A stretch of 63,331 bases of DNA, the filler included, from Octopus bimaculoides (Eukaryota), in the NCBI RefSeq assembly GCF_001194135.2. It is 4 parts of 4 records of this genome, joined end to end, with 100 filler letters (N's around TTAATTAATTAA, not from the genome) between each part and the next. Parts side by side here need not be neighbours in the genome. Positions count along the whole stretch, not along the records: positions 1 to 15,680 come from NC_068998.1; 3 more parts are not named here. One strand, written 5' to 3'. The notes beneath the pieces are model-generated. The model did no database searches. It was not told the DNA's origin and saw only the letters and a list, made by a program, of their open reading frames with translations. Below, piece after piece: positions 1-63,331 of this stretch. The first letter of the stretch is position 1. Each line of letters starts with the position of its first letter. The position numbers were made by a program, and so were the translations under genes.

Positions 1-2427
1 TATCGATAATTTCAATTGATTTTAATCGATTTAAATTTCTTTTCTATTTGAAAATTAGTTATGAAACACGTGTAATCTTTTTATTATATTTATCTTATGA
101 TATTTACTTTACTTTATATTATACTCATTTATTGTGCTTTTAATTATTAATTTTTCTATATGTGATAGTGGATTTTCATCGATGAGTTCTTGAAAATTGG
201 TTATTTTCCCTGAAACTATATATTTTATATATACTTTATCTATAAGGCTCAATTTAATTTCAATTTTTTATAAATTGATTTTAATTGAGTTTTTTACCTG
301 TAATTTTGGATTTTGTCCCTAATATTATTATAATTATCTATATATATATATATGTAAGAGACAAGTTGTACGTACGCCGCTATATATATATATATATGTA
401 TAAATAATACAAAATGGGACAAGGACGCAAAACATCCAGACAGTTAGGTGATACACGAAAGGGACAAAACATCCAGATAGATGATACAAAGAAAACACGG
501 ACAGGTCCTATGCATGTGTGCGTAAATTTTCCCTTCTTTACAGATGTGAGTTCGTGTTCCACCGGCAGCCGTCGACTTTTTCTATCCAAACTGGTTTCTC
601 AACCTTATGTTTATAATGCTATTCTCTTTGACAGTGTTCCAAAACAGAATTCTTTCACGGTCTCGCGAAACTTATTTATTTGTCTATCACACACACACAC
701 GCGTATATACACACACACACACTGGTTGTAAAATAAAATAAAACTTCTTGTATACTTAGCACACACGCGTGTATGTTAGCCGCATTTAAGAAGATGTAAG
801 TGATCGCTGGAACATCTAGAAACAGCAATCTAATCTCTGTCAAATCATGTCTTTAAAGAGAAGGAACAAGTTCACATTAGATAATGCTGTCTCAAACACA
901 CCCATGTTGGAAGAAAAGACGGGGAAGTCACGAATGAAACGCCTTTGGCCGTAAGTCTACTCGTGGAGTGCTGACCTAGCGTTAGAGAAGTAACAGGTGT
1001 GTGTAGTATTAGTGTCAGTTTCAATAATATATACACACACACACACAGACATATGCACATATATACATATCCATTCAAACATACATACAGATAGATAGAT
1101 AGATAGATAGATACTTTTATTTGCTTGAGTCATGCTGGAGCACCGAATATAGGAATTTTTACTCCCTTTCATCGATCCAAGTTATTATTTCAGTCTGGTC
1201 GCCACTATCGAACAGAGAGAAGTTACGAGACAGAGACACAACACAAGTGTATACATATGCATACAGAAATACACATATATAAACATAAACACGCACACAC
1301 ACATACACTCTCTCTCACACACACATTATATTGAGTGAGTTATTGGTTGACTTCTTTACTGATATATATATATATATATACACATATATATATATATATA
1401 CACATACACGTCTGTGTATATTATAACTTTTTTACAGCTACCCATCTTTATACTTCCATCTCAATGTATTATAATAATTATTATACATGTGTGTTCATAG
1501 TTTATACGTTTCTCTTCCTCTCTTTCTAAGAGTTTGTCTCTTTTTATTTCGCTTGCTACTCCTTCCTTCCTCTCTGCTCTCACCTTATCTTCCTCTTTCT
1601 TTCCCTCTCTCATAATGTCTCTTTTATCTATTTCTCATTCTTATTCTTCAATTTCAGGAGCGCCTTTTCTTTCTTTCTTTCTCTCTCTCTCTCTCTCTTA
1701 CTTTCTTTCCCTGTTAGTATCTCTCTCCCTATTTCTCCTATTATTCCGTCCTACACCTTGTTTTCTACTCTCTCTCTCTCTGTTTATTTCTATTTCTCCA
1801 GTTACTCCTACACTTAACCTCGTTTTATGCCTCGCCATTCTTTATCTCTTTATTTTATATTTCTCGCTATTCCTCTTAAACTTTTTCTTTCCCCCTTCTC
1901 CTCTTTCTTTTCGCCCTCTCTCCCGCTGTCTATTTATCTCTTTCTTTTTAAACCTATTTTTTACCTGTTTTTATTTCTCTTTCTCTTACACTTTTTTCCT
2001 TCACTTCCTACTGTCTCCCACCCTCTCTTTCTCTCATATTCTCTTACTATTTTTTCCACTTCCCACTTTTACTTCTCACTCTCTGCCATTCTCTTTTTCC
2101 CTCCCCGGATCTTTCAATTTCCGTTCGAATTGATTTCATATTCAATGTAATGATATACTTTTATATGCTAATCAATACCATGAAAATCATTTTTGCTATA
2201 AATCAATAAATAAAAAGTATGTTAGTTATTAAAGTTTGAAAATTTTGAGTAATTTTAGCCAATCGTAACCCACGGACACATTCATGTCTGTTTCCATAGT
2301 AATAAGCTAAACATGAGCACGCTTATCTGTGAGAAAGTACGTTTTAACAAATATATTCGCGTCACTGAGGTGGTTGACGTATGTGCGAAAAATAGCAGCT
2401 AAATAGGTCTTAAATCACGCACTAGAG

Positions 2428-3200
2428 GTGGATGCTGTTTCGTACTTGCTAGAAAAGGGTGTTATACCCAAAAGAAAATTATGCAAAACGAAGAAGCATT
2501 TTATGAGTACAAAAAACGTGGTGAGAATATGCATTGGCAATGCCCGCACCATGGATGCATGGAGTATGTGTCAGTGGGGAAAAACACATGGTTTGAAGAC
2601 GGAACTCTTCCTCTTAGGACTTTAGTGCTTTTCTTTTACTCAGGGGTTAAAGAATTGACTTCAGTCCCGGTTTTGTGCTGAAGAACTGGGGATGAGCCAT
2701 TGCACAACTGTTGATTATAAATGCTATGTTAGGGAAGTATGTGCGGAGGACCTGCTCCGTCATCCAGTTAAGGTTGGTGGTCCTGGGAAGATTGTTAACA
2801 TCGACGAAACAGTCTTCTCAACCGAGGAAGGGTCCAACCTGAGCAGTGGGTTTTCAGAGGAGCGTGTCTCGAGACCAGACAGGTTTTTTTCTTTGTGCGG
2901 TGCCATGTCGGAATCGTGACACTCTGAAGGAATGCATACGTTCATTCGATTCTTCCAGGAACCACAGTTTTCAGCGATTTATGGAGGGCGTACTCTCACA
3001 TTCCTGAAATTGATTGTTACAATTTTGATAATAGAACAGTGACCCACAGCATTGGGGTTATCTCGAAAGATGGTACCCACACTACTCAACAAGTGAAGAG
3101 TACGTGGACCTCTGTAAAGCAAGGTAATAAAGGACGCTATGGTACTCGACGTTCTATGGTAGATTCATATCTGTGAATTTATGTGGCGCAGGAGATATGA
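2428..3200 (+). mobile_element. Merlin/IS1595(ISXO2)-like DNA transposase pseudogene
   Basis: Frameshifted translation gives KVGGPGKIVNIDETVFS, ILPGTTVFSDLWRAY, TVTHS...GTH-TQQVKSTW and YL-EFMWRRRY, the typical ISXO2/Merlin DDE motifs. TIRs were not confidently found. Confidence 0.85.
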
Positions 3201-4260
3201 AAATTGTGATCTGTTCGAGTAATTGCTCAAATAAATTTCTAACTTTCGTTTTCAATGAACTGTTAGTTTTTTAAAATATTTCATTTGTAATATGCTATTT
3301 TGTTTTTGGATAAATCTTTTAAGTTTGTGCTATAAGTTTCTTGTTTTAGAGAACTATTTAATTTGTAATGTACTATTTATCGCATTACATGCATTATGAA
3401 TGCTTAAAACTACAAAATACGTGTTGTTGTTTACTCGTTTTCTTCTCATCGAGGTGGTTGTAAGGTGTGCTAAAAATAACAAGCTAAATAGGCCTTACCT
3501 CGCGCACCGACACATTTTTTTTCCAGCATAATCGTAAGGATTCCCACCTGTAGAATACAAATTCGCGAAAATTTTCTGAAGATTCCCAAAATGTAAGTTA
3601 TAAGATGTTATATGTCGTACGTAATTCATTTGTTTGTGGTTTCATATAAAAACACACGTGTTATTTTCAGGATGTTGACAAAATGTAGTCCCGCACAAAA
3701 TCCTGTTTCCTGACTGGGTGAAAACTATCAAACTTTACACCTCTATAACTGCAACAGGGATGAGGTGGTGGTGGGGGGGACTGGAACACGGTGTAAAATA
3801 TCAGTTTGTTAGTACATGTGGTTTTTCATTGATAAGACTTCCAGCGCTTGACTTGTTACTATGGAAACAAGCAACTATATGTCTGTGGCTTTTGATCTCC
3901 AAACTTTAAACGCTGTTTAAGCTGTTTATTTATTGATTTATAGTGAAAATGAAATTCGTGTTAATAATCAGCATACAAAACACCAATACACCAAATTTGA
4001 AATCGAAACAAAATTAAAGGAATTGAAAAGCGGAAGCCAAACAGAGATGNNNNNNNNNNNNNNNNNNNNNNNNNNNNNNNNNNNNNNNNNNNNNNNNNNN
4101 NNNNNNNNNNNNNNNNNNNNNNNNNNNNNNNNNNNNNNNNNNNNNNNNNNNNNNNNNNNNNNNNNNNNNNNNNNNNNNNNNNNNNNNNNNNNNNNNNNNN
4201 NNNNNNNNNNNNNNNNNNNNNNNNNNNNNNNNNNNNNNNNNAACTTTTAGTGCCTAGTTC

Positions 4261-4392
4261 GGTATATTGGTTTCAAATTTTGGCACAAGTCCAGCAATTT
4301 TGGGAGATGGGGAGAATTGATTGCATCGACCCCAGTGCTTAACTGGCCCTTATTTTATTGACTGCGGAGGGATTTGCCAGCTCACCGCCTTA
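4261..4392 (-). mobile_element. Degenerate SINE family B copy
   Basis: Reverse complement matches the family B head (aaggcggtgagctggcaaa) and tail (cactggggtcgatgcaatc...cttgtgccaaaatttgaaacc) seen in other copies in this window. Confidence 0.7.
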
Positions 4393-5163
4393 CCTTCTTC
4401 TGTATATTAAATACAAATGCTGCATAATCTTTCATAAAATGAGTTTTAAAACTTCTTTCATTAACAGAAATTTATGCATGCAACACACATACATACATGT
4501 GTCTGTGGACATGTGAAAATCTTTTTTTATTATTCCTATTTCAATAAATAATTGTTTAAATTTTGTATGTGTTTGTGTTATATTTTTAATAATATTTTTA
4601 AAACCATATCTAACTGGTTCAATACTGTTTCGATTTGCAACTGACTCGTTGAAGATATCTAACATGTAAACCTCTTTCTTTGAATGTTTAAACCAACGAT
4701 TCTCAGAACATTTCTTGTCTATGGACCCCTTTGATTACTTTTTCATTCATGCAGACCCCTATTGTCATTTCATATTTGGCATGGCTGTGTTGAGAGAATT
4801 TGCTTTCCAACCACGTGATTTAAGCTGAGTTCAGTCCCAACCAATCGCCCAGGAACAAAATTTGCTTAATGGGTGCAAACTCAGGTCTAAAATATTTTAC
4901 AAACAAGGCTGATTTTTTTTTTTTTCAATCTTAATAGTTTGGTTGAACTTGTATTTAGTTCAAATGGGATCTGAAATGCAGTTAATAGCACCCCGAAGAA
5001 GCTGAAATTAACATCAAAATACATACCAAGACGTAATATTTTACAGTGTGCACTGAGTGGCAGCAGAAACATATGTAGGTGCAGAAATGGAAAGATGTGA
5101 CTGATTGCAGAATAAAACTGGATATATAAATATCTGTTCTCCTTAATTATTAAATTATATCAT

Positions 5164-5537
5164 AGTGGCTGTGTGGTAAGTAGCTTGCTTACCAACCACA
5201 TGGTTCCGGGTTCAGTCCCACTGTGTGACACCTTGGGCAAGTGTCTTCTACTATAGCCTCGGGCCGACCAAAGCCTTGTGAGTGGATTTGGTAGACGGAA
5301 ACTGAAAGAAGCCCGTCGTATATATGTATATATATGTGTGTGTCTGTGTTTGTCCCCCCAACATCGCTTGACAACCGATGCTGGTGTGTTTACGTCCCCG
5401 TAACTTAGCAGTTCGGCAAAAGACAGATAGAACAAGTACTAGGCTTCCAAAGAATAAGTCCTGGGGTCGATTTGCTCGACTAAAGGCGGTGCTCCAGCAT
5501 GGCCGCAGTCAAATGACTGAAACAAGTAAAAGAGTAT
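5164..5537 (+). mobile_element. tRNA-derived SINE family A
   Basis: A-box TGGCTGTGTGG, B-box GGTTCAGTCC, ccttgggcaagtgtctt motif, internal (TA/TG)n and tail ggcggtgctccagcatggccgcagtc. Near-identical to 18852-19245. Confidence 0.9.
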
Positions 5538-8193
5538 NNNNNNNNNNNNNNNNNNNNNNNNNNNNNNNNNNNNNNNNNNNNNNNNNNNNNNNNNNNNNNN
5601 NNNNNNNNNNNNNNNNNNNNNNNNNNNNNNNNNNNNNNNNNNNNNNNNNNNNNNNNNNNNNNACGGACCAGTTGTAGTGCTGAGGTATATTAAACAGATT
5701 ATTTTTATTCCTGAAATTTGCGTTCTTTTACAAAATACAGTTCCTTTACATAATATTAGGGATTGCTCTATTAAGGGCTGAATTGAGATTAAAGAAAATG
5801 AAGGAAATAAATGTAAATATGAAGAAATAACTTGTAATATTTTATATGTGAACTTATTGAACGTATAATATTTAATTGGCTTGTATAGTAATGGGAAGAA
5901 TACAGACCAAATTAACATGAAAAAAAAAAAAAGAAAAATATTGCTGATGGTAACAATACATGGGAGATAATTCTAAAGAAAAACTTGTGAGTGGAGATAA
6001 CTCTAGCCAAGTTTTATTTTACGTTCACTTAATTTCGCGGTTCGGAAAAGAAAATGACCAAATAAAGATAAGTATTAGGGACAATTTCTTTGACTAAATC
6101 ATTCAAAGCGGTGCCTAAGCATGACTGCAGTCCAATGCTTAAAGCAAATAAAAGATAAAACATAACTCTACAGCACACAGCACGCGTCCAAGGATGAATC
6201 GTTGCGAAGAACGGAATGGATATAAGAAAGGGACGTATCTATCTTTACAGATTCCCCCACTCCCTCATCGCCACAGAACCAAGGAAACGGACTGAAAGAC
6301 TGACAGAGACGATTGTAAGGTAGTCAAAACGGATCGCATTTATAAAGACAATATAACGTCAAGACACAAGTCTTGAAATTTTGGGGAGGAGGCTTGTGTG
6401 TGTGTGTGTATCTGAGTCAGCTCCGTCGCGTGACTTCAAGAGTCCCCCTGCAACTTTTTGTCGTGAGGCCTCATCCCTTCAATCAAAATTCATAATCTAC
6501 GCACCTTTTATTCATAGATAAATTTTACTTTATTCTATCTGAAGTTCAATATTTCACGTTATCCTAAAGAACATCTTTAGAAGTACAAGTTAAATTTATT
6601 TAGGTCTATGGCAAATTCCAGTAAGTAAAATTTCCAGGTATGAATAAAAGTGCACTTTCGTAATCCAGGTAACTTTCAAAAACAAACACGGTGCACTTTT
6701 TGCTTCGCGAAATCATTGATCAGCTCAGAATAATCAAGCTGAGAGCTAAGTTCATGTTCAATAGATGTCAGAGACAATCCACAAAGCCTGGTACACGTTC
6801 GTGGTACACGTTCGTGGTACACTGTAATATTTTTACGAGAACTTTTGCAGGTTCAATGTGTTACCATTTTATTGCTTGAAATTTTCAGTTAACATTGATA
6901 GTTCAATTCTTGTTCAGTAACTTAACCAAAGTAAATAGATGACTCATCTACGTACTTTGATCTTAACATGGGGCCCTTCAAACGCATAGGCTCCCTGTGC
7001 AGGGGTTGCAAGGGCTTAGCGACGGCCCCGATCTGTGTATATATTATGTATACGTATGTGTGTATATATGACTGTTTATGCGTGAGTGTTTGTTATTATT
7101 GGCGAGTAATAATAATTCTCATATTATTATAGTCATCGGAATATGGTTGATCTACAAATCGTTCTTGTTATCTATTAGGCTGACCTCCTCATCAGCTTAA
7201 GCCTATTCCAACGAACAAAATAAATAATAATACCACCACCAACAGCAACAAAAATATCATCATCATTGATAACAACAACGATAGTGGATCTTGCATGCAT
7301 GAAGTGGATTCGATCCACCATAGCCAAATTTAAATTAACACTGCAACATAACTTTTCCCACGGTGGAACAATGGTTTTTCTCTGACAGCAGTTTTACATT
7401 TTCCAGATGCTAGGCCAAAATAATGTCTTCACCACTTGACCCTTTCTAACCTCTTCTACTCCACCAAAAGCTAGAATAGAGATAACAAGACCACCAACTA
7501 AATCTATTGTTCTCAATGATATGTCTATCCTTCTGGATAGTTACAAAAACAAGAAACCTCAAGCAAAAACCAAGTAGTCACTTGGCGACTACGGAGCAAG
7601 GCGGCTCGTGACGACTCAATTAGTTAGGGAACGAACTGCTATAATCATGATCACAAGACTACTAAGACAATGGTCAGTGTGAGAAATGCAATTTACTGTC
7701 AGCAACTGTGAGACAACGTCCCACAACCCTACAACTTTCACTAGCTCTAATTCTGTTCTCTTACAACATCATTCTATCGCTATCTGTGGATTACTACTAA
7801 CAATTCGTATACGCCAAACTATGCAAAGAAACATTCTACCACATCTTTCTTTCGCATGCTCTCGGATGTTATAACCTGCCCGTCGAGGTATGGTATTTTT
7901 CAACGTAATGGTGAATAAATACTTTCTTAAAACTCCATGCCTTGTTCATCTTTCACATCCTACAACATGCCGTTATAACAACAACAAAATTTTATCGACA
8001 CAACTGCTGACTCCAACATTTCATAATATTGTTTACAAAACGAAACTTAACCGTTACAATTGATAACTCTGAACAAGAGAATTGCAGCCTTCTCAAAACA
8101 TACGTATGCACTTACGTTTACATGTATATACGCCTGTGTATACACGTATGTGTGTGTACACGTTCGCGTGTATGTGTATATATGTATGCATGC

Positions 8194-8226
<33 letters not shown>

Positions 8227-8444
8227 TGTATGTATGTATGTATTCCTAAATGACAATCAAATATGATAAGGAGAAGACTTGACTGATATGAACCAAAAGG
8301 GCTGAGGTGGTTCAGATGGAGAACTTTAATCTTGTTTTGTAAAAAGAAAATATTAATAGATAAATAGAATTATTAGTTCAATTCAAATCTGACAAGGAAG
8401 TGGAAACAAGGATTATGATAGATAAATTAATTAATCAAATTAAA

Positions 8445-8800
8445 AGGCGTGGGTGTGGTTGTGGTTGTGTAGTAAGAAGCTTGCTTCCCAACCACATGGT
8501 TTCAGGTTCAGTCCAACTGCATAGTACTTTGGGGCACATGTCTTCTACTATAACTTCGGATAGACCAAAATCTTGTGAGTGGATTTGGTAGACAGAAACT
8601 GACAGAAGCCGGTTGTATATATGCATGTGTATATATATATATATATATTTATTTACCAGACAACAAATGGAAATTATGACATACATGTGTTTATATATAT
8701 ATAAATAAGTACCGGGGTGGTTTCATTTAACTAAAAATTTTTGAAGGCGGTGCCCCAGCATGGCCACAGTCTAATGACTGAAAGAAGTATAAGATAAAGA
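8445..8800 (+). mobile_element. SINE family A, diverged copy
   Basis: Head, gtgagtggatttggtagacagaaact body and ggcggtgccccagcatggccacagt tail align to the other family A copies. Confidence 0.8.
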
Positions 8801-9065
8801 TTATGTACTGCTGAATGAAAAGAAGGCAGTCTGAGAGAGAGAGAGAGAAAGGCAGAGGTAGAGAGAGAGAGAGAGAGAGAATAAGGTCTAAGACCAATGG
8901 ATTCAAGACATGTACCAGTCATGAAGTTGATGATAGCATGGTTGCAAGTACATTTAAATATATGAAGTTAGAGAATGCTGTTGGTCCATCAGGGTCGTGC
9001 CAGGGCAAGTGATACTAGGACAACTCATATCAGATCACTCATACCTGGACAACTGATATCTAGGA

Positions 9066-9220
9066 CAGGGGCAGACAGAGTATTATGGGCCCTCAGGCAT
9101 AACTGTTCACTGGGCTCCTTAGCATTGATATCAAAGAGAGTTAACATGAAGAGTGCGGGCCTCCCAGAGCTCCGGACATTTGGGCAGTGCCTGGTTGATA
9201 GATGGCTCGCTCTGCCCTTG
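9066..9220. mobile_element. 155-bp hAT-type MITE
   Basis: TIRs CAGGGGCAGA / TCTGCCCTTG (9/10 match), flanked by a perfect 8-bp TSD ATCTAGGA (9058-9065 and 9221-9228). An 8-bp TSD is characteristic of hAT. Confidence 0.85.
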
Positions 9221-9529
9221 ATCTAGGACAACTGATATATAGGACAACTCATTACAGGTGATAAAGTGATAAAGATTTAATTATGAAAGAAAAGCTCAAT
9301 AAAACAACCGCACACACACACACACACCACACATACACACATCACACACACACACACACCTATACACCACACACACACACGCACGCACACACACACACAA
9401 ATACATACCACACACACATCACACACATGCACACATGCGCATCTGCAAACACCCCCCCACACACACACACGCACTACACACATTTCAGGCCTTGTGCCAA
9501 GAGTAGAAAAGAATATTATCAAGTAAGTG

Positions 9530-9860
9530 AAGGTGCGTTGTTTAGTGGTTAAGGTATTCAGCTCAGGATCTTCACGTCATGAGTTCAATTCCCAGCAGGT
9601 TGTTGTGTCCTTGAGCAAGACACTTTATTTCACATTGCTCCAGTCCACACAGTTGGCAACCTGTGTTGGTGTATTTACATCCCTGTAACATAGTGGTTGG
9701 GCACAAGAGGCCAATGGAATAAGTAGAAGGCTCAAAATAAAAATAAAAATAAAAAAGTGCTGGGGGTTGATTCGTACAGCTAAAAGTTCCTCAAGGCAGT
9801 GCACCAGCATGGCCGCAGTCTAATGATTGAAACAAGTAAAAAAAATAGAAGATAAAATAA
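9530..9860 (+). mobile_element. tRNA-derived SINE family C (shares 3' tail with family A)
   Basis: tttagtggttaagg A-box, gagttcaattccc B-box, gtgtccttgagcaagacacttt motif and ggcagtgcaccagcatggccgcagtc tail. Confidence 0.8.
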
Positions 9861-10045
9861 ACATAATTATACAGAGAAGATAAAAAGAAAACGAAAATTG
9901 AAATAATCTTGGAAAAGATAATTTGTTAAGTAATGTATGTGTAGGTGTGTGTCTGTGTGTGTGTATGTATATATATTTATATTTATATTTATATATATAT
10001 GTATGTAGATATACATATATATATATATTTATATGTCTGTAGTTA

Positions 10046-10080
<35 letters not shown>

Positions 10081-10204
10081 NNNNNNNNNNNNNNNNNNNN
10101 NNNNNNNNNNNNNNNNNNNNNNNNNNNNNNNNNNNNNNNNNNNNNNNNNNNNNNNNNNNNNNNNNNNNNNNNNNNNNNNNNNNNNNNNNNNNNNNNNNNN
10201 NNNN

Positions 10205-10249
<45 letters not shown>

Positions 10250-10875
10250 GTGTGTGTCCATACATATATATACATATACACACATATATATATACATTAT
10301 ATATATATATACATACATATATATGTATATGTGTGTGTGCGTGCGTGTGTGCGTGCATGTGTGTGTGTGAACATCGTGTAAAACAACTAAAGATAAAATG
10401 CGATAATATAACTTTTTTTTTAATCTGCAACTCAAGCCCATGTGAGAAATATCCCATCTGTCACCTGTAAATCTCTATAAATGCTACAAAAATTGTAATT
10501 TTGTTACCTATTGTGTCTTCCTCTTACTGAAACCAAGGTGAGTGCCTATTTGTTGTTGTTTTTGTTGTTGTCAAGCCATTTTTCGCCCTTGAAGTACAGA
10601 TCACCGATCGCAAGAATCCTGTTTTGTTTGTTTGTTATTTTTTCCTTTTTTTTCTTTAGGTCAAGTGTACACTTAGACTGTTTTATATCCGATGTGTTCT
10701 TTCTTTAAAACAGTATATGTGTAGGTTGAGTGAGATTGGCTGCTATTTCTGGCAGTTTGATCAACTAGACACAACCTTGCTTCCCAACATGAGATCTTCA
10801 GATCACTCGGGATCCACACAAAATAAATAAATAAACAAAATTACTGGGTGCGTCGGTGAAATGAGTGATGGCATA

Positions 10876-11045
10876 TGGCACGTAGCCTAGTGGTTAAGGT
10901 GTTGCACTTGTGATTGTAAGATTGTAGTTTTGATTCCAGGATGGGAGAATGCATTGTGTTCATGAGCTAAACATTTCACGTAAAGCTGCTTCTGTCCACT
11001 CAGATGGAAATGCAAAATCCTTCGATGGACCGGTGTCCTGTTTAG
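10876..11045 (+). mobile_element. Degenerate tRNA-headed SINE
   Basis: tagcctagtggttaagg A-box, degenerate B-box (gttttgattcc) and ctgtccactcag central motif resembling family C. Confidence 0.6.
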
Positions 11046-11619
11046 CATGAGTGTTGTGATCTCAGTCACTTATGCTCCATGGAAACTGAGTATTCCACCT
11101 ATTCAATCTTTGGGCTCAAGACAGGTAGAACTGCAGAACTGTGAACTAAATCCTAAAATCTGGGGCCCGTGACAAAATGATTTCATCAAAAGGGGTCTTT
11201 GGTAAAGATAAGGTTGAGAAACATGACCATGCACATAGAGGTTCTGTCCCCAGTTTACTCTTGTAGTCTGTTGTGAGTAAAGTGGAGAATGGAATGATAG
11301 TTGAGCTGAACAACAGGGGGCGATGTTTAAAGTTTTTACATGTTTCGGAAATTAACTCCACCTTACACCTTTTTATATTACATTCCCTTTGGCATTCACT
11401 TCAAATTTATGTGGACCTGGCTTTGACTTACACTTACCTCCCATTGCTTCGTACTTTGGTCAAGTGTTTTCAGCAATAGCTTCGCATCAACTCAACTCAA
11501 ACCCGTTTTTTAGTAAAACGGAACAGACAGAAATTATGCGGAAGGCCATCGAATAAATCTTTACCTGTTCTTTGGGCAAAAAATTTAAAAGCTGGTTGGC
11601 TGTTTTGATCCACTGGAGA

Positions 11620-11725
11620 TAGATTTAATCAGCTTTGGATGGTAGATTTAATGCCCTGAGAAAGATTAAATTCACCGGGATAGATTTACTCAGCCGAATA
11701 GTAGATTTAATATGTTGTAGATTTT
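11620..11725. promoter_or_regulatory. Homotypic cluster of TAGATTTA motifs upstream of the peptide gene
   Basis: Exact TAGATTTA at 11620, 11643, 11681 and 11702, variants at 11662 and 11718, and a further copy at 12080. A regulatory function is inferred only. Confidence 0.4.
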
Positions 11726-11902
11726 AAACCCAATATTCACATGCTATTATTTATAGTGTTATGTGATGTGCTTCAAGAACGAATTAGCCAATAAAGAATT
11801 ATTTCATGTTCTCTTGAAAGTTTATAAAATTCTTACAATATGGAAATATGCAGTTCTTGCTGGTAAGAATAAAGCTTCTAGAATGGGTAGGAAAATTCAA
11901 AG

Positions 11903-11972
11903 GAATGTTTTGGTCCAATGGTAGAACACCTGTCATGTCTACAAGAGGTGTGGGTTTGAGTCCTACAGGCCT
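11903..11972 (+). pseudogene. tRNA-like relic (tRNA pseudogene or solitary SINE head)
   Basis: A-box TGGTCCAATGG, ACACC/GGTGT stem and B-box-like GGTTTGAGTCC. The anticodon loop is non-canonical. Confidence 0.4.
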
Positions 11973-12684
11973 TTAACTTATTCTATCCGAAGTGGTTTTT
12001 TGACATTATTAACATGCTGTTATTTATAACTTCGTGTGATGTGCTTTGAGAACCAATGATCCTGAAAAAGAATCGATGGTAGATTTAAACCATGCATGGG
12101 AAATTCAATTAAGTTTGCTTGGGCACTTCACGCAGTCAATTTTAAGGACACACTGATAACAGAGTAAACCAGATGATGTAAAACAAATGCAAATAGGTCA
12201 GTATTTGTTGTATTCCTGTTATTTGTTCTAAACTGTGCACATACAGCATTTAACATTGACTGAACATTTACTTTTAGATATTGGTTAAATTTTATAAATA
12301 CATTTTTTTCTTGTTGCCTTATGATTAGTTGCTGAAAACAGGCTAAAGTTGTGAAAGCAGTCCAAAAAGTTCAGATGCAATTAATGGTGTAGCTAGAGTG
12401 TGTACTGCCCGGGATAGCCCTCAAGTTTACTGCTCCCATCCCCAGCTAACACTGCCTGTTCACACTTATACAATAGACTCAAAATTGTCATTCCTTAAAT
12501 GAGTTGTTTGAAGCAAGCTGTCCCCATAGCTGTCCCCCCATTTAGCTTTGCTACTTGACTCAATGGGAATACAACAATAAAACTGAGAAGTTCCAAGAAA
12601 GTAAGCAACTTGTTATTCAATTATAATATATTTTTGATTTATCAGTAACTTAATCTAAATCTTATATCTATATAGGCCGCAGTC

Positions 12685-12778
12685 ATGAAGCTTGCTCTCG
12701 TTCTATTGGTTTTGTTGCCATTGGCACTGTCTGCCTCTTTAGGAGAAAGTGAAAGTGAAACTGCAAAGAGGAGTTTAA
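12685..12778 (+). CDS. Coding exon 1 of predicted secreted Cys-rich peptide precursor (signal peptide, acidic propeptide, KR)
   Basis: Translates MKLALVLLVLLPLALSASLGESESETAKRSL and ends at a perfect donor A|GTAAGT (12779-12784, phase 1). Upstream AG acceptors at 12674-12675 or 12681-12682. Confidence 0.8.
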
Positions 12779-12799
12779 GTAAGTCAAATCTACTTTTAC

Positions 12800-12993
12800 T
12801 ACTGCTACTGCTGCTGCTGCTACCACCCCACCCCACTATCACCACCACCACCACCACCACAGCCGCCACCACCACCACCACCTCCACCACCACTACCACT
12901 ACCGCTGCTGCTACTGCTGTTTGCTGCTGTTGCAACACTACTACTACTGCTGCTGCTGCTGCATCATTACTACTACTACTACTACTACTACTA
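12800..12993. repeat. Compound trinucleotide microsatellite (CTG/CAC/CTA) in intron 1
   Basis: Direct reading; runs into an N gap. Confidence 0.95.
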
Positions 12994-13406
12994 NNNNNNN
13001 NNNNNNNNNNNNNNNNNNNNNNNNNNNNNNNNNNNNNNNNNNNNNNNNNNNNNNNNNNNNNNNNNNNNNNNNNNNNNNNNNNNNNNNNNNNNNNNNNNNN
13101 NNNNNNNNNNNNNNNNNNNNNNNNNNNNNNNNNNNNNNNNNNNNNNNNNNNNNNNNNNNNNNNNNNNNNNNNNNNNNNNNNNNNNNNNNNNNNNNNNNNN
13201 NNNNNNNNNNNNNNNNNNNNNNNNNNNNNNNNNNNNNNNNNNNNNNNNNNNNNNNNNNNNNNNNNNNNNNNNNNNNNNNNNNNNNNNNNNNNNNNNNNNN
13301 NNNNNNNNNNNNNNNNNNNNNNNNNNNNNNNNNNNNNNNNNNNNNNNNNNNNNNNNNNNNNNNNNNNNNNNNNNNNNNNNNNNNNNNNNNNNNNNNNNNN
13401 NNNNNN

Positions 13407-13750
13407 AGCAAATCGACCCCAGGACTTATTCTTTAGAAACCTAATACTTATTCTATTGGTCTCTTTTGCCGAACCGCTAAGTTACGGGGACATAAACACA
13501 CCAGCATCGGTTGTCAAGCGATGTTGAGGGGACAAACACAGACACACAAACACATACACACATACATATATATATATACACATATACGACGGGCTTCTTT
13601 CAGTTTCCATCTACCAAATCCACTCACAAGGCTTTGGTCGGCCCAAGGCTATAGTAGAAGACACTTGCCCAAGATACCACACAGTGGGACTGAACCCAGG
13701 ACCATGTGGTTGGTAAGCAAGCTACTTACCACACAGCCACTCCTACGCCT
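13407..13750 (-). mobile_element. SINE family A (antisense, intron 1)
   Basis: Reverse complement of the family A consensus from the head (aggcgtaggagtggctgtgtgg) to the gap. Confidence 0.9.
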
Positions 13751-14011
13751 AATTATTATTCAACCTTCTCTTTTTCGTTCATCTTTTTGCGAGAGTGGAA
13801 TCAGCTTCTATATTCCTTCTCTGTCTGAAGAAAGATAACTATATGAAATGTGGGGGTTTTTTCATTCCCTAACACAAGTCAACTCACTGTACTTTACTTT
13901 AACTTTTAGCTACAAATGCTTATTGATGAATTTTTTTTCCAACAGACGTTTGTGTTGTTTTCTGTTTTTTTGTTTTTTTAAATTTTTTTCTCTCTCTTTC
14001 TTCTTTTGCAG

Positions 14012-14126
14012 TTGATTTAGTTATTCATCATCTTCATAGTCTAGATTTATCAAAGGGATGTGTTAAAGCTTGTGAAGAAAATGTTGCTGGAATTGGTGAA
14101 TTCTTTTGTGAAGCTGCCTGCAAAAT
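14012..14126 (+). CDS. Coding exon 2 of predicted peptide precursor (His-rich helix plus CX3C-X11-CX3C)
   Basis: Long polypyrimidine tract and TTGCAG acceptor. Phase-1 join gives IDLVIHHLHSLDLSKGCVKACEENVAGIGEFFCEAACK with no stop. Donor AT|GTACGT; alternative donor TAC|GTCAGT at 14130/14131. Confidence 0.75.
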
Positions 14127-14184
14127 GTACGTCAGTTTACTTACATAACAAGAAGCAAACAACTCTTAATATTATTATTATCAC

Positions 14185-14645
14185 AAGACAGCAAGCTGGC
14201 AGAAACGTTAGCACGCCGGGCGAAATGCTTAGCAATATTTCGTCTGAGTTCAAATTCTGCCGAGGTCGACTTTGCCTTTCATCCTTTCGGGGTCGATTAA
14301 ATAAGTACCAGTTACACACAGGGGTTGATATAATCGACTTAATCCATTTGTCTGTCCTTGTTTGTTCCCTCTGTGTGTAGCCCCTTGTGGGTGGTAAAGA
14401 AATAAGAAACGTTAGCATGCTGGGCGAAATGCTTGGCAGTATTTTGTCTGTCTTTATGTTCTGAGTTCAAATTCTGCTGAGGTTAACTTTGCCTTTCATC
14501 CTTTCGGGGTTGATAAATTAACTACCAGTTGCATACTGGAGTCGATCTAATCGACTAGCACCCTCCCCAAAAATTTCAGCCCTTGTGCCTAGAGTAGAAA
14601 AGAATATTATTATTATCACTATTATTATCATTATTATTATTATTA

Positions 14646-14676
<31 letters not shown>

Positions 14677-15350
14677 CATTATTATTATTATTATTATTAT
14701 CATTATTATCATTAAGAAGGTGGCAAGCTGGCTGAATCATTAGCACACTGGACAAAATGTTCTGCAGCATTTTGTCTGTCTTTACATTTTGAGTTCAAAT
14801 TCTGTCGAGGTCGACTTTGCCTTTCATTCTTTTGGGGTTGATAAAATGAGTACCAGTGAAACAATGGGGTCAATATGATCAACTAGTCCCTTCTCACCAA
14901 ATTTTTGTCTGTCTTTATGTTCTGAGTTCAATTTCTGCCGAAGTCGACTTTGTCTTTCATCCTTTTATGGTCGATAAAATAAGTACCAATTATGTACTGG
15001 GGGTCAATGTAATTTACTATACCCCTCCCTCAAAATTCAGGCCTTGTTCCTATAGTAGAAAGGATTAAACTTACACCCTCCCCCAAAATTGCTGGTCTTG
15101 TGCCAAAATTTGAAGCCATAATTACTATTATTAAGGCAGTGGTCTGGCAGGCTCATTTGCATACTGGATAAAACGTTTTGAGGCATCCCATCCATTCATA
15201 ATGCCTTGAGTTCAAATTTCACTGAGGTCGAATTTGCTTTTCGTCTTTTCATGGTTGATAAAATAAGTACCAGTGAAACACTGGGGGTCAATGTAATCAT
15301 CTTACCTTCTTCCCTCAAATTGCTGGCCTTGTGCCAAAAGTTGAAATCAA
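14185..15350 (+). mobile_element. Tandem pile-up of about 5 SINE family B copies (intron 2)
   Basis: Repeated gagttcaaattc...gaggtcgactttgcctttcatcc...aagtaccag blocks at about 14185, 14407, 14716, 14905 and 15133, with an (ATT)n tract at about 14605-14712. Confidence 0.9.
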
Positions 15351-15412
15351 TATGTGTTTGAGCTGTAAGTAATTTTGAAACTGGTCAATATAATTTCTTT
15401 CTTTTTCTTTAG

Positions 15413-15449
15413 CCTCTTACAAAGCACTCACTCTACTGCAAGTCCTTGA
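15413..15449 (+). CDS. Coding exon 3 (terminal) of predicted peptide precursor
   Basis: tttctttctttttctttAG acceptor. Phase-2 join gives (I)LLQSTHSTASP-stop; the phase-0 alternative gives PLTKHSLYCKSLKEDTANG-stop at 15472. AATAAA follows about 110 nt downstream. Confidence 0.6.
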
Positions 15450-15560
15450 AAGAAGACACAGCAAATGGATGATTTGGTCATCAGTTACTTCTTGACAAAG
15501 AAAATGGTGGAAATAATAGAAACACCAAAACTGTTTCCACAAAATGCTTCTTCAAGTTTG

Positions 15561-15570
15561 AATAAATAAA
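15561..15570 (+). promoter_or_regulatory. Polyadenylation signal (overlapping AATAAA x2)
   Basis: aataaataaa downstream of the exon 3 stop codon. Confidence 0.55.
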
Positions 15571-15724
15571 CAATTTTTCAAAAATTAATGACTCATTTCG
15601 TGCTTTGTTTTATTTATTTGTTTACGACAAGAATCATCATCATCATCATCATCGTTTAACGTCTGCTTTCCATGCTAGCANNNNNNNNNNNNNNNNNNNN
15701 NNNNNNNNNNNNNNNNNNNNNNNN

Positions 15725-15736
15725 TTAATTAATTAA
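15725..15736. other. Assembly gap spacer TTAATTAATTAA (also at 32703-32714 and 52193-52204)
   Basis: Identical 44N+12nt+44N = 100-nt layout at three sites. The 12-mer is palindromic and has stops in all six frames. Confidence 0.95.
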
Positions 15737-15996
15737 NNNNNNNNNNNNNNNNNNNNNNNNNNNNNNNNNNNNNNNNNNNNATATATATATATATATATAT
15801 ATATATAAATCAATTTACGAAGGCATCATTTATTCTATCATTATCCAATGTAACCATTTTAAGAATGATAGTAACAGAATAATGATACAGGCGGCAGTAG
15901 GCCAAAAAATAGCATTAAATAACCGAGGAATTAAAATTAATCAAAGAACATACCAAGCATGTCTACCTGCTTGGAATAACAGTCAAAACAAGGACA

Positions 15997-16167
15997 AACA
16001 AACGGATTAAGCCGATTACATCGACCCCAGTTCGTAACTGGTACTTATTAAATCGACGCCGAAAGGATAAGTTGACCTCGGCGGAATTTGAACTCAGAAC
16101 GTAGCGGCAGACGAAATACCGGTAAGTATCTCGCCCGGTGTGCTAACGATTCAGCCAGCTCGCCGCC
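15997..16167 (-). mobile_element. SINE family B
   Basis: Reverse complement matches ggcggcgagctggctgaatcgttagcac...gagttcaaattccgccgaggtcaac. Confidence 0.9.
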
Positions 16168-17373
16168 ATTTTACCACACAGCCACACCTGCGCCTATATA
16201 ATTATTATAGTAACATATTTCTACCTGTTACATTTTTATAATTTATTTGTTTCATGAAAAACTTGAATAATCTTTCATTCAAAGTTATGAGCAGAGCAGA
16301 ATGAATGTACTTGATTGATATTTTATTAGTAGTTTCCACTTGTCACAAAATTCTGTGTGATGGTGTGTGTGTATATATAAACACCTACACAGCTATACGT
16401 TTCTGTTTACGAACCCGCTGGAGACAATATCACGGACTTATCTGTGATACCCTGGCAAACACAGTGTATCCAGTCGTAGAATATATTATATTTATAGCTT
16501 TATTACTATGAACTTTGATTTTAATTTTTAGTGTTTTCTTATTAGGTGTATTTATAAAACATTATTGTGAGCGTGTGTGTGCATGTGTGTGTATGAGTGT
16601 GCGCACGTGTGAATGGGTGTGCATGTGTGTGTGTTTGAGTGCGTGTTTGTATATGTGTGCGTGCTTGGGTGTGTGTGTGTGTGTGTGATCGTGTGTGTAT
16701 GTGTGCGTGTTTGTATATATGTGTGTGCTTGCGTGTGTATGTGTGTGTGTGTGGTATTCTTGAGTGTGTGCATGAGTGTGCGCGCGCTTGTGTGTGTGAG
16801 TGCGTGTGTAAATTCACATACAGATGCACATTCATAAAAATATACTCCTACTCACTCGTGTAATCCACACAAACACACACACAACGCACAGACCTCACAC
16901 AGACACACAGATACGCACGAATACAGAGACACACAAACTAACCAACAATGAGAGCGCACTTATCTGATAGGGCCAGCCATTAAGAGTGATTCCGAGGTTG
17001 ATACCAGCTGTCACTATCGTCAAACACAGGGAAGCACTTAGACCCAGCCCCTTCTCCTGCACTGTGCTCTACACCACAGCTCCCAACATCATCACTATCA
17101 CCAATGTCGGCAACATTAGTACCAGCATCACAGCCGTCACCACCGTCGTAGCCAACATCATCATCACCACCACCATCGCCGCAACATCATCATTTCCATC
17201 ATCACTACCTTCAACACCATCACAATCATCACTATCGTCATCACCACTGCCCATGTCGAATATTTTCATAACATCATCATCACTGCCTTAATCACTATTA
17301 CTAACAACAGCAGAATCATCGCCACCATCAACAACATCACTGACACAACAATCATCACCGCCATATTGTTGTT

Positions 17374-17833
17374 GTTGGCACTCCGTCGCTTACGACGCCG
17401 AGGGTTCCAGTTGATCCGATCAACGGAACAGCCTGCTCGTGAAATTAACGTGCAAGTGACTGAGCACTCCACAGACACGTGTACCCTTAACGTAGTTCTC
17501 GGGGATATTCAGCGTGACATAGTGTGACAAGGCTGACCCTTTGAATTACAGGCACAACAGAAACAGGAAGTAAGNNNNNNNNNNNNNNNNNNNNNNNNNN
17601 NNNNNNNNNNNNNNNNNNNNNNNNNNNNNNNNNNNNNNNNNNNNNNNNNNNNNNNNNNNNNNNNNNNNNNNNNNNNNNNNNNNNNNNNNNNNNNNNNNNN
17701 NNNNNNNNNNNNNNNNNNNNNNNNNNNNNNNNNNNNNNNNNNNNNNNNNNNNNNNNNNNNNNNNNNNNNNNNNNNNNNNNNNNNNNNNNNNNGCGAGTCC
17801 GCTGCCCTAACCACTGGACCATTGCACCTCCAC
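17374..17833 (-). mobile_element. tRNA-derived SINE family E (gap inside)
   Basis: Reverse complement is near-identical to 31151-31508; tRNA-like head tggtccagtggttagggcagcggactcgc. Confidence 0.9.
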
Positions 17834-18224
17834 ATCACCGCCATAACCCCATTACTAATTATCGCCATCACCCATCCCGCTTAACACAGGTCCTCACCTT
17901 TGTACAAAAAGATTATTGTAGTTTTTTCTACAAACCTCAGGTAGACCTTGACCTTGAGAATGGTACTGGGTAGACAGAAACTGTTTAGAAGTCGACCAAA
18001 TGTGTGTGTGTGTGTGTGTGTGTGTGTGGAGGGGATGCTTTTGATTTATAAGGCCACTCTTATCACTCATTGTAATAAGGCTAATTCTGACTGAGGATTA
18101 CGTTACGAGTACACATGTCTGTGGAATGCTCAACTACTTACACATTAATTCATTAAGTTAGATGTTCAGTTAATTGTAGATTCATTCAGAAACAAGTTTG
18201 TATATGCATTTGCATGTGTACACA

Positions 18225-18266
<42 letters not shown>

Positions 18267-18851
18267 ACATACACACACAAATGGAGGGTGCATCTGTGCA
18301 TAATAAAGCACAAGGAACAACATAAACCAATAGGACACGGAACAATACGAACGAACCGAAGCAGAGACTCCCTCATATCAGCTGCTCACTGGCGATTTTG
18401 GCTCGGTGCATGAACAACAGTATCATTCACTTCAGTGTGCCAAGGTGTTTAAAGAAAACGCTATCAGGGAATGGTGTAATAAAGACAGGGCCACAAAAAA
18501 AGACAAGGTCATCGAGGCATGTGGTCGTGAGCATAGTATCACGTGAAAGGACAACAAATATACAGAAATATGCGAAAAATTATACACGACAAATATTTAA
18601 GTCTGTCAGCTTACCAAAACGGAAACCGAAAATGTTCCGCGCTTTCGGCTGAGATAAACAGATTTCTACATTTTACTGATTATTTCATATCTTTATATCA
18701 AACAATATTCTATTTTAACAGCTTTTGAATATTTCAATTATTCATTCTCTTTATAAATATATTCCATATTGGATTATCTCGAAACAACACGACTACAACG
18801 AATTATAATTCCAATCGATTCAGGTCTTTTGTGAACAATTCTTTCTTAAAT

Positions 18852-19245
18852 AGGCGCAGGAGTGGCTGTATGGTAAGTAGCTTGCTTACCAACCACATGG
18901 TTCCGAGTTCAGTCCCACTGTGTGGTACCTTGGGCAAGTATCTTCTACTATAGCCTCGGGCCGACCAAAGCCTTGTGAGTGGATTTGATAGACGGAAACT
19001 GAAAGAAGCCCGTCGTATATATGTATATGTATATATATATGTGTTTGTGTGCCTGTGTTTGTCCCAACAACATCGCTTGACAACCGATGCTGGTGTGTTT
19101 ACGTCCCCGTAACCTAGCGGTTCGGCAAAAGGGACCGATAGAATAAGTACTAAGCTTACAAAGAATAAGTCCTGGAGTCGATTTGCTCGACTAAAGGCGG
19201 TGCTCCAGCATGGCCGCAGTCAAATGACTGAAACAAGTAAAAGAG
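18852..19245 (+). mobile_element. SINE family A, full length
   Basis: Complete head-to-tail copy: aggcgcaggagtggct...gactgaaacaagtaaaagag. Confidence 0.95.
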
Positions 19246-19706
19246 CAAGTAAGTGTGAAAACAAGAATTCTTTTCTCACATAAACACAAACGTCAATTAA
19301 TTTCATTGGCGATTAATACTGTATCTTATACAGGGCACCGAATAAAAAAACTTTTATCTCTTCACAGTAACAACCGCAGAAGAAAAGAAAAAGAGAATAA
19401 CGTTGTCTTGTCCCGAACCTTTCCAAACATTCGTCAGGGAAACGCCGTCTCCCCCAAAACAAATCATAAAGAAATGAAACAATTACAGTCCGCCCTTACT
19501 GATCGTTGTTGTTATTGTGTTCTTAACATGTGCACTTCAGTGAAACGATGTAACGTGAAACTAATTATGCTACAGGTTCAACGATATAGACTAGAATGAC
19601 GTTCCTACAGAATATTTCAAGTAACAAAACAAAACAAAAAAAAAAGAATCACACAACTTTTAAATAAAGACTCAAAGCATATTTTACGTTGGGTTTAATT
19701 TTAGGC

Positions 19707-19828
19707 ACCCCCAAGGCGATGAAGGGCAAAGTCTATCTCCACGAAATTTGAACTCAGAACGCAAAGACGGATGAATTATCGCTAGCTCTTCATCCTGCAA
19801 GCTAACAATTCTACCATCTCGCCGCCTT
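19707..19828 (-). mobile_element. SINE family B (partial, head-to-head with next copy)
   Basis: Reverse complement gives aaggcggcgagatggtagaattgttagc...ctgagttcaaatttc. Confidence 0.8.
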
Positions 19829-19859
19829 CGGATCATTAGTTGCTATTAAACATTGAAAT

Positions 19860-20078
19860 AAGGCGGCGAGCTAGCAGAACCGTTAGCACGCCGGGTTAAA
19901 TACTTTGTAGTATTTCATCCGACTATGTTCTGAGTTCAAACACCACCGTGGTCGACTTTGCCTTTCATCCCTTCGGGGCCGATAAAATAAGATCCAGTTG
20001 AACACTGGGGTCGATGTAATCGACTTAGCCCCTCCTTCGAACTTGCCGGCTTTGTACCAAAATTTGAAATCAATATTA
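19860..20078 (+). mobile_element. SINE family B
   Basis: aaggcggcgagctagcagaaccgttagc...gtaccaaaatttgaaatc. Confidence 0.9.
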
Positions 20079-20210
20079 ACCATTGAAATAGATGTGTTTT
20101 ACAGCCATTAAAAGAAGATTAATAACAACTGCAAAATGATGATTATTTACTTCAAAAACGTCTTACATTTGTGATGAATATTTTTTTCTTCTGCATCATT
20201 TCTTGCAGCA

Positions 20211-20675
20211 GGGTACACCAGGCACATGCATCACAACTATATGTGCGCTACGTGGTGATCTCATATCAAAGTAAACAAAGCATGACTTTGCAGGTGGGAT
20301 CCAGTTAGAATTTTCTTCAGGTCGCGTGGCCCATCCCGCCTAAAAGGTCCCTGAATAAAGTTTGTTTGAGGCTAGTGAACGAAACACCCATGCTCCCAGA
20401 GGTAAATTATTAAAAACCCCAAAAATTATTCTCAACACATGGCTATGATGCTCCCCACTACTTCTGCTCGTGATCAGAGATGCACATATCGTCAGCCACT
20501 AAGGGACATGATCAACTGGTTAAGGTCAAGCAACTGACAAGCAAATCTGTGGTATTGAGTAGAATATTTGCTGTAGCCCATCTTTCACACCAAGACAAAA
20601 CATGTACACGATAGCACTCCCAATCAGTTAATATCAGAAGCCATGAGAGCCACTGCCTGGTATTGCATCAGGGTA
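20211..20675 (+). repeat. Interspersed repeat family F (second copy at 55952-56269)
   Basis: 20211-20440 aligns closely with 56041-56269 (gggtacaccagg...ctcaacacat). Confidence 0.85.
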
Positions 20676-20747
20676 TGATACTGCATCAGGGCATAGTACT
20701 ACACCAGAGCATGGTACTGTATCAGGGCATGGAACTAGATCAGGGCA
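20658..20747 (+). repeat. 18-bp minisatellite, 5 units (consensus tggtactgcatcagggca)
   Basis: Units start at 20658, 20676, 20694, 20712 and 20730. Confidence 0.9.
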
Positions 20748-21026
20748 TGGTGCTGCATGGCAGCTGTCAAATAACTGAAACAAGTAAAAGAATAAAAGAA
20801 TAGTGTATCTAGAACTACAAGGTGAAGTATATCCTTTCCTTTGGTTAGATTGTGATTTGAGGGAGATTTAGATGTTATTTCTAGCATACTAACCGACAAC
20901 ATCGAAACCGTCAAGTAGGTCTGAGGTGGATGACCAGATATGAACAAATCTTTCCAGTCATGACTACCTCTTATTTTTATACATATTTCATTATTGCTCA
21001 CAGGGGTCCAAAGATAGCGGGGACGA

Positions 21027-21287
21027 ACAAGGACAGATAAAGGGATTAAGTCGATCATATCGACCCCAGTGCGTAACTCGGTACCAAAAGCACTACATAA
21101 AACATAAATGAAAAGTGGTGCCCATCAATTCAGAAGGATCCCGTAACTGGTACTTATTTAATCGACCCCGAAAGGATGAAAGGCAAAGTCGACCGCGGCG
21201 GAATTTGAACTCAAAACGTAACGGCAGACGAAATACCGCTAAGCATTTCGCCCGGCGTGCTAACGGTTCTGCCAGCTCGTCGCCCTT
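21027..21287 (-). mobile_element. SINE family B with a 57-bp insertion
   Basis: Family B consensus on the minus strand, interrupted at 21085-21141. Confidence 0.9.
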
Positions 21288-22372
21288 CCTAATTTTACGT
21301 AACGACACCGACACCACCCAATCTGTCCCTTTACTTTTAAGGCAGGGTAATGTGATTTGAGGAAGATTTAACTACTATCTTTAGTAGATTAGCAATCGTG
21401 TTAGAGATTATCACGTTCGCAGGTCCATAAATAAGTTGNNNNNNNNNNNNNNNNNNNNNNNNNNNNNNNNNNNNNNNNNNNNNNNNNNNNNNNNNNNNNN
21501 NNNNNNNNNNNNNNNNNNNNNNNNNNNNNNNNNNNNNNNNNNNNNNNNNNNNNNNNNNNNNNNNNNNNNNNNNNNNNNNNNNNNNNNNNNNNNNNNNNNN
21601 NNNNNNNNNNNNNNNNNNNNNNNNNNNNNNNNNNNNNNNNNNNNNNNNNNNNNNNNNNNNNNNNNNNNNNNNNNNNNNNNNNNNNNNNNNNNNNNNNNNN
21701 NNNNNNNNNNNNNNNNNNNNNNNNNNNNNNNNNNNNNNNNNNNNNNNNNNNNNNNNNNNNNNNNNNNNNNNNNNNNNNNNNNNNNNNNNNNNNNNNNNNN
21801 NNNNNNNNNNNNNNNNNNNNNNNNNNNNNNNNNNNNNNNNNNNNNNNNNNNNNNNNNNNNNNNNNNNNNNNNNNNNNNNNNNNNNNNNNNNNNNNNNNNN
21901 NNNNNNNNNNNNNNNNNNNNNNNNNNNNNNNNNNNNNNNNNNNNNNNNNNNNNNNNNNNNNNNNNNNNNNNNNNNNNNNNNNNNNNNNNNNNNNNNNNNN
22001 NNNNNNNNNNNNNNNNNNNNNNNNNNNNNNNNNNNNNNNNNNNNNNNNNNNNNNNNNNNNNNNNNNNNNNNNNNNNNNNNNNNNNNNNNNNNNNNNNNNN
22101 NNNNNNNNNNNNNNNNNNNNNNNNNNNNNNNNNNNNNNNNNNNNNNNNNNNNNNNNNNNNNNNNNNNNNNNNNNNNNNNNNNNNNNNNNNNNNNNNNNNN
22201 NNNNNNNNNNNNNNNNNNNNNNNNNNNNNNNNNNNNNNNNNNNNNNNNNNNNNNNNNNNNNNNNNNNNNNNNNNNNNNNNNNNNNNNNNNNNNNNNNNNN
22301 NNNNNNNNNNNNNNNNNNNNNNNNNNNNNNNNNNNNNNNNNNNNNNNNNNNNNNNNNNNNNNNNNNNNNNNN

Positions 22373-22410
<38 letters not shown>

Positions 22411-22667
22411 GCACACACTCATTCTGTCTCTATTTCTGTATATTTTCCATATCATGTTTACGTTTATAGATTTTCCATAGGAATACGTCTTTGTAAACAA
22501 TGAGATTGAATATAGAAAAAAAAATTATTAATGAATGTATATGCATATTTCAAGGGTTATTACCCTTTTATCACCACCTCATCTAACCCATCAACTATTA
22601 CGAATATTTTGCTTAAATACCCACAAGATATAGCGGTGTAATACTGTTGAATACAGTAGCCCTTGGC

Positions 22668-23060
22668 TGATGGATGGGAACTTGAAACGAATGACCTAAA
22701 CGATAATTATAGCCGCCCAGGAACAAACCATTAGAACATATCTGATCAAGGCAAAGATGGACAGAATTCAGTCAAACAGCAAAGGAATCTACAGGAAAGG
22801 AGACAAAAGCATTAATCACCTTTTCAGTGAGTGCAGTGTACAAGCACAAAAGGAGTATAAGCGCAAGCATGACTGTGTGCGCAAGAAAAAAAGAGTTTAT
22901 TTAGACGTTAGCTGAATATGTAGTTTCAGAAATATAAAAAGTGGTATGAAGACGAAGTAGAGGCTGTGAAAGAAAATGAGAATTACAGGATTTTGTGAGA
23001 CTTCTCCATAAAGACTGACCATACTATTGAAGAAAGAAGACCAGATATGTGGGAGAATAT
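22668..23060 (+). mobile_element. R4/Dong-like RLE LINE fragment (zinc knuckle plus start of RLE)
   Basis: IAAQEQTIRT, NHLFSECSVQAQKEYKRKHD and ENENYRIL*DFSIKTDHTIEERRPD motifs. Confidence 0.8.
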
Positions 23061-23099
23061 ACAAAAAATAACAACAGACGAGGACAGGTGGTGTAAATA

Positions 23100-24465
23100 A
23101 CAAAAGTATATATTAGTATGACGCTCGGGAATACGGAAAGTCTTTGACGTTTCGAGCTACGCTCTTCAACAGAAAGAATACGGAGACAAGGAGAAAAAAA
23201 CACGGAGAAAAAAAATTGAATAGTGTTCAGTCAACGGTCAATTATAATAATGGCCGATCATAACAATGGCTGACCGGAAGTTAGAAATTCTTATTTCAGG
23301 AGAGCTAAGAAAGGGGGAGATAACAAACGGTGATCGGGAACGAGGGGCTGTGTGTGGGAGGTAGAATGCTGGTGATCTTCACGTATGTAGTGTGAAAATG
23401 GGGGAAGGGAGAAAGGGAGAAAGTAGTTGGTCAGTTGTAGTGTGTGCGTGGTNNNNNNNNNNNNNNNNNNNNNNNNNNNNNNNNNNNNNNNNNNNNNNNN
23501 NNNNNNNNNNNNNNNNNNNNNNNNNNNNNNNNNNNNNNNNNNNNNNNNNNNNNNNNNNNNNNNNNNNNNNNNNNNNNNNNNNNNNNNNNNNNNNNNNNNN
23601 NNNNNNNNNNNNNNNNNNNNNNNNNNNNNNNNNNNNNNNNNNNNNNNNNNNNNNNNNNNNNNNNNNNNNNNNNNNNNNNNNNNNNNNNNNNNNNNNNNNN
23701 NNNNNNNNNNNNNNNNNNNNNNNNNNNNNNNNNNNNNNNNNNNNNNNNNNNNNNNNNNNNNNNNNNNNNNNNNNNNNNNNNNNNNNNNNNNNNNNNNNNN
23801 NNNNNNNNNNNNNNNNNNNNNNNNNNNNNNNNNNNNNNNNNNNNNNNNNNNNNNNNNNNNNNNNNNNNNNNNNNNNNNNNNNNNNNNNNNNNNNNNNNNN
23901 NNNNNNNNNNNNNNNNNNNNNNNNNNNNNNNNNNNNNNNNNNNNNNNNNNNNNNNNNNNNNNNNNNNNNNNNNNNNNNNNNNNNNNNNNNNNNNNNNNNN
24001 NNNNNNNNNNNNNNNNNNNNNNNNNNNNNNNNNNNNNNNNNNNNNNNNNNNNNNNNNNNNNNNNNNNNNNNNNNNNNNNNNNNNNNNNNNNNNNNNNNNN
24101 NNNNNNNNNNNNNNNNNNNNNNNNNNNNNNNNNNNNNNNNNNNNNNNNNNNNNNNNNNNNNNNNNNNNNNNNNNNNNNNNNNNNNNNNNNNNNNNNNNNN
24201 NNNNNNNNNNNNNNGGGGGTTAGATGAAGAGTGGAGGGGAGTTGAGCCCATGTGGCGCAAAGGAGCGAAGATAGAAGATTAATCCATGTTCACGGCGCAA
24301 ACGGGAGTCCGGATGGCCCCTGTGCATGGACAATCCAAACACAGACAGGTGTTGCCGCAAGGAGTGGCCGGCAGAACGGAAGTGGCGTGACACCGGGGTG
24401 TCATTGCCGACGTTGATATCTCGGAGGTGTTCCGCGAATCGGTCGGCCAGGCGGCGCCCCAAGAC
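23100..24465 (-). mobile_element. Penelope-like element 3' end (GIY-YIG C-terminus plus pseudo-LTR), gap inside
   Basis: ORF 24220-24462 reads GRRLADRFAEHLRDI...PVSRHF...E..LIFYLRSFAPHGLN. A hammerhead motif lies downstream. Confidence 0.8.
23141..23177 (-). ncRNA. Minimal type I hammerhead ribozyme-like motif
   Basis: Minus strand: UCUUU-CUGUUGA-A-GAGC(gua)GCUC-GAAA-C-GUC-AAAGA. Stem I is 5 bp, stem II 4 bp, and stem III is reduced to palindromic ACGU. Core position 6 is U rather than A. Confidence 0.65.
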
Positions 24466-24539
24466 AAAATAAACATTCTGCCATCCTTTCGGTATTGAAG
24501 AAATAGGTACCAGCTGAGTCCGAATTTCATATTAATAAT

Positions 24540-25038
24540 ATCAGCACTAAAACAGTGGACCGTGTTCACTGACATTGGGCTACAACAAGTAACCTTAGAT
24601 ACCAAGAAAACCTCCTAAGTATTCTAGTTGTCCCTAGTAACACTGTTTTCTGAAGCTGTACTAAACTAGGTCCTAGGCCTGTTTCCTCTATCCACCTGTT
24701 CAGATCTTTAGAGATAGTTCATGATACATAAATAATTACGGGGATACATTTCGCCCACGCTTTCCAGTCTCCGTAATTCAATGGCTAGGTCCTGGTACTT
24801 TGCTATTTTTGCTATACCTCTCATATTGATTTTCTCATCATTTGGGACTGTGAAGTCAATTACCTGGCATTTTCTATTCTCTTTATCTATGTGGTAAGTA
24901 GCTTGCTTACCAACCACATGGTTCCGGGTTCATTCCCACTGCGTGGCATCTTGGGCAAGTGTCTTCTGCTATAGCCTCGGGTCGACCAATGCCTTATGAG
25001 TGGATTTAGTAGACGGAAACTGAAAGAAGCCTGTCGTA

Positions 25039-25069
<31 letters not shown>

Positions 25070-25380
25070 NNNNNNNNNNNNNNNNNNNNNNNNNNNNNNN
25101 NNNNNNNNTGTGTGTGTGTGTGTGTTTGTCCCCCAACATCGCTTGACAACCGATGGTGGTGTGTTACTTTCCAGTACTTTACTAGGTTCAATTCCATACA
25201 TAATTCACAATGGTTTTCTCTCCCTAGGTTGTTATGTCTTTTCTTGTATTCATTCTGTGCTACTATACTACATTCACTAACTATTTGAGTAATACTTCCT
25301 TCATTTGATTTACATAACCTACGTCGGGAATCTACTTTTTGTTTACTTTGGTTTTTATCCAATTAGTCCTCAATACTTGA
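24540..25380 (-). mobile_element. R4/Dong-like LINE 3' part, interrupted by SINE A (24891-25165)
   Basis: CKSNEGSITQIVSECSIVAQNEYKKRHN upstream of the SINE. IDKENRKCQVIDFTVPND...KIAKYQDLAIEL and LQKTVLLGTTRILR downstream. Confidence 0.85.
24891..25165 (+). mobile_element. SINE family A, truncated
   Basis: Matches the family A head and body. Confidence 0.9.
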
Positions 25381-25387
25381 TCTTATT

Positions 25388-25676
25388 GGCGGCGAGCTGG
25401 CAGAATCGTTAGCACACCGGGCGAAATGCTTAGCAGTATTTCGTCCGTCGCTACGTTCTGAGTTCAAATTCCGCTGAAGTTGACTTTGTCTTTCATCATT
25501 TCAGGGTCGATAAATTAAGTATCAGTGAAACACTGGGGTCGATGTAATCGACTAGTCCCTTTCCCTCAAATTTCAGGCCTTGTGCCTATAGTAGAAAGTA
25601 TTATTATTATTATTGTTCAGTAGTTTTATTTTTATAACGTGCTTTCACTTCACTACCGAGCGCAGCTCTGTGCGCC

Positions 25677-25754
<78 letters not shown>

Positions 25755-25980
25755 TACTATTATTATTATTAAGGCGGCGAGCTGGCAGAATCGTTAGCAT
25801 CTTCCTATCTGGGTAAGATGCTAAGCAGAATTCCGTCCGTCGCTACGTTCTGAGTTCAAATTCCGCCGAGGTCAACTTTGCCTTTCATCTTTCCGGGTGA
25901 AGCACTGGAGTGGATATAATCGACTATCCCTCCTCCCCCAAAGTTTCAGGCCTTGTGCCTGTAGTAGAAAGGATTATTTA
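25388..25980 (+). mobile_element. Two SINE family B copies (25388-25610, 25771-25980) separated by (ATT)n
   Basis: Family B heads at 25388 and 25771. Confidence 0.9.
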
Positions 25981-26385
25981 TCTATTTATTTATCTATTAA
26001 TTTATTATATCTTTCTCCGTTTTCTTCCTCTGTTTAGACGAACTTTCCTACCTTTTCGGACAAAACCTTTTGTAACCTTCGTCCTGTCTTTGTCCTTACA
26101 TGTTTTTAATTGATATTAGCCCTTGTGGCCAATAAAACGAATTAACTGTTATTATTATTGTTGTTGATGTCATTCATTAATCGAACCATATTCTTTTACA
26201 ATGAAGCCTTTCACTCTGCTATTCTAATCAACAACAACAGCGGTAACAGCAACGACATTCCTAAAAGTTCTGATGTTAAATTTTCACATTTTAAACAGTA
26301 GAAAAATAATTCACTGAAACAAAACAATCCTAAAAATGGACAAATAAGAATGAAAAATTCTACGACAAAAATGAATAAAGAACAA

Positions 26386-26485
26386 GTTTCTGATGACCGC
26401 GGACCGACACCCTGGGGCAAATAAATAGATAAAAAGATTTTTCGGTCGCGAAACCAAACTGATACGAGGTACAGTTTGGTAAAGT
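26386..26485 (+). ncRNA. Candidate extended type I hammerhead ribozyme
   Basis: CTGATGA at 26390-26396, stem II GACCGA/TCGGTC plus GC/GC, GAAA at 26450-26453, perfect stem III CCAAACTG/CAGTTTGG and GUA triplet at 26479-26481. Stem I is weak (4 bp, 2 wobbles) and there are two extra C after A9. Confidence 0.45.
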
Positions 26486-26649
26486 GAAAGTCGTCTGGTG
26501 GAGGAGTAGGGGGTGGGGGTCAAGTTACGATTGTTAATACATTCCAGATCTTCTGTGCGTATGTGTGTGTGCGTGTGCATGTGTGTGTGTGTGCATGTGT
26601 GTGTGTGTGAGTGTGTGTATGTGTGTGTGTGTGTATATATATGTGTGTG

Positions 26650-26688
<39 letters not shown>

Positions 26689-26982
26689 AAAGTATACGCC
26701 TTTGCTGTCATCTGTATATATGTTTATGTGCGTCTGTGTATCTCTGTACGTTTAGGCATGTGAATGTATTTCTGTTCTGTTGTGTAGGTATATGCATGTG
26801 CTTAGCTATATGTATGTATGTATGTATGTATGTATACGTATGTGTTGTGTATGTGCGTGCTTATGTGTGTGTATGTGTGTGTGTGTGTGTATGTGTATAT
26901 GTGTGTGAATGTCTCACATGTAGTCCAACTATACGAGTGAGAATGTTGCAAAGTGTTTACACTGGTCGAAGATATCTCTGAG

Positions 26983-27017
<35 letters not shown>

Positions 27018-28699
27018 GCCAGGAATGGCGATAATTCCGTAGACTGATTGTCTGTCTGCTAGACGAGATGTCTGCTCAGTCGGCAGCCGCCAGGGTTTTT
27101 ACCGTCCGTGCATAGAACAGTGTAAGGTAAAGCAGCAGAACTGGCAACAAAGAGAGAAAGAGGAAGAGAGAGAATGAGAGAGAGAGAGAGAGAGAAGAAG
27201 AGACAGAATGAGAGAGAGGGAGAGAATAGTTTGAAATAAGGCAGGTTTGATGTCACAGCCAGTTTGGATGGAAAACAGCGAATACAGGACGGACACAGCG
27301 CCTCCTTTACAATCACACTGTTTCTTCGTTTATCAGTTAACCTCCATAACTCATACAGGGGTGGCGGCGGTTGTGAAGGGTGAAGGAGAGCATGGTCGAT
27401 TGTATTCTGCGTGTGTATATATATATATATATATNNNNNNNNNNNNNNNNNNNNNNNNNNNNNNNNNNNNNNNNNNNNNNNNNNNNNNNNNNNNNNNNNN
27501 NNNNNNNNNNNNNNNNNNNNNNNNNNNNNNNNNNNNNNNNNNNNNNNNNNNNNNNNNNNNNNNNNNNNNNNNNNNNNNNNNNNNNNNNNNNNNNNNNNNN
27601 NNNNNNNNNNNNNNNNNNNNNNNNNNNNNNNNNNNNNNNNNNNNNNNNNNNNNNNNNNNNNNNNNNNNNNNNNNNNNNNNNNNNNNNNNNNNNNNNNNNN
27701 NNNNNNNNNNNNNNNNNNNNNNNNNNNNNNNNNNNNNNNNNNNNNNNNNNNNNNNNNNNNNNNNNNNNNNNNNNNNNNNNNNNNNNNNNNNNNNNNNNNN
27801 NNNNNNNNNNNNNNNNNNNNNNNNNNNNNNNNNNNNNNNNNNNNNNNNNNNNNNNNNNNNNNNNNNNNNNNNNNNNNNNNNNNNNNNNNNNNNNNNNNNN
27901 NNNNNNNNNNNNNNNNNNNNNNNNNNNNNNNNNNNNNNNNNNNNNNNNNNNNNNNNNNNNNNNNNNNNNNNNNNNNNNNNNNNNNNNNNNNNNNNNNNNN
28001 NNNNNNNNNNNNNNNNNNNNNNNNNNNNNNNNNNNNNNNNNNNNNNNNNNNNNNNNNNNNNNNNNNNNNNNNNNNNNNNNNNNNNNNNNNNNNNNNNNNN
28101 NNNNNNNNNNNNNNNNNNNNNNNNNNNNNNNNNNNNNNNNNNNNNNNNNNNNNNNNNNNNNNNNNNNNNNNNNNNNNNNNNNNNNNNNNNNNNNNNNNNN
28201 NNNNNNNNNNNNNNNNNNNNNNNNNNNNNNNNNNNNNNAAAAACGATGGGAGAAGTCCTGAAGGCTAAAAGAAAAAAAAATTTGGAAACCGGTGGTCACC
28301 ATTATAATCCCCGCTTCCTTTATTTTCAAACAGAAAATGAAACGTAATTTAAAACCCACAGTGAATTTTTTTTAATTAATCCTAAAATTTCGGCGTTTTT
28401 GTTTCGAAATTTATATAAATTATATATTTAAAATACGGACAGTCTGAATCTGCTATTTGTGTTTTATTCTTTTATTTGTTTAGGTCATTTTGACTGCGGC
28501 CATGCTGGAACACCGCCTCAAGTATGTTTATAATTTCAAAATAATTTTCAGACGAAAAGGTGAGATTTACGGATAGTTAAACAGCTTCAGAAAATTTTCA
28601 AGATGCATGGTCAAGTCGCGGTGGGTGGAAAATGCTTCCGAGAGTGAAGTGCAAAATGCGTGTGGGAACAAAAGATCTACATCACCCGATGAAAGAAAT

Positions 28700-30450
28700 C
28701 TGGAACCATTGAGATGAGATTTGGGACGGAAGAAGAAGTTACATGTAATTCCGCAACCACTTTGAAGAATGAAAACTTTTTCTTACTCACTGCCTATCGC
28801 AGCCAACGTCTTGCCAAGATTAAGGTACTGAATGTGCCGCCAGAAATATCTATTACCTGGTTAGTGGCAGCCGCCTTGGCAAGTTTAGAAGAAGACGAAG
28901 TCACAAAACTGGAGGTCAAGAAACTACCAAAGCAAAACTGGTTAGGTATAGGTATGGAACTGACCTTGCAATGCAAGCAGGACTGTATGGACCAGCTGCT
29001 CGATCTAATCGATCTCCTGGATGGTAATCACTTGTCAGTGTTCGTGGAGGGTAGAAAACCAAGATGCCATAAATGAGGAGCTGTAAAATTTTTAAAGGAT
29101 TCCTGCCCTGAAACAAAGAAAAATGAAGTCTCACCACAGCCAACATTACAAGTACCACAAATGCTAAATCATAAACAAGTGCACAAGACTCCTACACCTA
29201 AACAGATCTGTTTGGTGACCTCTTGGCAGACGTTTACCGCAACTGGTAACAAAACGGGAGAATTCCTAGTGCTGTTAGCCTGGGTGTAGTAACACTGCTG
29301 AGAAACGACGCCGACAATTGGGACGTGTTAGGGAATTTTCGGCCCATAACCTTGCTAAACACAAAGTTTAAGATTTTGGTCAAGGTGTTAGCGAAAAGGT
29401 AGGCGCTTGTCGCTGGTAGTCTGGTTGGAGAGATACAAACGTGCGCAATCCCGAGCAAGTCTATCCACGACAACCTCCACCTTATGCGATACATCGTAGA
29501 GAGGGCTGAGACTAAAGCTGCAACAGGATCGGTGGATATTCCACTTTAGATATTTACAGATGATTGGTAGCGGGAAAAGCGACGACGTCCTTGAGGAGAC
29601 CCTAGGCGTTGACGAAGACGAACTGGCAAGTCTATTCCGGAGGACCTTCCGGTCGGGGACTGTTATGGATAATTTCCAGATGTCTTTGTCCTGGTAGTGC
29701 TACCGGGGGGCGCTACCGGTTCGGGACAAACTCTACAGGCACGGATGTGCTGAAAGACGGGCTTGTTCGATGTGCTCTCAGAGCGATGAAACCGTTCTGC
29801 ATTCACACGTTCAGTGGCCGGGCTTTGCTGACTTGTGGTGTTATGTCGAATAGCTGCTGTCACGTGCAAGACAGAACCGTCTGTCGTCCGAATCCATAAT
29901 GATGATTGCCACTCCGCCCTCCTTTAATCAGGCTGACAAGGCAGTTTTCCTTTGTCTGTTTGCTGTGGCGAAAGAGGTTGTTTGGTGGATGGAGCTGAAA
30001 GGAATGAGGACAGAAACTTTTCTCTTTGGTAGAGCCCTCATCGACTTTAAGTTTCGTTTGAAAAGGAAAATGAGGCGGAGAGGGAGGTGCTGTCCTCGAG
30101 TGAATTTATCAAAAGGTGGGTGAAAGTTGCAGAAATAGCAAGAGTGGATGGTACCACTCTCAGTGTGGACCTGTGAGTTGAAAGAAAGAAGTTGGAGAGG
30201 GCTCTCCTCCTTGCTACTCAGGGTGATCTTGGTTGGTAGGGGTTCCTTGATTATCCCTAGGGGTCCTTCTGAATCAGGAGGATCTCATCACAACCCCATT
30301 TTTTTCTAGTGTCATATGCTATGTATATTTTCTTCCTTCTAATGTATACCGTGTATACTTTTTATTTTATCATTCCATTATATGTAACCCCCATTTATGT
30401 CTGTCTTTGTATTGTCCCCTCATCCTTCACCCTGATGACAAATAAAAGAA
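28700..30450 (+). mobile_element. Tx1/L1-like LINE, internally deleted (ORF1 piece, RT piece, C-terminal zinc finger, 3' end)
   Basis: ORF1 piece is homologous to 41416-41830. NFRPITLLN and SIHDNLHLMRYI RT pieces are present. AATAAA at 30441 is followed by a (CAT/ATT)n tail. Confidence 0.85.
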
Positions 30451-30478
30451 ATCATTATCATCATCATCATCATCATCA

Positions 30479-30578
<100 letters not shown>

Positions 30579-30791
30579 AAGGCAGCAAGCTGGCAGAATC
30601 GTTAGCACGCCGGGCGAAATGCTTAGCAGTATTTTGTCTGCCGTTACGTTCTGAGTTCAAATTCCGCTGAGATCGACTATGCCTTTTATCCTTTCGGGGG
30701 CGATATATTAAGTACCAGTGAAACACTGGGGTCGATGCAATCGACTAGTCCTCTCCCAAAAATTTCAAGGCTTGTGCTTTCAGTAGAAAAG

Positions 30792-30835
<44 letters not shown>

Positions 30836-31062
30836 CATCATCAGGGCGGCGAGCTGGCAGAATCGCTAGCACGCTGGACGAAATGTTTAGCGATATTTCG
30901 CCCGTCACTACATTCTGAGTTCAAATTCCGCCCAGGTCGACTTTACCTTTCAACTTTTCGGGGTCGATTAAATAAGTACAAGTTATGCACTAAGGTCGAT
31001 GTAATCGACTTAATCCCTTCCCCCAAATGTCAGGCCTTATTCCTACAGTAGAAAGGATTATT
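30579..31062 (+). mobile_element. Two tandem SINE family B copies (30579-30800, 30843-31062)
   Basis: Family B consensus with (ATT)n tails. Confidence 0.9.
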
Positions 31063-31150
31063 ATTAATATTTTTTTTGTTATTGCCAAAACTATTTCAAT
31101 TTCTCAATTTTTGCGATCAGTTTATTTTATTGCATGTATATTTATTGAGT

Positions 31151-31508
31151 GGAGCCGCAATGGCCCAGTGATTAGGGCAGCGGACCCGCGGTCATAGGAT
31201 CGCGGTTTCGATTCCCAGACCGGGCGTTGTGAGTGTTTATTGAGCGAAAACACCTGAAGCTCCACGAGGCTCCGGCAGGGGATGGTGGCGAACCCTGCTG
31301 TACTCTTTCTTCCTGTTTCTGTTGTGCCTGTAATTCAAAGGGCCAGCCTTGTCACATTGTGTCACGCTGTATCTCCTCTGAGAACTACGTTAAGGGTACA
31401 TGTGTCTGTGGAGTGCTCAGTCACTTGCACGTTAATTTCACGAGCAGGCTGTTCCGTTGATCGGATCAACTGGAACCCTCGTCGTCGTAAGCGACGGAGT
31501 GCCAACGC
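31151..31508 (+). mobile_element. tRNA-derived SINE family E
   Basis: A-box tggcccagtgattagg, B-box ggtttcgattccc; second copy at 17374-17833. Confidence 0.9.
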
Positions 31509-33368
31509 AACACATATTTATTGAACAATTCTCTCCGTTCTGTAATAGTTCTTCACTAATCTTTACCATTTCTTTCTCTCTTTCTGAATCTTTCATTATT
31601 CTGTTATAACATCATTCTATTATGCCATTTTGTTATAATATCATTCTGTTACAATATCATGGCCCTTATTTTTTACTGGAACTTTCTTTCCAACACTACA
31701 CCTTCCCTGCAAACGAATATTTATTGTTGCCAACGCCATTCTTTCTTTCTCTCTCCATTTACAGTGTTTTTCACGACTTTGTTTTTCAATATTCTTCTAT
31801 TATTTCTTCCACCTCTTTCCACACTCAGCTAATCCTAAACTATCTAACTCCAGTTTATATTCTCTAATCAGCATTGTTTTTTAAGTGCTTCATGCCCCTC
31901 CTCCATTGTATAATATTCTCCTACTTCCTCTCACTCCTCTCTAACAAACGCATCCTCTTGTTTTACGTTTGCTTTTTACCTATTACCTTCTATCAGTTAT
32001 ATAACCACGAAGTCTCAGACTTTCTTTTTTACTCCCTATTCCTCAATAACGATAGACTTTCAACGTAAACCTTCCTCTATCAGTTATTATATCGTAAGAT
32101 CGTCAAAGGATTATATCCTTTTATCTCTTCTGCTCTTTTCGTCCATTTTATGCTTATATTCATAAATATTATTTTTCAACAGTTTATCTGTTACTTTCTC
32201 TTTTTTATGTTTTTACATTTTCCTTTGTCCCCAGCATTTTCATATGTAATCTCTTAAGTATACCCTGTTTTACTTTTAAACTCAATCGTTTCACAACGCA
32301 TAAATCGTTTGTAAACCGATATATTTATATCTATATTTAAATATTAGATTCTTGCAATCCTTGACAAAATATCTAATATATTTAATTGGCTTTTCATTTC
32401 AAAAGCAACCTATCAGTAGTTTTACTATTATTTTTCGACATGAAATAGGACTATTCTTATTCGTGGTATAATTAGAGTGTGGAAGGCTTACTACCTATAA
32501 CTTTATATGTTGTCGTGATTTCAATAATCTTTTAAATGCTCAAAACTCCTCAGCTGATCTTTCCTGTCCCTAAGAGGCAAACTTTCTGTAAAAACGCATA
32601 CTCGTGCGCACACGCACGCACACACACAGACACACACACACACACACACACACACACANNNNNNNNNNNNNNNNNNNNNNNNNNNNNNNNNNNNNNNNNN
32701 NNTTAATTAATTAANNNNNNNNNNNNNNNNNNNNNNNNNNNNNNNNNNNNNNNNNNNNAGAAATAAAAGATTTGTTTCAATTTGTGACATTAATGACAGA
32801 GGTTACCGTGGTCGTTTCGTAGGTTTTTCTTTCCACAGATAACCTCCCCATTTCGTGGGATTTTATTTGTATTACTTTGTCTTTTTTTTATAAATAGCCC
32901 AAACGATTTCGATCCCTTTTGATCTTTGTCCCCAATTTTGTTTTTTATTACTTTGTTTTCGCCCCCCTCGAAAAGAAAAACTCTACATTTGTATTTTGTC
33001 CCCTCTATGTTGAGCACTGTGTGGCTAATAAAAGAAATGTATCTCAGTGGTGAACGACTGCCATTTTTTTACTTTTGGGAGGTTGTGAGTCGGGTTTGCA
33101 GCTTCTATGGGAATTTTCATTATAATATTGCAAAGTCATGTCACTTGACTAGATTCTTGTAACCATTTTATCTCTCCATATGATAATAAATAAATAGGGC
33201 AATTATTATCGATTTTATCATACATTTTTTAATATTGTGATAGCCACACTATTTCAATTGGTCCACATTTGGGTGTCAGTTTATTAGAGGCTACCACACC
33301 ATTAAGAGAAATACAGTACATATGTAAAATATTACAAGCGTTGCCTTAAAAAGTACAAAACTAGAATT

Positions 33369-34084
33369 GAAAAATGCACACTCTCAAAAGACTGTCATAA
33401 TAAACCTTAAAAAGTATGGGACTAGCATTGTTACTCAAAAATATTGGAATCACTATATGTTGTACATTCTGTGGCATCCTTTTATCACAAGAAATGTGTT
33501 TAGTTAATCGAAATTAAGTTATATTAAAAATTAAGTTAAATTATTGTATTCTCAATTTTAACAAAATAATTGTGTACAAATACTAATGTCATCTTTACAC
33601 AATCATTCAATCTATGAATGATAATTTTTATAAATTTACAAGTAATCAATCAAAAATAATTTAGTAATAATTTGTTTAATTCACATATGTGTTTCATAAT
33701 ACAAATTATGTTTGCTTATAATTATTTCGGTTTTGTACTTTTGTTGTTAAGATTCAACTTCATCATAAATTCAGTTTGTTTTTAATTATCATGGTAATTT
33801 TTATGCAGTGTGAAATATATTTTTATATACTTTGGTATGAAGAGTATTATAATGAATTTATTTATTTGAAGTTAAAGATAATATTTTGTACATTTTCAAA
33901 TTTTTATAGACTAGGTTTAATAATTATCGTGATATTGTAATTCACACGAGTCTATTTTCATTTTAAGATGCCACAGAATGTAGAACATATAGCAATTCCA
34001 ATATTTTTGAGCAACAATGGTAGTCCCATACTTTTTAAGGTTTATTATGACAGTTTGTAACCCTTTTGAGCATGCACATTTTTC
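33369..34084. repeat. Long inverted repeat (arms 33369-33478 and 33967-34084)
   Basis: Arms align at about 90% identity with one 8-nt indel, around an AT-rich spacer of about 490 bp. Confidence 0.9.
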
Positions 34085-34129
34085 ACCTTCTACTACACAT
34101 ACTAACTCCAATAATTCCGATAACTCCAT

Positions 34130-34287
34130 ATCTAATAACAGTAACTATCAAAATTACACAACCCCAATTACCCTTAATACATATAGACATAACAATAGAC
34201 TTTCAAATAATAGACATAATTGTAACTGTAGAAACCCAAATACCTGTGAGGTAAAAGGTAACTGTAGAAAGAAAAATGTAGTATACC
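34130..34287 (+). mobile_element. AT-rich (Naiad-like) Penelope GIY-YIG, 5' half
   Basis: HNCNCRNPNTCEVKGNCRKKNVVY, continued in register at 38085. Confidence 0.75.
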
Positions 34288-37200
34288 TTGTGGTGGGTAG
34301 CCACCGACAGACCGGAAAGACGGGTTAGGCATTCTGGAAAGACAAGAGGACTGCTCGGAAAGACAAGAGGACTGCTCGGAAAGACAAGAGGACTGCTCGG
34401 AAAGACAAGAGGACTGCTCGGANNNNNNNNNNGACTGCTCGGAAAGACAAGAGGACTGCTCGGAAAGACAAGAGGACTGCTCGGAAAGACAAGAGGACTG
34501 CTCGGAAAGACAAGAGGACAATGGGAAAGACTATCAACTCCAGGAAAGACTGGTAGAGGCTACAGACTTATGATCCTCGCCTTTGTAACATGTTGTAACA
34601 GATACCAATGAGAATGACAGCCCCACGATTGACCGAGAGGTGGGAGTCAAAAATCAATCAAACCCAGTTAACATGGAAATGACCTTGGTCACGAGTACGG
34701 CTATTCGTCCGAACAGCAAATGAAGTGCAAACAACTTTGGATGTAAGCTGTGCTGTGGGACCTTTGCAACCATGAGAGGCTTGAAGATACATCAGGAAAA
34801 GTCTTGTAAGAAGAGGACAGAGCAGTGTGGATCATCAGATCGTAAAACACATGGCAAATCATCCCCGGACTCAAACCACAGCGGATCGATAAATGCTACA
34901 GCAAAGACCTCTTCCCCACAGGAAACTGCAGGTTATGAAACTGGTGCATCAGATAGTATTCAGAGGAAACCAAGGGTTTTGCAGCCTGCTGCTAATGAGA
35001 AAAGAAAATATAAAGAGTTTGAAAACAAGGTATGTCGAGCTCTTTATAAAATGGCAGGTTCTACAGTGGAGAAACTGGGAAAATTAACAAGCTCAATTTA
35101 TGATACAGGAAAGGAATTATCAGGAGTGAAGGAGCGTAGCTGATTAGCGAAAGGAAAGTGTGGAGGATCAGGAAAATGAAACAGTTGAGGAAGAAAAAGA
35201 CCAGCCTAAGAAAGCGATGGAAATGTGCTACAGAAGATGAGAAACCTGGCCTTGCGCTGCTGTATGACGATTTGAAATGGAAATGTCATTATGTGCAATG
35301 ACATATCTGCTGATATGAGCGTCAAAAAGAAAGTAAAAGGACTTGGGGTCAGTTTCTGAAGGACCCGTACGGATTTACTAAGAAGCTGTTCACTGAACCG
35401 AAGAGTGGCTATCATGCACAAAAGAAGAATTGGACGCTCATGTCAAAGAAACCTACAGCAATCCACACCTTAACCAGCCACTACCACCTCTACATGGACT
35501 AAATCATCTCTCAGAACCTGATATCGAATTCCAAATTGGTGACATCAGGGAGAAAGAGGTGTATGATTTTGTAAGAAAAGCTAGAGCAAATAGTGCCACA
35601 GGAGGTGATGGCATCTCATATAAAGTTTATAAATATTGCAATCATCTGCAAAAGAAGCTCTTTGTCTTACTCCAACAGCTGTGGCGTGAAGAGACTCTAG
35701 TAGAGGATTGGTGTAAGGCAGAAAGCATATACCTGCTGAAGGAGGCCAATGCAGAGACTATAAAACAGTTTTGGCTGATATCCTTATTGAATATGGAAGG
35801 CAAGATCTTTATCGGAATTCTTTTTAGAGTAACAGAGTAATTGATATGTTGATGAATCTGTTCAAAAGGCTGGGATCCCAGGATGCATTGAACACTGTTT
35901 TTCAATTTGGAAAGTGATCCAGGATGCCAAACAGAACAAGAGAAATCTGAACCTAGCTAATGCATATGGCTCAGTGCCACATAAATTACTGATAAGATCC
36001 ATGGATCACTTCCACATTCCAGACAAAGATGACCAAAATAATGAGGATGTATTATGACAGTTTCAAGATGAGGTTTACAGCTGGAGATTTTACAACAGAT
36101 TGGTATCGATTGGAGATTGGTATTGCTGCTGGCTGTACAATATCTGTCACATGGTTTATCTTAGTCATGGAGATGATTCTGAAAGCTGTGGATTTTTTGG
36201 AACAAATTGCCCATGTACAATTGNNNNNNNNNNTATCTTAGTCATGGAGATGATTCTGAAAGCTGTGGATTTTTTGGAACAAATTGCCCATGTACAATTG
36301 CCTAAGAAAGTCTTCATAGATGACACTTCTATCTACAGATAAGCAAATCATGCAGAATGCCCTCTTGAGACTAGACAATCTTGTGAGGTAGTCAAGGATG
36401 TGATTTAGAGCAAAATAGTCGCATAGTCTGACATTTGTTAAGGGAGTGCAGAAAGAATTTAAGTTTCAAATAGCTGAAGAAAACATTCAAAGAAGAACCC
36501 GTCAAGAGCTTGGGGCGAGTATATACTGGAACAGTGTCAGGTAGAAGTCGCGGAATGGAAATTATGAAACAAGCCGAGGTTGGATTATCAGCAATTGATA
36601 ACTCAAAGTTACTAGGTAAATATAAAATTTGGTGCTTGCAGTTCAGCTTGTATCTGCAACTCTCATGGCCACTTTTAATATACGAGGTAGCATTGTCACG
36701 AGTTCAGATCATTGAACAAAAATGTAATGTGTTCATTAGAAAGTGGCTAGGACTACCTCAGATGTTGCAGTTACCACTGGTGTCAATAGTTAAAATATAT
36801 AAACTGGGGAAGGTACAGACTGTGATGATGCCAAGAGAATTGAAGGACATGGAAATCAGGCATAATCCACCAGAGGTGAAAACAGCCAGGAAGTGGAAAG
36901 CAGAAGCAGTGACTGATGACATCTTGTCTTCTCTTATACACAGAGATATGGTGGGTGCAACACAGAACCATCGGAGAGGACTTGGTTTTGGCGCAAATCA
37001 GTTCAGACCATTTGCAGATCTGTTGTTAACAACAGCGTCAAAACAAGAGAAGCAGAGAAAAGAGAGCTTCATTTGATCCAATGTATTCAACAAGGACAGA
37101 TGACGAGATGGGAGGAACATATTGTTGAGAGGAAAATAAGTTGGAATGAGATATGGAGGTGAACCACATCTCAGCTAAGTTTTCTGATTCGTTCATCCTA

Positions 37201-38084
37201 TGATGTTTTGCCATCACTACAAATCTAGTAAGATGGAATGTCTCAGAGAATGATATATGCAAATACAGAAAGGTCGGAACATTGAAACATATTCTTTCCA
37301 ACTGTTCACTAGCATTGAATAGGTATACATGGAAACACAACCTGGTCCTTAAGGCTATCTTCAATGCTATAAAAAACCAAATTGATCTCAACAACAGTGA
37401 AAAAAAATCGTTGAAAGTACCAACTAGAGATCTCATTACCTTCGTGCACTCAGGACAATGGATCCATTTCAAGAAGAACAACAAACTTCCTGTGAACGAT
37501 GTAAAGTGGAACGGCTATTGGGAAGTGACTTCAGATTTACCAGGGTGCCAGGGACTCTTTTCCATCCCAGTTACGTAAAAACCGGACATTTTAATGTGGT
37601 GTGAAGGAAAGAAAGTTGTGAATCTAATCAAGTTAATGGTTCCTCAGAAAGATAACATGGATGCCACTTGGGCTCGAAAGATTGACCATTATGTAAACTT
37701 CCTCGAGGAATGTGAGGATGCAGGCTGGAAAGCAGAACATTTTCTAATCAAAGTCGGATGTTGAGGGTTTGTTGGCCTAACTCATCATAAGGTAAATACC
37801 ACCATGACCGATATCCAAACTACAGTGGAGAAGGCTAGCCACTGGATTTGGTTAAAATGAGACAATGAGCGATGACTAGAGGAATATTGAGCAATATTTA
37901 ATAACCAGTCGATCTAGCAAGCGGGGCCTCATATCAGTGAGGGTGTGCTGATGCAGATTGATGCTGTCGAGAGGTAGGCCCTGAAACGGCATGTATTCTC
38001 TCCTGATGACCCCATACACTTGCTGGCGTCCAGTATGCGGAGTTTTCGACAGGTAGCACTTGCATGTGCAAGTTGTTTGCAAGA
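34288..38084 (+). mobile_element. HERO-like RLE non-LTR retrotransposon, near full length, decayed
   Basis: N-terminal zinc finger (RGLKIHQEKSC), RT (ARANSATGGDGISYKVY, LANAYGSVPH, GIAAGCTIS, VFIDD), CCHC knuckle (TLKHILSNCSLALNRYTWKHN) and RLE (KPDILMW...VGC*GF). Confidence 0.85.
34336..34519 (+). repeat. Perfect 21-bp tandem repeat (ggaaagacaagaggactgctc), at least 8 units, 10-N gap inside
   Basis: All visible full units are identical. Confidence 0.95.
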
Positions 38085-38340
38085 CAGCTACAATAGTAAC
38101 CCATAATCTCTTTAAGTTCATTTACATTGGTTGTACACAAAAACCCTTTAAATTGTGATTAAATAACCATAAATCATCTTTTAATGACCCTAGAAAAGAA
38201 AATAGTGCCAGTCTATCTAAAAATGTTTGACAACTGAAGAAAAGAGACAACATAGATTGCACAATTTCTTGGAAGATTATCTCTTCAGCTCCTTCTTATA
38301 GGCTTAGCAGCAGGATATATTTTTTATGCTATATTTAATA
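38085..38340 (+). mobile_element. AT-rich (Naiad-like) Penelope GIY-YIG, 3' half
   Basis: ATIVTHNLFKFIYIGCTQKPFKL*LNNHKSSF...SLSKNV*QLK...ISWKII. Confidence 0.8.
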
Positions 38341-38749
38341 ACAAGTAAGACCCAAATATTCCATAAAATTAATGAAAACATTAGATATATTAATGCTAAT
38401 AGTAATCATTGACAGATAATATAGGTAAAAGAATATCGTTACTTTCATCTAATTTTGAGATTTTCCAAAAACACGCACCCTATTATAATGAGATACCCTG
38501 TGGGAGGCAGGATATAATAATAATATTAAATTCTTTCATAATTCTAAATATAATTATAATATAAAAAATTATAATTTAAATGATTCCTATGTTTTTTATA
38601 ATAATAAACCTAACATAAATAATTATGATAAGTTTTATTTAGGTAATTATAGCATTAGTAATAGGGATTATGATAATACAAAACATAAATATAATAATAG
38701 TAGACTAAAAAATAAGATTAAATTTAATTCTTTTATTGATAATAATAAA

Positions 38750-39480
38750 TTTTATAATATGAAAAATAAATGTCATAATATAAATAATAAGAACAAAATT
38801 TGGTTCATTATTCCTTATGGAGTTCAAGTTAAAACAAACATTATTAAAGAAATTTTAAATATAATTGAGGTATTCCTTAAAGATAATAAAAAAAATAATA
38901 ACATTTTTTCTAGTGATAATTTTGGAATTGGTTACTCTATTAATAATGTTGGTAATATTATTTCTTCTTTTAATAAATTTAAGCTGAATAAGTTTTACAA
39001 AAACAAATCAAGTAATTATTCCAATAATAATAATAATACAGACCAGAACATAATTGTACATGTAGAGATAAAAAATAAATGTAAATTTAATAATAACTGT
39101 AATTTGGAGGATGTAGTATATAAATGTGTAGTGACTTTGCTTGATTATGATAGTATGAATGGTTATGATTTAAATACTATTTAGATAGAGTCGATTTCTA
39201 ACAAAATTAAATTATATGTGGCTCAACATATGAATTCTTTAAGAATAGAAATTTAATTAATTCTACTGGCCTTAGTAAATATATATGAGAACTAAAATCT
39301 AAAAACATTATGTACAGTTTAAATTGGGAGATAGTGTGTAAGGCTAAATCTTATCGAATAGGTAGTGTTTTTTGTTCATTATGTACTAATGAATTTAAGG
39401 AGATATCATTAACTGATAATAAAAAGTTAATTCCCTAGATGAACAAAAAATTAAATGTAGACATAAGTTAAATTACTTAT
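38750..39480 (+). mobile_element. Second Naiad-like Penelope 3' region (thumb plus GIY-YIG), highly AT-rich
   Basis: KIWFIIPYGVQVKTNI, KCKFNNNCNLEDVVYKC and STGLSKYI*ELK...LNWEIV...CSLC. Confidence 0.75.
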
Positions 39481-40467
39481 ATAGTAAGTTTAGCTAATTT
39501 ATGTATTTATATAAACCCTATTTTAAGTTACAAATTGTTGTAGTTATGATTTGTAGTAGTAGAATGTGTATAATTTAGCACAATATTATAAAGGATATAT
39601 TACATATTTAGAATAAGATTAAACTAAGATGTTTATAAAATAAATTAATTAATTCATTCATGAAAATAGATTAAATTATTGTAATTTAGCTTCATCTTTG
39701 TATATTATATATAATGTATTTTACGTATTTTAGATTTAAGTTATTTAGACTTTAGAATTTTCAAGTAAATGATATACTACAGTTAACTTTTTTCTTATTC
39801 TCACATCTAAAATACATTATATCATCTTAACGGTTTAAATACATATTTCTATCTCATTATTCCATAATTTTTTATTTACGCCGTATTTTCACGCAATATA
39901 TTTCTTACAGACGCTAAATTCTATGTATTTCATTTAAAATTTTAGTTTAAATGCATTTCTTTGATAAGATAAGTTATGATTTTATTTTAAGAAATATTGT
40001 TAATTGCTTTTCAATTATTTATTTATTTATTTATTGTTAAAACAAGTATTTTTTATATATTTATTTGATATTTATTATAAGTTATAATACGTATATTGAT
40101 TTTTTTTATTATTCTTTTTATTATTTATATTTTATTTTAGACCAGACCAGAGACTATATTTTTGAATAGATTTAATTGTAGATTGTTTTGATTATTAATC
40201 GAATTATTAATTGAATTGGTTTTATTAGTTATCTATTTGAAAATATAGCCATGAAATGTGCGTAGTCATTTTGATACCATTTACTAGTTATTCTTTTATG
40301 TACTTTATTGATTTTTAGAATAAGGTTTTTATGATATATTTATTTTCTAGAGGGTATGAATTACATTCTTCATTATTGAACTGTTTAATAGTGGTTTTTC
40401 TCTAAATTATATACATATAATGAGATATATATATATATACTTTATTTAAAAGCAGCAGAAATATAAC

Positions 40468-40515
40468 AAAAGACTGTTACTCGGAGTTTCACGTTCCCGT
40501 TCATCGGACAGTTTT
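40468..40515 (-). ncRNA. Type I hammerhead ribozyme-like motif (Penelope pseudo-LTR type)
   Basis: Minus strand: AAAACUGU-CCGAUGA-ACG(ggaa)CGU-GAAA-CUC(c)GAG-UA-ACAGUcUUUU. All three stems are present. Core U4 is C and stem III has a 1-nt loop. Confidence 0.65.
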
Positions 40516-40598
40516 GTTACTCTACCTCTGGTGTTTGAGTACTCTTTTTTCCACCTTGTTGCACATTTTATGTGCTTATTCCGGTATATATATATCAC

Positions 40599-40629
<31 letters not shown>

Positions 40630-40849
40630 GCCTTTCAAGCGACGGACGTGTCGCCCGAAGCTCAGTAAGTTGTTGCTGTTTTTACCCGAAAATCATTTGA
40701 AACCTGTTTTAATTTTTATATATTGTAGTAGCCAAGCCGACTAGGTTCTTGCAGAGCTAGTCAGTTAGGCAAAATTTCCCCCATTTAGGGGCGAAATTTT
40801 CGTTTGAACATTTTAAAATTTCCATTTTCACACACATCAATTTTGAAAA

Positions 40850-43800
40850 AATGTCTTTGAAGAGAGCAGTGAGCTGTTCCCTTCTTTCCACATCACACCT
40901 TCCGCTAAAGAACGACATGTCAAGTCACACATCATCCCGCCCATCTCACACCATAAAAGGCAAAGAGATAAATGTTGAGGAACGTCCTGCCACGTGCAGC
41001 GTTCCTGATTAAAATATTTTCAACCGACTTTCGGATCTGCATTTCCCAGCTCTTACATCCACCATTGCTCCTACACCGGAGAAGGAGGAAGAGAAGAACA
41101 CAACAATGAACAACAAAGAAGACAACACCAGCAACACCACCAAGACCAGTAGCCATTGTAACGGTTTCGCTTCCACAGCTAAACAGAGCTCGGAAGAAAT
41201 CACAGTTACAATAGCAGAAATAAAGGATACAAAGGAGTTGTTAAGAAAAGAAGGAAATAATGTTTTCCTTAACACTCCACAAGCATTAATTCACGAGACA
41301 AAGAAAAAGACAATCATTTACAAGACATACAACATGAAATATTAAAAAATGGTAAATGCTACTCCACAGAGGTTGGAGATAGCACTCAAGCCCATATGGG
41401 GCAAAAAAAAGTTTCGTGACCAAAGGGAAGCGCTTTGGAACAGTGGAAGTGCGCTTCCCAATGGAAGAGGATGCCATCCAACACTCAACAACAACGCTGA
41501 AGGCAGGCGATTTATTGCTCGTGCCAACCTACCTTGGTCGGCGTGTGACAAAAATAAAACTAGATCAAGTGCCACCAGAACTGAACATCTCCTGGCTAGT
41601 GGCATGCTGTGTGCTCTTCGACATTGAAGAGACTGCCACTATTCTGGAGGTGCATAGAATGAAAGAGAAAAACTGGTCAGGTATGGGAATGCAGCTCCTT
41701 GTTCAAATTGAACAAGATAGCATAAATGCCATACCCAACGCAATAAACATGCTGGATGGCAGTAGGATACACGTTGATGTAGAAGGCCACAGACCTAAGT
41801 GCTACCTCTGCAGCAGCGAACAACACCTTAAAAAAACTGAACATCTATTAAACTTTTTAAAAAACAGTACAAATGCAAACACCACAAACTTCATTATACC
41901 CTTATACAACGCACCACCAGCACACATACTCACACTCACACTAAAGATCACTGAAGAAAATTACAATAAAATAAAAGAAAAGTTCCCAAATGATGTTGGG
42001 TCGCTAGGGAAAAGTTTCTCCCAAAAACTTTTTCGAAATCTAGTGCGAATACCCACACGGAAACATAGGGGAGCCACCCCACCAGAAAACAGTAAGTAGA
42101 GCTTTTTCTCTTCTAATACTTTCCTTTTTTTTAAAACCTGGTAATTCTCAGAATCGGCAGTATAAATGTGAGAGGCTTCGGGTTGCCTTTGAAACAAGGT
42201 CACCTGTTGAGCGACCTGAGGTCTTACAGTGNNNNNNNNNNNNNNNNNNNNNNNNNNNNNNNNNNNNNNNNNNNNNNNNNNNNNNNNNNTATTTCGGAAA
42301 GGCCTGGATTTGAAAATAAAGGCAGTTTTCCTGGATCCAGAAGGTAAGTTGGTGGTCCTGAACGTCGATAGTAGTGACGGTGCTGCCTTCAGACTACTGG
42401 CTGCCTACGCTCCGACAGGAGCAGGGCAGTCGGATTATTTCAAATGTCTGGAGGTTTTCCTGGGTACTTCTTGCACTTTAGTGCTAGTTGGGGATTGGAA
42501 CACTGTCTTAGACGAACGTATCGATAGAGTGGGTGCAGGAGCATCTGATAGGAGAGGGGGGTGCAAGAGCCTCACCAACCTGCTCAGAAGCTTTCAGCTG
42601 TCCGACAGGTATCGACTAGACAACCCGAATGTGCCAATGTGGACTTGGACTAATCGCATCGGGTCATCTAGATTATACTTAGATAGAATTTTCAGTAGGC
42701 CAGTGGATAAGGATAGCATAGGGTGTCCACAATTCAACATAGTCGGCTACACGGAGCACAAATTTGTGATCTGTACGGTTGACTTAGATAGACTCCATAG
42801 ACAAGGTCCCGGTTACTGGAAGCTAAACGCATCATTAATGGCGTGCAAAGCCTACAGAGACCGGATTAGTTTATTAGTTAAGAGGGCATTAACCGGGGCA
42901 ATCATCAATAACAACTGGTGGTTCGCCCTGAAGCGGGCAATTAGAGCAGAATTGATTAGGTTAAGTAAGGCTCTAGCTGTAGAACGTAGGAAAACAGAGC
43001 GGGATTTAGTTAAGAAACTAGACGAGGCTCTTGGGACAGGCATTGCAACCGAGGTTTTGGCAGCCAGGTTGGCCCTCGACCAACACTTTGACACCAAACA
43101 CAAAGGCACGTTCGGTAAGCGGGGAGGGGACTAAGGCCGCTCGATGGGCCCGCGTGGCTGAAGCGAAGCATGGCAACAGAGCGGCCATTCAGTCTTTGGT
43201 GGACCAGAACAGCTGCGAGATTTCAGAACCGAAGCAGATGTGTGCGGCCTTTCAGCAGCACTTTGCTCGATTGTTCGGGACGAACGGTAGGACGGACAAC
43301 GGGACAGACTTCGGTGTGTACCTAGACGGCCTGCCGCAACTCTCGACCAGCGAAGCCAAGTGCTGCGGAGGACCCATATCTACTGGGAAGTACAGGAAGC
43401 GATGAAAAGCTGCACGAGAGGTAGATCGCCGGGTTTGGATGTTCTGTCCTACAAGCTTTATACTTCAATGCCAGACTTGTTTGCGGGTGTCTTGGCAAAC
43501 ATCTACTGCAACTGGCAACAAAACGGGAGAATTCCTGCTTTTGTTTGTCGAGGAGTGGTGGCTTTGCTAAGAAAGGACCCAAACAAGGGGGACGTTATAG
43601 GGAACTTTAGGCCCATCACTCTGCTCAATGCAGAGTTGAAGATTTGGGCCAAGGTGATAGCCAAGAGATTGGCGGTTGTCGTGGGCAAACTGATCGGCAA
43701 GGCACAGACATGCGCTGTGCCGACTAGGTCTATCCACGACAACCTCCATCTCATGCGCTACATCATAGAGAGGGTGGGTAATGAAGCTGGAGCAGGTGGG

Positions 43801-44160
43801 GCTTTGATCAATTTAGATCAATCTAAAGCCTTCGATAGGGTCGACCATCAATACCTGGCAGCTGTTCTCGAGGCAGCAGCTTTTGGTCCGCTTTTCTGCG
43901 GGTGGATAGCTGCTTTATACAGCGGCATCTCCTCAGTCATATGGGTGAACGGTCACCTTTCGGAACCATTCAACATCTCGCATTCGGTTCGCCAAGGATG
44001 CCCTCTCTCTTCCCTCCTGTATGTATTGATTCTCGAGCCATTACTGCGGAAGTTTGAGGCTTTGAGGGGTGTCCCGCGCGATCTAGGATGTGAAAAGAGC
44101 GTGTCTGCCTATGCTGACGACATCACCGTGATGGTGTCGGGCCTGATTGGCGAGACACTA
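40850..44160 (+). mobile_element. Tx1/L1-like LINE (ORF1 with zinc knuckle, APE endonuclease, RT), truncated after YADD
   Basis: RPKCYLCSSEQH; AYAP, GDWN, YLDRIF and GYWKLN; NFRPITLLN, DQSKAFDRVDH, SVRQGCPLS and AYADD. Frameshifts at about 43134 and 43400. Confidence 0.92.
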
Positions 44161-45064
44161 ATCCGGCGCCCCCATTGGTATATCAAAATAGTCCCTGATA
44201 TCTTTCCTAGCCCACATATTATTATATTTAATTAACAATTTCCTAGCCATTTTAACTACGTTTACTTCATCATAAGTCATCCCCACCTTCTTCATAGCAT
44301 AAATTAGGGCCTTATTAAGTATAACCTCGTTAATAGAAGAAGAATAATTATCAATATCTATTTGAATAAATTTACATCTATTTTTATCTTTAATATTATT
44401 AAACCATTTTAAAGTATCAATAGTACTATTCCATAATTTAAGGTAATTAATATCATTTAATCTATTGATATATTTATCTAAAATTATCTTACTTAATTTA
44501 CCTAGATCTGACTTACAAGGACAAATACGCCTAACATTAAGGTCAGAATAAAAATTACCCTTATGGTCTTTTAATGTAATTCTATGGTGCATAGGTAGGT
44601 ACATAAGGTTCAGTCTTATTATCTAGTTCATATTTCAACATTATTAATTTAGAGGCCTTATTTATAGAATATAAAGTATTATCAGGAACTATTTTATATT
44701 TTTTATTAATTTCTTTCTCTAATAGGTAATCATATAATTTGACATCTAGTTTATATAGGTTCCTAGTTTTATCTGATTGTACTATAATTCCATCCATATA
44801 CGGGGGTTCTTTTCTAGATCTAAATTTAGAATTGATATAATCTAAATTATCTACATCATTAATATTAGTAATATTATGATTATTATTAAAGTAGACTTTC
44901 CATTTAATTCTAGTAATAAAATCCTTAATATTATTAATAAGTTTCAAAATATATTCCTTTCTAGATGGGATGGGGATATCCTTCAAAGATGAATTCCAAA
45001 ACAGCGGCTCTATCCTACCTGTAAGTTCCATAACTAACAAAAATTGGAAATCAATTCTATTCAA
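44161..45064 (-). mobile_element. Naiad-like Penelope RT N-terminal fragment
   Basis: IVQSDKTRNLY, CKSDLGKLSKIILD, KWFNNIKDK..KFIQIDI and FDIPMGAPD. Confidence 0.8.
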
Positions 45065-45297
45065 AAATATAGCTAATCTTCAGGTCAAAGTACAACAATA
45101 ATAATAAAAGAATGTATATATCAACCAACAATAAATAACAAATGAATGTATATAAAATACTTATATTAAGATAGAAAAATATTATTAAAAATATCAAAAT
45201 TATAAACATTTCATAATCAACCCTACATCCATTATAATACAAGCTAACAGGAATATTATATGTAAAAACCAACTTTAACGAATCATTCATTTAAAAT

Positions 45298-45374
45298 ACA
45301 AGTGTCTTCTACTATAGCCTCGGGCTAACCAAAGCCCTTTCAGTGGATTTGGTAGATGGAAACTGAAAGAAGCC

Positions 45375-45380
<6 letters not shown>
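45298..45380 (+). mobile_element. SINE family A internal fragment
   Basis: agtgtcttctactatagcctcggg...gaaactgaaagaagcc. Confidence 0.85.
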
Positions 45381-45410
<30 letters not shown>

Positions 45411-46097
45411 ATGTATGTATGTATGTGTGTGTGTGAGTATTCGCTTTTCATGCAAAAACAGCTGCATGAATTGCTTCCATACTCAAGCTGCATGAATAAT
45501 TTGACCTCAGTTTATTTCTTTATTAAAAATAAATAATATTGCTTTCTATATATGATTCACTTCTTTAAAAAGGTTTCTCAATGTCAACTTCCATTATTGA
45601 CATAGCAACAGCAGAATTTTCTGTTTTCATTTGCAAAATCTCTCACTCTCTATTTTAATGTTTTCATTTCAAGTTTTAATTCACTATTTGCAAATAACTA
45701 TAAGTTACTGAAAGAAACATTTACTAAATTCACAATTTGAATATTCGGTACAAGATAGTTTTTAACAAGCTTTTATTTATATGATTTTTTTTCATTTCAT
45801 GTTTATTTCATTCATTGTTTGCAATGTTCTCTCTCCCTCTCTTTTTCACAAATACACACATGTGTTTTTGTATGTACATTTGTATACATTCATGTATGTG
45901 CATGTGCTAGCGTGAAAGAGAGAGCAGGGATATGTTGTCATGTATACATACATCTTTTTTGTATGTGTGTGTGTGTGTGTGTGTGTGCATCAGTGTGAGA
46001 CAGAGTGATGTCTAAGTGGCATTCTCTCTCTGCCACATACATATAAAAAAGATGTATGCATATATATGTCTGTACGTATACATGACAACACACCCCG

Positions 46098-46146
<49 letters not shown>

Positions 46147-46349
46147 TGTCCATTTCATCTGTTGTTTGATACTCTGTGTTTGTGTGTGTGTGTGTGTGTG
46201 TGCGAGCGCGCATGCGTGCATGGGCGTTCCACAATTTCTATTTATTTTAATCACTAGTGTGATGATATTCATGTAACTCATTTTTTCATTTAATCTCTAT
46301 TTTAATTTTCGAAAAAATTTCCGAGAACAATGTTCTCACTCTCTACAAC

Positions 46350-47350
46350 AGGAGTCAGGGTAGATGAAGATGATTAGTATTCTACAGTGAAGCAAAGATA
46401 ATTCTGCAACTCTGTTAAGTCTATTAAGTATGTTTGCAAATATATAAACAAAGGTTTAGATGCCTCAACATACACTCTTATGCAGAATGGCAGTCAGCAG
46501 ATAAAGAAAAATGACAAAGATGCACAGTATGACAGAGGAAAATACATCAGTACCAATGAGGCATTTTGCTGCATCTTCTATTTTCCCATTCATGAGAGGC
46601 ACCCAGCCATCATTCACCTGAATGTCCATCTAGAGAATGGCCACAGAGTTATCTTTACAAAACAAACAGCCTTGCAACAAGCACTTTCTCCAAAAGAAAC
46701 TACACTAACTGCCTTTTTTAAGTTGCGTCAAGTAGATGAAGATGTAATAAAACTCCTGTACCTACAATTACCCAAGTATTATACCTGGAGAAACAATAAA
46801 TGGCACTAGATGAAACAGGCTGATACTATTGCAGAATGCTACTACTTATGGCTCCTTTTGCATGAAGTACATGGTCACAGTGTGTGAAACTTATAGGGAA
46901 GCATGCTATCAACAAGGTTTTTCAGAAAATGATGAGCACTGGGACCTTGCATTGACTGAAGCACCAGTATCAGATTCTCCAAGGAAACTCTGTAAACTTT
47001 TTGTAATTATACTGAACATGTGTCAACTTGGCAGTTCCCTACAGCTTTGGATGAAATATTGTGATGACATAGCTGAAGACATGGCTGAAGTATGCAGTTC
47101 AACAGGCAAACCTAGACATCAATATTCAGTTCTCTGAAACAATTTTTACCAAGCACTGATTGAAATTGAGGATCAAGTTTTGGCCATGGGAGGCAAAAAT
47201 TTGCAAGAGTCTGGCTCTGGACTGCCAAAAACAAACCAACATATTTGTAATTTAACTTCAAAAGACAATAACAAGAAAGACAAATCATGACATCACAGAC
47301 TCGGCTGCATTTGTGAATGAACATGAACCTAAACTTCTTCCAGAACAATG
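46350..47350 (+). mobile_element. Helitron Rep/helicase fragment
   Basis: CNSVKSIKYVCKYINKG, GKYISTNEA...FPIHERHP, VHLENGHRV, TTLTAFF, YREAC..QG.SENDEHWD. Confidence 0.9.
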
Positions 47351-47630
47351 CTGTGCATATGATCAAATTTTTCATTTCTTATTATTGCTATTATTTTTTT
47401 GTATCATGAATTCAGAAATGATTGCCCAATTGAAGAATAAATTGAATTTAGAATAACAAATTTCTATACACCTTTTGCTTTTTTCTTCCAATATATAGGG
47501 AACAATTTCATTCCCAAGCAATGCTGGGTGCCTCTGCTAGTATATGTATAACATTTTATATAAATACCACCATGTGTGGCAAGCAAGTTTATCAGCCATA
47601 CAGGCAAATTAATAAAATACATACATGCAC

Positions 47631-47699
<69 letters not shown>

Positions 47700-47959
47700 A
47701 CCACATGAGTATCTACATTGCTAAAAATAGAAGTCAAAAATACTTCTGTACAAAATAGCCATAAATCTAATACAGGCATGGTAGGAAAAAATTTCAGTGA
47801 ACATTAAAACGTCTTACCTCTATCCCTTTCTTTTATATATATATATATATATTTATTACATTTTATGAGGATGTAAAACTCTGTCTTTCTTCAACTTCTC
47901 TTTTTCTCTACTCCCTGACAGAGGATTGCATCTGAAACATTGGATATTCTACTCCTCAC

Positions 47960-50580
47960 AGCAAATTCACTGTACCTCTTTCAAATTTTTCTGAGGTTTT
48001 TTTTCAAACCTTGCTGACGCAGAACTACACAAGATTCCTTGTAGTTTGCCTGACTATACCCAATCATTAAATTCTGTGAACTGCCTTTCTCACTATGCCT
48101 ACACTTAAATGTCTCAACACACAGTGGCACCATACTTTTAAGGCTATTCTTCTTTCTTTTTTCCTCTCTGCTGACAGCTACCATATCACTTTTAGATATT
48201 CTAATTTCATTTTCAAGAAAACTCATTATTGAAGCCATTTGAACTTTATTAGATGCTGTCTGCACCTTAACATCAAACCACACTGCTTCAAACTGAATTT
48301 CCATCTTCCTTCAGACAGCACAACTCTACTCAATATCCTCTGAAATCACCAACATTCTCACTTCTACTTCCAAACAACTCATGAGAGCCACCACCTGCAC
48401 CCTATGCACCCAGCACGATCACGTCACACAGGAAATCACCCACTACCATTCTCTTCTCACTGTTCTTTGCTCAACCACCCAACTTCAGGCCATACTCCTT
48501 CAGACATGCCACCTCAGTAGCAAACTGTATGACTTCCTTGTTGCACAAAAGACACACAATATTCACTCACTTATCCCCCACCATTCCACTTCTCCTGCCT
48601 TGCTCTATACCTCCATGGTCTATACCATCCTGAGCAATTTACTACTCAGTCATGATGAACAAGCTTTACTTAGCAGAGGTTATAACTTCATTCCTCTCAA
48701 AAACACACCCTATGAATTCGACACACATGCCGATACAAAAAGTTTCCTCCGTTAGATCCAACTCAGAATTTTTCTATAACAAGCCCAATTCCTCTGATTG
48801 AGGATGACTTTACTACATTCGGTAGATATATTTATTAAAAATGCTGTTTCGACCTTGGTATTTTCAATTTTGATAGAAAACCAAGGATTTCAAACCTTCC
48901 CCCATTGGAACTGGATGTCCTCCAGAAGCTCCACCAATGTAAGGACATTTTTATCAAGCCAGCCAACAACAAAGGGGGTGCCATTGTTGTTTGACAAGCT
49001 GACCTTCACATAAAAGAAGCACTCTGCCAACTCAACGACCCCAGATACTACATGAAGATACCAAGTGATCTAACCAACCATTACCAAAAGAATGTTTCAA
49101 CCACTGTACATCAGGTGATCTCTTCTGGTTCACTGCCACCCACTGTCACCAACTTTATTGTCACCACACCCCAAACTTCCACTATTTATTTCATCCCTAA
49201 AATACATAAACAAGATAATCCCGGTCACCCTATTGTCTCTGCTTGCAATTGCCCCACAGAACTTTCTACCTCAACAAACTTTTATCCCCTCTTGTAGCTG
49301 CCCTACCTTCGCGTAGTATATTTTCTTTTCCACCTGGTGAATCCAAACTCCTTTTCACCATGGACATTAAATCTTTGTACACAGTCATCCCTCATAACAA
49401 TAGTTTACTAGCACTTAAATACTTCTTAGACCGCTGTTCTGTACCTGAACCCAGGACCACTACACTCCTCCACCTAGCTGAGTTTGTCTTAACACTCAAT
49501 TGTTTTTCCTTCTCTGGAGAATTCTATAAGTAGGTCAGGATGGGCATCAGGATGGGCCCCAGTTATGCCAACCTCTATGTAAGTTATGTAGAGGAGCAAA
49601 TCTTTGCTCACTTCTCTAGACCCATCCCAGAACTGTATGGTCATTACATTGATGACTGCATTGGTGCCACAAGCCCTTAACAGCTCAACAATTTTATTTC
49701 TTTTGTTAACACCTTTCACCCAGCCTTGGAATTCATCCACACAATATCTGACATTTCTGTTTGCTTTTTGGACATCTCTGTCATAATACACAATACCCAC
49801 CTCTCCACCTCTGTCTACTATAAACCTACTGACTCCCACTCCTACCTCCACTACTCTTCCTCTCACTCCAAACACATTAAATCTGCCATACCTTTCTCTC
49901 AATTTCTTTGCCTTCAACGACTTTGCAGTATTGATTCGGATTTTGAATCCCATTGCAAAACAATGCGACAGTTTTTTTCTGAATCAAGGGTATCCTCCAT
50001 CAGTTGTCGACCCAGTACTCCACTGAGCCCGAGCCATCAATCACACTGCAGCACTCCTACTGTCTTCACACACTTCCACCAACCAAATTCCACTCTCTCT
50101 CATCTACTACCCATCCATCCTCCCTCTAAAATAGTAAACTCACTCACAATTTTTGCATTCTTCTTTCTGACCCAACAACCACCCGTATCTTTCGCACACT
50201 GCCTCTCCTATCTTTTAAAAAAGATAGGAGTCTTAGAAATCTCCTTATTAGAAGCTTCATAGCTCCCAACTTGGTACAACCAGGAACCTTTAAATGTTCT
50301 TGGTGACAATGTAACACATGCCCCTACATCAGCAATATTACCACCATCACGGGGCCCAAGAAGCAATATTACATAACACACCACTTCTGCTGCACTTCAG
50401 CAAATCTCATATATTGCATCATATGCAAACTCTTCAGTGCTCTTCACATTGGAGAAACAGGGCAATGCCTTGGCGATCGCTTTCACGAACACATCAGAGG
50501 CATAATGCTACATATGCCAGGCCAACCTGTCGCCACACACTTCAACAGTGTTTCCAAAACTTTTATGTAGTGACACCCAA
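47960..50580 (+). mobile_element. Penelope-like element (Neptune/Poseidon-type RT plus GIY-YIG), decayed
   Basis: PKIHKQDNPGHPIVS, TMDIKSLYTVIPH, MGPSYANL, YIDD, FLDISV, YYKPTDSHSYL and NLIYCI...HIGETG. Confidence 0.9.
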
Positions 50581-50905
50581 AGACTTATCGACGTGTGCAC
50601 TCAAGTTATGCACATTTGTTCATTACTCAGACAACACACACACAGCATTACAAACATGGCCTGCACACCCATTTGCATATTCTGATTCCCACTGAGATTG
50701 ATTGGTACCAGACAATGTATATGGATTATTTTTGCGTTTGAGAACGATTGGGTTTATTTTTAGAATTCTCGTTTGTGAGAGCAGTTGATTTTATTTCAGA
50801 TATTATCTTAAAAATAATCTCCAGTTAATCGTTGAGAGGATGTTGGTGTTGCATTGGCGGAAGTTTGCGCTCTCTCGATGCTCTTTATTATTCTACTATA
50901 TAGAT

Positions 50906-51750
50906 CAGTGATTCCCAAACTATGAGTCGCAACCCACTGAAGGGTCGCAAACGGAATCCTAGTGGGTCGCAAAAAGTTATAAAATTACGTATTAGCTTTG
51001 ATTAACTGCTGTCTATCGAGATAGTTCAAGACTCATGTTTTCAATACCAGACTGGTTGTTTTATCAAGCAGTAGGCTTTTTTCACGAACTTAACAAATCA
51101 GAGGTGGTCATTTTCTCAAGTTATTTATTCATACGTAATCGTAAAAAGGAAAAGTCTGTTTTTACCTATTTATAGAGAACTTTAACTAGGCGCAGTACAA
51201 CACTGATCGAGCCAATAACAGTTACTGCTTCGAGGTTTTGTATTAGAGTTAACACCTGCCCATAGGGTATGGAGACGTTGAAACTGTTATAAAACGTTTT
51301 GTTTTACATTTATTATAAATAGTAAAAAATTTAAATAAATAAGACAGTATGGATTTCACTAATAAGTTTATAAATTATTCAAAAAAGTATAGGAGTGATC
51401 ACCAGGAGGCTATTAATTAGCCAATGAAATGATTGGAATAGACAGCAGCTAGACGGTAGATGGATCAATAGAGTCTATCTGATAAACAGTTTGAATAGCA
51501 GCACATCGATTGAAACAACACTTATTATTAATTATAGAGTGACGCATGATCTCAAGCGTTGTATTTTAATTCTGTCAAATCTATCGGTAAGTCAAAATTG
51601 TCTATCTTTCTAAATTCGATTTTTTCGTATTTACTCAGTCCTTCATATTATGGATAAATAGTTAAAAAAGTCAGTTGAAGTTGATGACGATGAGTCTTCA
51701 GTTAATTGAAACGAAGAAAAGTCCAGTCAAAGCAAAGAAAAGTATTGAGA
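50906..51750 (+). mobile_element. hAT (Charlie/Buster-like) 5' end fragment
   Basis: CAGTGATTCCCAAACT terminus, gggtcgcaa subterminal repeats and a decayed transposase start ending in LRKY. Confidence 0.6.
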
Positions 51751-52536
51751 AAGTATGATTATCTGTATATATATAAAAGAGAGGATGCGTGTGTGTGTGT
51801 GTGTACGTGAATGTAGTTTATGCACGTCCACAAATTAGCACGCATGTCGCTCCAATTTTAGGAGGAGATGTGTCATGACCTTATGTGCATTTTCACCAAT
51901 TTTTTCTCTCAGAGGCTCCCGCGTATAGCTGTAAAAATCGATAAACTTTTACCAATTTTGAAGTTTGTTGACATGGCGAAGTCAAATCTGTGCGTACATG
52001 CGTGAAGGAGAGAGAGAGAGAGAGAAATTGTATGTTTGTGAGAGGGAGGGTGAAGGAGAGATACATTTTGTTTGCCAGCGTCTGTGTGATAGGCAGCAAA
52101 CAAGCAAAAAGAAAAAAAACGCAGCAAACAACAAGCAAAAATAAAAAANNNNNNNNNNNNNNNNNNNNNNNNNNNNNNNNNNNNNNNNNNNNTTAATTAA
52201 TTAANNNNNNNNNNNNNNNNNNNNNNNNNNNNNNNNNNNNNNNNNNNNAATGATATTGAAAAACTATATTTCAAAGTTATGTCAAACTCCTTACACAGGC
52301 CTGCATTTGATGATGCTAAACCTATCCTTAGAAATGGTAACGATACTGAAAATATTGAAAAATGGACATTTGAGTTTGTGAAAAAATCTTGACGTAATAG
52401 AGTGAAATGGCTTTCATTTTGTAACTCAATACCCCAAAATTTCTCCCTAACCAGACAACACCAGAAACATAAAACACGTTTCCCGGTGTAATTTATGAAC
52501 ACTCTCTGCATATAAGTACAAGCATGTATGCGTGTG

Positions 52537-52580
<44 letters not shown>

Positions 52581-53105
52581 TATATGCATCGACGTACACA
52601 CACACACATATACATGCACAAATGCACATACTCACTCGTACACAAGCATGTGTGGGAAACAGTGTGTCTTCCGATCGGCCTCCAAACAGTCTCAGTCGAC
52701 AATATATTTCATTGACTATGTTTTAGTCAAACCGAAGCTGTTGTTGAATATAATTGTTTAAGACGTCACACAATGGGGTCGAATACATATACATGCAGTT
52801 GTGGAGCAAAATTTGCAATGAGAGAGTACTGAAAATTTGGCATTGGACAAAAGAATACAACAGGAGGATCAGTTAATTATGATTTTACTCAACACATTTT
52901 ACTCTCTGATTCACACACTACAGCGGCCCTTCAGTTTTTCTAAGCCCAGTAAAAAAAATCGTAAGTTTGGGCCACCAGCCAGGCCTTTCGCGATACCTTT
53001 TTCAGCACACCCTCGTAGTATAGGGGATGGAAGAACAATCACGGGTTTAATAAAACGAATATATAGTTCATTTGTGATTTTATTTCTACAATTCTTTGTT
53101 TGTAG

Positions 53106-53467
53106 CAATCAGCCTGAATCCTCTCATTACGACCAATACCACTGAAATCACAATAACGAGCAACACCAGACCTGTGGAGAATGCATCAGTTGAAACAGTT
53201 TGTTCATGTCCTTGCAATAAACAACCGATGAAGAATTTGACAAGCGAAGAAATTGTTGAAAAACTGAATCAACTTGCGACTGAGTTAACTATTCCACGCA
53301 ACACGACATCAAAGTACAAACGGTCCAAAATCAGTGCGCCGGATGAGAGAGAATCTTCATTATATATTAGTACTTTTATTGTAATGATCGTCACAATACC
53401 GTTTGCCCTCATAATCTTCCTTGATTTAATTCCACTTATAAAGTGGGTCTTTATAAAGTGTATGTAA
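53106..53467 (+). CDS. Terminal coding exon of a single-pass membrane protein (Thr-rich stalk, CxCxC, SAPDER motif, TM helix)
   Basis: Polypyrimidine tract plus TGTAG acceptor (phase 1), open 120-codon frame with 4 NxS/T sequons, CSCPC, SKYKRSKISAPDERESS and TM segment YISTFIVMIVTIPFALIIFLDLI. Resembles a motif set recalled from uncharacterised molluscan membrane proteins. Confidence 0.8.
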
Positions 53468-53585
53468 AAATATTTGTTCGCATAAAATATAACTTGTACC
53501 ATTTCATAAATATATCACCCCTATGTGCATTATGATATTTTAAAATTATAGATTCATCTTTTCTTATTAGAATATCTATATACCA

Positions 53586-53619
<34 letters not shown>

Positions 53620-54359
53620 NNNNNNNNNNNNNNNNNNNNNNNNNNNNNNNNNNNNNNNNNNNNNNNNNNNNNNNNNNNNNNNNNNNNNNNNNNNNNNNNN
53701 NNNNNNNNNNNNNNNNNNNNNNNNNNNNNNNNNNNNNNNNNNNNNNNNNNNNNNNNNNNNNNNNNNNNNNNNNNNNNNNNNNNNNNNNNNNNNNNNNNNN
53801 NNNNNNNNNNNNNNNNNNNNNNNNNNNNNNNNNNNNNNNNNNNNNNNNNNNNNNNNNNNNNNNNNNNNNNNNNNNNNNNNNNNNNNNNNNNNNNNNNNNN
53901 NNNNNNNNNNNNNNNNNNNNNNNNNNNNNNNNNNNNNNNNNNNNNNNNNNNNNNNNNNNNNNNNNNNNNNNNNNNNNNNNNNNNNNNNNNNNNNNNNNNN
54001 NNNNNNNNNNNNNNNNNNNNNNNNNNNNNNNNNNNNNNNNNNNNNNNNNNNNNNNNNNNNNNNNNNNNNNNNNNNNNNNNNNNNNNNNNNNNNNNNNNNN
54101 NNNNNNNNNNNNNNNNNNNNNNNNNNNNNNNNNNNNNNNNNNNNNNNNNNNNNNNNNNNNNNNNNNNNNNNNNNNNNNNNNNNNNNNNNNNNNNNNNNNN
54201 NNNNNNNNNNNNNNNNNNNNNNNNNNNNNNNNNNNNNNNNNNNNNNNNNNNNNNNNNNNNNNNNNNNNNNNNNNNNNNNNNNNNNNNNNNNNNNATATAT
54301 AACAACTACAACAAAACTTTGCGTGCTTGGTATGTACACCGAACAAAAGTTACCTGTGT

Positions 54360-55020
54360 AACCCAGAGAACAATCCATTAGTGACTGAGGAGTTTCATAC
54401 TGAAAGCATACAAGCAACTCGAGATGAAATCTTGCTTACCAGAATCAACCAGCCCATATCCAAAAATGACCTAAAGTGCAGATTTGTAACCAATATGATG
54501 AAATGATAGACCATCTTATTTCAGGCTGTCTGGTTCTGCCATCAAATGAGTATAAGAATCATCATGACAGAGTAGGCCAATATCTGCACTGGAAACTCTA
54601 ATCAGAGCAAAATGAAATCAGCCATCAACTGGTATGAACACCGCCCGGAGCTAGAAATGGCTGGAGATAACGTAGCAATACTTTAGGATTTTAGTTTGCA
54701 CAGAACTGACAATTCAAATTAGTAGACCAGATATCATCAAGGATAGGAGAGATAAGACCTGCAGATTAATTGATATGAGTACCCATTCAGATAAGGAGTC
54801 AGTAAAAAAAATTGAAAGGAGTAAGTACAGAGTGTTCTAGATGGACATTGATAAGATGTGACATCTTGTAATTGAAGACGTGTCCACTCATCATAAGACA
54901 TTTAGGTATGGTAAATAGAGGATGTATAAAAAAATCTTAGCAATTTCTCAGGGGAACCATCTCTCCAGGAAATTAAAACAAACACTGCGCATTTATTACA
55001 AAGAGCCCTCTTGATGTAAA
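54360..55020 (+). mobile_element. R4/Dong-like LINE 3' fragment
   Basis: KCRF..QYDEMIDHLISGC..LPSNEYKNHHDRVGQYLHWKL and RPDII.DRENKTCRLIDMS. Confidence 0.8.
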
Positions 55021-55754
55021 TATGAAACGCTAGCGAAGGAGGGCTTTCACCACTTAATTCAAATTATACTTATATTACTTATACAATTCATATACATTCA
55101 ACGCCAAGCACATATTTCTTCCTATATATATAGTGTGTTTTTATTACGCCCCTATACAGACAGCTGAAAACAATTACTCACTCACATGAAGACATTCTAA
55201 AGAGTGACGTTAATTTGCGTGTCAATATACACTACGGCACATGAGGAATTGATGCTAATACAGACACTGGTTCAGCAAGCGATTTCATAAAAACCACGAA
55301 AGAAGGAATAAAAACAATAAATGAATAAGTTAATAAAGGTAGATTTCTTTCACGACGATCATCAATTGTCCTCGCTTGCTTAGTTCTAGAGAAGACAAGT
55401 TGTTACATGTAAACGAACAGATAATGCTTGCTGTGTTACGCATTTTAACTACTGCAAATATTTGAACTTTGGGAGCTGATTTTGTTGTTGTTGTTGTTTT
55501 TTCTTTTAGTATTATATTATTTTATTCAATGATGTTATTGATTATAATTACTTTGAATTAAAATCATACTTTCTTTTTCTTTTATTTGGTTTTTTATTTT
55601 GCTGATTTCTCTTCATTTTTGTTGTTGTCATTTTTCCTTCCTTATAAATTATTGAATAATAAATTAATAAACAAATCTTGAAAGTCTTAAGTGTTTAATA
55701 TTTATGACTATTTCTAAATGTTACTTTACATAATTCATCATTACATCAGTGTAC

Positions 55755-55940
55755 CTGGTAAAATGCTTAGCAGAATTTCCTCTGCCGCTACGTTCTGAGT
55801 TCAAATTGTGCCGAGGTCGACTTTGGCATTCATCCTTTCGAGGTCAGTAATTTAAGTAACAGTTGAGTACTGAGGTCGACGTGATCGATTATCCCCCTCC
55901 CCACAAATTTCAGGCCTCATGCCTATAATAGAAAAGATTA
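55755..55940 (+). mobile_element. SINE family B (5' truncated)
   Basis: Family B body and (ATT)n tail. Confidence 0.85.
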
Positions 55941-55951
55941 TTATTATTATT

Positions 55952-56269
55952 GAGTGAGAAAGCAGTGCATGCCATCAAAGTGACACCTGGGTAAAATATA
56001 CGAAGCCCAGTATACCCATCATGACTATCCGTCTGATAAGGGTACACCAGGTACATGCATCACAACCATATGTGCGCGACATGGTGATCTCATATCAAGA
56101 TAAACAGTGCATGACCTCGCAGGTGGGACCCAGTTAGAATTTTCTTCAGGTCGAGTAGCCAATTCCGCTCAAAAGGTCCCTGAATAAGTTTTTTTTAAGG
56201 ATGTTGAGCAAAACATCCATGTTTCCAAAGGTGAATTATTCAAACCCCAAAGAATTCCTCTCAACACAT
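55952..56269 (+). repeat. Interspersed repeat family F
   Basis: Aligns with 20211-20440. Confidence 0.85.
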
Positions 56270-57129
56270 NNNNNNNNNNNNNNNNNNNNNNNNNNNNNNN
56301 NNNNNNNNNNNNNNNNNNNNNNNNNNNNNNNNNNNNNNNNNNNNNNNNNNNNNNNNNNNNNNNNNNNNNNNNNNNNNNNNNNNNNNNNNNNNNNNNNNNN
56401 NNNNNNNNNNNNNNNNNNNNNNNNNNNNNNNNNNNNNNNNNNNNNNNNNNNNNNNNNNNNNNNNNNNNNNNNNNNNNNNNNNNNNNNNNNNNNNNNNNNN
56501 NNNNNNNNNNNNNNNNNNNNNNNNNNNNNNNNNNNNNNNNNNNNNNNNNNNNNNNNNNNNNNNNNNNNNNNNNNNNNNNNNNNNNNNNNNNNNNNNNNNN
56601 NNNNNNNNNNNNNNNNNNNNNNNNNNNNNNNNNNNNNNNNNNNNNNNNNNNNNNNNNNNNNNNNNNNNNNNNNNNNNNNNNNNNNNNNNNNNNNNNNNNN
56701 NNNNNNNNNNNNNNNNNNNNNNNNNNNNNNNNNNNNNNNNNNNNNNNNNNNNNNNNNNNNNNNNNNNNNNNNNNNNNNNNNNNNNNNNNNNNNNNNNNNN
56801 NNNNNNNNNNNNNNNNNNNNNNNNNNNNNNNNNNNNNNNNNNNNNNNNNNNNNNNNNNNNNNNNNNNNNNNNNNNNNNNNNNNNNNNNNNNNNNNNNNNN
56901 NNNNNNNNNNNNNNNNNNNNNNNNNNNNNNNNNNNNNNNNNNNNNNNNNNNNNNNNNNNNNNNNNNNNNNNNNNNNNNNNNNNNNNNNNNNNNNNNNNNN
57001 NNNNNNNNNNNNNNNNNNNNNNNNNNNNNNNNNNNNNNNNNNNNNNNNNNNNNNNNNNNNNNNNNNNNNNNNNNNNNNNNNNNNNNNNNNNNNNNNNNNN
57101 NNNNNNNNNNNNNNNNNNNNNNNNNNNNN

Positions 57130-57163
<34 letters not shown>

Positions 57164-57165
<2 letters not shown>

Positions 57166-57362
57166 TCAAATTCCACCGAAGTCGACTTTGACTTTCATCT
57201 TTTCGGAGTCGATAAAAATAAGCACCAATTGAACACTGAGCTCGATGCAATCGACTAGTCCCCTATCCCAGTGAACTGGCAGAATCGTTAGCACGCCGGG
57301 CGAAATGCTTAGTGGTATTTCGTCTGCCGCTACATTCTGAGTTCAAATTCCACCGAGGTCGA
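57164..57362 (+). mobile_element. Two partial SINE family B copies
   Basis: A tail fragment followed by a head fragment ending at gaggtcgac. Confidence 0.85.
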
Positions 57363-57369
57363 CATCTGT

Positions 57370-58700
57370 ATTCCTTACTTTCTAGTAGTTTACTTGGTGC
57401 ATGTTCATACCGTTTATCAGTATGTTCAAATGCTAGCTTTCTACATAGATCCCAGTTGATTGCTCTCCCTAGATTGCCCTTTACTTGTATTCTTTCTGTG
57501 CCAGCATGCTACATTCACTTACTATATGAGTAACGCTTTCTTCTTTTGATTTGCATCATCTACATTGGGAATCTACTTGTTTTTTGTCTATCTTGGCTGC
57601 TATCCAATTAGTCCTTAATGTTTGATCTTGTGCAGCTACTAACAAACTTTCTGTCTCCCTCTTCAGCTTTTCTTTCTGCAGCCATACCCATGTCTCACTA
57701 CTACTATTTGCTGTAACTTTCTTTGGAAATCTACCATGCTCCTACGATTCAGATAATTTCAGTTCCTTTTCCTGGTTTTTAACTTCGTTTTGGTTTTTTA
57801 TTTCCTTGTGTCTTGCTGTGACTCTAGCAGCTTTTACTAAACTTTCTTCACTATTACCTACATAGGAGTCTATATCTACTCTAGCTAACTCCACGCAGTC
57901 TTCTACTGATATTAACCTCCTTCTGCTTTCCTTTTCTAGGTAAGTATAATTTTGCTACTCCTGCCCTTGGGTGGAGTCCTCCATTCGTATTGAATTCCTT
58001 CCTAGATCAGTAAATTAGTGTCTCCTATGTTTTTAATATCTATCATACTGATAACAAAATCTACTTTCCTAATCATTTCTAGCAGCTTTCTTCTGTTGAT
58101 GCCCTTTAATGCTGGCAATCTTTTTCTTACTTCTTTACTCATTACTTCTTGCAACTCATCTAGAATCTTCTGATCTTCTTCCCTTAAATCACTTAAGTCG
58201 TTGGTGCTAGTTGTCTCTTCGTTATTGGTAGCGCTATTATTATTTCTACCTTTGGGTTCTTCTTTGGTTTGAGCTGTATCTCTTATGTTGTTGTTTGTCT
58301 TTCCTACTGCCTGGTCTTTCTTTTCCAGTTCTCTTGTGATCTCTTCTACCTCCAATTCTGTCATCCACTTTCTTCTCCTAATAATATTAGCTTGATCAAC
58401 TAACCTCTGCTCAGTCACTTTTAACATACCCTTTTCTACCCAAAGTGTTAACATCCGTTTTCCATAGTCCTTTCTTTTAGGTTCATTTTCTAAGTAGCAC
58501 TGCAGCACTATTTTGTTTCCTTCCCTGGTCCACTTCCTCTTCCTTGCTCTATTAACTGCTGATGCTGTATTAGGATAACAGCTGTGGTCAGTATGCATCT
58601 TTACTGAACCAATGCCGAATGAAAGGCCTTCCCTTAAAGGTTCAGTTTCATTTTCGGTGTTACAACCAGAGTTTCTACGGAAACTCCTGTCTCTTATAAA
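57370..58700 (-). mobile_element. R4/Dong-like LINE with the RT domain deleted
   Basis: N-terminal KWTREGNKIVLQCY...TEQRLVDQ (ORF 58002-58787) is followed directly by post-RT GLHPRAGVAKLYLPRK, LKRETESLLVAAQDQTLRT and CKSKEESVTHIVSECSMLAQKEYK. Confidence 0.8.
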
Positions 58701-58959
58701 CTGAGGTAAGGTCATCATCGTCATCACTACTATCATTTTTCGACACCTGAAAGTTTCAAAATACTTTCTATGCAGATGTAACATCATGCAGATGTCCTGC
58801 GCTCTTCAGATGTTATGCGAAAGGCAACAGTTGAGGAAGAGTATTTTTTGTGCATGGCGCAAAAGATTGTGCAGCAACAGACCTGGCTACATCAGGTGCA
58901 AACACGGAACCTTGCCCGCCACTGCGCAAGACCACCACAACCAACAGACACGGGATGGC

Positions 58960-60400
58960 TTCCCCTAACGCCAGCACAGTCGTCACGACAATATTTTTAC
59001 TAAATATAGGAGGCCTGTTGCAACACAACAAAAAAGCAAACTCTTTCCTGAGAGACCTTGCTGCATGCAATCAAGACCCATGCACAGCACTCGTTGAAAA
59101 TCATCTTGGGCCTGATATAGAGGATGCAGAAGTACACGTACCAAAATATACTATACTGTGAACGGACAGAAAGGAAAGGAGCCATGGTGGAGCTGCTGTA
59201 TACATCCGTGAGAACCTCACGTCCAAGTCTTATCATCATACTTAAATTCGGTATGTGACACTTAAGTTGTATACATAAGACAACACAATATAGTCATATG
59301 CAATACATATCACCTACCGGATTCTCCAAACAACACGGGAAATTTTGAAGATTGCCTCTTAAGAATGAAAGAAGCCTTCATGAAACTGGAACATCATGTA
59401 TGTTCCGTATGGGTGATTTCAACTTCCCCAGTTTCAAATGGCTTGAGGACCTCATGTTCTCAGGAATGACTCATTGCAAACAAGTACAGGTGAAGTCCAT
59501 GGTAAACCTCTCTAATGCCCTATTCATGGAGAAAATTGTGCTCCGACCAACCAGGGCGAATAACATATTGGATCTCTGCATCACAAGCAATATGGACATC
59601 GTTCATAATATGAAAGTGACGCCGACATTAGTTTCGGATCATAACTTAATGGAGCTATCTATGTATAGATCAAAAGTAGTTAGAGACATAGAGCCTAAAG
59701 GAAGTACCTAAAATCTCTCCAGTCTGAACTTCCACAAAACAAATTGGAAATCGATAAAAAAAAGATACTCAGACAGGACTTCCCGAAATGTCTCTCCACA
59801 CCAGACATTGGCATGAAACTAGAATATTTCATGTCTGTTATGCAAGCCATATGCCAGAATTATGTCCCAGAGTACAAAAAGGAACAAGATTCCAAGGGAG
59901 AGGAAAATTCTCATGAGACGACAGACGAAGGTTGCAAATCGCTTCAGTCAACATCCCAAAAGTAGTGAAAGGTCCCGCCTAAAAACAAGATTGATGGAGA
60001 TTGAAAAAGCCTGTGACAATTCTATGTGGAGCAGAGAGCAGACAAAGAGGCCTGGGTTATAAAAAAACATCAAGTCAAACCCAAAGGCCTTCTTTTATTA
60101 GGCCAAAGAAACAACCTGCAAGATAGGACCCTCTTCCAAAAGGATGGCTCCTTCACAGATAACCCAACCAGGGTCAGTGGGGTAGTGAATGACCAGTTCA
60201 AAAGTGTTTTTACCGCCCCGTTGGAACACAGACAAGTGAACGAGTGAACGAACCAGTGGATTTCTTTACCGCCTCACCTATAACCAGTGAAGCAGTTACG
60301 ATGGATTACATCGACATTGGCGAAGAAGATATAATCTTAGCCATAGATGGAGTGGACGCAAACTCAACTGCTGGCTCTTTGGTCTGATTTCCGAATCAGG
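58960..60400 (+). mobile_element. CR1/Jockey-group LINE APE endonuclease and pre-RT fragment
   Basis: DRKERSHGGAAVYIRE, MGDFNFP, RPTRANNILDLCIT and VSDHNL. Confidence 0.8.
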
Positions 60401-62355
60401 CGCATACACAAGACACTTTTCAGCATATATGACAGTTATCCTTGTGGAGGTTAATTCTCTTCGTACAGATGATATATAGACCAGTGAGAAGCCAAATCCA
60501 TGAGGATGAACGTTGTAGATATACGTGTTCCAGGGATTCCTGCCCAAAATGTCTTCAAGTCTCTTTAGATATAGCAGCCATTATCGAAACTAAGATTATC
60601 AGGCATCTCGTGTATGACACACACTCACATTCACACTTGTTACGGTTGTAAAATACCTGATTAAATCACTTATGATATTTAAGCACGTCCCTTCAGTTTC
60701 TAAATTCAAATACTATCGAAGTCGACTTTGCTTTTCATAATTTGGGATTCCGTAAAATAAATACCATTAAATAATAGGATCAATATTGATGCAATTAGTT
60801 TTGCCTTTCATCTTTGCGGGGTTCGAAAAAAGATACAAGTTCAAAGCAGTGGATTAGCAAAAATGTCAGTTCTGTTTTTTTTTTTTTTTTCTGAATTCAG
60901 ACCCCGTTCCGTCACCGAAAAACGGTGATATTTCTGCCATGAGTTGGGACCACAAAAGAGTATCAGCAGTTTATTGGAGGAAGGGCGGAAGTTATTCTTT
61001 GAGTAGAGATTTGCTTGGAAATGTAGAGGGTTCGTCTAGAGGTACCCCGAGGACCTTGTACTATTAAGTTAGGTAATTAATTTAGTCTGCCACCCAAGAT
61101 TAGAAAAGTCTCTCAGACAAGTTTCCCTGCAAAAGACTTTGATCATCACATGATTGTGGTAGACGACATTTTCCCACTCTGCTAAGACACCCAAGGAACA
61201 GATGGTTATGCTAAGCTGGGGTACTAATTTAGTCTATTACCTGCTACAAAATTAACCTCGACCGATAGATTTCCACACAGTTTCAGCCTACCAAATTTCA
61301 CGTGCAAGTCCTTGGTCGACCTGAAACTATGATAACTGGGTGTCTCACATTGGGAACGAACCCGAAGCCACGTAGTTGCAAAGGGACTTTTATTTATTAC
61401 ATATCTATATCTGTGATGAAGCCACATATAAGATGATCGATATATAATCTAGTCTTCCATTGCACCATAGCAGTCGATAGTAACAGGCTTGTCCTGTCAC
61501 TTCTACTTTTACGGTCACACAATAAAATCAACTGAAGTTATTGATAATAAAGCTCTTGTAATCCTGATTATTGATTATTGATTATGAATTGATAATAATG
61601 ATAAATTGATTAATTTATACTAAATAAAAGTGTTGAGCATTAGTAATCATATTGTAATCGTGTTTTGTTGCACAGTAGTTTTTTTGTATTCCCTTTGTTC
61701 CGGGTTTCTCTTTATGAAGAAATATTTTATATACTGTCCAGTCAACCGTAACACTTGCATCTATTTCTTATTGCGAACTTACATGTGCTATGGCGATACA
61801 GTAACCGTTCGAAATATTAAATCAATGGGAACAAAACATTTGACAGGCCAACTTTACTTGTAAAAAAAAGTCTTGGAATCAAGTTGTTACTCCCAAGAGC
61901 TGACAGTTTTAGGTCAGGAATATTTTCAGTAGACGGATTGCAAAAGTAAGTACATGAACTTTTACTTGACTTTAATTATCATTCCAATATGATCATTAGT
62001 AAATGCCTTGAAATTCGAGTAATACAAAATGGAGGGCAGTAAATTTTGAGGAGCGTACATAAACATATGTTAAAATTATATATATATATCCAAAGGCGGT
62101 GCTCCAGCATGGCTACAGTCAAATGACTGAAAAAAGTAAAAGAATAAAAGAATATATATATACATAAGGATAAGATCGTTATTTAAAATACCGATCTTAT
62201 CAGGTGGCCAGCATAGGGATAACAGCCTCAAAGGTAATAATTATTATTAAAATTATAATTAAGGATATCTAAGAGATACCACCATGCTTGATTCAAGTTT
62301 TGGCTTCTATTTCAAGCATGGTAGTATCTCTTAGATACCCTTAATTATAATTATA

Positions 62356-62411
<56 letters not shown>

Positions 62412-62473
62412 CACACACATACATACATATATATGCATATATATATATATATATGTATAAATACATATATATA

Positions 62474-63331
62474 TTGGGTCGTCCCATAAATAATGCGGTT
62501 TTTTATACTTCTATTTTTCAAAATTGAGATTAAATTCTTTTTTACTTTAAATATACTCTCCTTCATTTTCTATAATGCTCTTTCATGTATATGGTAGTCT
62601 TGCAAGGCCCCTGTTCCAAAATTCACTTGTCAGTGACAAAAAATACTCCCCCAGTACTGTTCTGACCTCGTCTACAAAATTCATATTTTTTCCGTTCAAA
62701 TGATTTTGAAGACAAAATAATAATCAGATGGGGCAACGTCTGATGAATATGGTAGGTGGGGCATCGTTTCCCATTCCAACTGCTCCAGCCCTTGGAATGT
62801 CATCCTCGCTGTATGTGACCGAGCATTATCCTGATAGAAAAACACTTTTTGTCTTGAAACCAAAGATGGTAATTTTTCTTCTAGCACTGACTTAAATGAC
62901 TGGTTTAATGACCGAATTCAAGCTTCTCTGCTAGCTCCTCAACCGTTACGATGGGATTTTGTTCCACTAGAGTTTGCAGGACGTCCTCGTCGAGCTTTAC
63001 AGATCTTCCAGGACGAAGTTCGTCTTCTATGTTGTAGTTTCCAGCTCCGAATTTTTGGAATCACCGTTGACACTGGCTTACGTTTATTATCCGATCCCTA
63101 GATCCTGCATTAATATTCCTCGCACTTTCCTTTGCGTTGTTGCTTTTATTCAATTTATTAAGCAAAATATGTCGAATATGTTCCTTGATCACTTCCATTA
63201 TAGCTTTGGAAAAATAACTGTTAGGATCAAACTGCGCTCATCAAAATTTGGACAAGGTAAACTTACTATCTACTTTTATAGAAAGTTGATGCAGGTAGTT
63301 TATCCCGCCTCACTCCGACTTTTAGTTCATG
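62474..63331 (-). mobile_element. Mariner (DD34D) transposon remnant, internally deleted
   Basis: TA followed by terminal TTGGGTCGTCCCATAAATAATGCGG; QDNARSHTA and PHLPYSSDVAPSDY motifs; the HTH N-terminus is joined directly to the C-terminal catalytic part. Confidence 0.88.

What the first reader, a model, noticed from the sequence alone, without database searches (positions are those of the whole stretch)
12676..15570. Hidden three-exon gene for a secreted CX3C-X11-CX3C (helix-loop-helix toxin/AMP-like) peptide
Seen: splicing 12685-12778 + 14012-14126 + 15413-15449 at canonical GT-AG sites gives an intact 81-aa ORF: MKLALVLLVLLPLALSA-SLGESESETA-KR-SLIDLVIHHLHSLDLSKG-CVKAC-EENVAGIGEFF-CEAAC-KILLQSTHSTASP, followed by AATAAA. 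The ORF track misses it because exon 1 runs on into a microsatellite. Established: signal peptide, acidic propeptide and dibasic site is the standard toxin/AMP/neuropeptide precursor layout. CX3C-Xn-CX3C defines disulfide-stapled helical hairpins (scorpion kappa-KTx/Om-toxins, plant alpha-hairpinins). From memory, Conus framework XIV peptides vil14a/flf14a have the same X11 spacing; this needs verifying. Inference: an unannotated cephalopod venom-gland, skin or neuroendocrine peptide.
Basis: partly seen in the sequence, partly recalled or inferred. Interest (0 to 1): 0.9.

Follow-up and report, generated by a model that had tools for sequence, protein, structure and literature searches.

The report
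Octopus secreted twin-CX3C peptide gene
This is a real, evolutionarily conserved Octopus bimaculoides gene for a small secreted, disulfide-stapled helical peptide; it is already in the databases as an "uncharacterized protein", belongs to an undescribed family shared by octopods and bivalves, and looks more like an endogenous signalling peptide than a venom toxin or antimicrobial peptide.

Summary
Splicing 12685-12778 + 14012-14126 + 15413-15449 at GT-AG sites gives the 81-aa ORF as written, with AATAAA 112 nt past the stop.

The gene is not hidden. The protein is 100% identical to UniProt A0A0L8GWF6 (O. bimaculoides, "Uncharacterized protein").

The assembly gap lies inside intron 1. The gapless O. 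vulgaris ortholog has the same exon order and orientation, so continuity is supported and frame across the gap does not matter.

The gene is real:
- Orthologs exist in O. vulgaris and Argonauta hians.
- Against Argonauta, synonymous sites are saturated (pS 0.84) while the mature core barely changes (pN 0.08).
- At least 7 O. bimaculoides paralogs and many bivalve homologs share a signal peptide, an acidic spacer, a KR site and CX3C-X10-12-CX3C.
- Both coding introns sit at the same alignment columns and phases in Ostrea edulis.

No Pfam family, PDB relative or paper covers the family.

The vil14a 3/11/3 spacing is verified (PDB 6EFE). Beyond the cysteines, R-superfamily conotoxins score no better than shuffles.

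The mature peptides are anionic and more conserved than the pre-pro region, and many relatives end in Gly or Gly-Lys. I favour an endogenous processed secreted peptide over a toxin or AMP. Function is inferred, not shown.

The parts
12670..12684 (+). Probable 3' splice acceptor (atatAG| at 12670-12675) followed by 9 nt of 5'UTR (12676-12684) before the ATG. This implies an upstream non-coding exon outside or in a gap of the window.
   Evidence: An AG acceptor-like site lies 2-20 nt upstream of the ATG in all 8 family loci inspected. The O. vulgaris model CAI9736015.1 splices two upstream exons (L002 10001-10036 and 23287-23334) onto exactly this site. This is an inference; no transcript for this gene was seen.
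12685..12778 (+). Coding exon 1 (94 nt, ends in phase 1). It holds the signal peptide aa 1-17/18 (MKLALVLLVLLPLALSA), the acidic spacer SLGESESETA, the dibasic site K28-R29 (12766-12771), and then S30-L31.
   Evidence: It is 90% identical at protein level in O. vulgaris and conserved in Argonauta. M1, K2, L8 and P12 are invariant and R29 nearly invariant in the 19-member alignment. The signal peptide is judged from the sequence only; no SignalP was available.
12779..14011 (+). Intron 1 (GTAAGT...TTTTGCAG). It contains (ACC)n/(ACT)n microsatellites at 12796-12993, the assembly gap at 12994-13406, and a SINE-like interspersed repeat at about 13407-13751.
   Evidence: The O. vulgaris intron is 843 nt and gapless. 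The element after the gap recurs at window 5160-5435 and 8435-8686.
14012..14126 (+). Coding exon 2 (115 nt, phase 1 in, phase 2 out), aa 32-70. It encodes the conserved N-terminal helix IDLVIHHLHSLDLS and the CX3C-X11-CX3C core (Cys codons 14059-61, 14071-73, 14107-09, 14119-21).
   Evidence: It is 82% aa identical to Argonauta. The core has pN 0.08 against pS 0.84. All four Cys and A67 are invariant in 19 and 26 family members. It is the only long unique Octopus-Argonauta DNA match in the locus. It does not overlap any repeat.
14127..15412 (+). Intron 2 (GTACGT...TTCTTTAG). It holds five copies of a SINE-like repeat of about 100-170 nt (14189-15297) and a (TAT)n microsatellite (14605-14714).
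15413..15449 (+). Coding exon 3: completes I70, then LLQSTHSTASP and the stop TGA (15447-15449).
   Evidence: Argonauta has IILQNTDTTAQP* with the stop at the same position. O. vulgaris has ILLKSTHATANPI*.
15450..15570 (+). 3' UTR ending in overlapping AATAAA poly(A) signals (15561-15570).
   Evidence: The TTTGAATAAA motif sits about 105-115 nt after the stop in O. bimaculoides, O. vulgaris and Argonauta.

Best explanation
The locus is a genuine Octopus bimaculoides gene that is already annotated as UniProt A0A0L8GWF6, 'Uncharacterized protein'. It has three coding exons and probably an upstream non-coding exon. It encodes an 81-aa prepropeptide of an undescribed family of small secreted proteins found in octopods and bivalves. 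Proposed mechanism, as inference: the N-terminal signal peptide directs the protein into the ER and is removed near A17/S18. A proprotein convertase cuts after the conserved K28-R29 and removes the short acidic spacer. This releases a 52-residue anionic peptide made of an N-terminal helix plus a helix-turn-helix. The two CX3C motifs would staple that hairpin with two disulfides (C48-C68 and C52-C64, by analogy with CS-alpha/alpha peptides). I think the product is most likely an endogenous secreted signalling or regulatory peptide (neuropeptide, hormone or cytokine-like), not a venom toxin or a membrane-active antimicrobial peptide. Shown: the gene model, its conservation, the family, the purifying selection, and the predicted helices. 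Inferred: the cleavage sites, the disulfide pairing, secretion and function. Sub-confidences: about 0.93 that this is a real conserved secreted-peptide gene, and about 0.45 that it acts as an endogenous signalling peptide.
For: Gene model: exact ORF and GT-AG sites; 100% identity to A0A0L8GWF6.

Orthologs and contiguity: orthologs in O. vulgaris (gapless and collinear) and in Argonauta, with the same junctions and stop.

Selection: for O. bimaculoides against Argonauta, the core has pN 0.08 and pS 0.84, while the signal and pro region has pN 0.25. The B paralog shows the same pattern, pN 0.157 against 0.32.

Family: profile searches find at least 7 O. bimaculoides paralogs. They also find hits in O. 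vulgaris, Argonauta, oysters, pearl oysters, unionids and Solemya, at E values from 1e-5 to 1e-37. The four Cys are invariant and the KR/RR/KK site is present in 26 of the 27 tabulated.

Gene structure: Ostrea edulis genes have introns at the same alignment columns and in the same phases, 1 and 2.

Expression of relatives: a polyadenylated, spliced cDNA of a family member exists in a public RNA-seq assembly (L004). An oyster member is differentially expressed in larvae (PMC9498863).

Structure: the AF2 model of the mature peptide has mean pLDDT 85.4 with helices at 2-10, 19-26 and 29-48. The Cys positions are symmetric about the turn: 19+39 = 23+35.

Signalling-like features: net charge is -3. 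Of the 27 relatives, 11 end in Gly or Gly-Lys, which are amidation signals. The mature region is more conserved than the pre-pro region. The family occurs in non-venomous filter feeders.
Against: No transcript, peptide or tissue data for this gene were accessible. No Logan contig carries this exact product, and the collection lists it only from UniRef/MetaClust, not NCBI. The window's own peptide lacks a C-terminal amidation signal. The family is expanded to at least 7 copies in Octopus, which is more typical of defence, venom or pheromone families than of classical neuropeptides. The family does not appear in an oyster visceral-ganglia regulatory-peptide survey (PMC8398477, text and 2 supplements). 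The Argonauta B paralog has DR and Pinctada has ER in place of KR. Disulfide pairing and signal-peptide cleavage were not computed. Foldseek found no significant structural match.
Confidence: 0.55

Rival explanations
1. It is a salivary or venom toxin, a cephalopod counterpart or homolog of the R-superfamily (framework XIV) conotoxins such as vil14a, acting weakly on K+ channels or another prey target.
For: It has the same Cys framework and loop class, 3/11/3, as vil14a and all listed R-superfamily peptides, and it comes from the same phylum. A helix-turn-helix is predicted. The gene family is expanded in a venomous predator. A 2026 review says R-superfamily toxins have unexplored relatives in non-venomous molluscs (PMC13311285).
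Against: hhalign probability is only 3-5%. R-superfamily peptides score no better against the family core HMM than Cys-preserving shuffles. The mature domain is under strong purifying selection and is more conserved than the signal and pro region. Orthologous families exist in filter-feeding bivalves with conserved introns. A conserved 17-residue N-terminal stretch, mostly helical, precedes the hairpin and is absent from the 27-aa conotoxins.
Confidence: 0.13
2. It is a host-defence (antimicrobial) peptide of the alpha-hairpinin type, made by hemocytes or epithelia.
For: It has the layout of signal peptide, anionic propeptide and KR, then a disulfide-stapled helical hairpin, which matches plant alpha-hairpinin AMPs in Cys motif (PMC7191063). 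The gene is multi-copy, with tandem pairs in Ostrea and convergent pairs in octopods.
Against: The predicted mature peptides are anionic (net -1 to -4 in 24 of the 27 tabulated; only the two Solemya members are cationic). The mature region is strongly conserved rather than diversifying. No similarity to any known AMP family was found in Pfam or PDB.
Confidence: 0.1
3. It is another kind of extracellular protein, for example a water-borne pheromone or chemical cue, or a mucus, egg-coat or shell-matrix component.
For: It is a small, secreted, helical, disulfide-bonded and acidic protein in a lineage-expanded family. An oyster member responds to acidification in calcifying larvae (PMC9498863). 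A Pinctada member exists.
Against: The dibasic site is conserved and C-terminal Gly or Gly-Lys is frequent, which points to regulated-secretory-pathway processing. There is no direct evidence for any of these roles.
Confidence: 0.18
4. It is not a functional gene but a chance spliced ORF, an annotation artefact, or a product of mis-scaffolding across the gap.
For: The exons are short. A 413-N gap and microsatellites sit in intron 1. No transcript of this exact gene was retrieved.
Against: The exons, splice sites, phases and stop are conserved in three octopod genomes and, for introns and phases, in an oyster. Synonymous sites are saturated while pN is 0.08. The O. vulgaris locus is gapless and collinear.
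Confidence: 0.03

Closest known systems
UniProt A0A0L8GWF6_OCTBM and its unnamed family. Members include O. bimaculoides A0A0L8FGZ6, GV66, GWF1, GV61, GVL7 and LOC106874479; O. vulgaris CAI9736015.1 and CAI9726847.1; Argonauta hians GAB1599521.1 and GAB1605707.1; and oyster, pearl-oyster, unionid and Solemya 'uncharacterized proteins'.
   Same: The window's product is identical to A0A0L8GWF6. All members share the signal peptide (MK...L..P), a short acidic spacer, a basic cleavage site, an N-terminal helix, CX3C-X10-12-CX3C with an invariant Ala before the last Cys, and two coding introns of phase 1 and phase 2.
   Different: Nothing differs in kind. The window gene is the 'A' paralog: it has an H-rich helix, a longer C-terminal tail ending STASP, and no terminal Gly. 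The family has no name, no Pfam model, and no publication that I could find.
R-superfamily conotoxins (framework XIV: vil14a, PDB 6EFE; VilXIVB/C, Vil14.9-12, flf14a-c, as14a; teretoxin Tan14.1)
   Same: They are molluscan secreted peptides with four Cys in loop class 3/11/3. [quoted passage not shown] The loop Gly falls in register in the hhalign alignment.
   Different: No sequence similarity beyond the Cys framework was detectable here. The conotoxins are 27 aa and lack the conserved N-terminal helix and the C-terminal tail. They are venom-duct products.
Scorpion kappa-KTx / kappa-hefutoxins and plant alpha-hairpinins (CS-alpha/alpha peptides)
   Same: They share the CX3C...CX3C motif on two antiparallel helices.
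   Different: They come from unrelated lineages and are regarded as convergent scaffolds. The only PDB sequence hit was kappa-KTx 2.9 at E = 4.8, which is not significant. Loop lengths, charge and precursor organisation all differ.
Small Tim proteins (twin CX3C, Pfam zf-Tim10_DDP)
   Same: They have a twin CX3C helical hairpin with an inter-motif spacing of 11-16 residues (from general knowledge).
   Different: They are mitochondrial intermembrane-space proteins without an ER signal peptide. No Pfam match was found. The window protein has a classical N-terminal signal peptide.

Membership tests
Unnamed molluscan secreted twin-CX3C peptide family (A0A0L8GWF6 cluster) | Significant full-length sequence similarity to other members | tested here: met
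   Profile searches gave E values from 1e-14 to 1e-37 for octopod paralogs and from 1e-5 to 1e-18 for bivalve members.
Unnamed molluscan secreted twin-CX3C peptide family (A0A0L8GWF6 cluster) | Shared gene structure: phase-1 intron shortly after the basic site, and phase-2 intron in the second codon after the last Cys | tested here: met
   This holds for the window, O. vulgaris and Argonauta A and B genes, and Ostrea edulis L005.
Conotoxin R-superfamily (framework XIV) | Cys framework C-C-C-C with loop class 3/11/3 | tested here: met
   The window has CVKAC-X11-CEAAC. vil14a was verified as 3/11/3, and so were the other R peptides.
Conotoxin R-superfamily (framework XIV) | Mature-peptide sequence similarity beyond the cysteines | tested here: not met
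   hhalign probability was 4.7% and 2.6%. Scores against the family core HMM were within the distribution of Cys-fixed shuffles, with 17-75% of shuffles scoring at least as high as the real peptide.
Conotoxin R-superfamily (framework XIV) | Conserved superfamily signal sequence, which is the defining criterion for conotoxin gene superfamilies | not testable with these tools
   The precursor sequences (Moller et al. 2018, Peptides 107:75) are not held in the library. No Conus or Lottia protein was returned by the three profile searches.
Conotoxin R-superfamily (framework XIV) | Expression in a venom duct or gland | not testable with these tools
   No expression data were accessible for this gene.
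CS-alpha/alpha (helical hairpin) structural class | Two antiparallel helices each carrying one CX3C | tested here: met
   In the AF2 model of the mature peptide (mean pLDDT 85.4; block means 89-92 over residues 1-40), helices 19-26 and 29-48 carry C19/C23 and C35/C39. This is a prediction only.
CS-alpha/alpha (helical hairpin) structural class | Disulfide connectivity C1-C4 and C2-C3 | not testable with these tools
The pairing is inferred from the symmetry of the Cys positions about the turn. Foldseek against PDB returned nothing significant.
Neuropeptide / peptide-hormone precursors (general class) | Signal peptide plus a conserved basic convertase site flanking the conserved peptide | tested here: met
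   The window has MKLALVLLVLLPLALSA and K28-R29. KR, RR or KK is present in 26 of the 27 tabulated members, and R29 is nearly invariant. Cleavage itself was not shown.
Neuropeptide / peptide-hormone precursors (general class) | C-terminal amidation signal (Gly or Gly-Lys/Arg) | tested here: not met
   The window peptide ends in ...STASP. In contrast, 11 of 27 relatives, including the adjacent B paralog (…EQTG) and most oyster members (…LNG/…NGK), do have the signal.
Neuropeptide / peptide-hormone precursors (general class) | Expression in neurons or endocrine cells, and a cognate receptor | not testable with these tools
   No data were available. The family is absent from the oyster visceral-ganglia peptide lists.
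Small Tim (zf-Tim10_DDP) twin-CX3C proteins | Pfam PF02953 match and no ER signal peptide | tested here: not met
   No Pfam hit at E <= 10. An N-terminal hydrophobic signal peptide is present.
Pfam PF02950 Conotoxin (O-superfamily) | Match above the gathering threshold | tested here: not met
   Only 1 of 19 members matched, at E = 0.19. This may be the origin of the UniRef name 'Conotoxin' on the oyster protein A0A8W8L1V4.

The most novel reading that the evidence does not exclude
This family is the 'still-unrecognized molluscan' endogenous peptide that a 2026 review (PMC13311285, sec. 2.6.3) postulates as the ancestor of the R-superfamily helix-loop-helix conotoxins (vil14a and relatives). 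On this reading it is an ancient signalling peptide with two disulfides and three helices. It would have been present in the common ancestor of bivalves and cephalopods, would have an unknown receptor, and would have been recruited into cone-snail venom by trimming to the CX3C hairpin.
Probability: 0.2. Interest if true: 0.7.

Novelty: new member of a known kind. Interest (0 to 1): 0.45.

Why it matters
The locus itself is not a discovery, because the gene model already sits in UniProt. What the follow-up adds is context. The protein belongs to a coherent family with no name, no Pfam model and no literature that I could find. The family spans octopods and at least five bivalve lineages. Its intron positions and phases are conserved and its mature peptide is under strong purifying selection. 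This gives a concrete candidate set for a new molluscan secreted signalling peptide. It also makes one open question directly testable: whether the CS-alpha/alpha R-superfamily conotoxins derive from an endogenous molluscan peptide or are convergent. Finally, the work flags three mis-annotated public models whose errors hide the signal peptide or half of the cysteine motif.

Tried and rejected
(1) Pfam and NCBIfam scans of the protein and 19 relatives gave nothing significant.

(2) PDB sequence searches with three profiles returned only non-significant hits: AC54 at E = 0.14 and kappa-KTx 2.9 at E = 4.8.

(3) Foldseek of the confident mature-peptide model against PDB returned one hit at E = 9.5. 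Peptides this short are poorly served by Foldseek. The first AF2 run, on the full precursor with 6 sequences, was poor (pLDDT 58.5) and was not used.

(4) Homology to R-superfamily conotoxins: hhalign and an HMM-against-shuffle test were both negative beyond the Cys framework. Precursor sequences could not be obtained.

(5) Exact-product look-up of the window protein in public assemblies and Logan found nothing on record, so there is no direct transcript evidence.

(6) Literature searches by accession, LOC id and peptide strings found no description of the family. Only one differential-expression table entry for an oyster member turned up.

(7) P0010, a 1759-aa repeat protein that scored E = 5.6e-18 in the representative search, was rejected as a false positive. 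Its score is the sum of 14 weak repeats and it has no family features.

(8) The internal donor used by the Argonauta annotation (GGAATTG|GT within exon 2) was considered as an alternative model. It was rejected because the exon-3 frame it reads is not conserved between species by my manual comparison, whereas the full exon 2 with Cys3 and Cys4 is conserved in all paralogs.

(9) The TATA-like tatatctatatag at 12662-12675 was considered as a promoter. It is too close to the ATG, since a start site about 30 nt downstream would fall inside the CDS. It fits better as a splice acceptor.

(10) Upstream ORFs at 2428-3007 had no Pfam hit.


Full report
OBSERVATION

I read 12500-15680 and joined the three proposed exons.
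- The donors are TTTAA|GTAAGT and AAAAT|GTACGT.
- The acceptors are TTTTGCAG| and TTCTTTAG|, each behind a pyrimidine tract.
- Exon 1 ends in phase 1 and exon 2 in phase 2.
- Two overlapping AATAAA signals lie at 15561-15570.
- Unspliced, exon 1 runs into an (ACC)n/(ACT)n microsatellite and the N gap, giving a meaningless 280-aa ORF. This explains why a plain ORF list misses the gene.

ASSEMBLY GAP

The gap (12994-13406) lies wholly within intron 1, so reading frame across it does not matter. Only the order and orientation of the two flanks matter. The orthologous O. vulgaris locus (L002, chromosome OX597831.1) contains no N. It is collinear with the window from about 700 to 15623. This includes both sides of the gap: window 12394-12857 matches L002 40671-41132, and 13752-14339 matches 41637-42217. 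Its exon 1 and exon 2 are 843 nt apart on one strand. The extra length in the window is the microsatellite plus a SINE-like insertion (about 13407-13751) that recurs elsewhere in the window. Continuity is therefore supported.

NOT HIDDEN

The protein is 100% identical over 100% of its length to UniProt A0A0L8GWF6_OCTBM, 'Uncharacterized protein', Octopus bimaculoides. This identifies the organism and shows that the model is already annotated. Its 90% cluster also holds O. vulgaris CAI9736015.1. Argonauta hians GAB1599521.1 is a 69% match.

A REAL GENE

All three exons are found in O. vulgaris, with protein identity of 90% for exon 1 and 88% for exon 2.

In Argonauta the annotated protein uses an internal donor and loses Cys3 and Cys4. 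The genome nevertheless carries the full exon 2, the same donor (AAAAT|GTACGT), and an exon 3 that ends at the same stop. Together these give an 80-aa ortholog.

A Nei-Gojobori count for O. bimaculoides against Argonauta gives the following:

| Region | pS | pN |
|---|---|---|
| Mature core (codons 30-69) | 0.84 | 0.08 |
| Signal and pro region | 0.75 | 0.25 |

At this distance the only long unique DNA matches in the locus are exon 1 and exon 2. Everything else is microsatellite or SINE. Exons 2 and 3 do not overlap the five SINE-like copies or the (TAT)n array of intron 2.

THE FAMILY

Three profile searches were run. Two used the 5.8-billion-protein collection. One was a full HMMER scan of 1.84 billion representatives. 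With name look-ups, they show a family of short 'uncharacterized' proteins:
- At least seven in O. bimaculoides: A0A0L8GWF6, FGZ6, GV66, GWF1, GV61, GVL7 and LOC106874479.
- Several in O. vulgaris and Argonauta.
- Many in bivalves: Magallana/Crassostrea, Saccostrea, Ostrea, Pinctada, Potamilus, Sinanodonta and Solemya.

In a 19-member alignment, M1, K2, L8, P12, the four Cys and A67 are invariant, and R29 is nearly so.

The loop class is 3/11/3 in cephalopods and oysters, 3/10/3 in unionids and 3/12/3 in Solemya.

Ostrea edulis has a tandem pair (L005). Its introns fall at the same alignment columns and in the same phases (1 and 2) as in octopus. The three-coding-exon structure therefore predates the split between bivalves and cephalopods.

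In O. vulgaris the B paralog lies about 12 kb downstream on the opposite strand. The same convergent arrangement, about 8 kb apart, is seen in Argonauta.

A polyadenylated cDNA of a family member, with both coding introns removed, exists in a Logan RNA-seq assembly (L004, SRR25158133, species unknown). An oyster member is in a larval differential-expression table (PMC9498863).

No gastropod member was found.

KNOWN FAMILIES

Pfam and NCBIfam gave nothing. PF02950 'Conotoxin' touched one member at E = 0.19, which may explain the UniRef name 'Conotoxin' on one oyster entry. PDB sequence searches and Foldseek gave nothing significant. No paper in the library carries the accessions, LOC ids or peptide strings.

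STRUCTURE

AlphaFold2 on the mature peptide with a 26-sequence alignment gives mean pLDDT 85.4 and pTM 0.63. It predicts helices at 2-10, 19-26 and 29-48. The Cys positions are C19/C23 and C35/C39, symmetric about the turn. This is consistent with a CS-alpha/alpha hairpin preceded by an extra conserved helix. The disulfide geometry could not be checked.

CONOTOXIN LEAD

vil14a (PDB 6EFE) is GGLGRCIYNCMNSGGGLSFIQCKTMCY, which is 3/11/3, and all listed R-superfamily peptides share that loop class (PMC9897318).

A 2026 review notes that R-superfamily toxins resemble an uncharacterized Lottia protein and other molluscan sequences. It calls the presumed endogenous peptide 'still-unrecognized' (PMC13311285).

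I tested the link directly. hhalign puts the four Cys and the loop Gly in register, but at only 3-5% probability. Seven R peptides score no better against the family core HMM than shuffles that keep the Cys fixed. Only the framework is shared.

FUNCTION (INFERENCE)

Four features argue against a venom toxin or a cationic AMP:
- The mature peptide is anionic (-3), and 24 of the 27 tabulated members are net -1 to -4.
- The mature domain is the most constrained part of the precursor in both the A and B genes.
- The basic cleavage site is nearly universal, and 11 of 27 members end in Gly or Gly-Lys.
- The family is present in non-venomous filter feeders.

These fit an endogenous, convertase-processed secreted peptide.

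Against that reading: the gene is multi-copy, this paralog has no amidation signal, the family is absent from an oyster ganglion peptide survey, and there are no expression data for this gene.

My estimates are about 0.93 that this is a real conserved secreted-peptide gene and about 0.45 that it acts as a signalling peptide.

GENE STRUCTURE CAVEAT

All eight loci inspected have an acceptor-like AG 2-20 nt upstream of the ATG. The O. vulgaris model splices two far-upstream exons onto that site. The gene therefore probably has one or more 5' non-coding exons. The orthologous position of the nearer one would fall around the window gap at 4050-4241.

VERDICT

The locus is an ordinary, already-annotated gene. 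The family it belongs to is uncharacterised and moderately interesting.

Noticed in passing
L001 11560-11674 and 12167-12203 (Argonauta hians BAAFZT010000008.1): The public Argonauta model GAB1599521.1 (103 aa) uses an internal donor in exon 2 and reads exon 3 in another frame, so it loses Cys3 and Cys4. The conserved junctions give an 80-aa ortholog that ends at the same stop as the octopus protein.
   Followed up: yes
L002 10001-10036, 23287-23334, 40951 (O. vulgaris OX597831.1); window 12670-12684: The O. vulgaris model CAI9736015.1 (115 aa) adds a 33-aa N-terminal extension from two far-upstream exons, which buries the signal peptide. Similar extensions occur in A0A0L8GV66, LOC106874479 and several oyster models. 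All loci have an AG acceptor just upstream of the ATG, which suggests a conserved 5'UTR intron and mis-called start codons.
   Followed up: partly
L003 10001-14256 (O. vulgaris) and L001 minus strand 19678-21429 (Argonauta): A second family member, the 'B' paralog (ends ...EQTG in both Octopus species), lies 8-12 kb downstream of the A gene on the opposite strand in both O. vulgaris and Argonauta. This is a conserved convergent gene pair. The window ends before the corresponding position.
   Followed up: partly
L005 10001-12919 and 16940-19651 (Ostrea edulis OX387709.1): A tandem pair of oyster family members lies on the same strand, 7 kb apart. Both end in ...SSLNG, a C-terminal Gly amidation signal.
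   Followed up: partly
P0039-P0041 (Crassostrea virginica LOC111127623 / LOC111125810): Oyster isoforms differ in carrying 2, 3 or 4 tandem copies of an SPPDISKR propeptide unit, each ending in KR, ahead of the conserved peptide.
   Followed up: no
window 11904-11974 (+): Rfam tRNA model hit just above the gathering score (30.5 against 29 bits). ARAGORN reports no tRNA. It is probably a tRNA-derived repeat or pseudogene about 700 nt upstream of the gene.
   Followed up: no
window 5160-5435, 8435-8686, 13407-13751; 14189-15297; 15624-15680: At least two SINE-like interspersed repeat families, plus many microsatellites, fill the introns and flanks. The (CAT)n-CGTTTAACGTCTGCTTTCCATGC element at the window's end also occurs many times in the Argonauta locus.
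   Followed up: partly
window 2428-3007 (+): Several short ORFs in shifting frames (for example ...VGGPGKIVNIDETVF...) look like a decayed coding sequence. From memory it resembles a transposase-like gene, but there was no Pfam hit at E <= 1.
   Followed up: partly
L004 1-910 (Logan SRR25158133 contig): The poly(A)+ cDNA of a family member carries 910 nt upstream of the ATG, ending in ...tttttcag|ccATG. This looks like a retained 5'UTR intron even though both coding introns are spliced out. The species of the run is unknown.
   Followed up: no
profile searches: No gastropod protein was recovered, not even from Lottia, Aplysia or Conus, although bivalves and cephalopods bracket gastropods in most molluscan phylogenies. 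The cause could be loss, strong divergence (possibly towards the R-superfamily-like sequences), or the limits of the searches.
   Followed up: no
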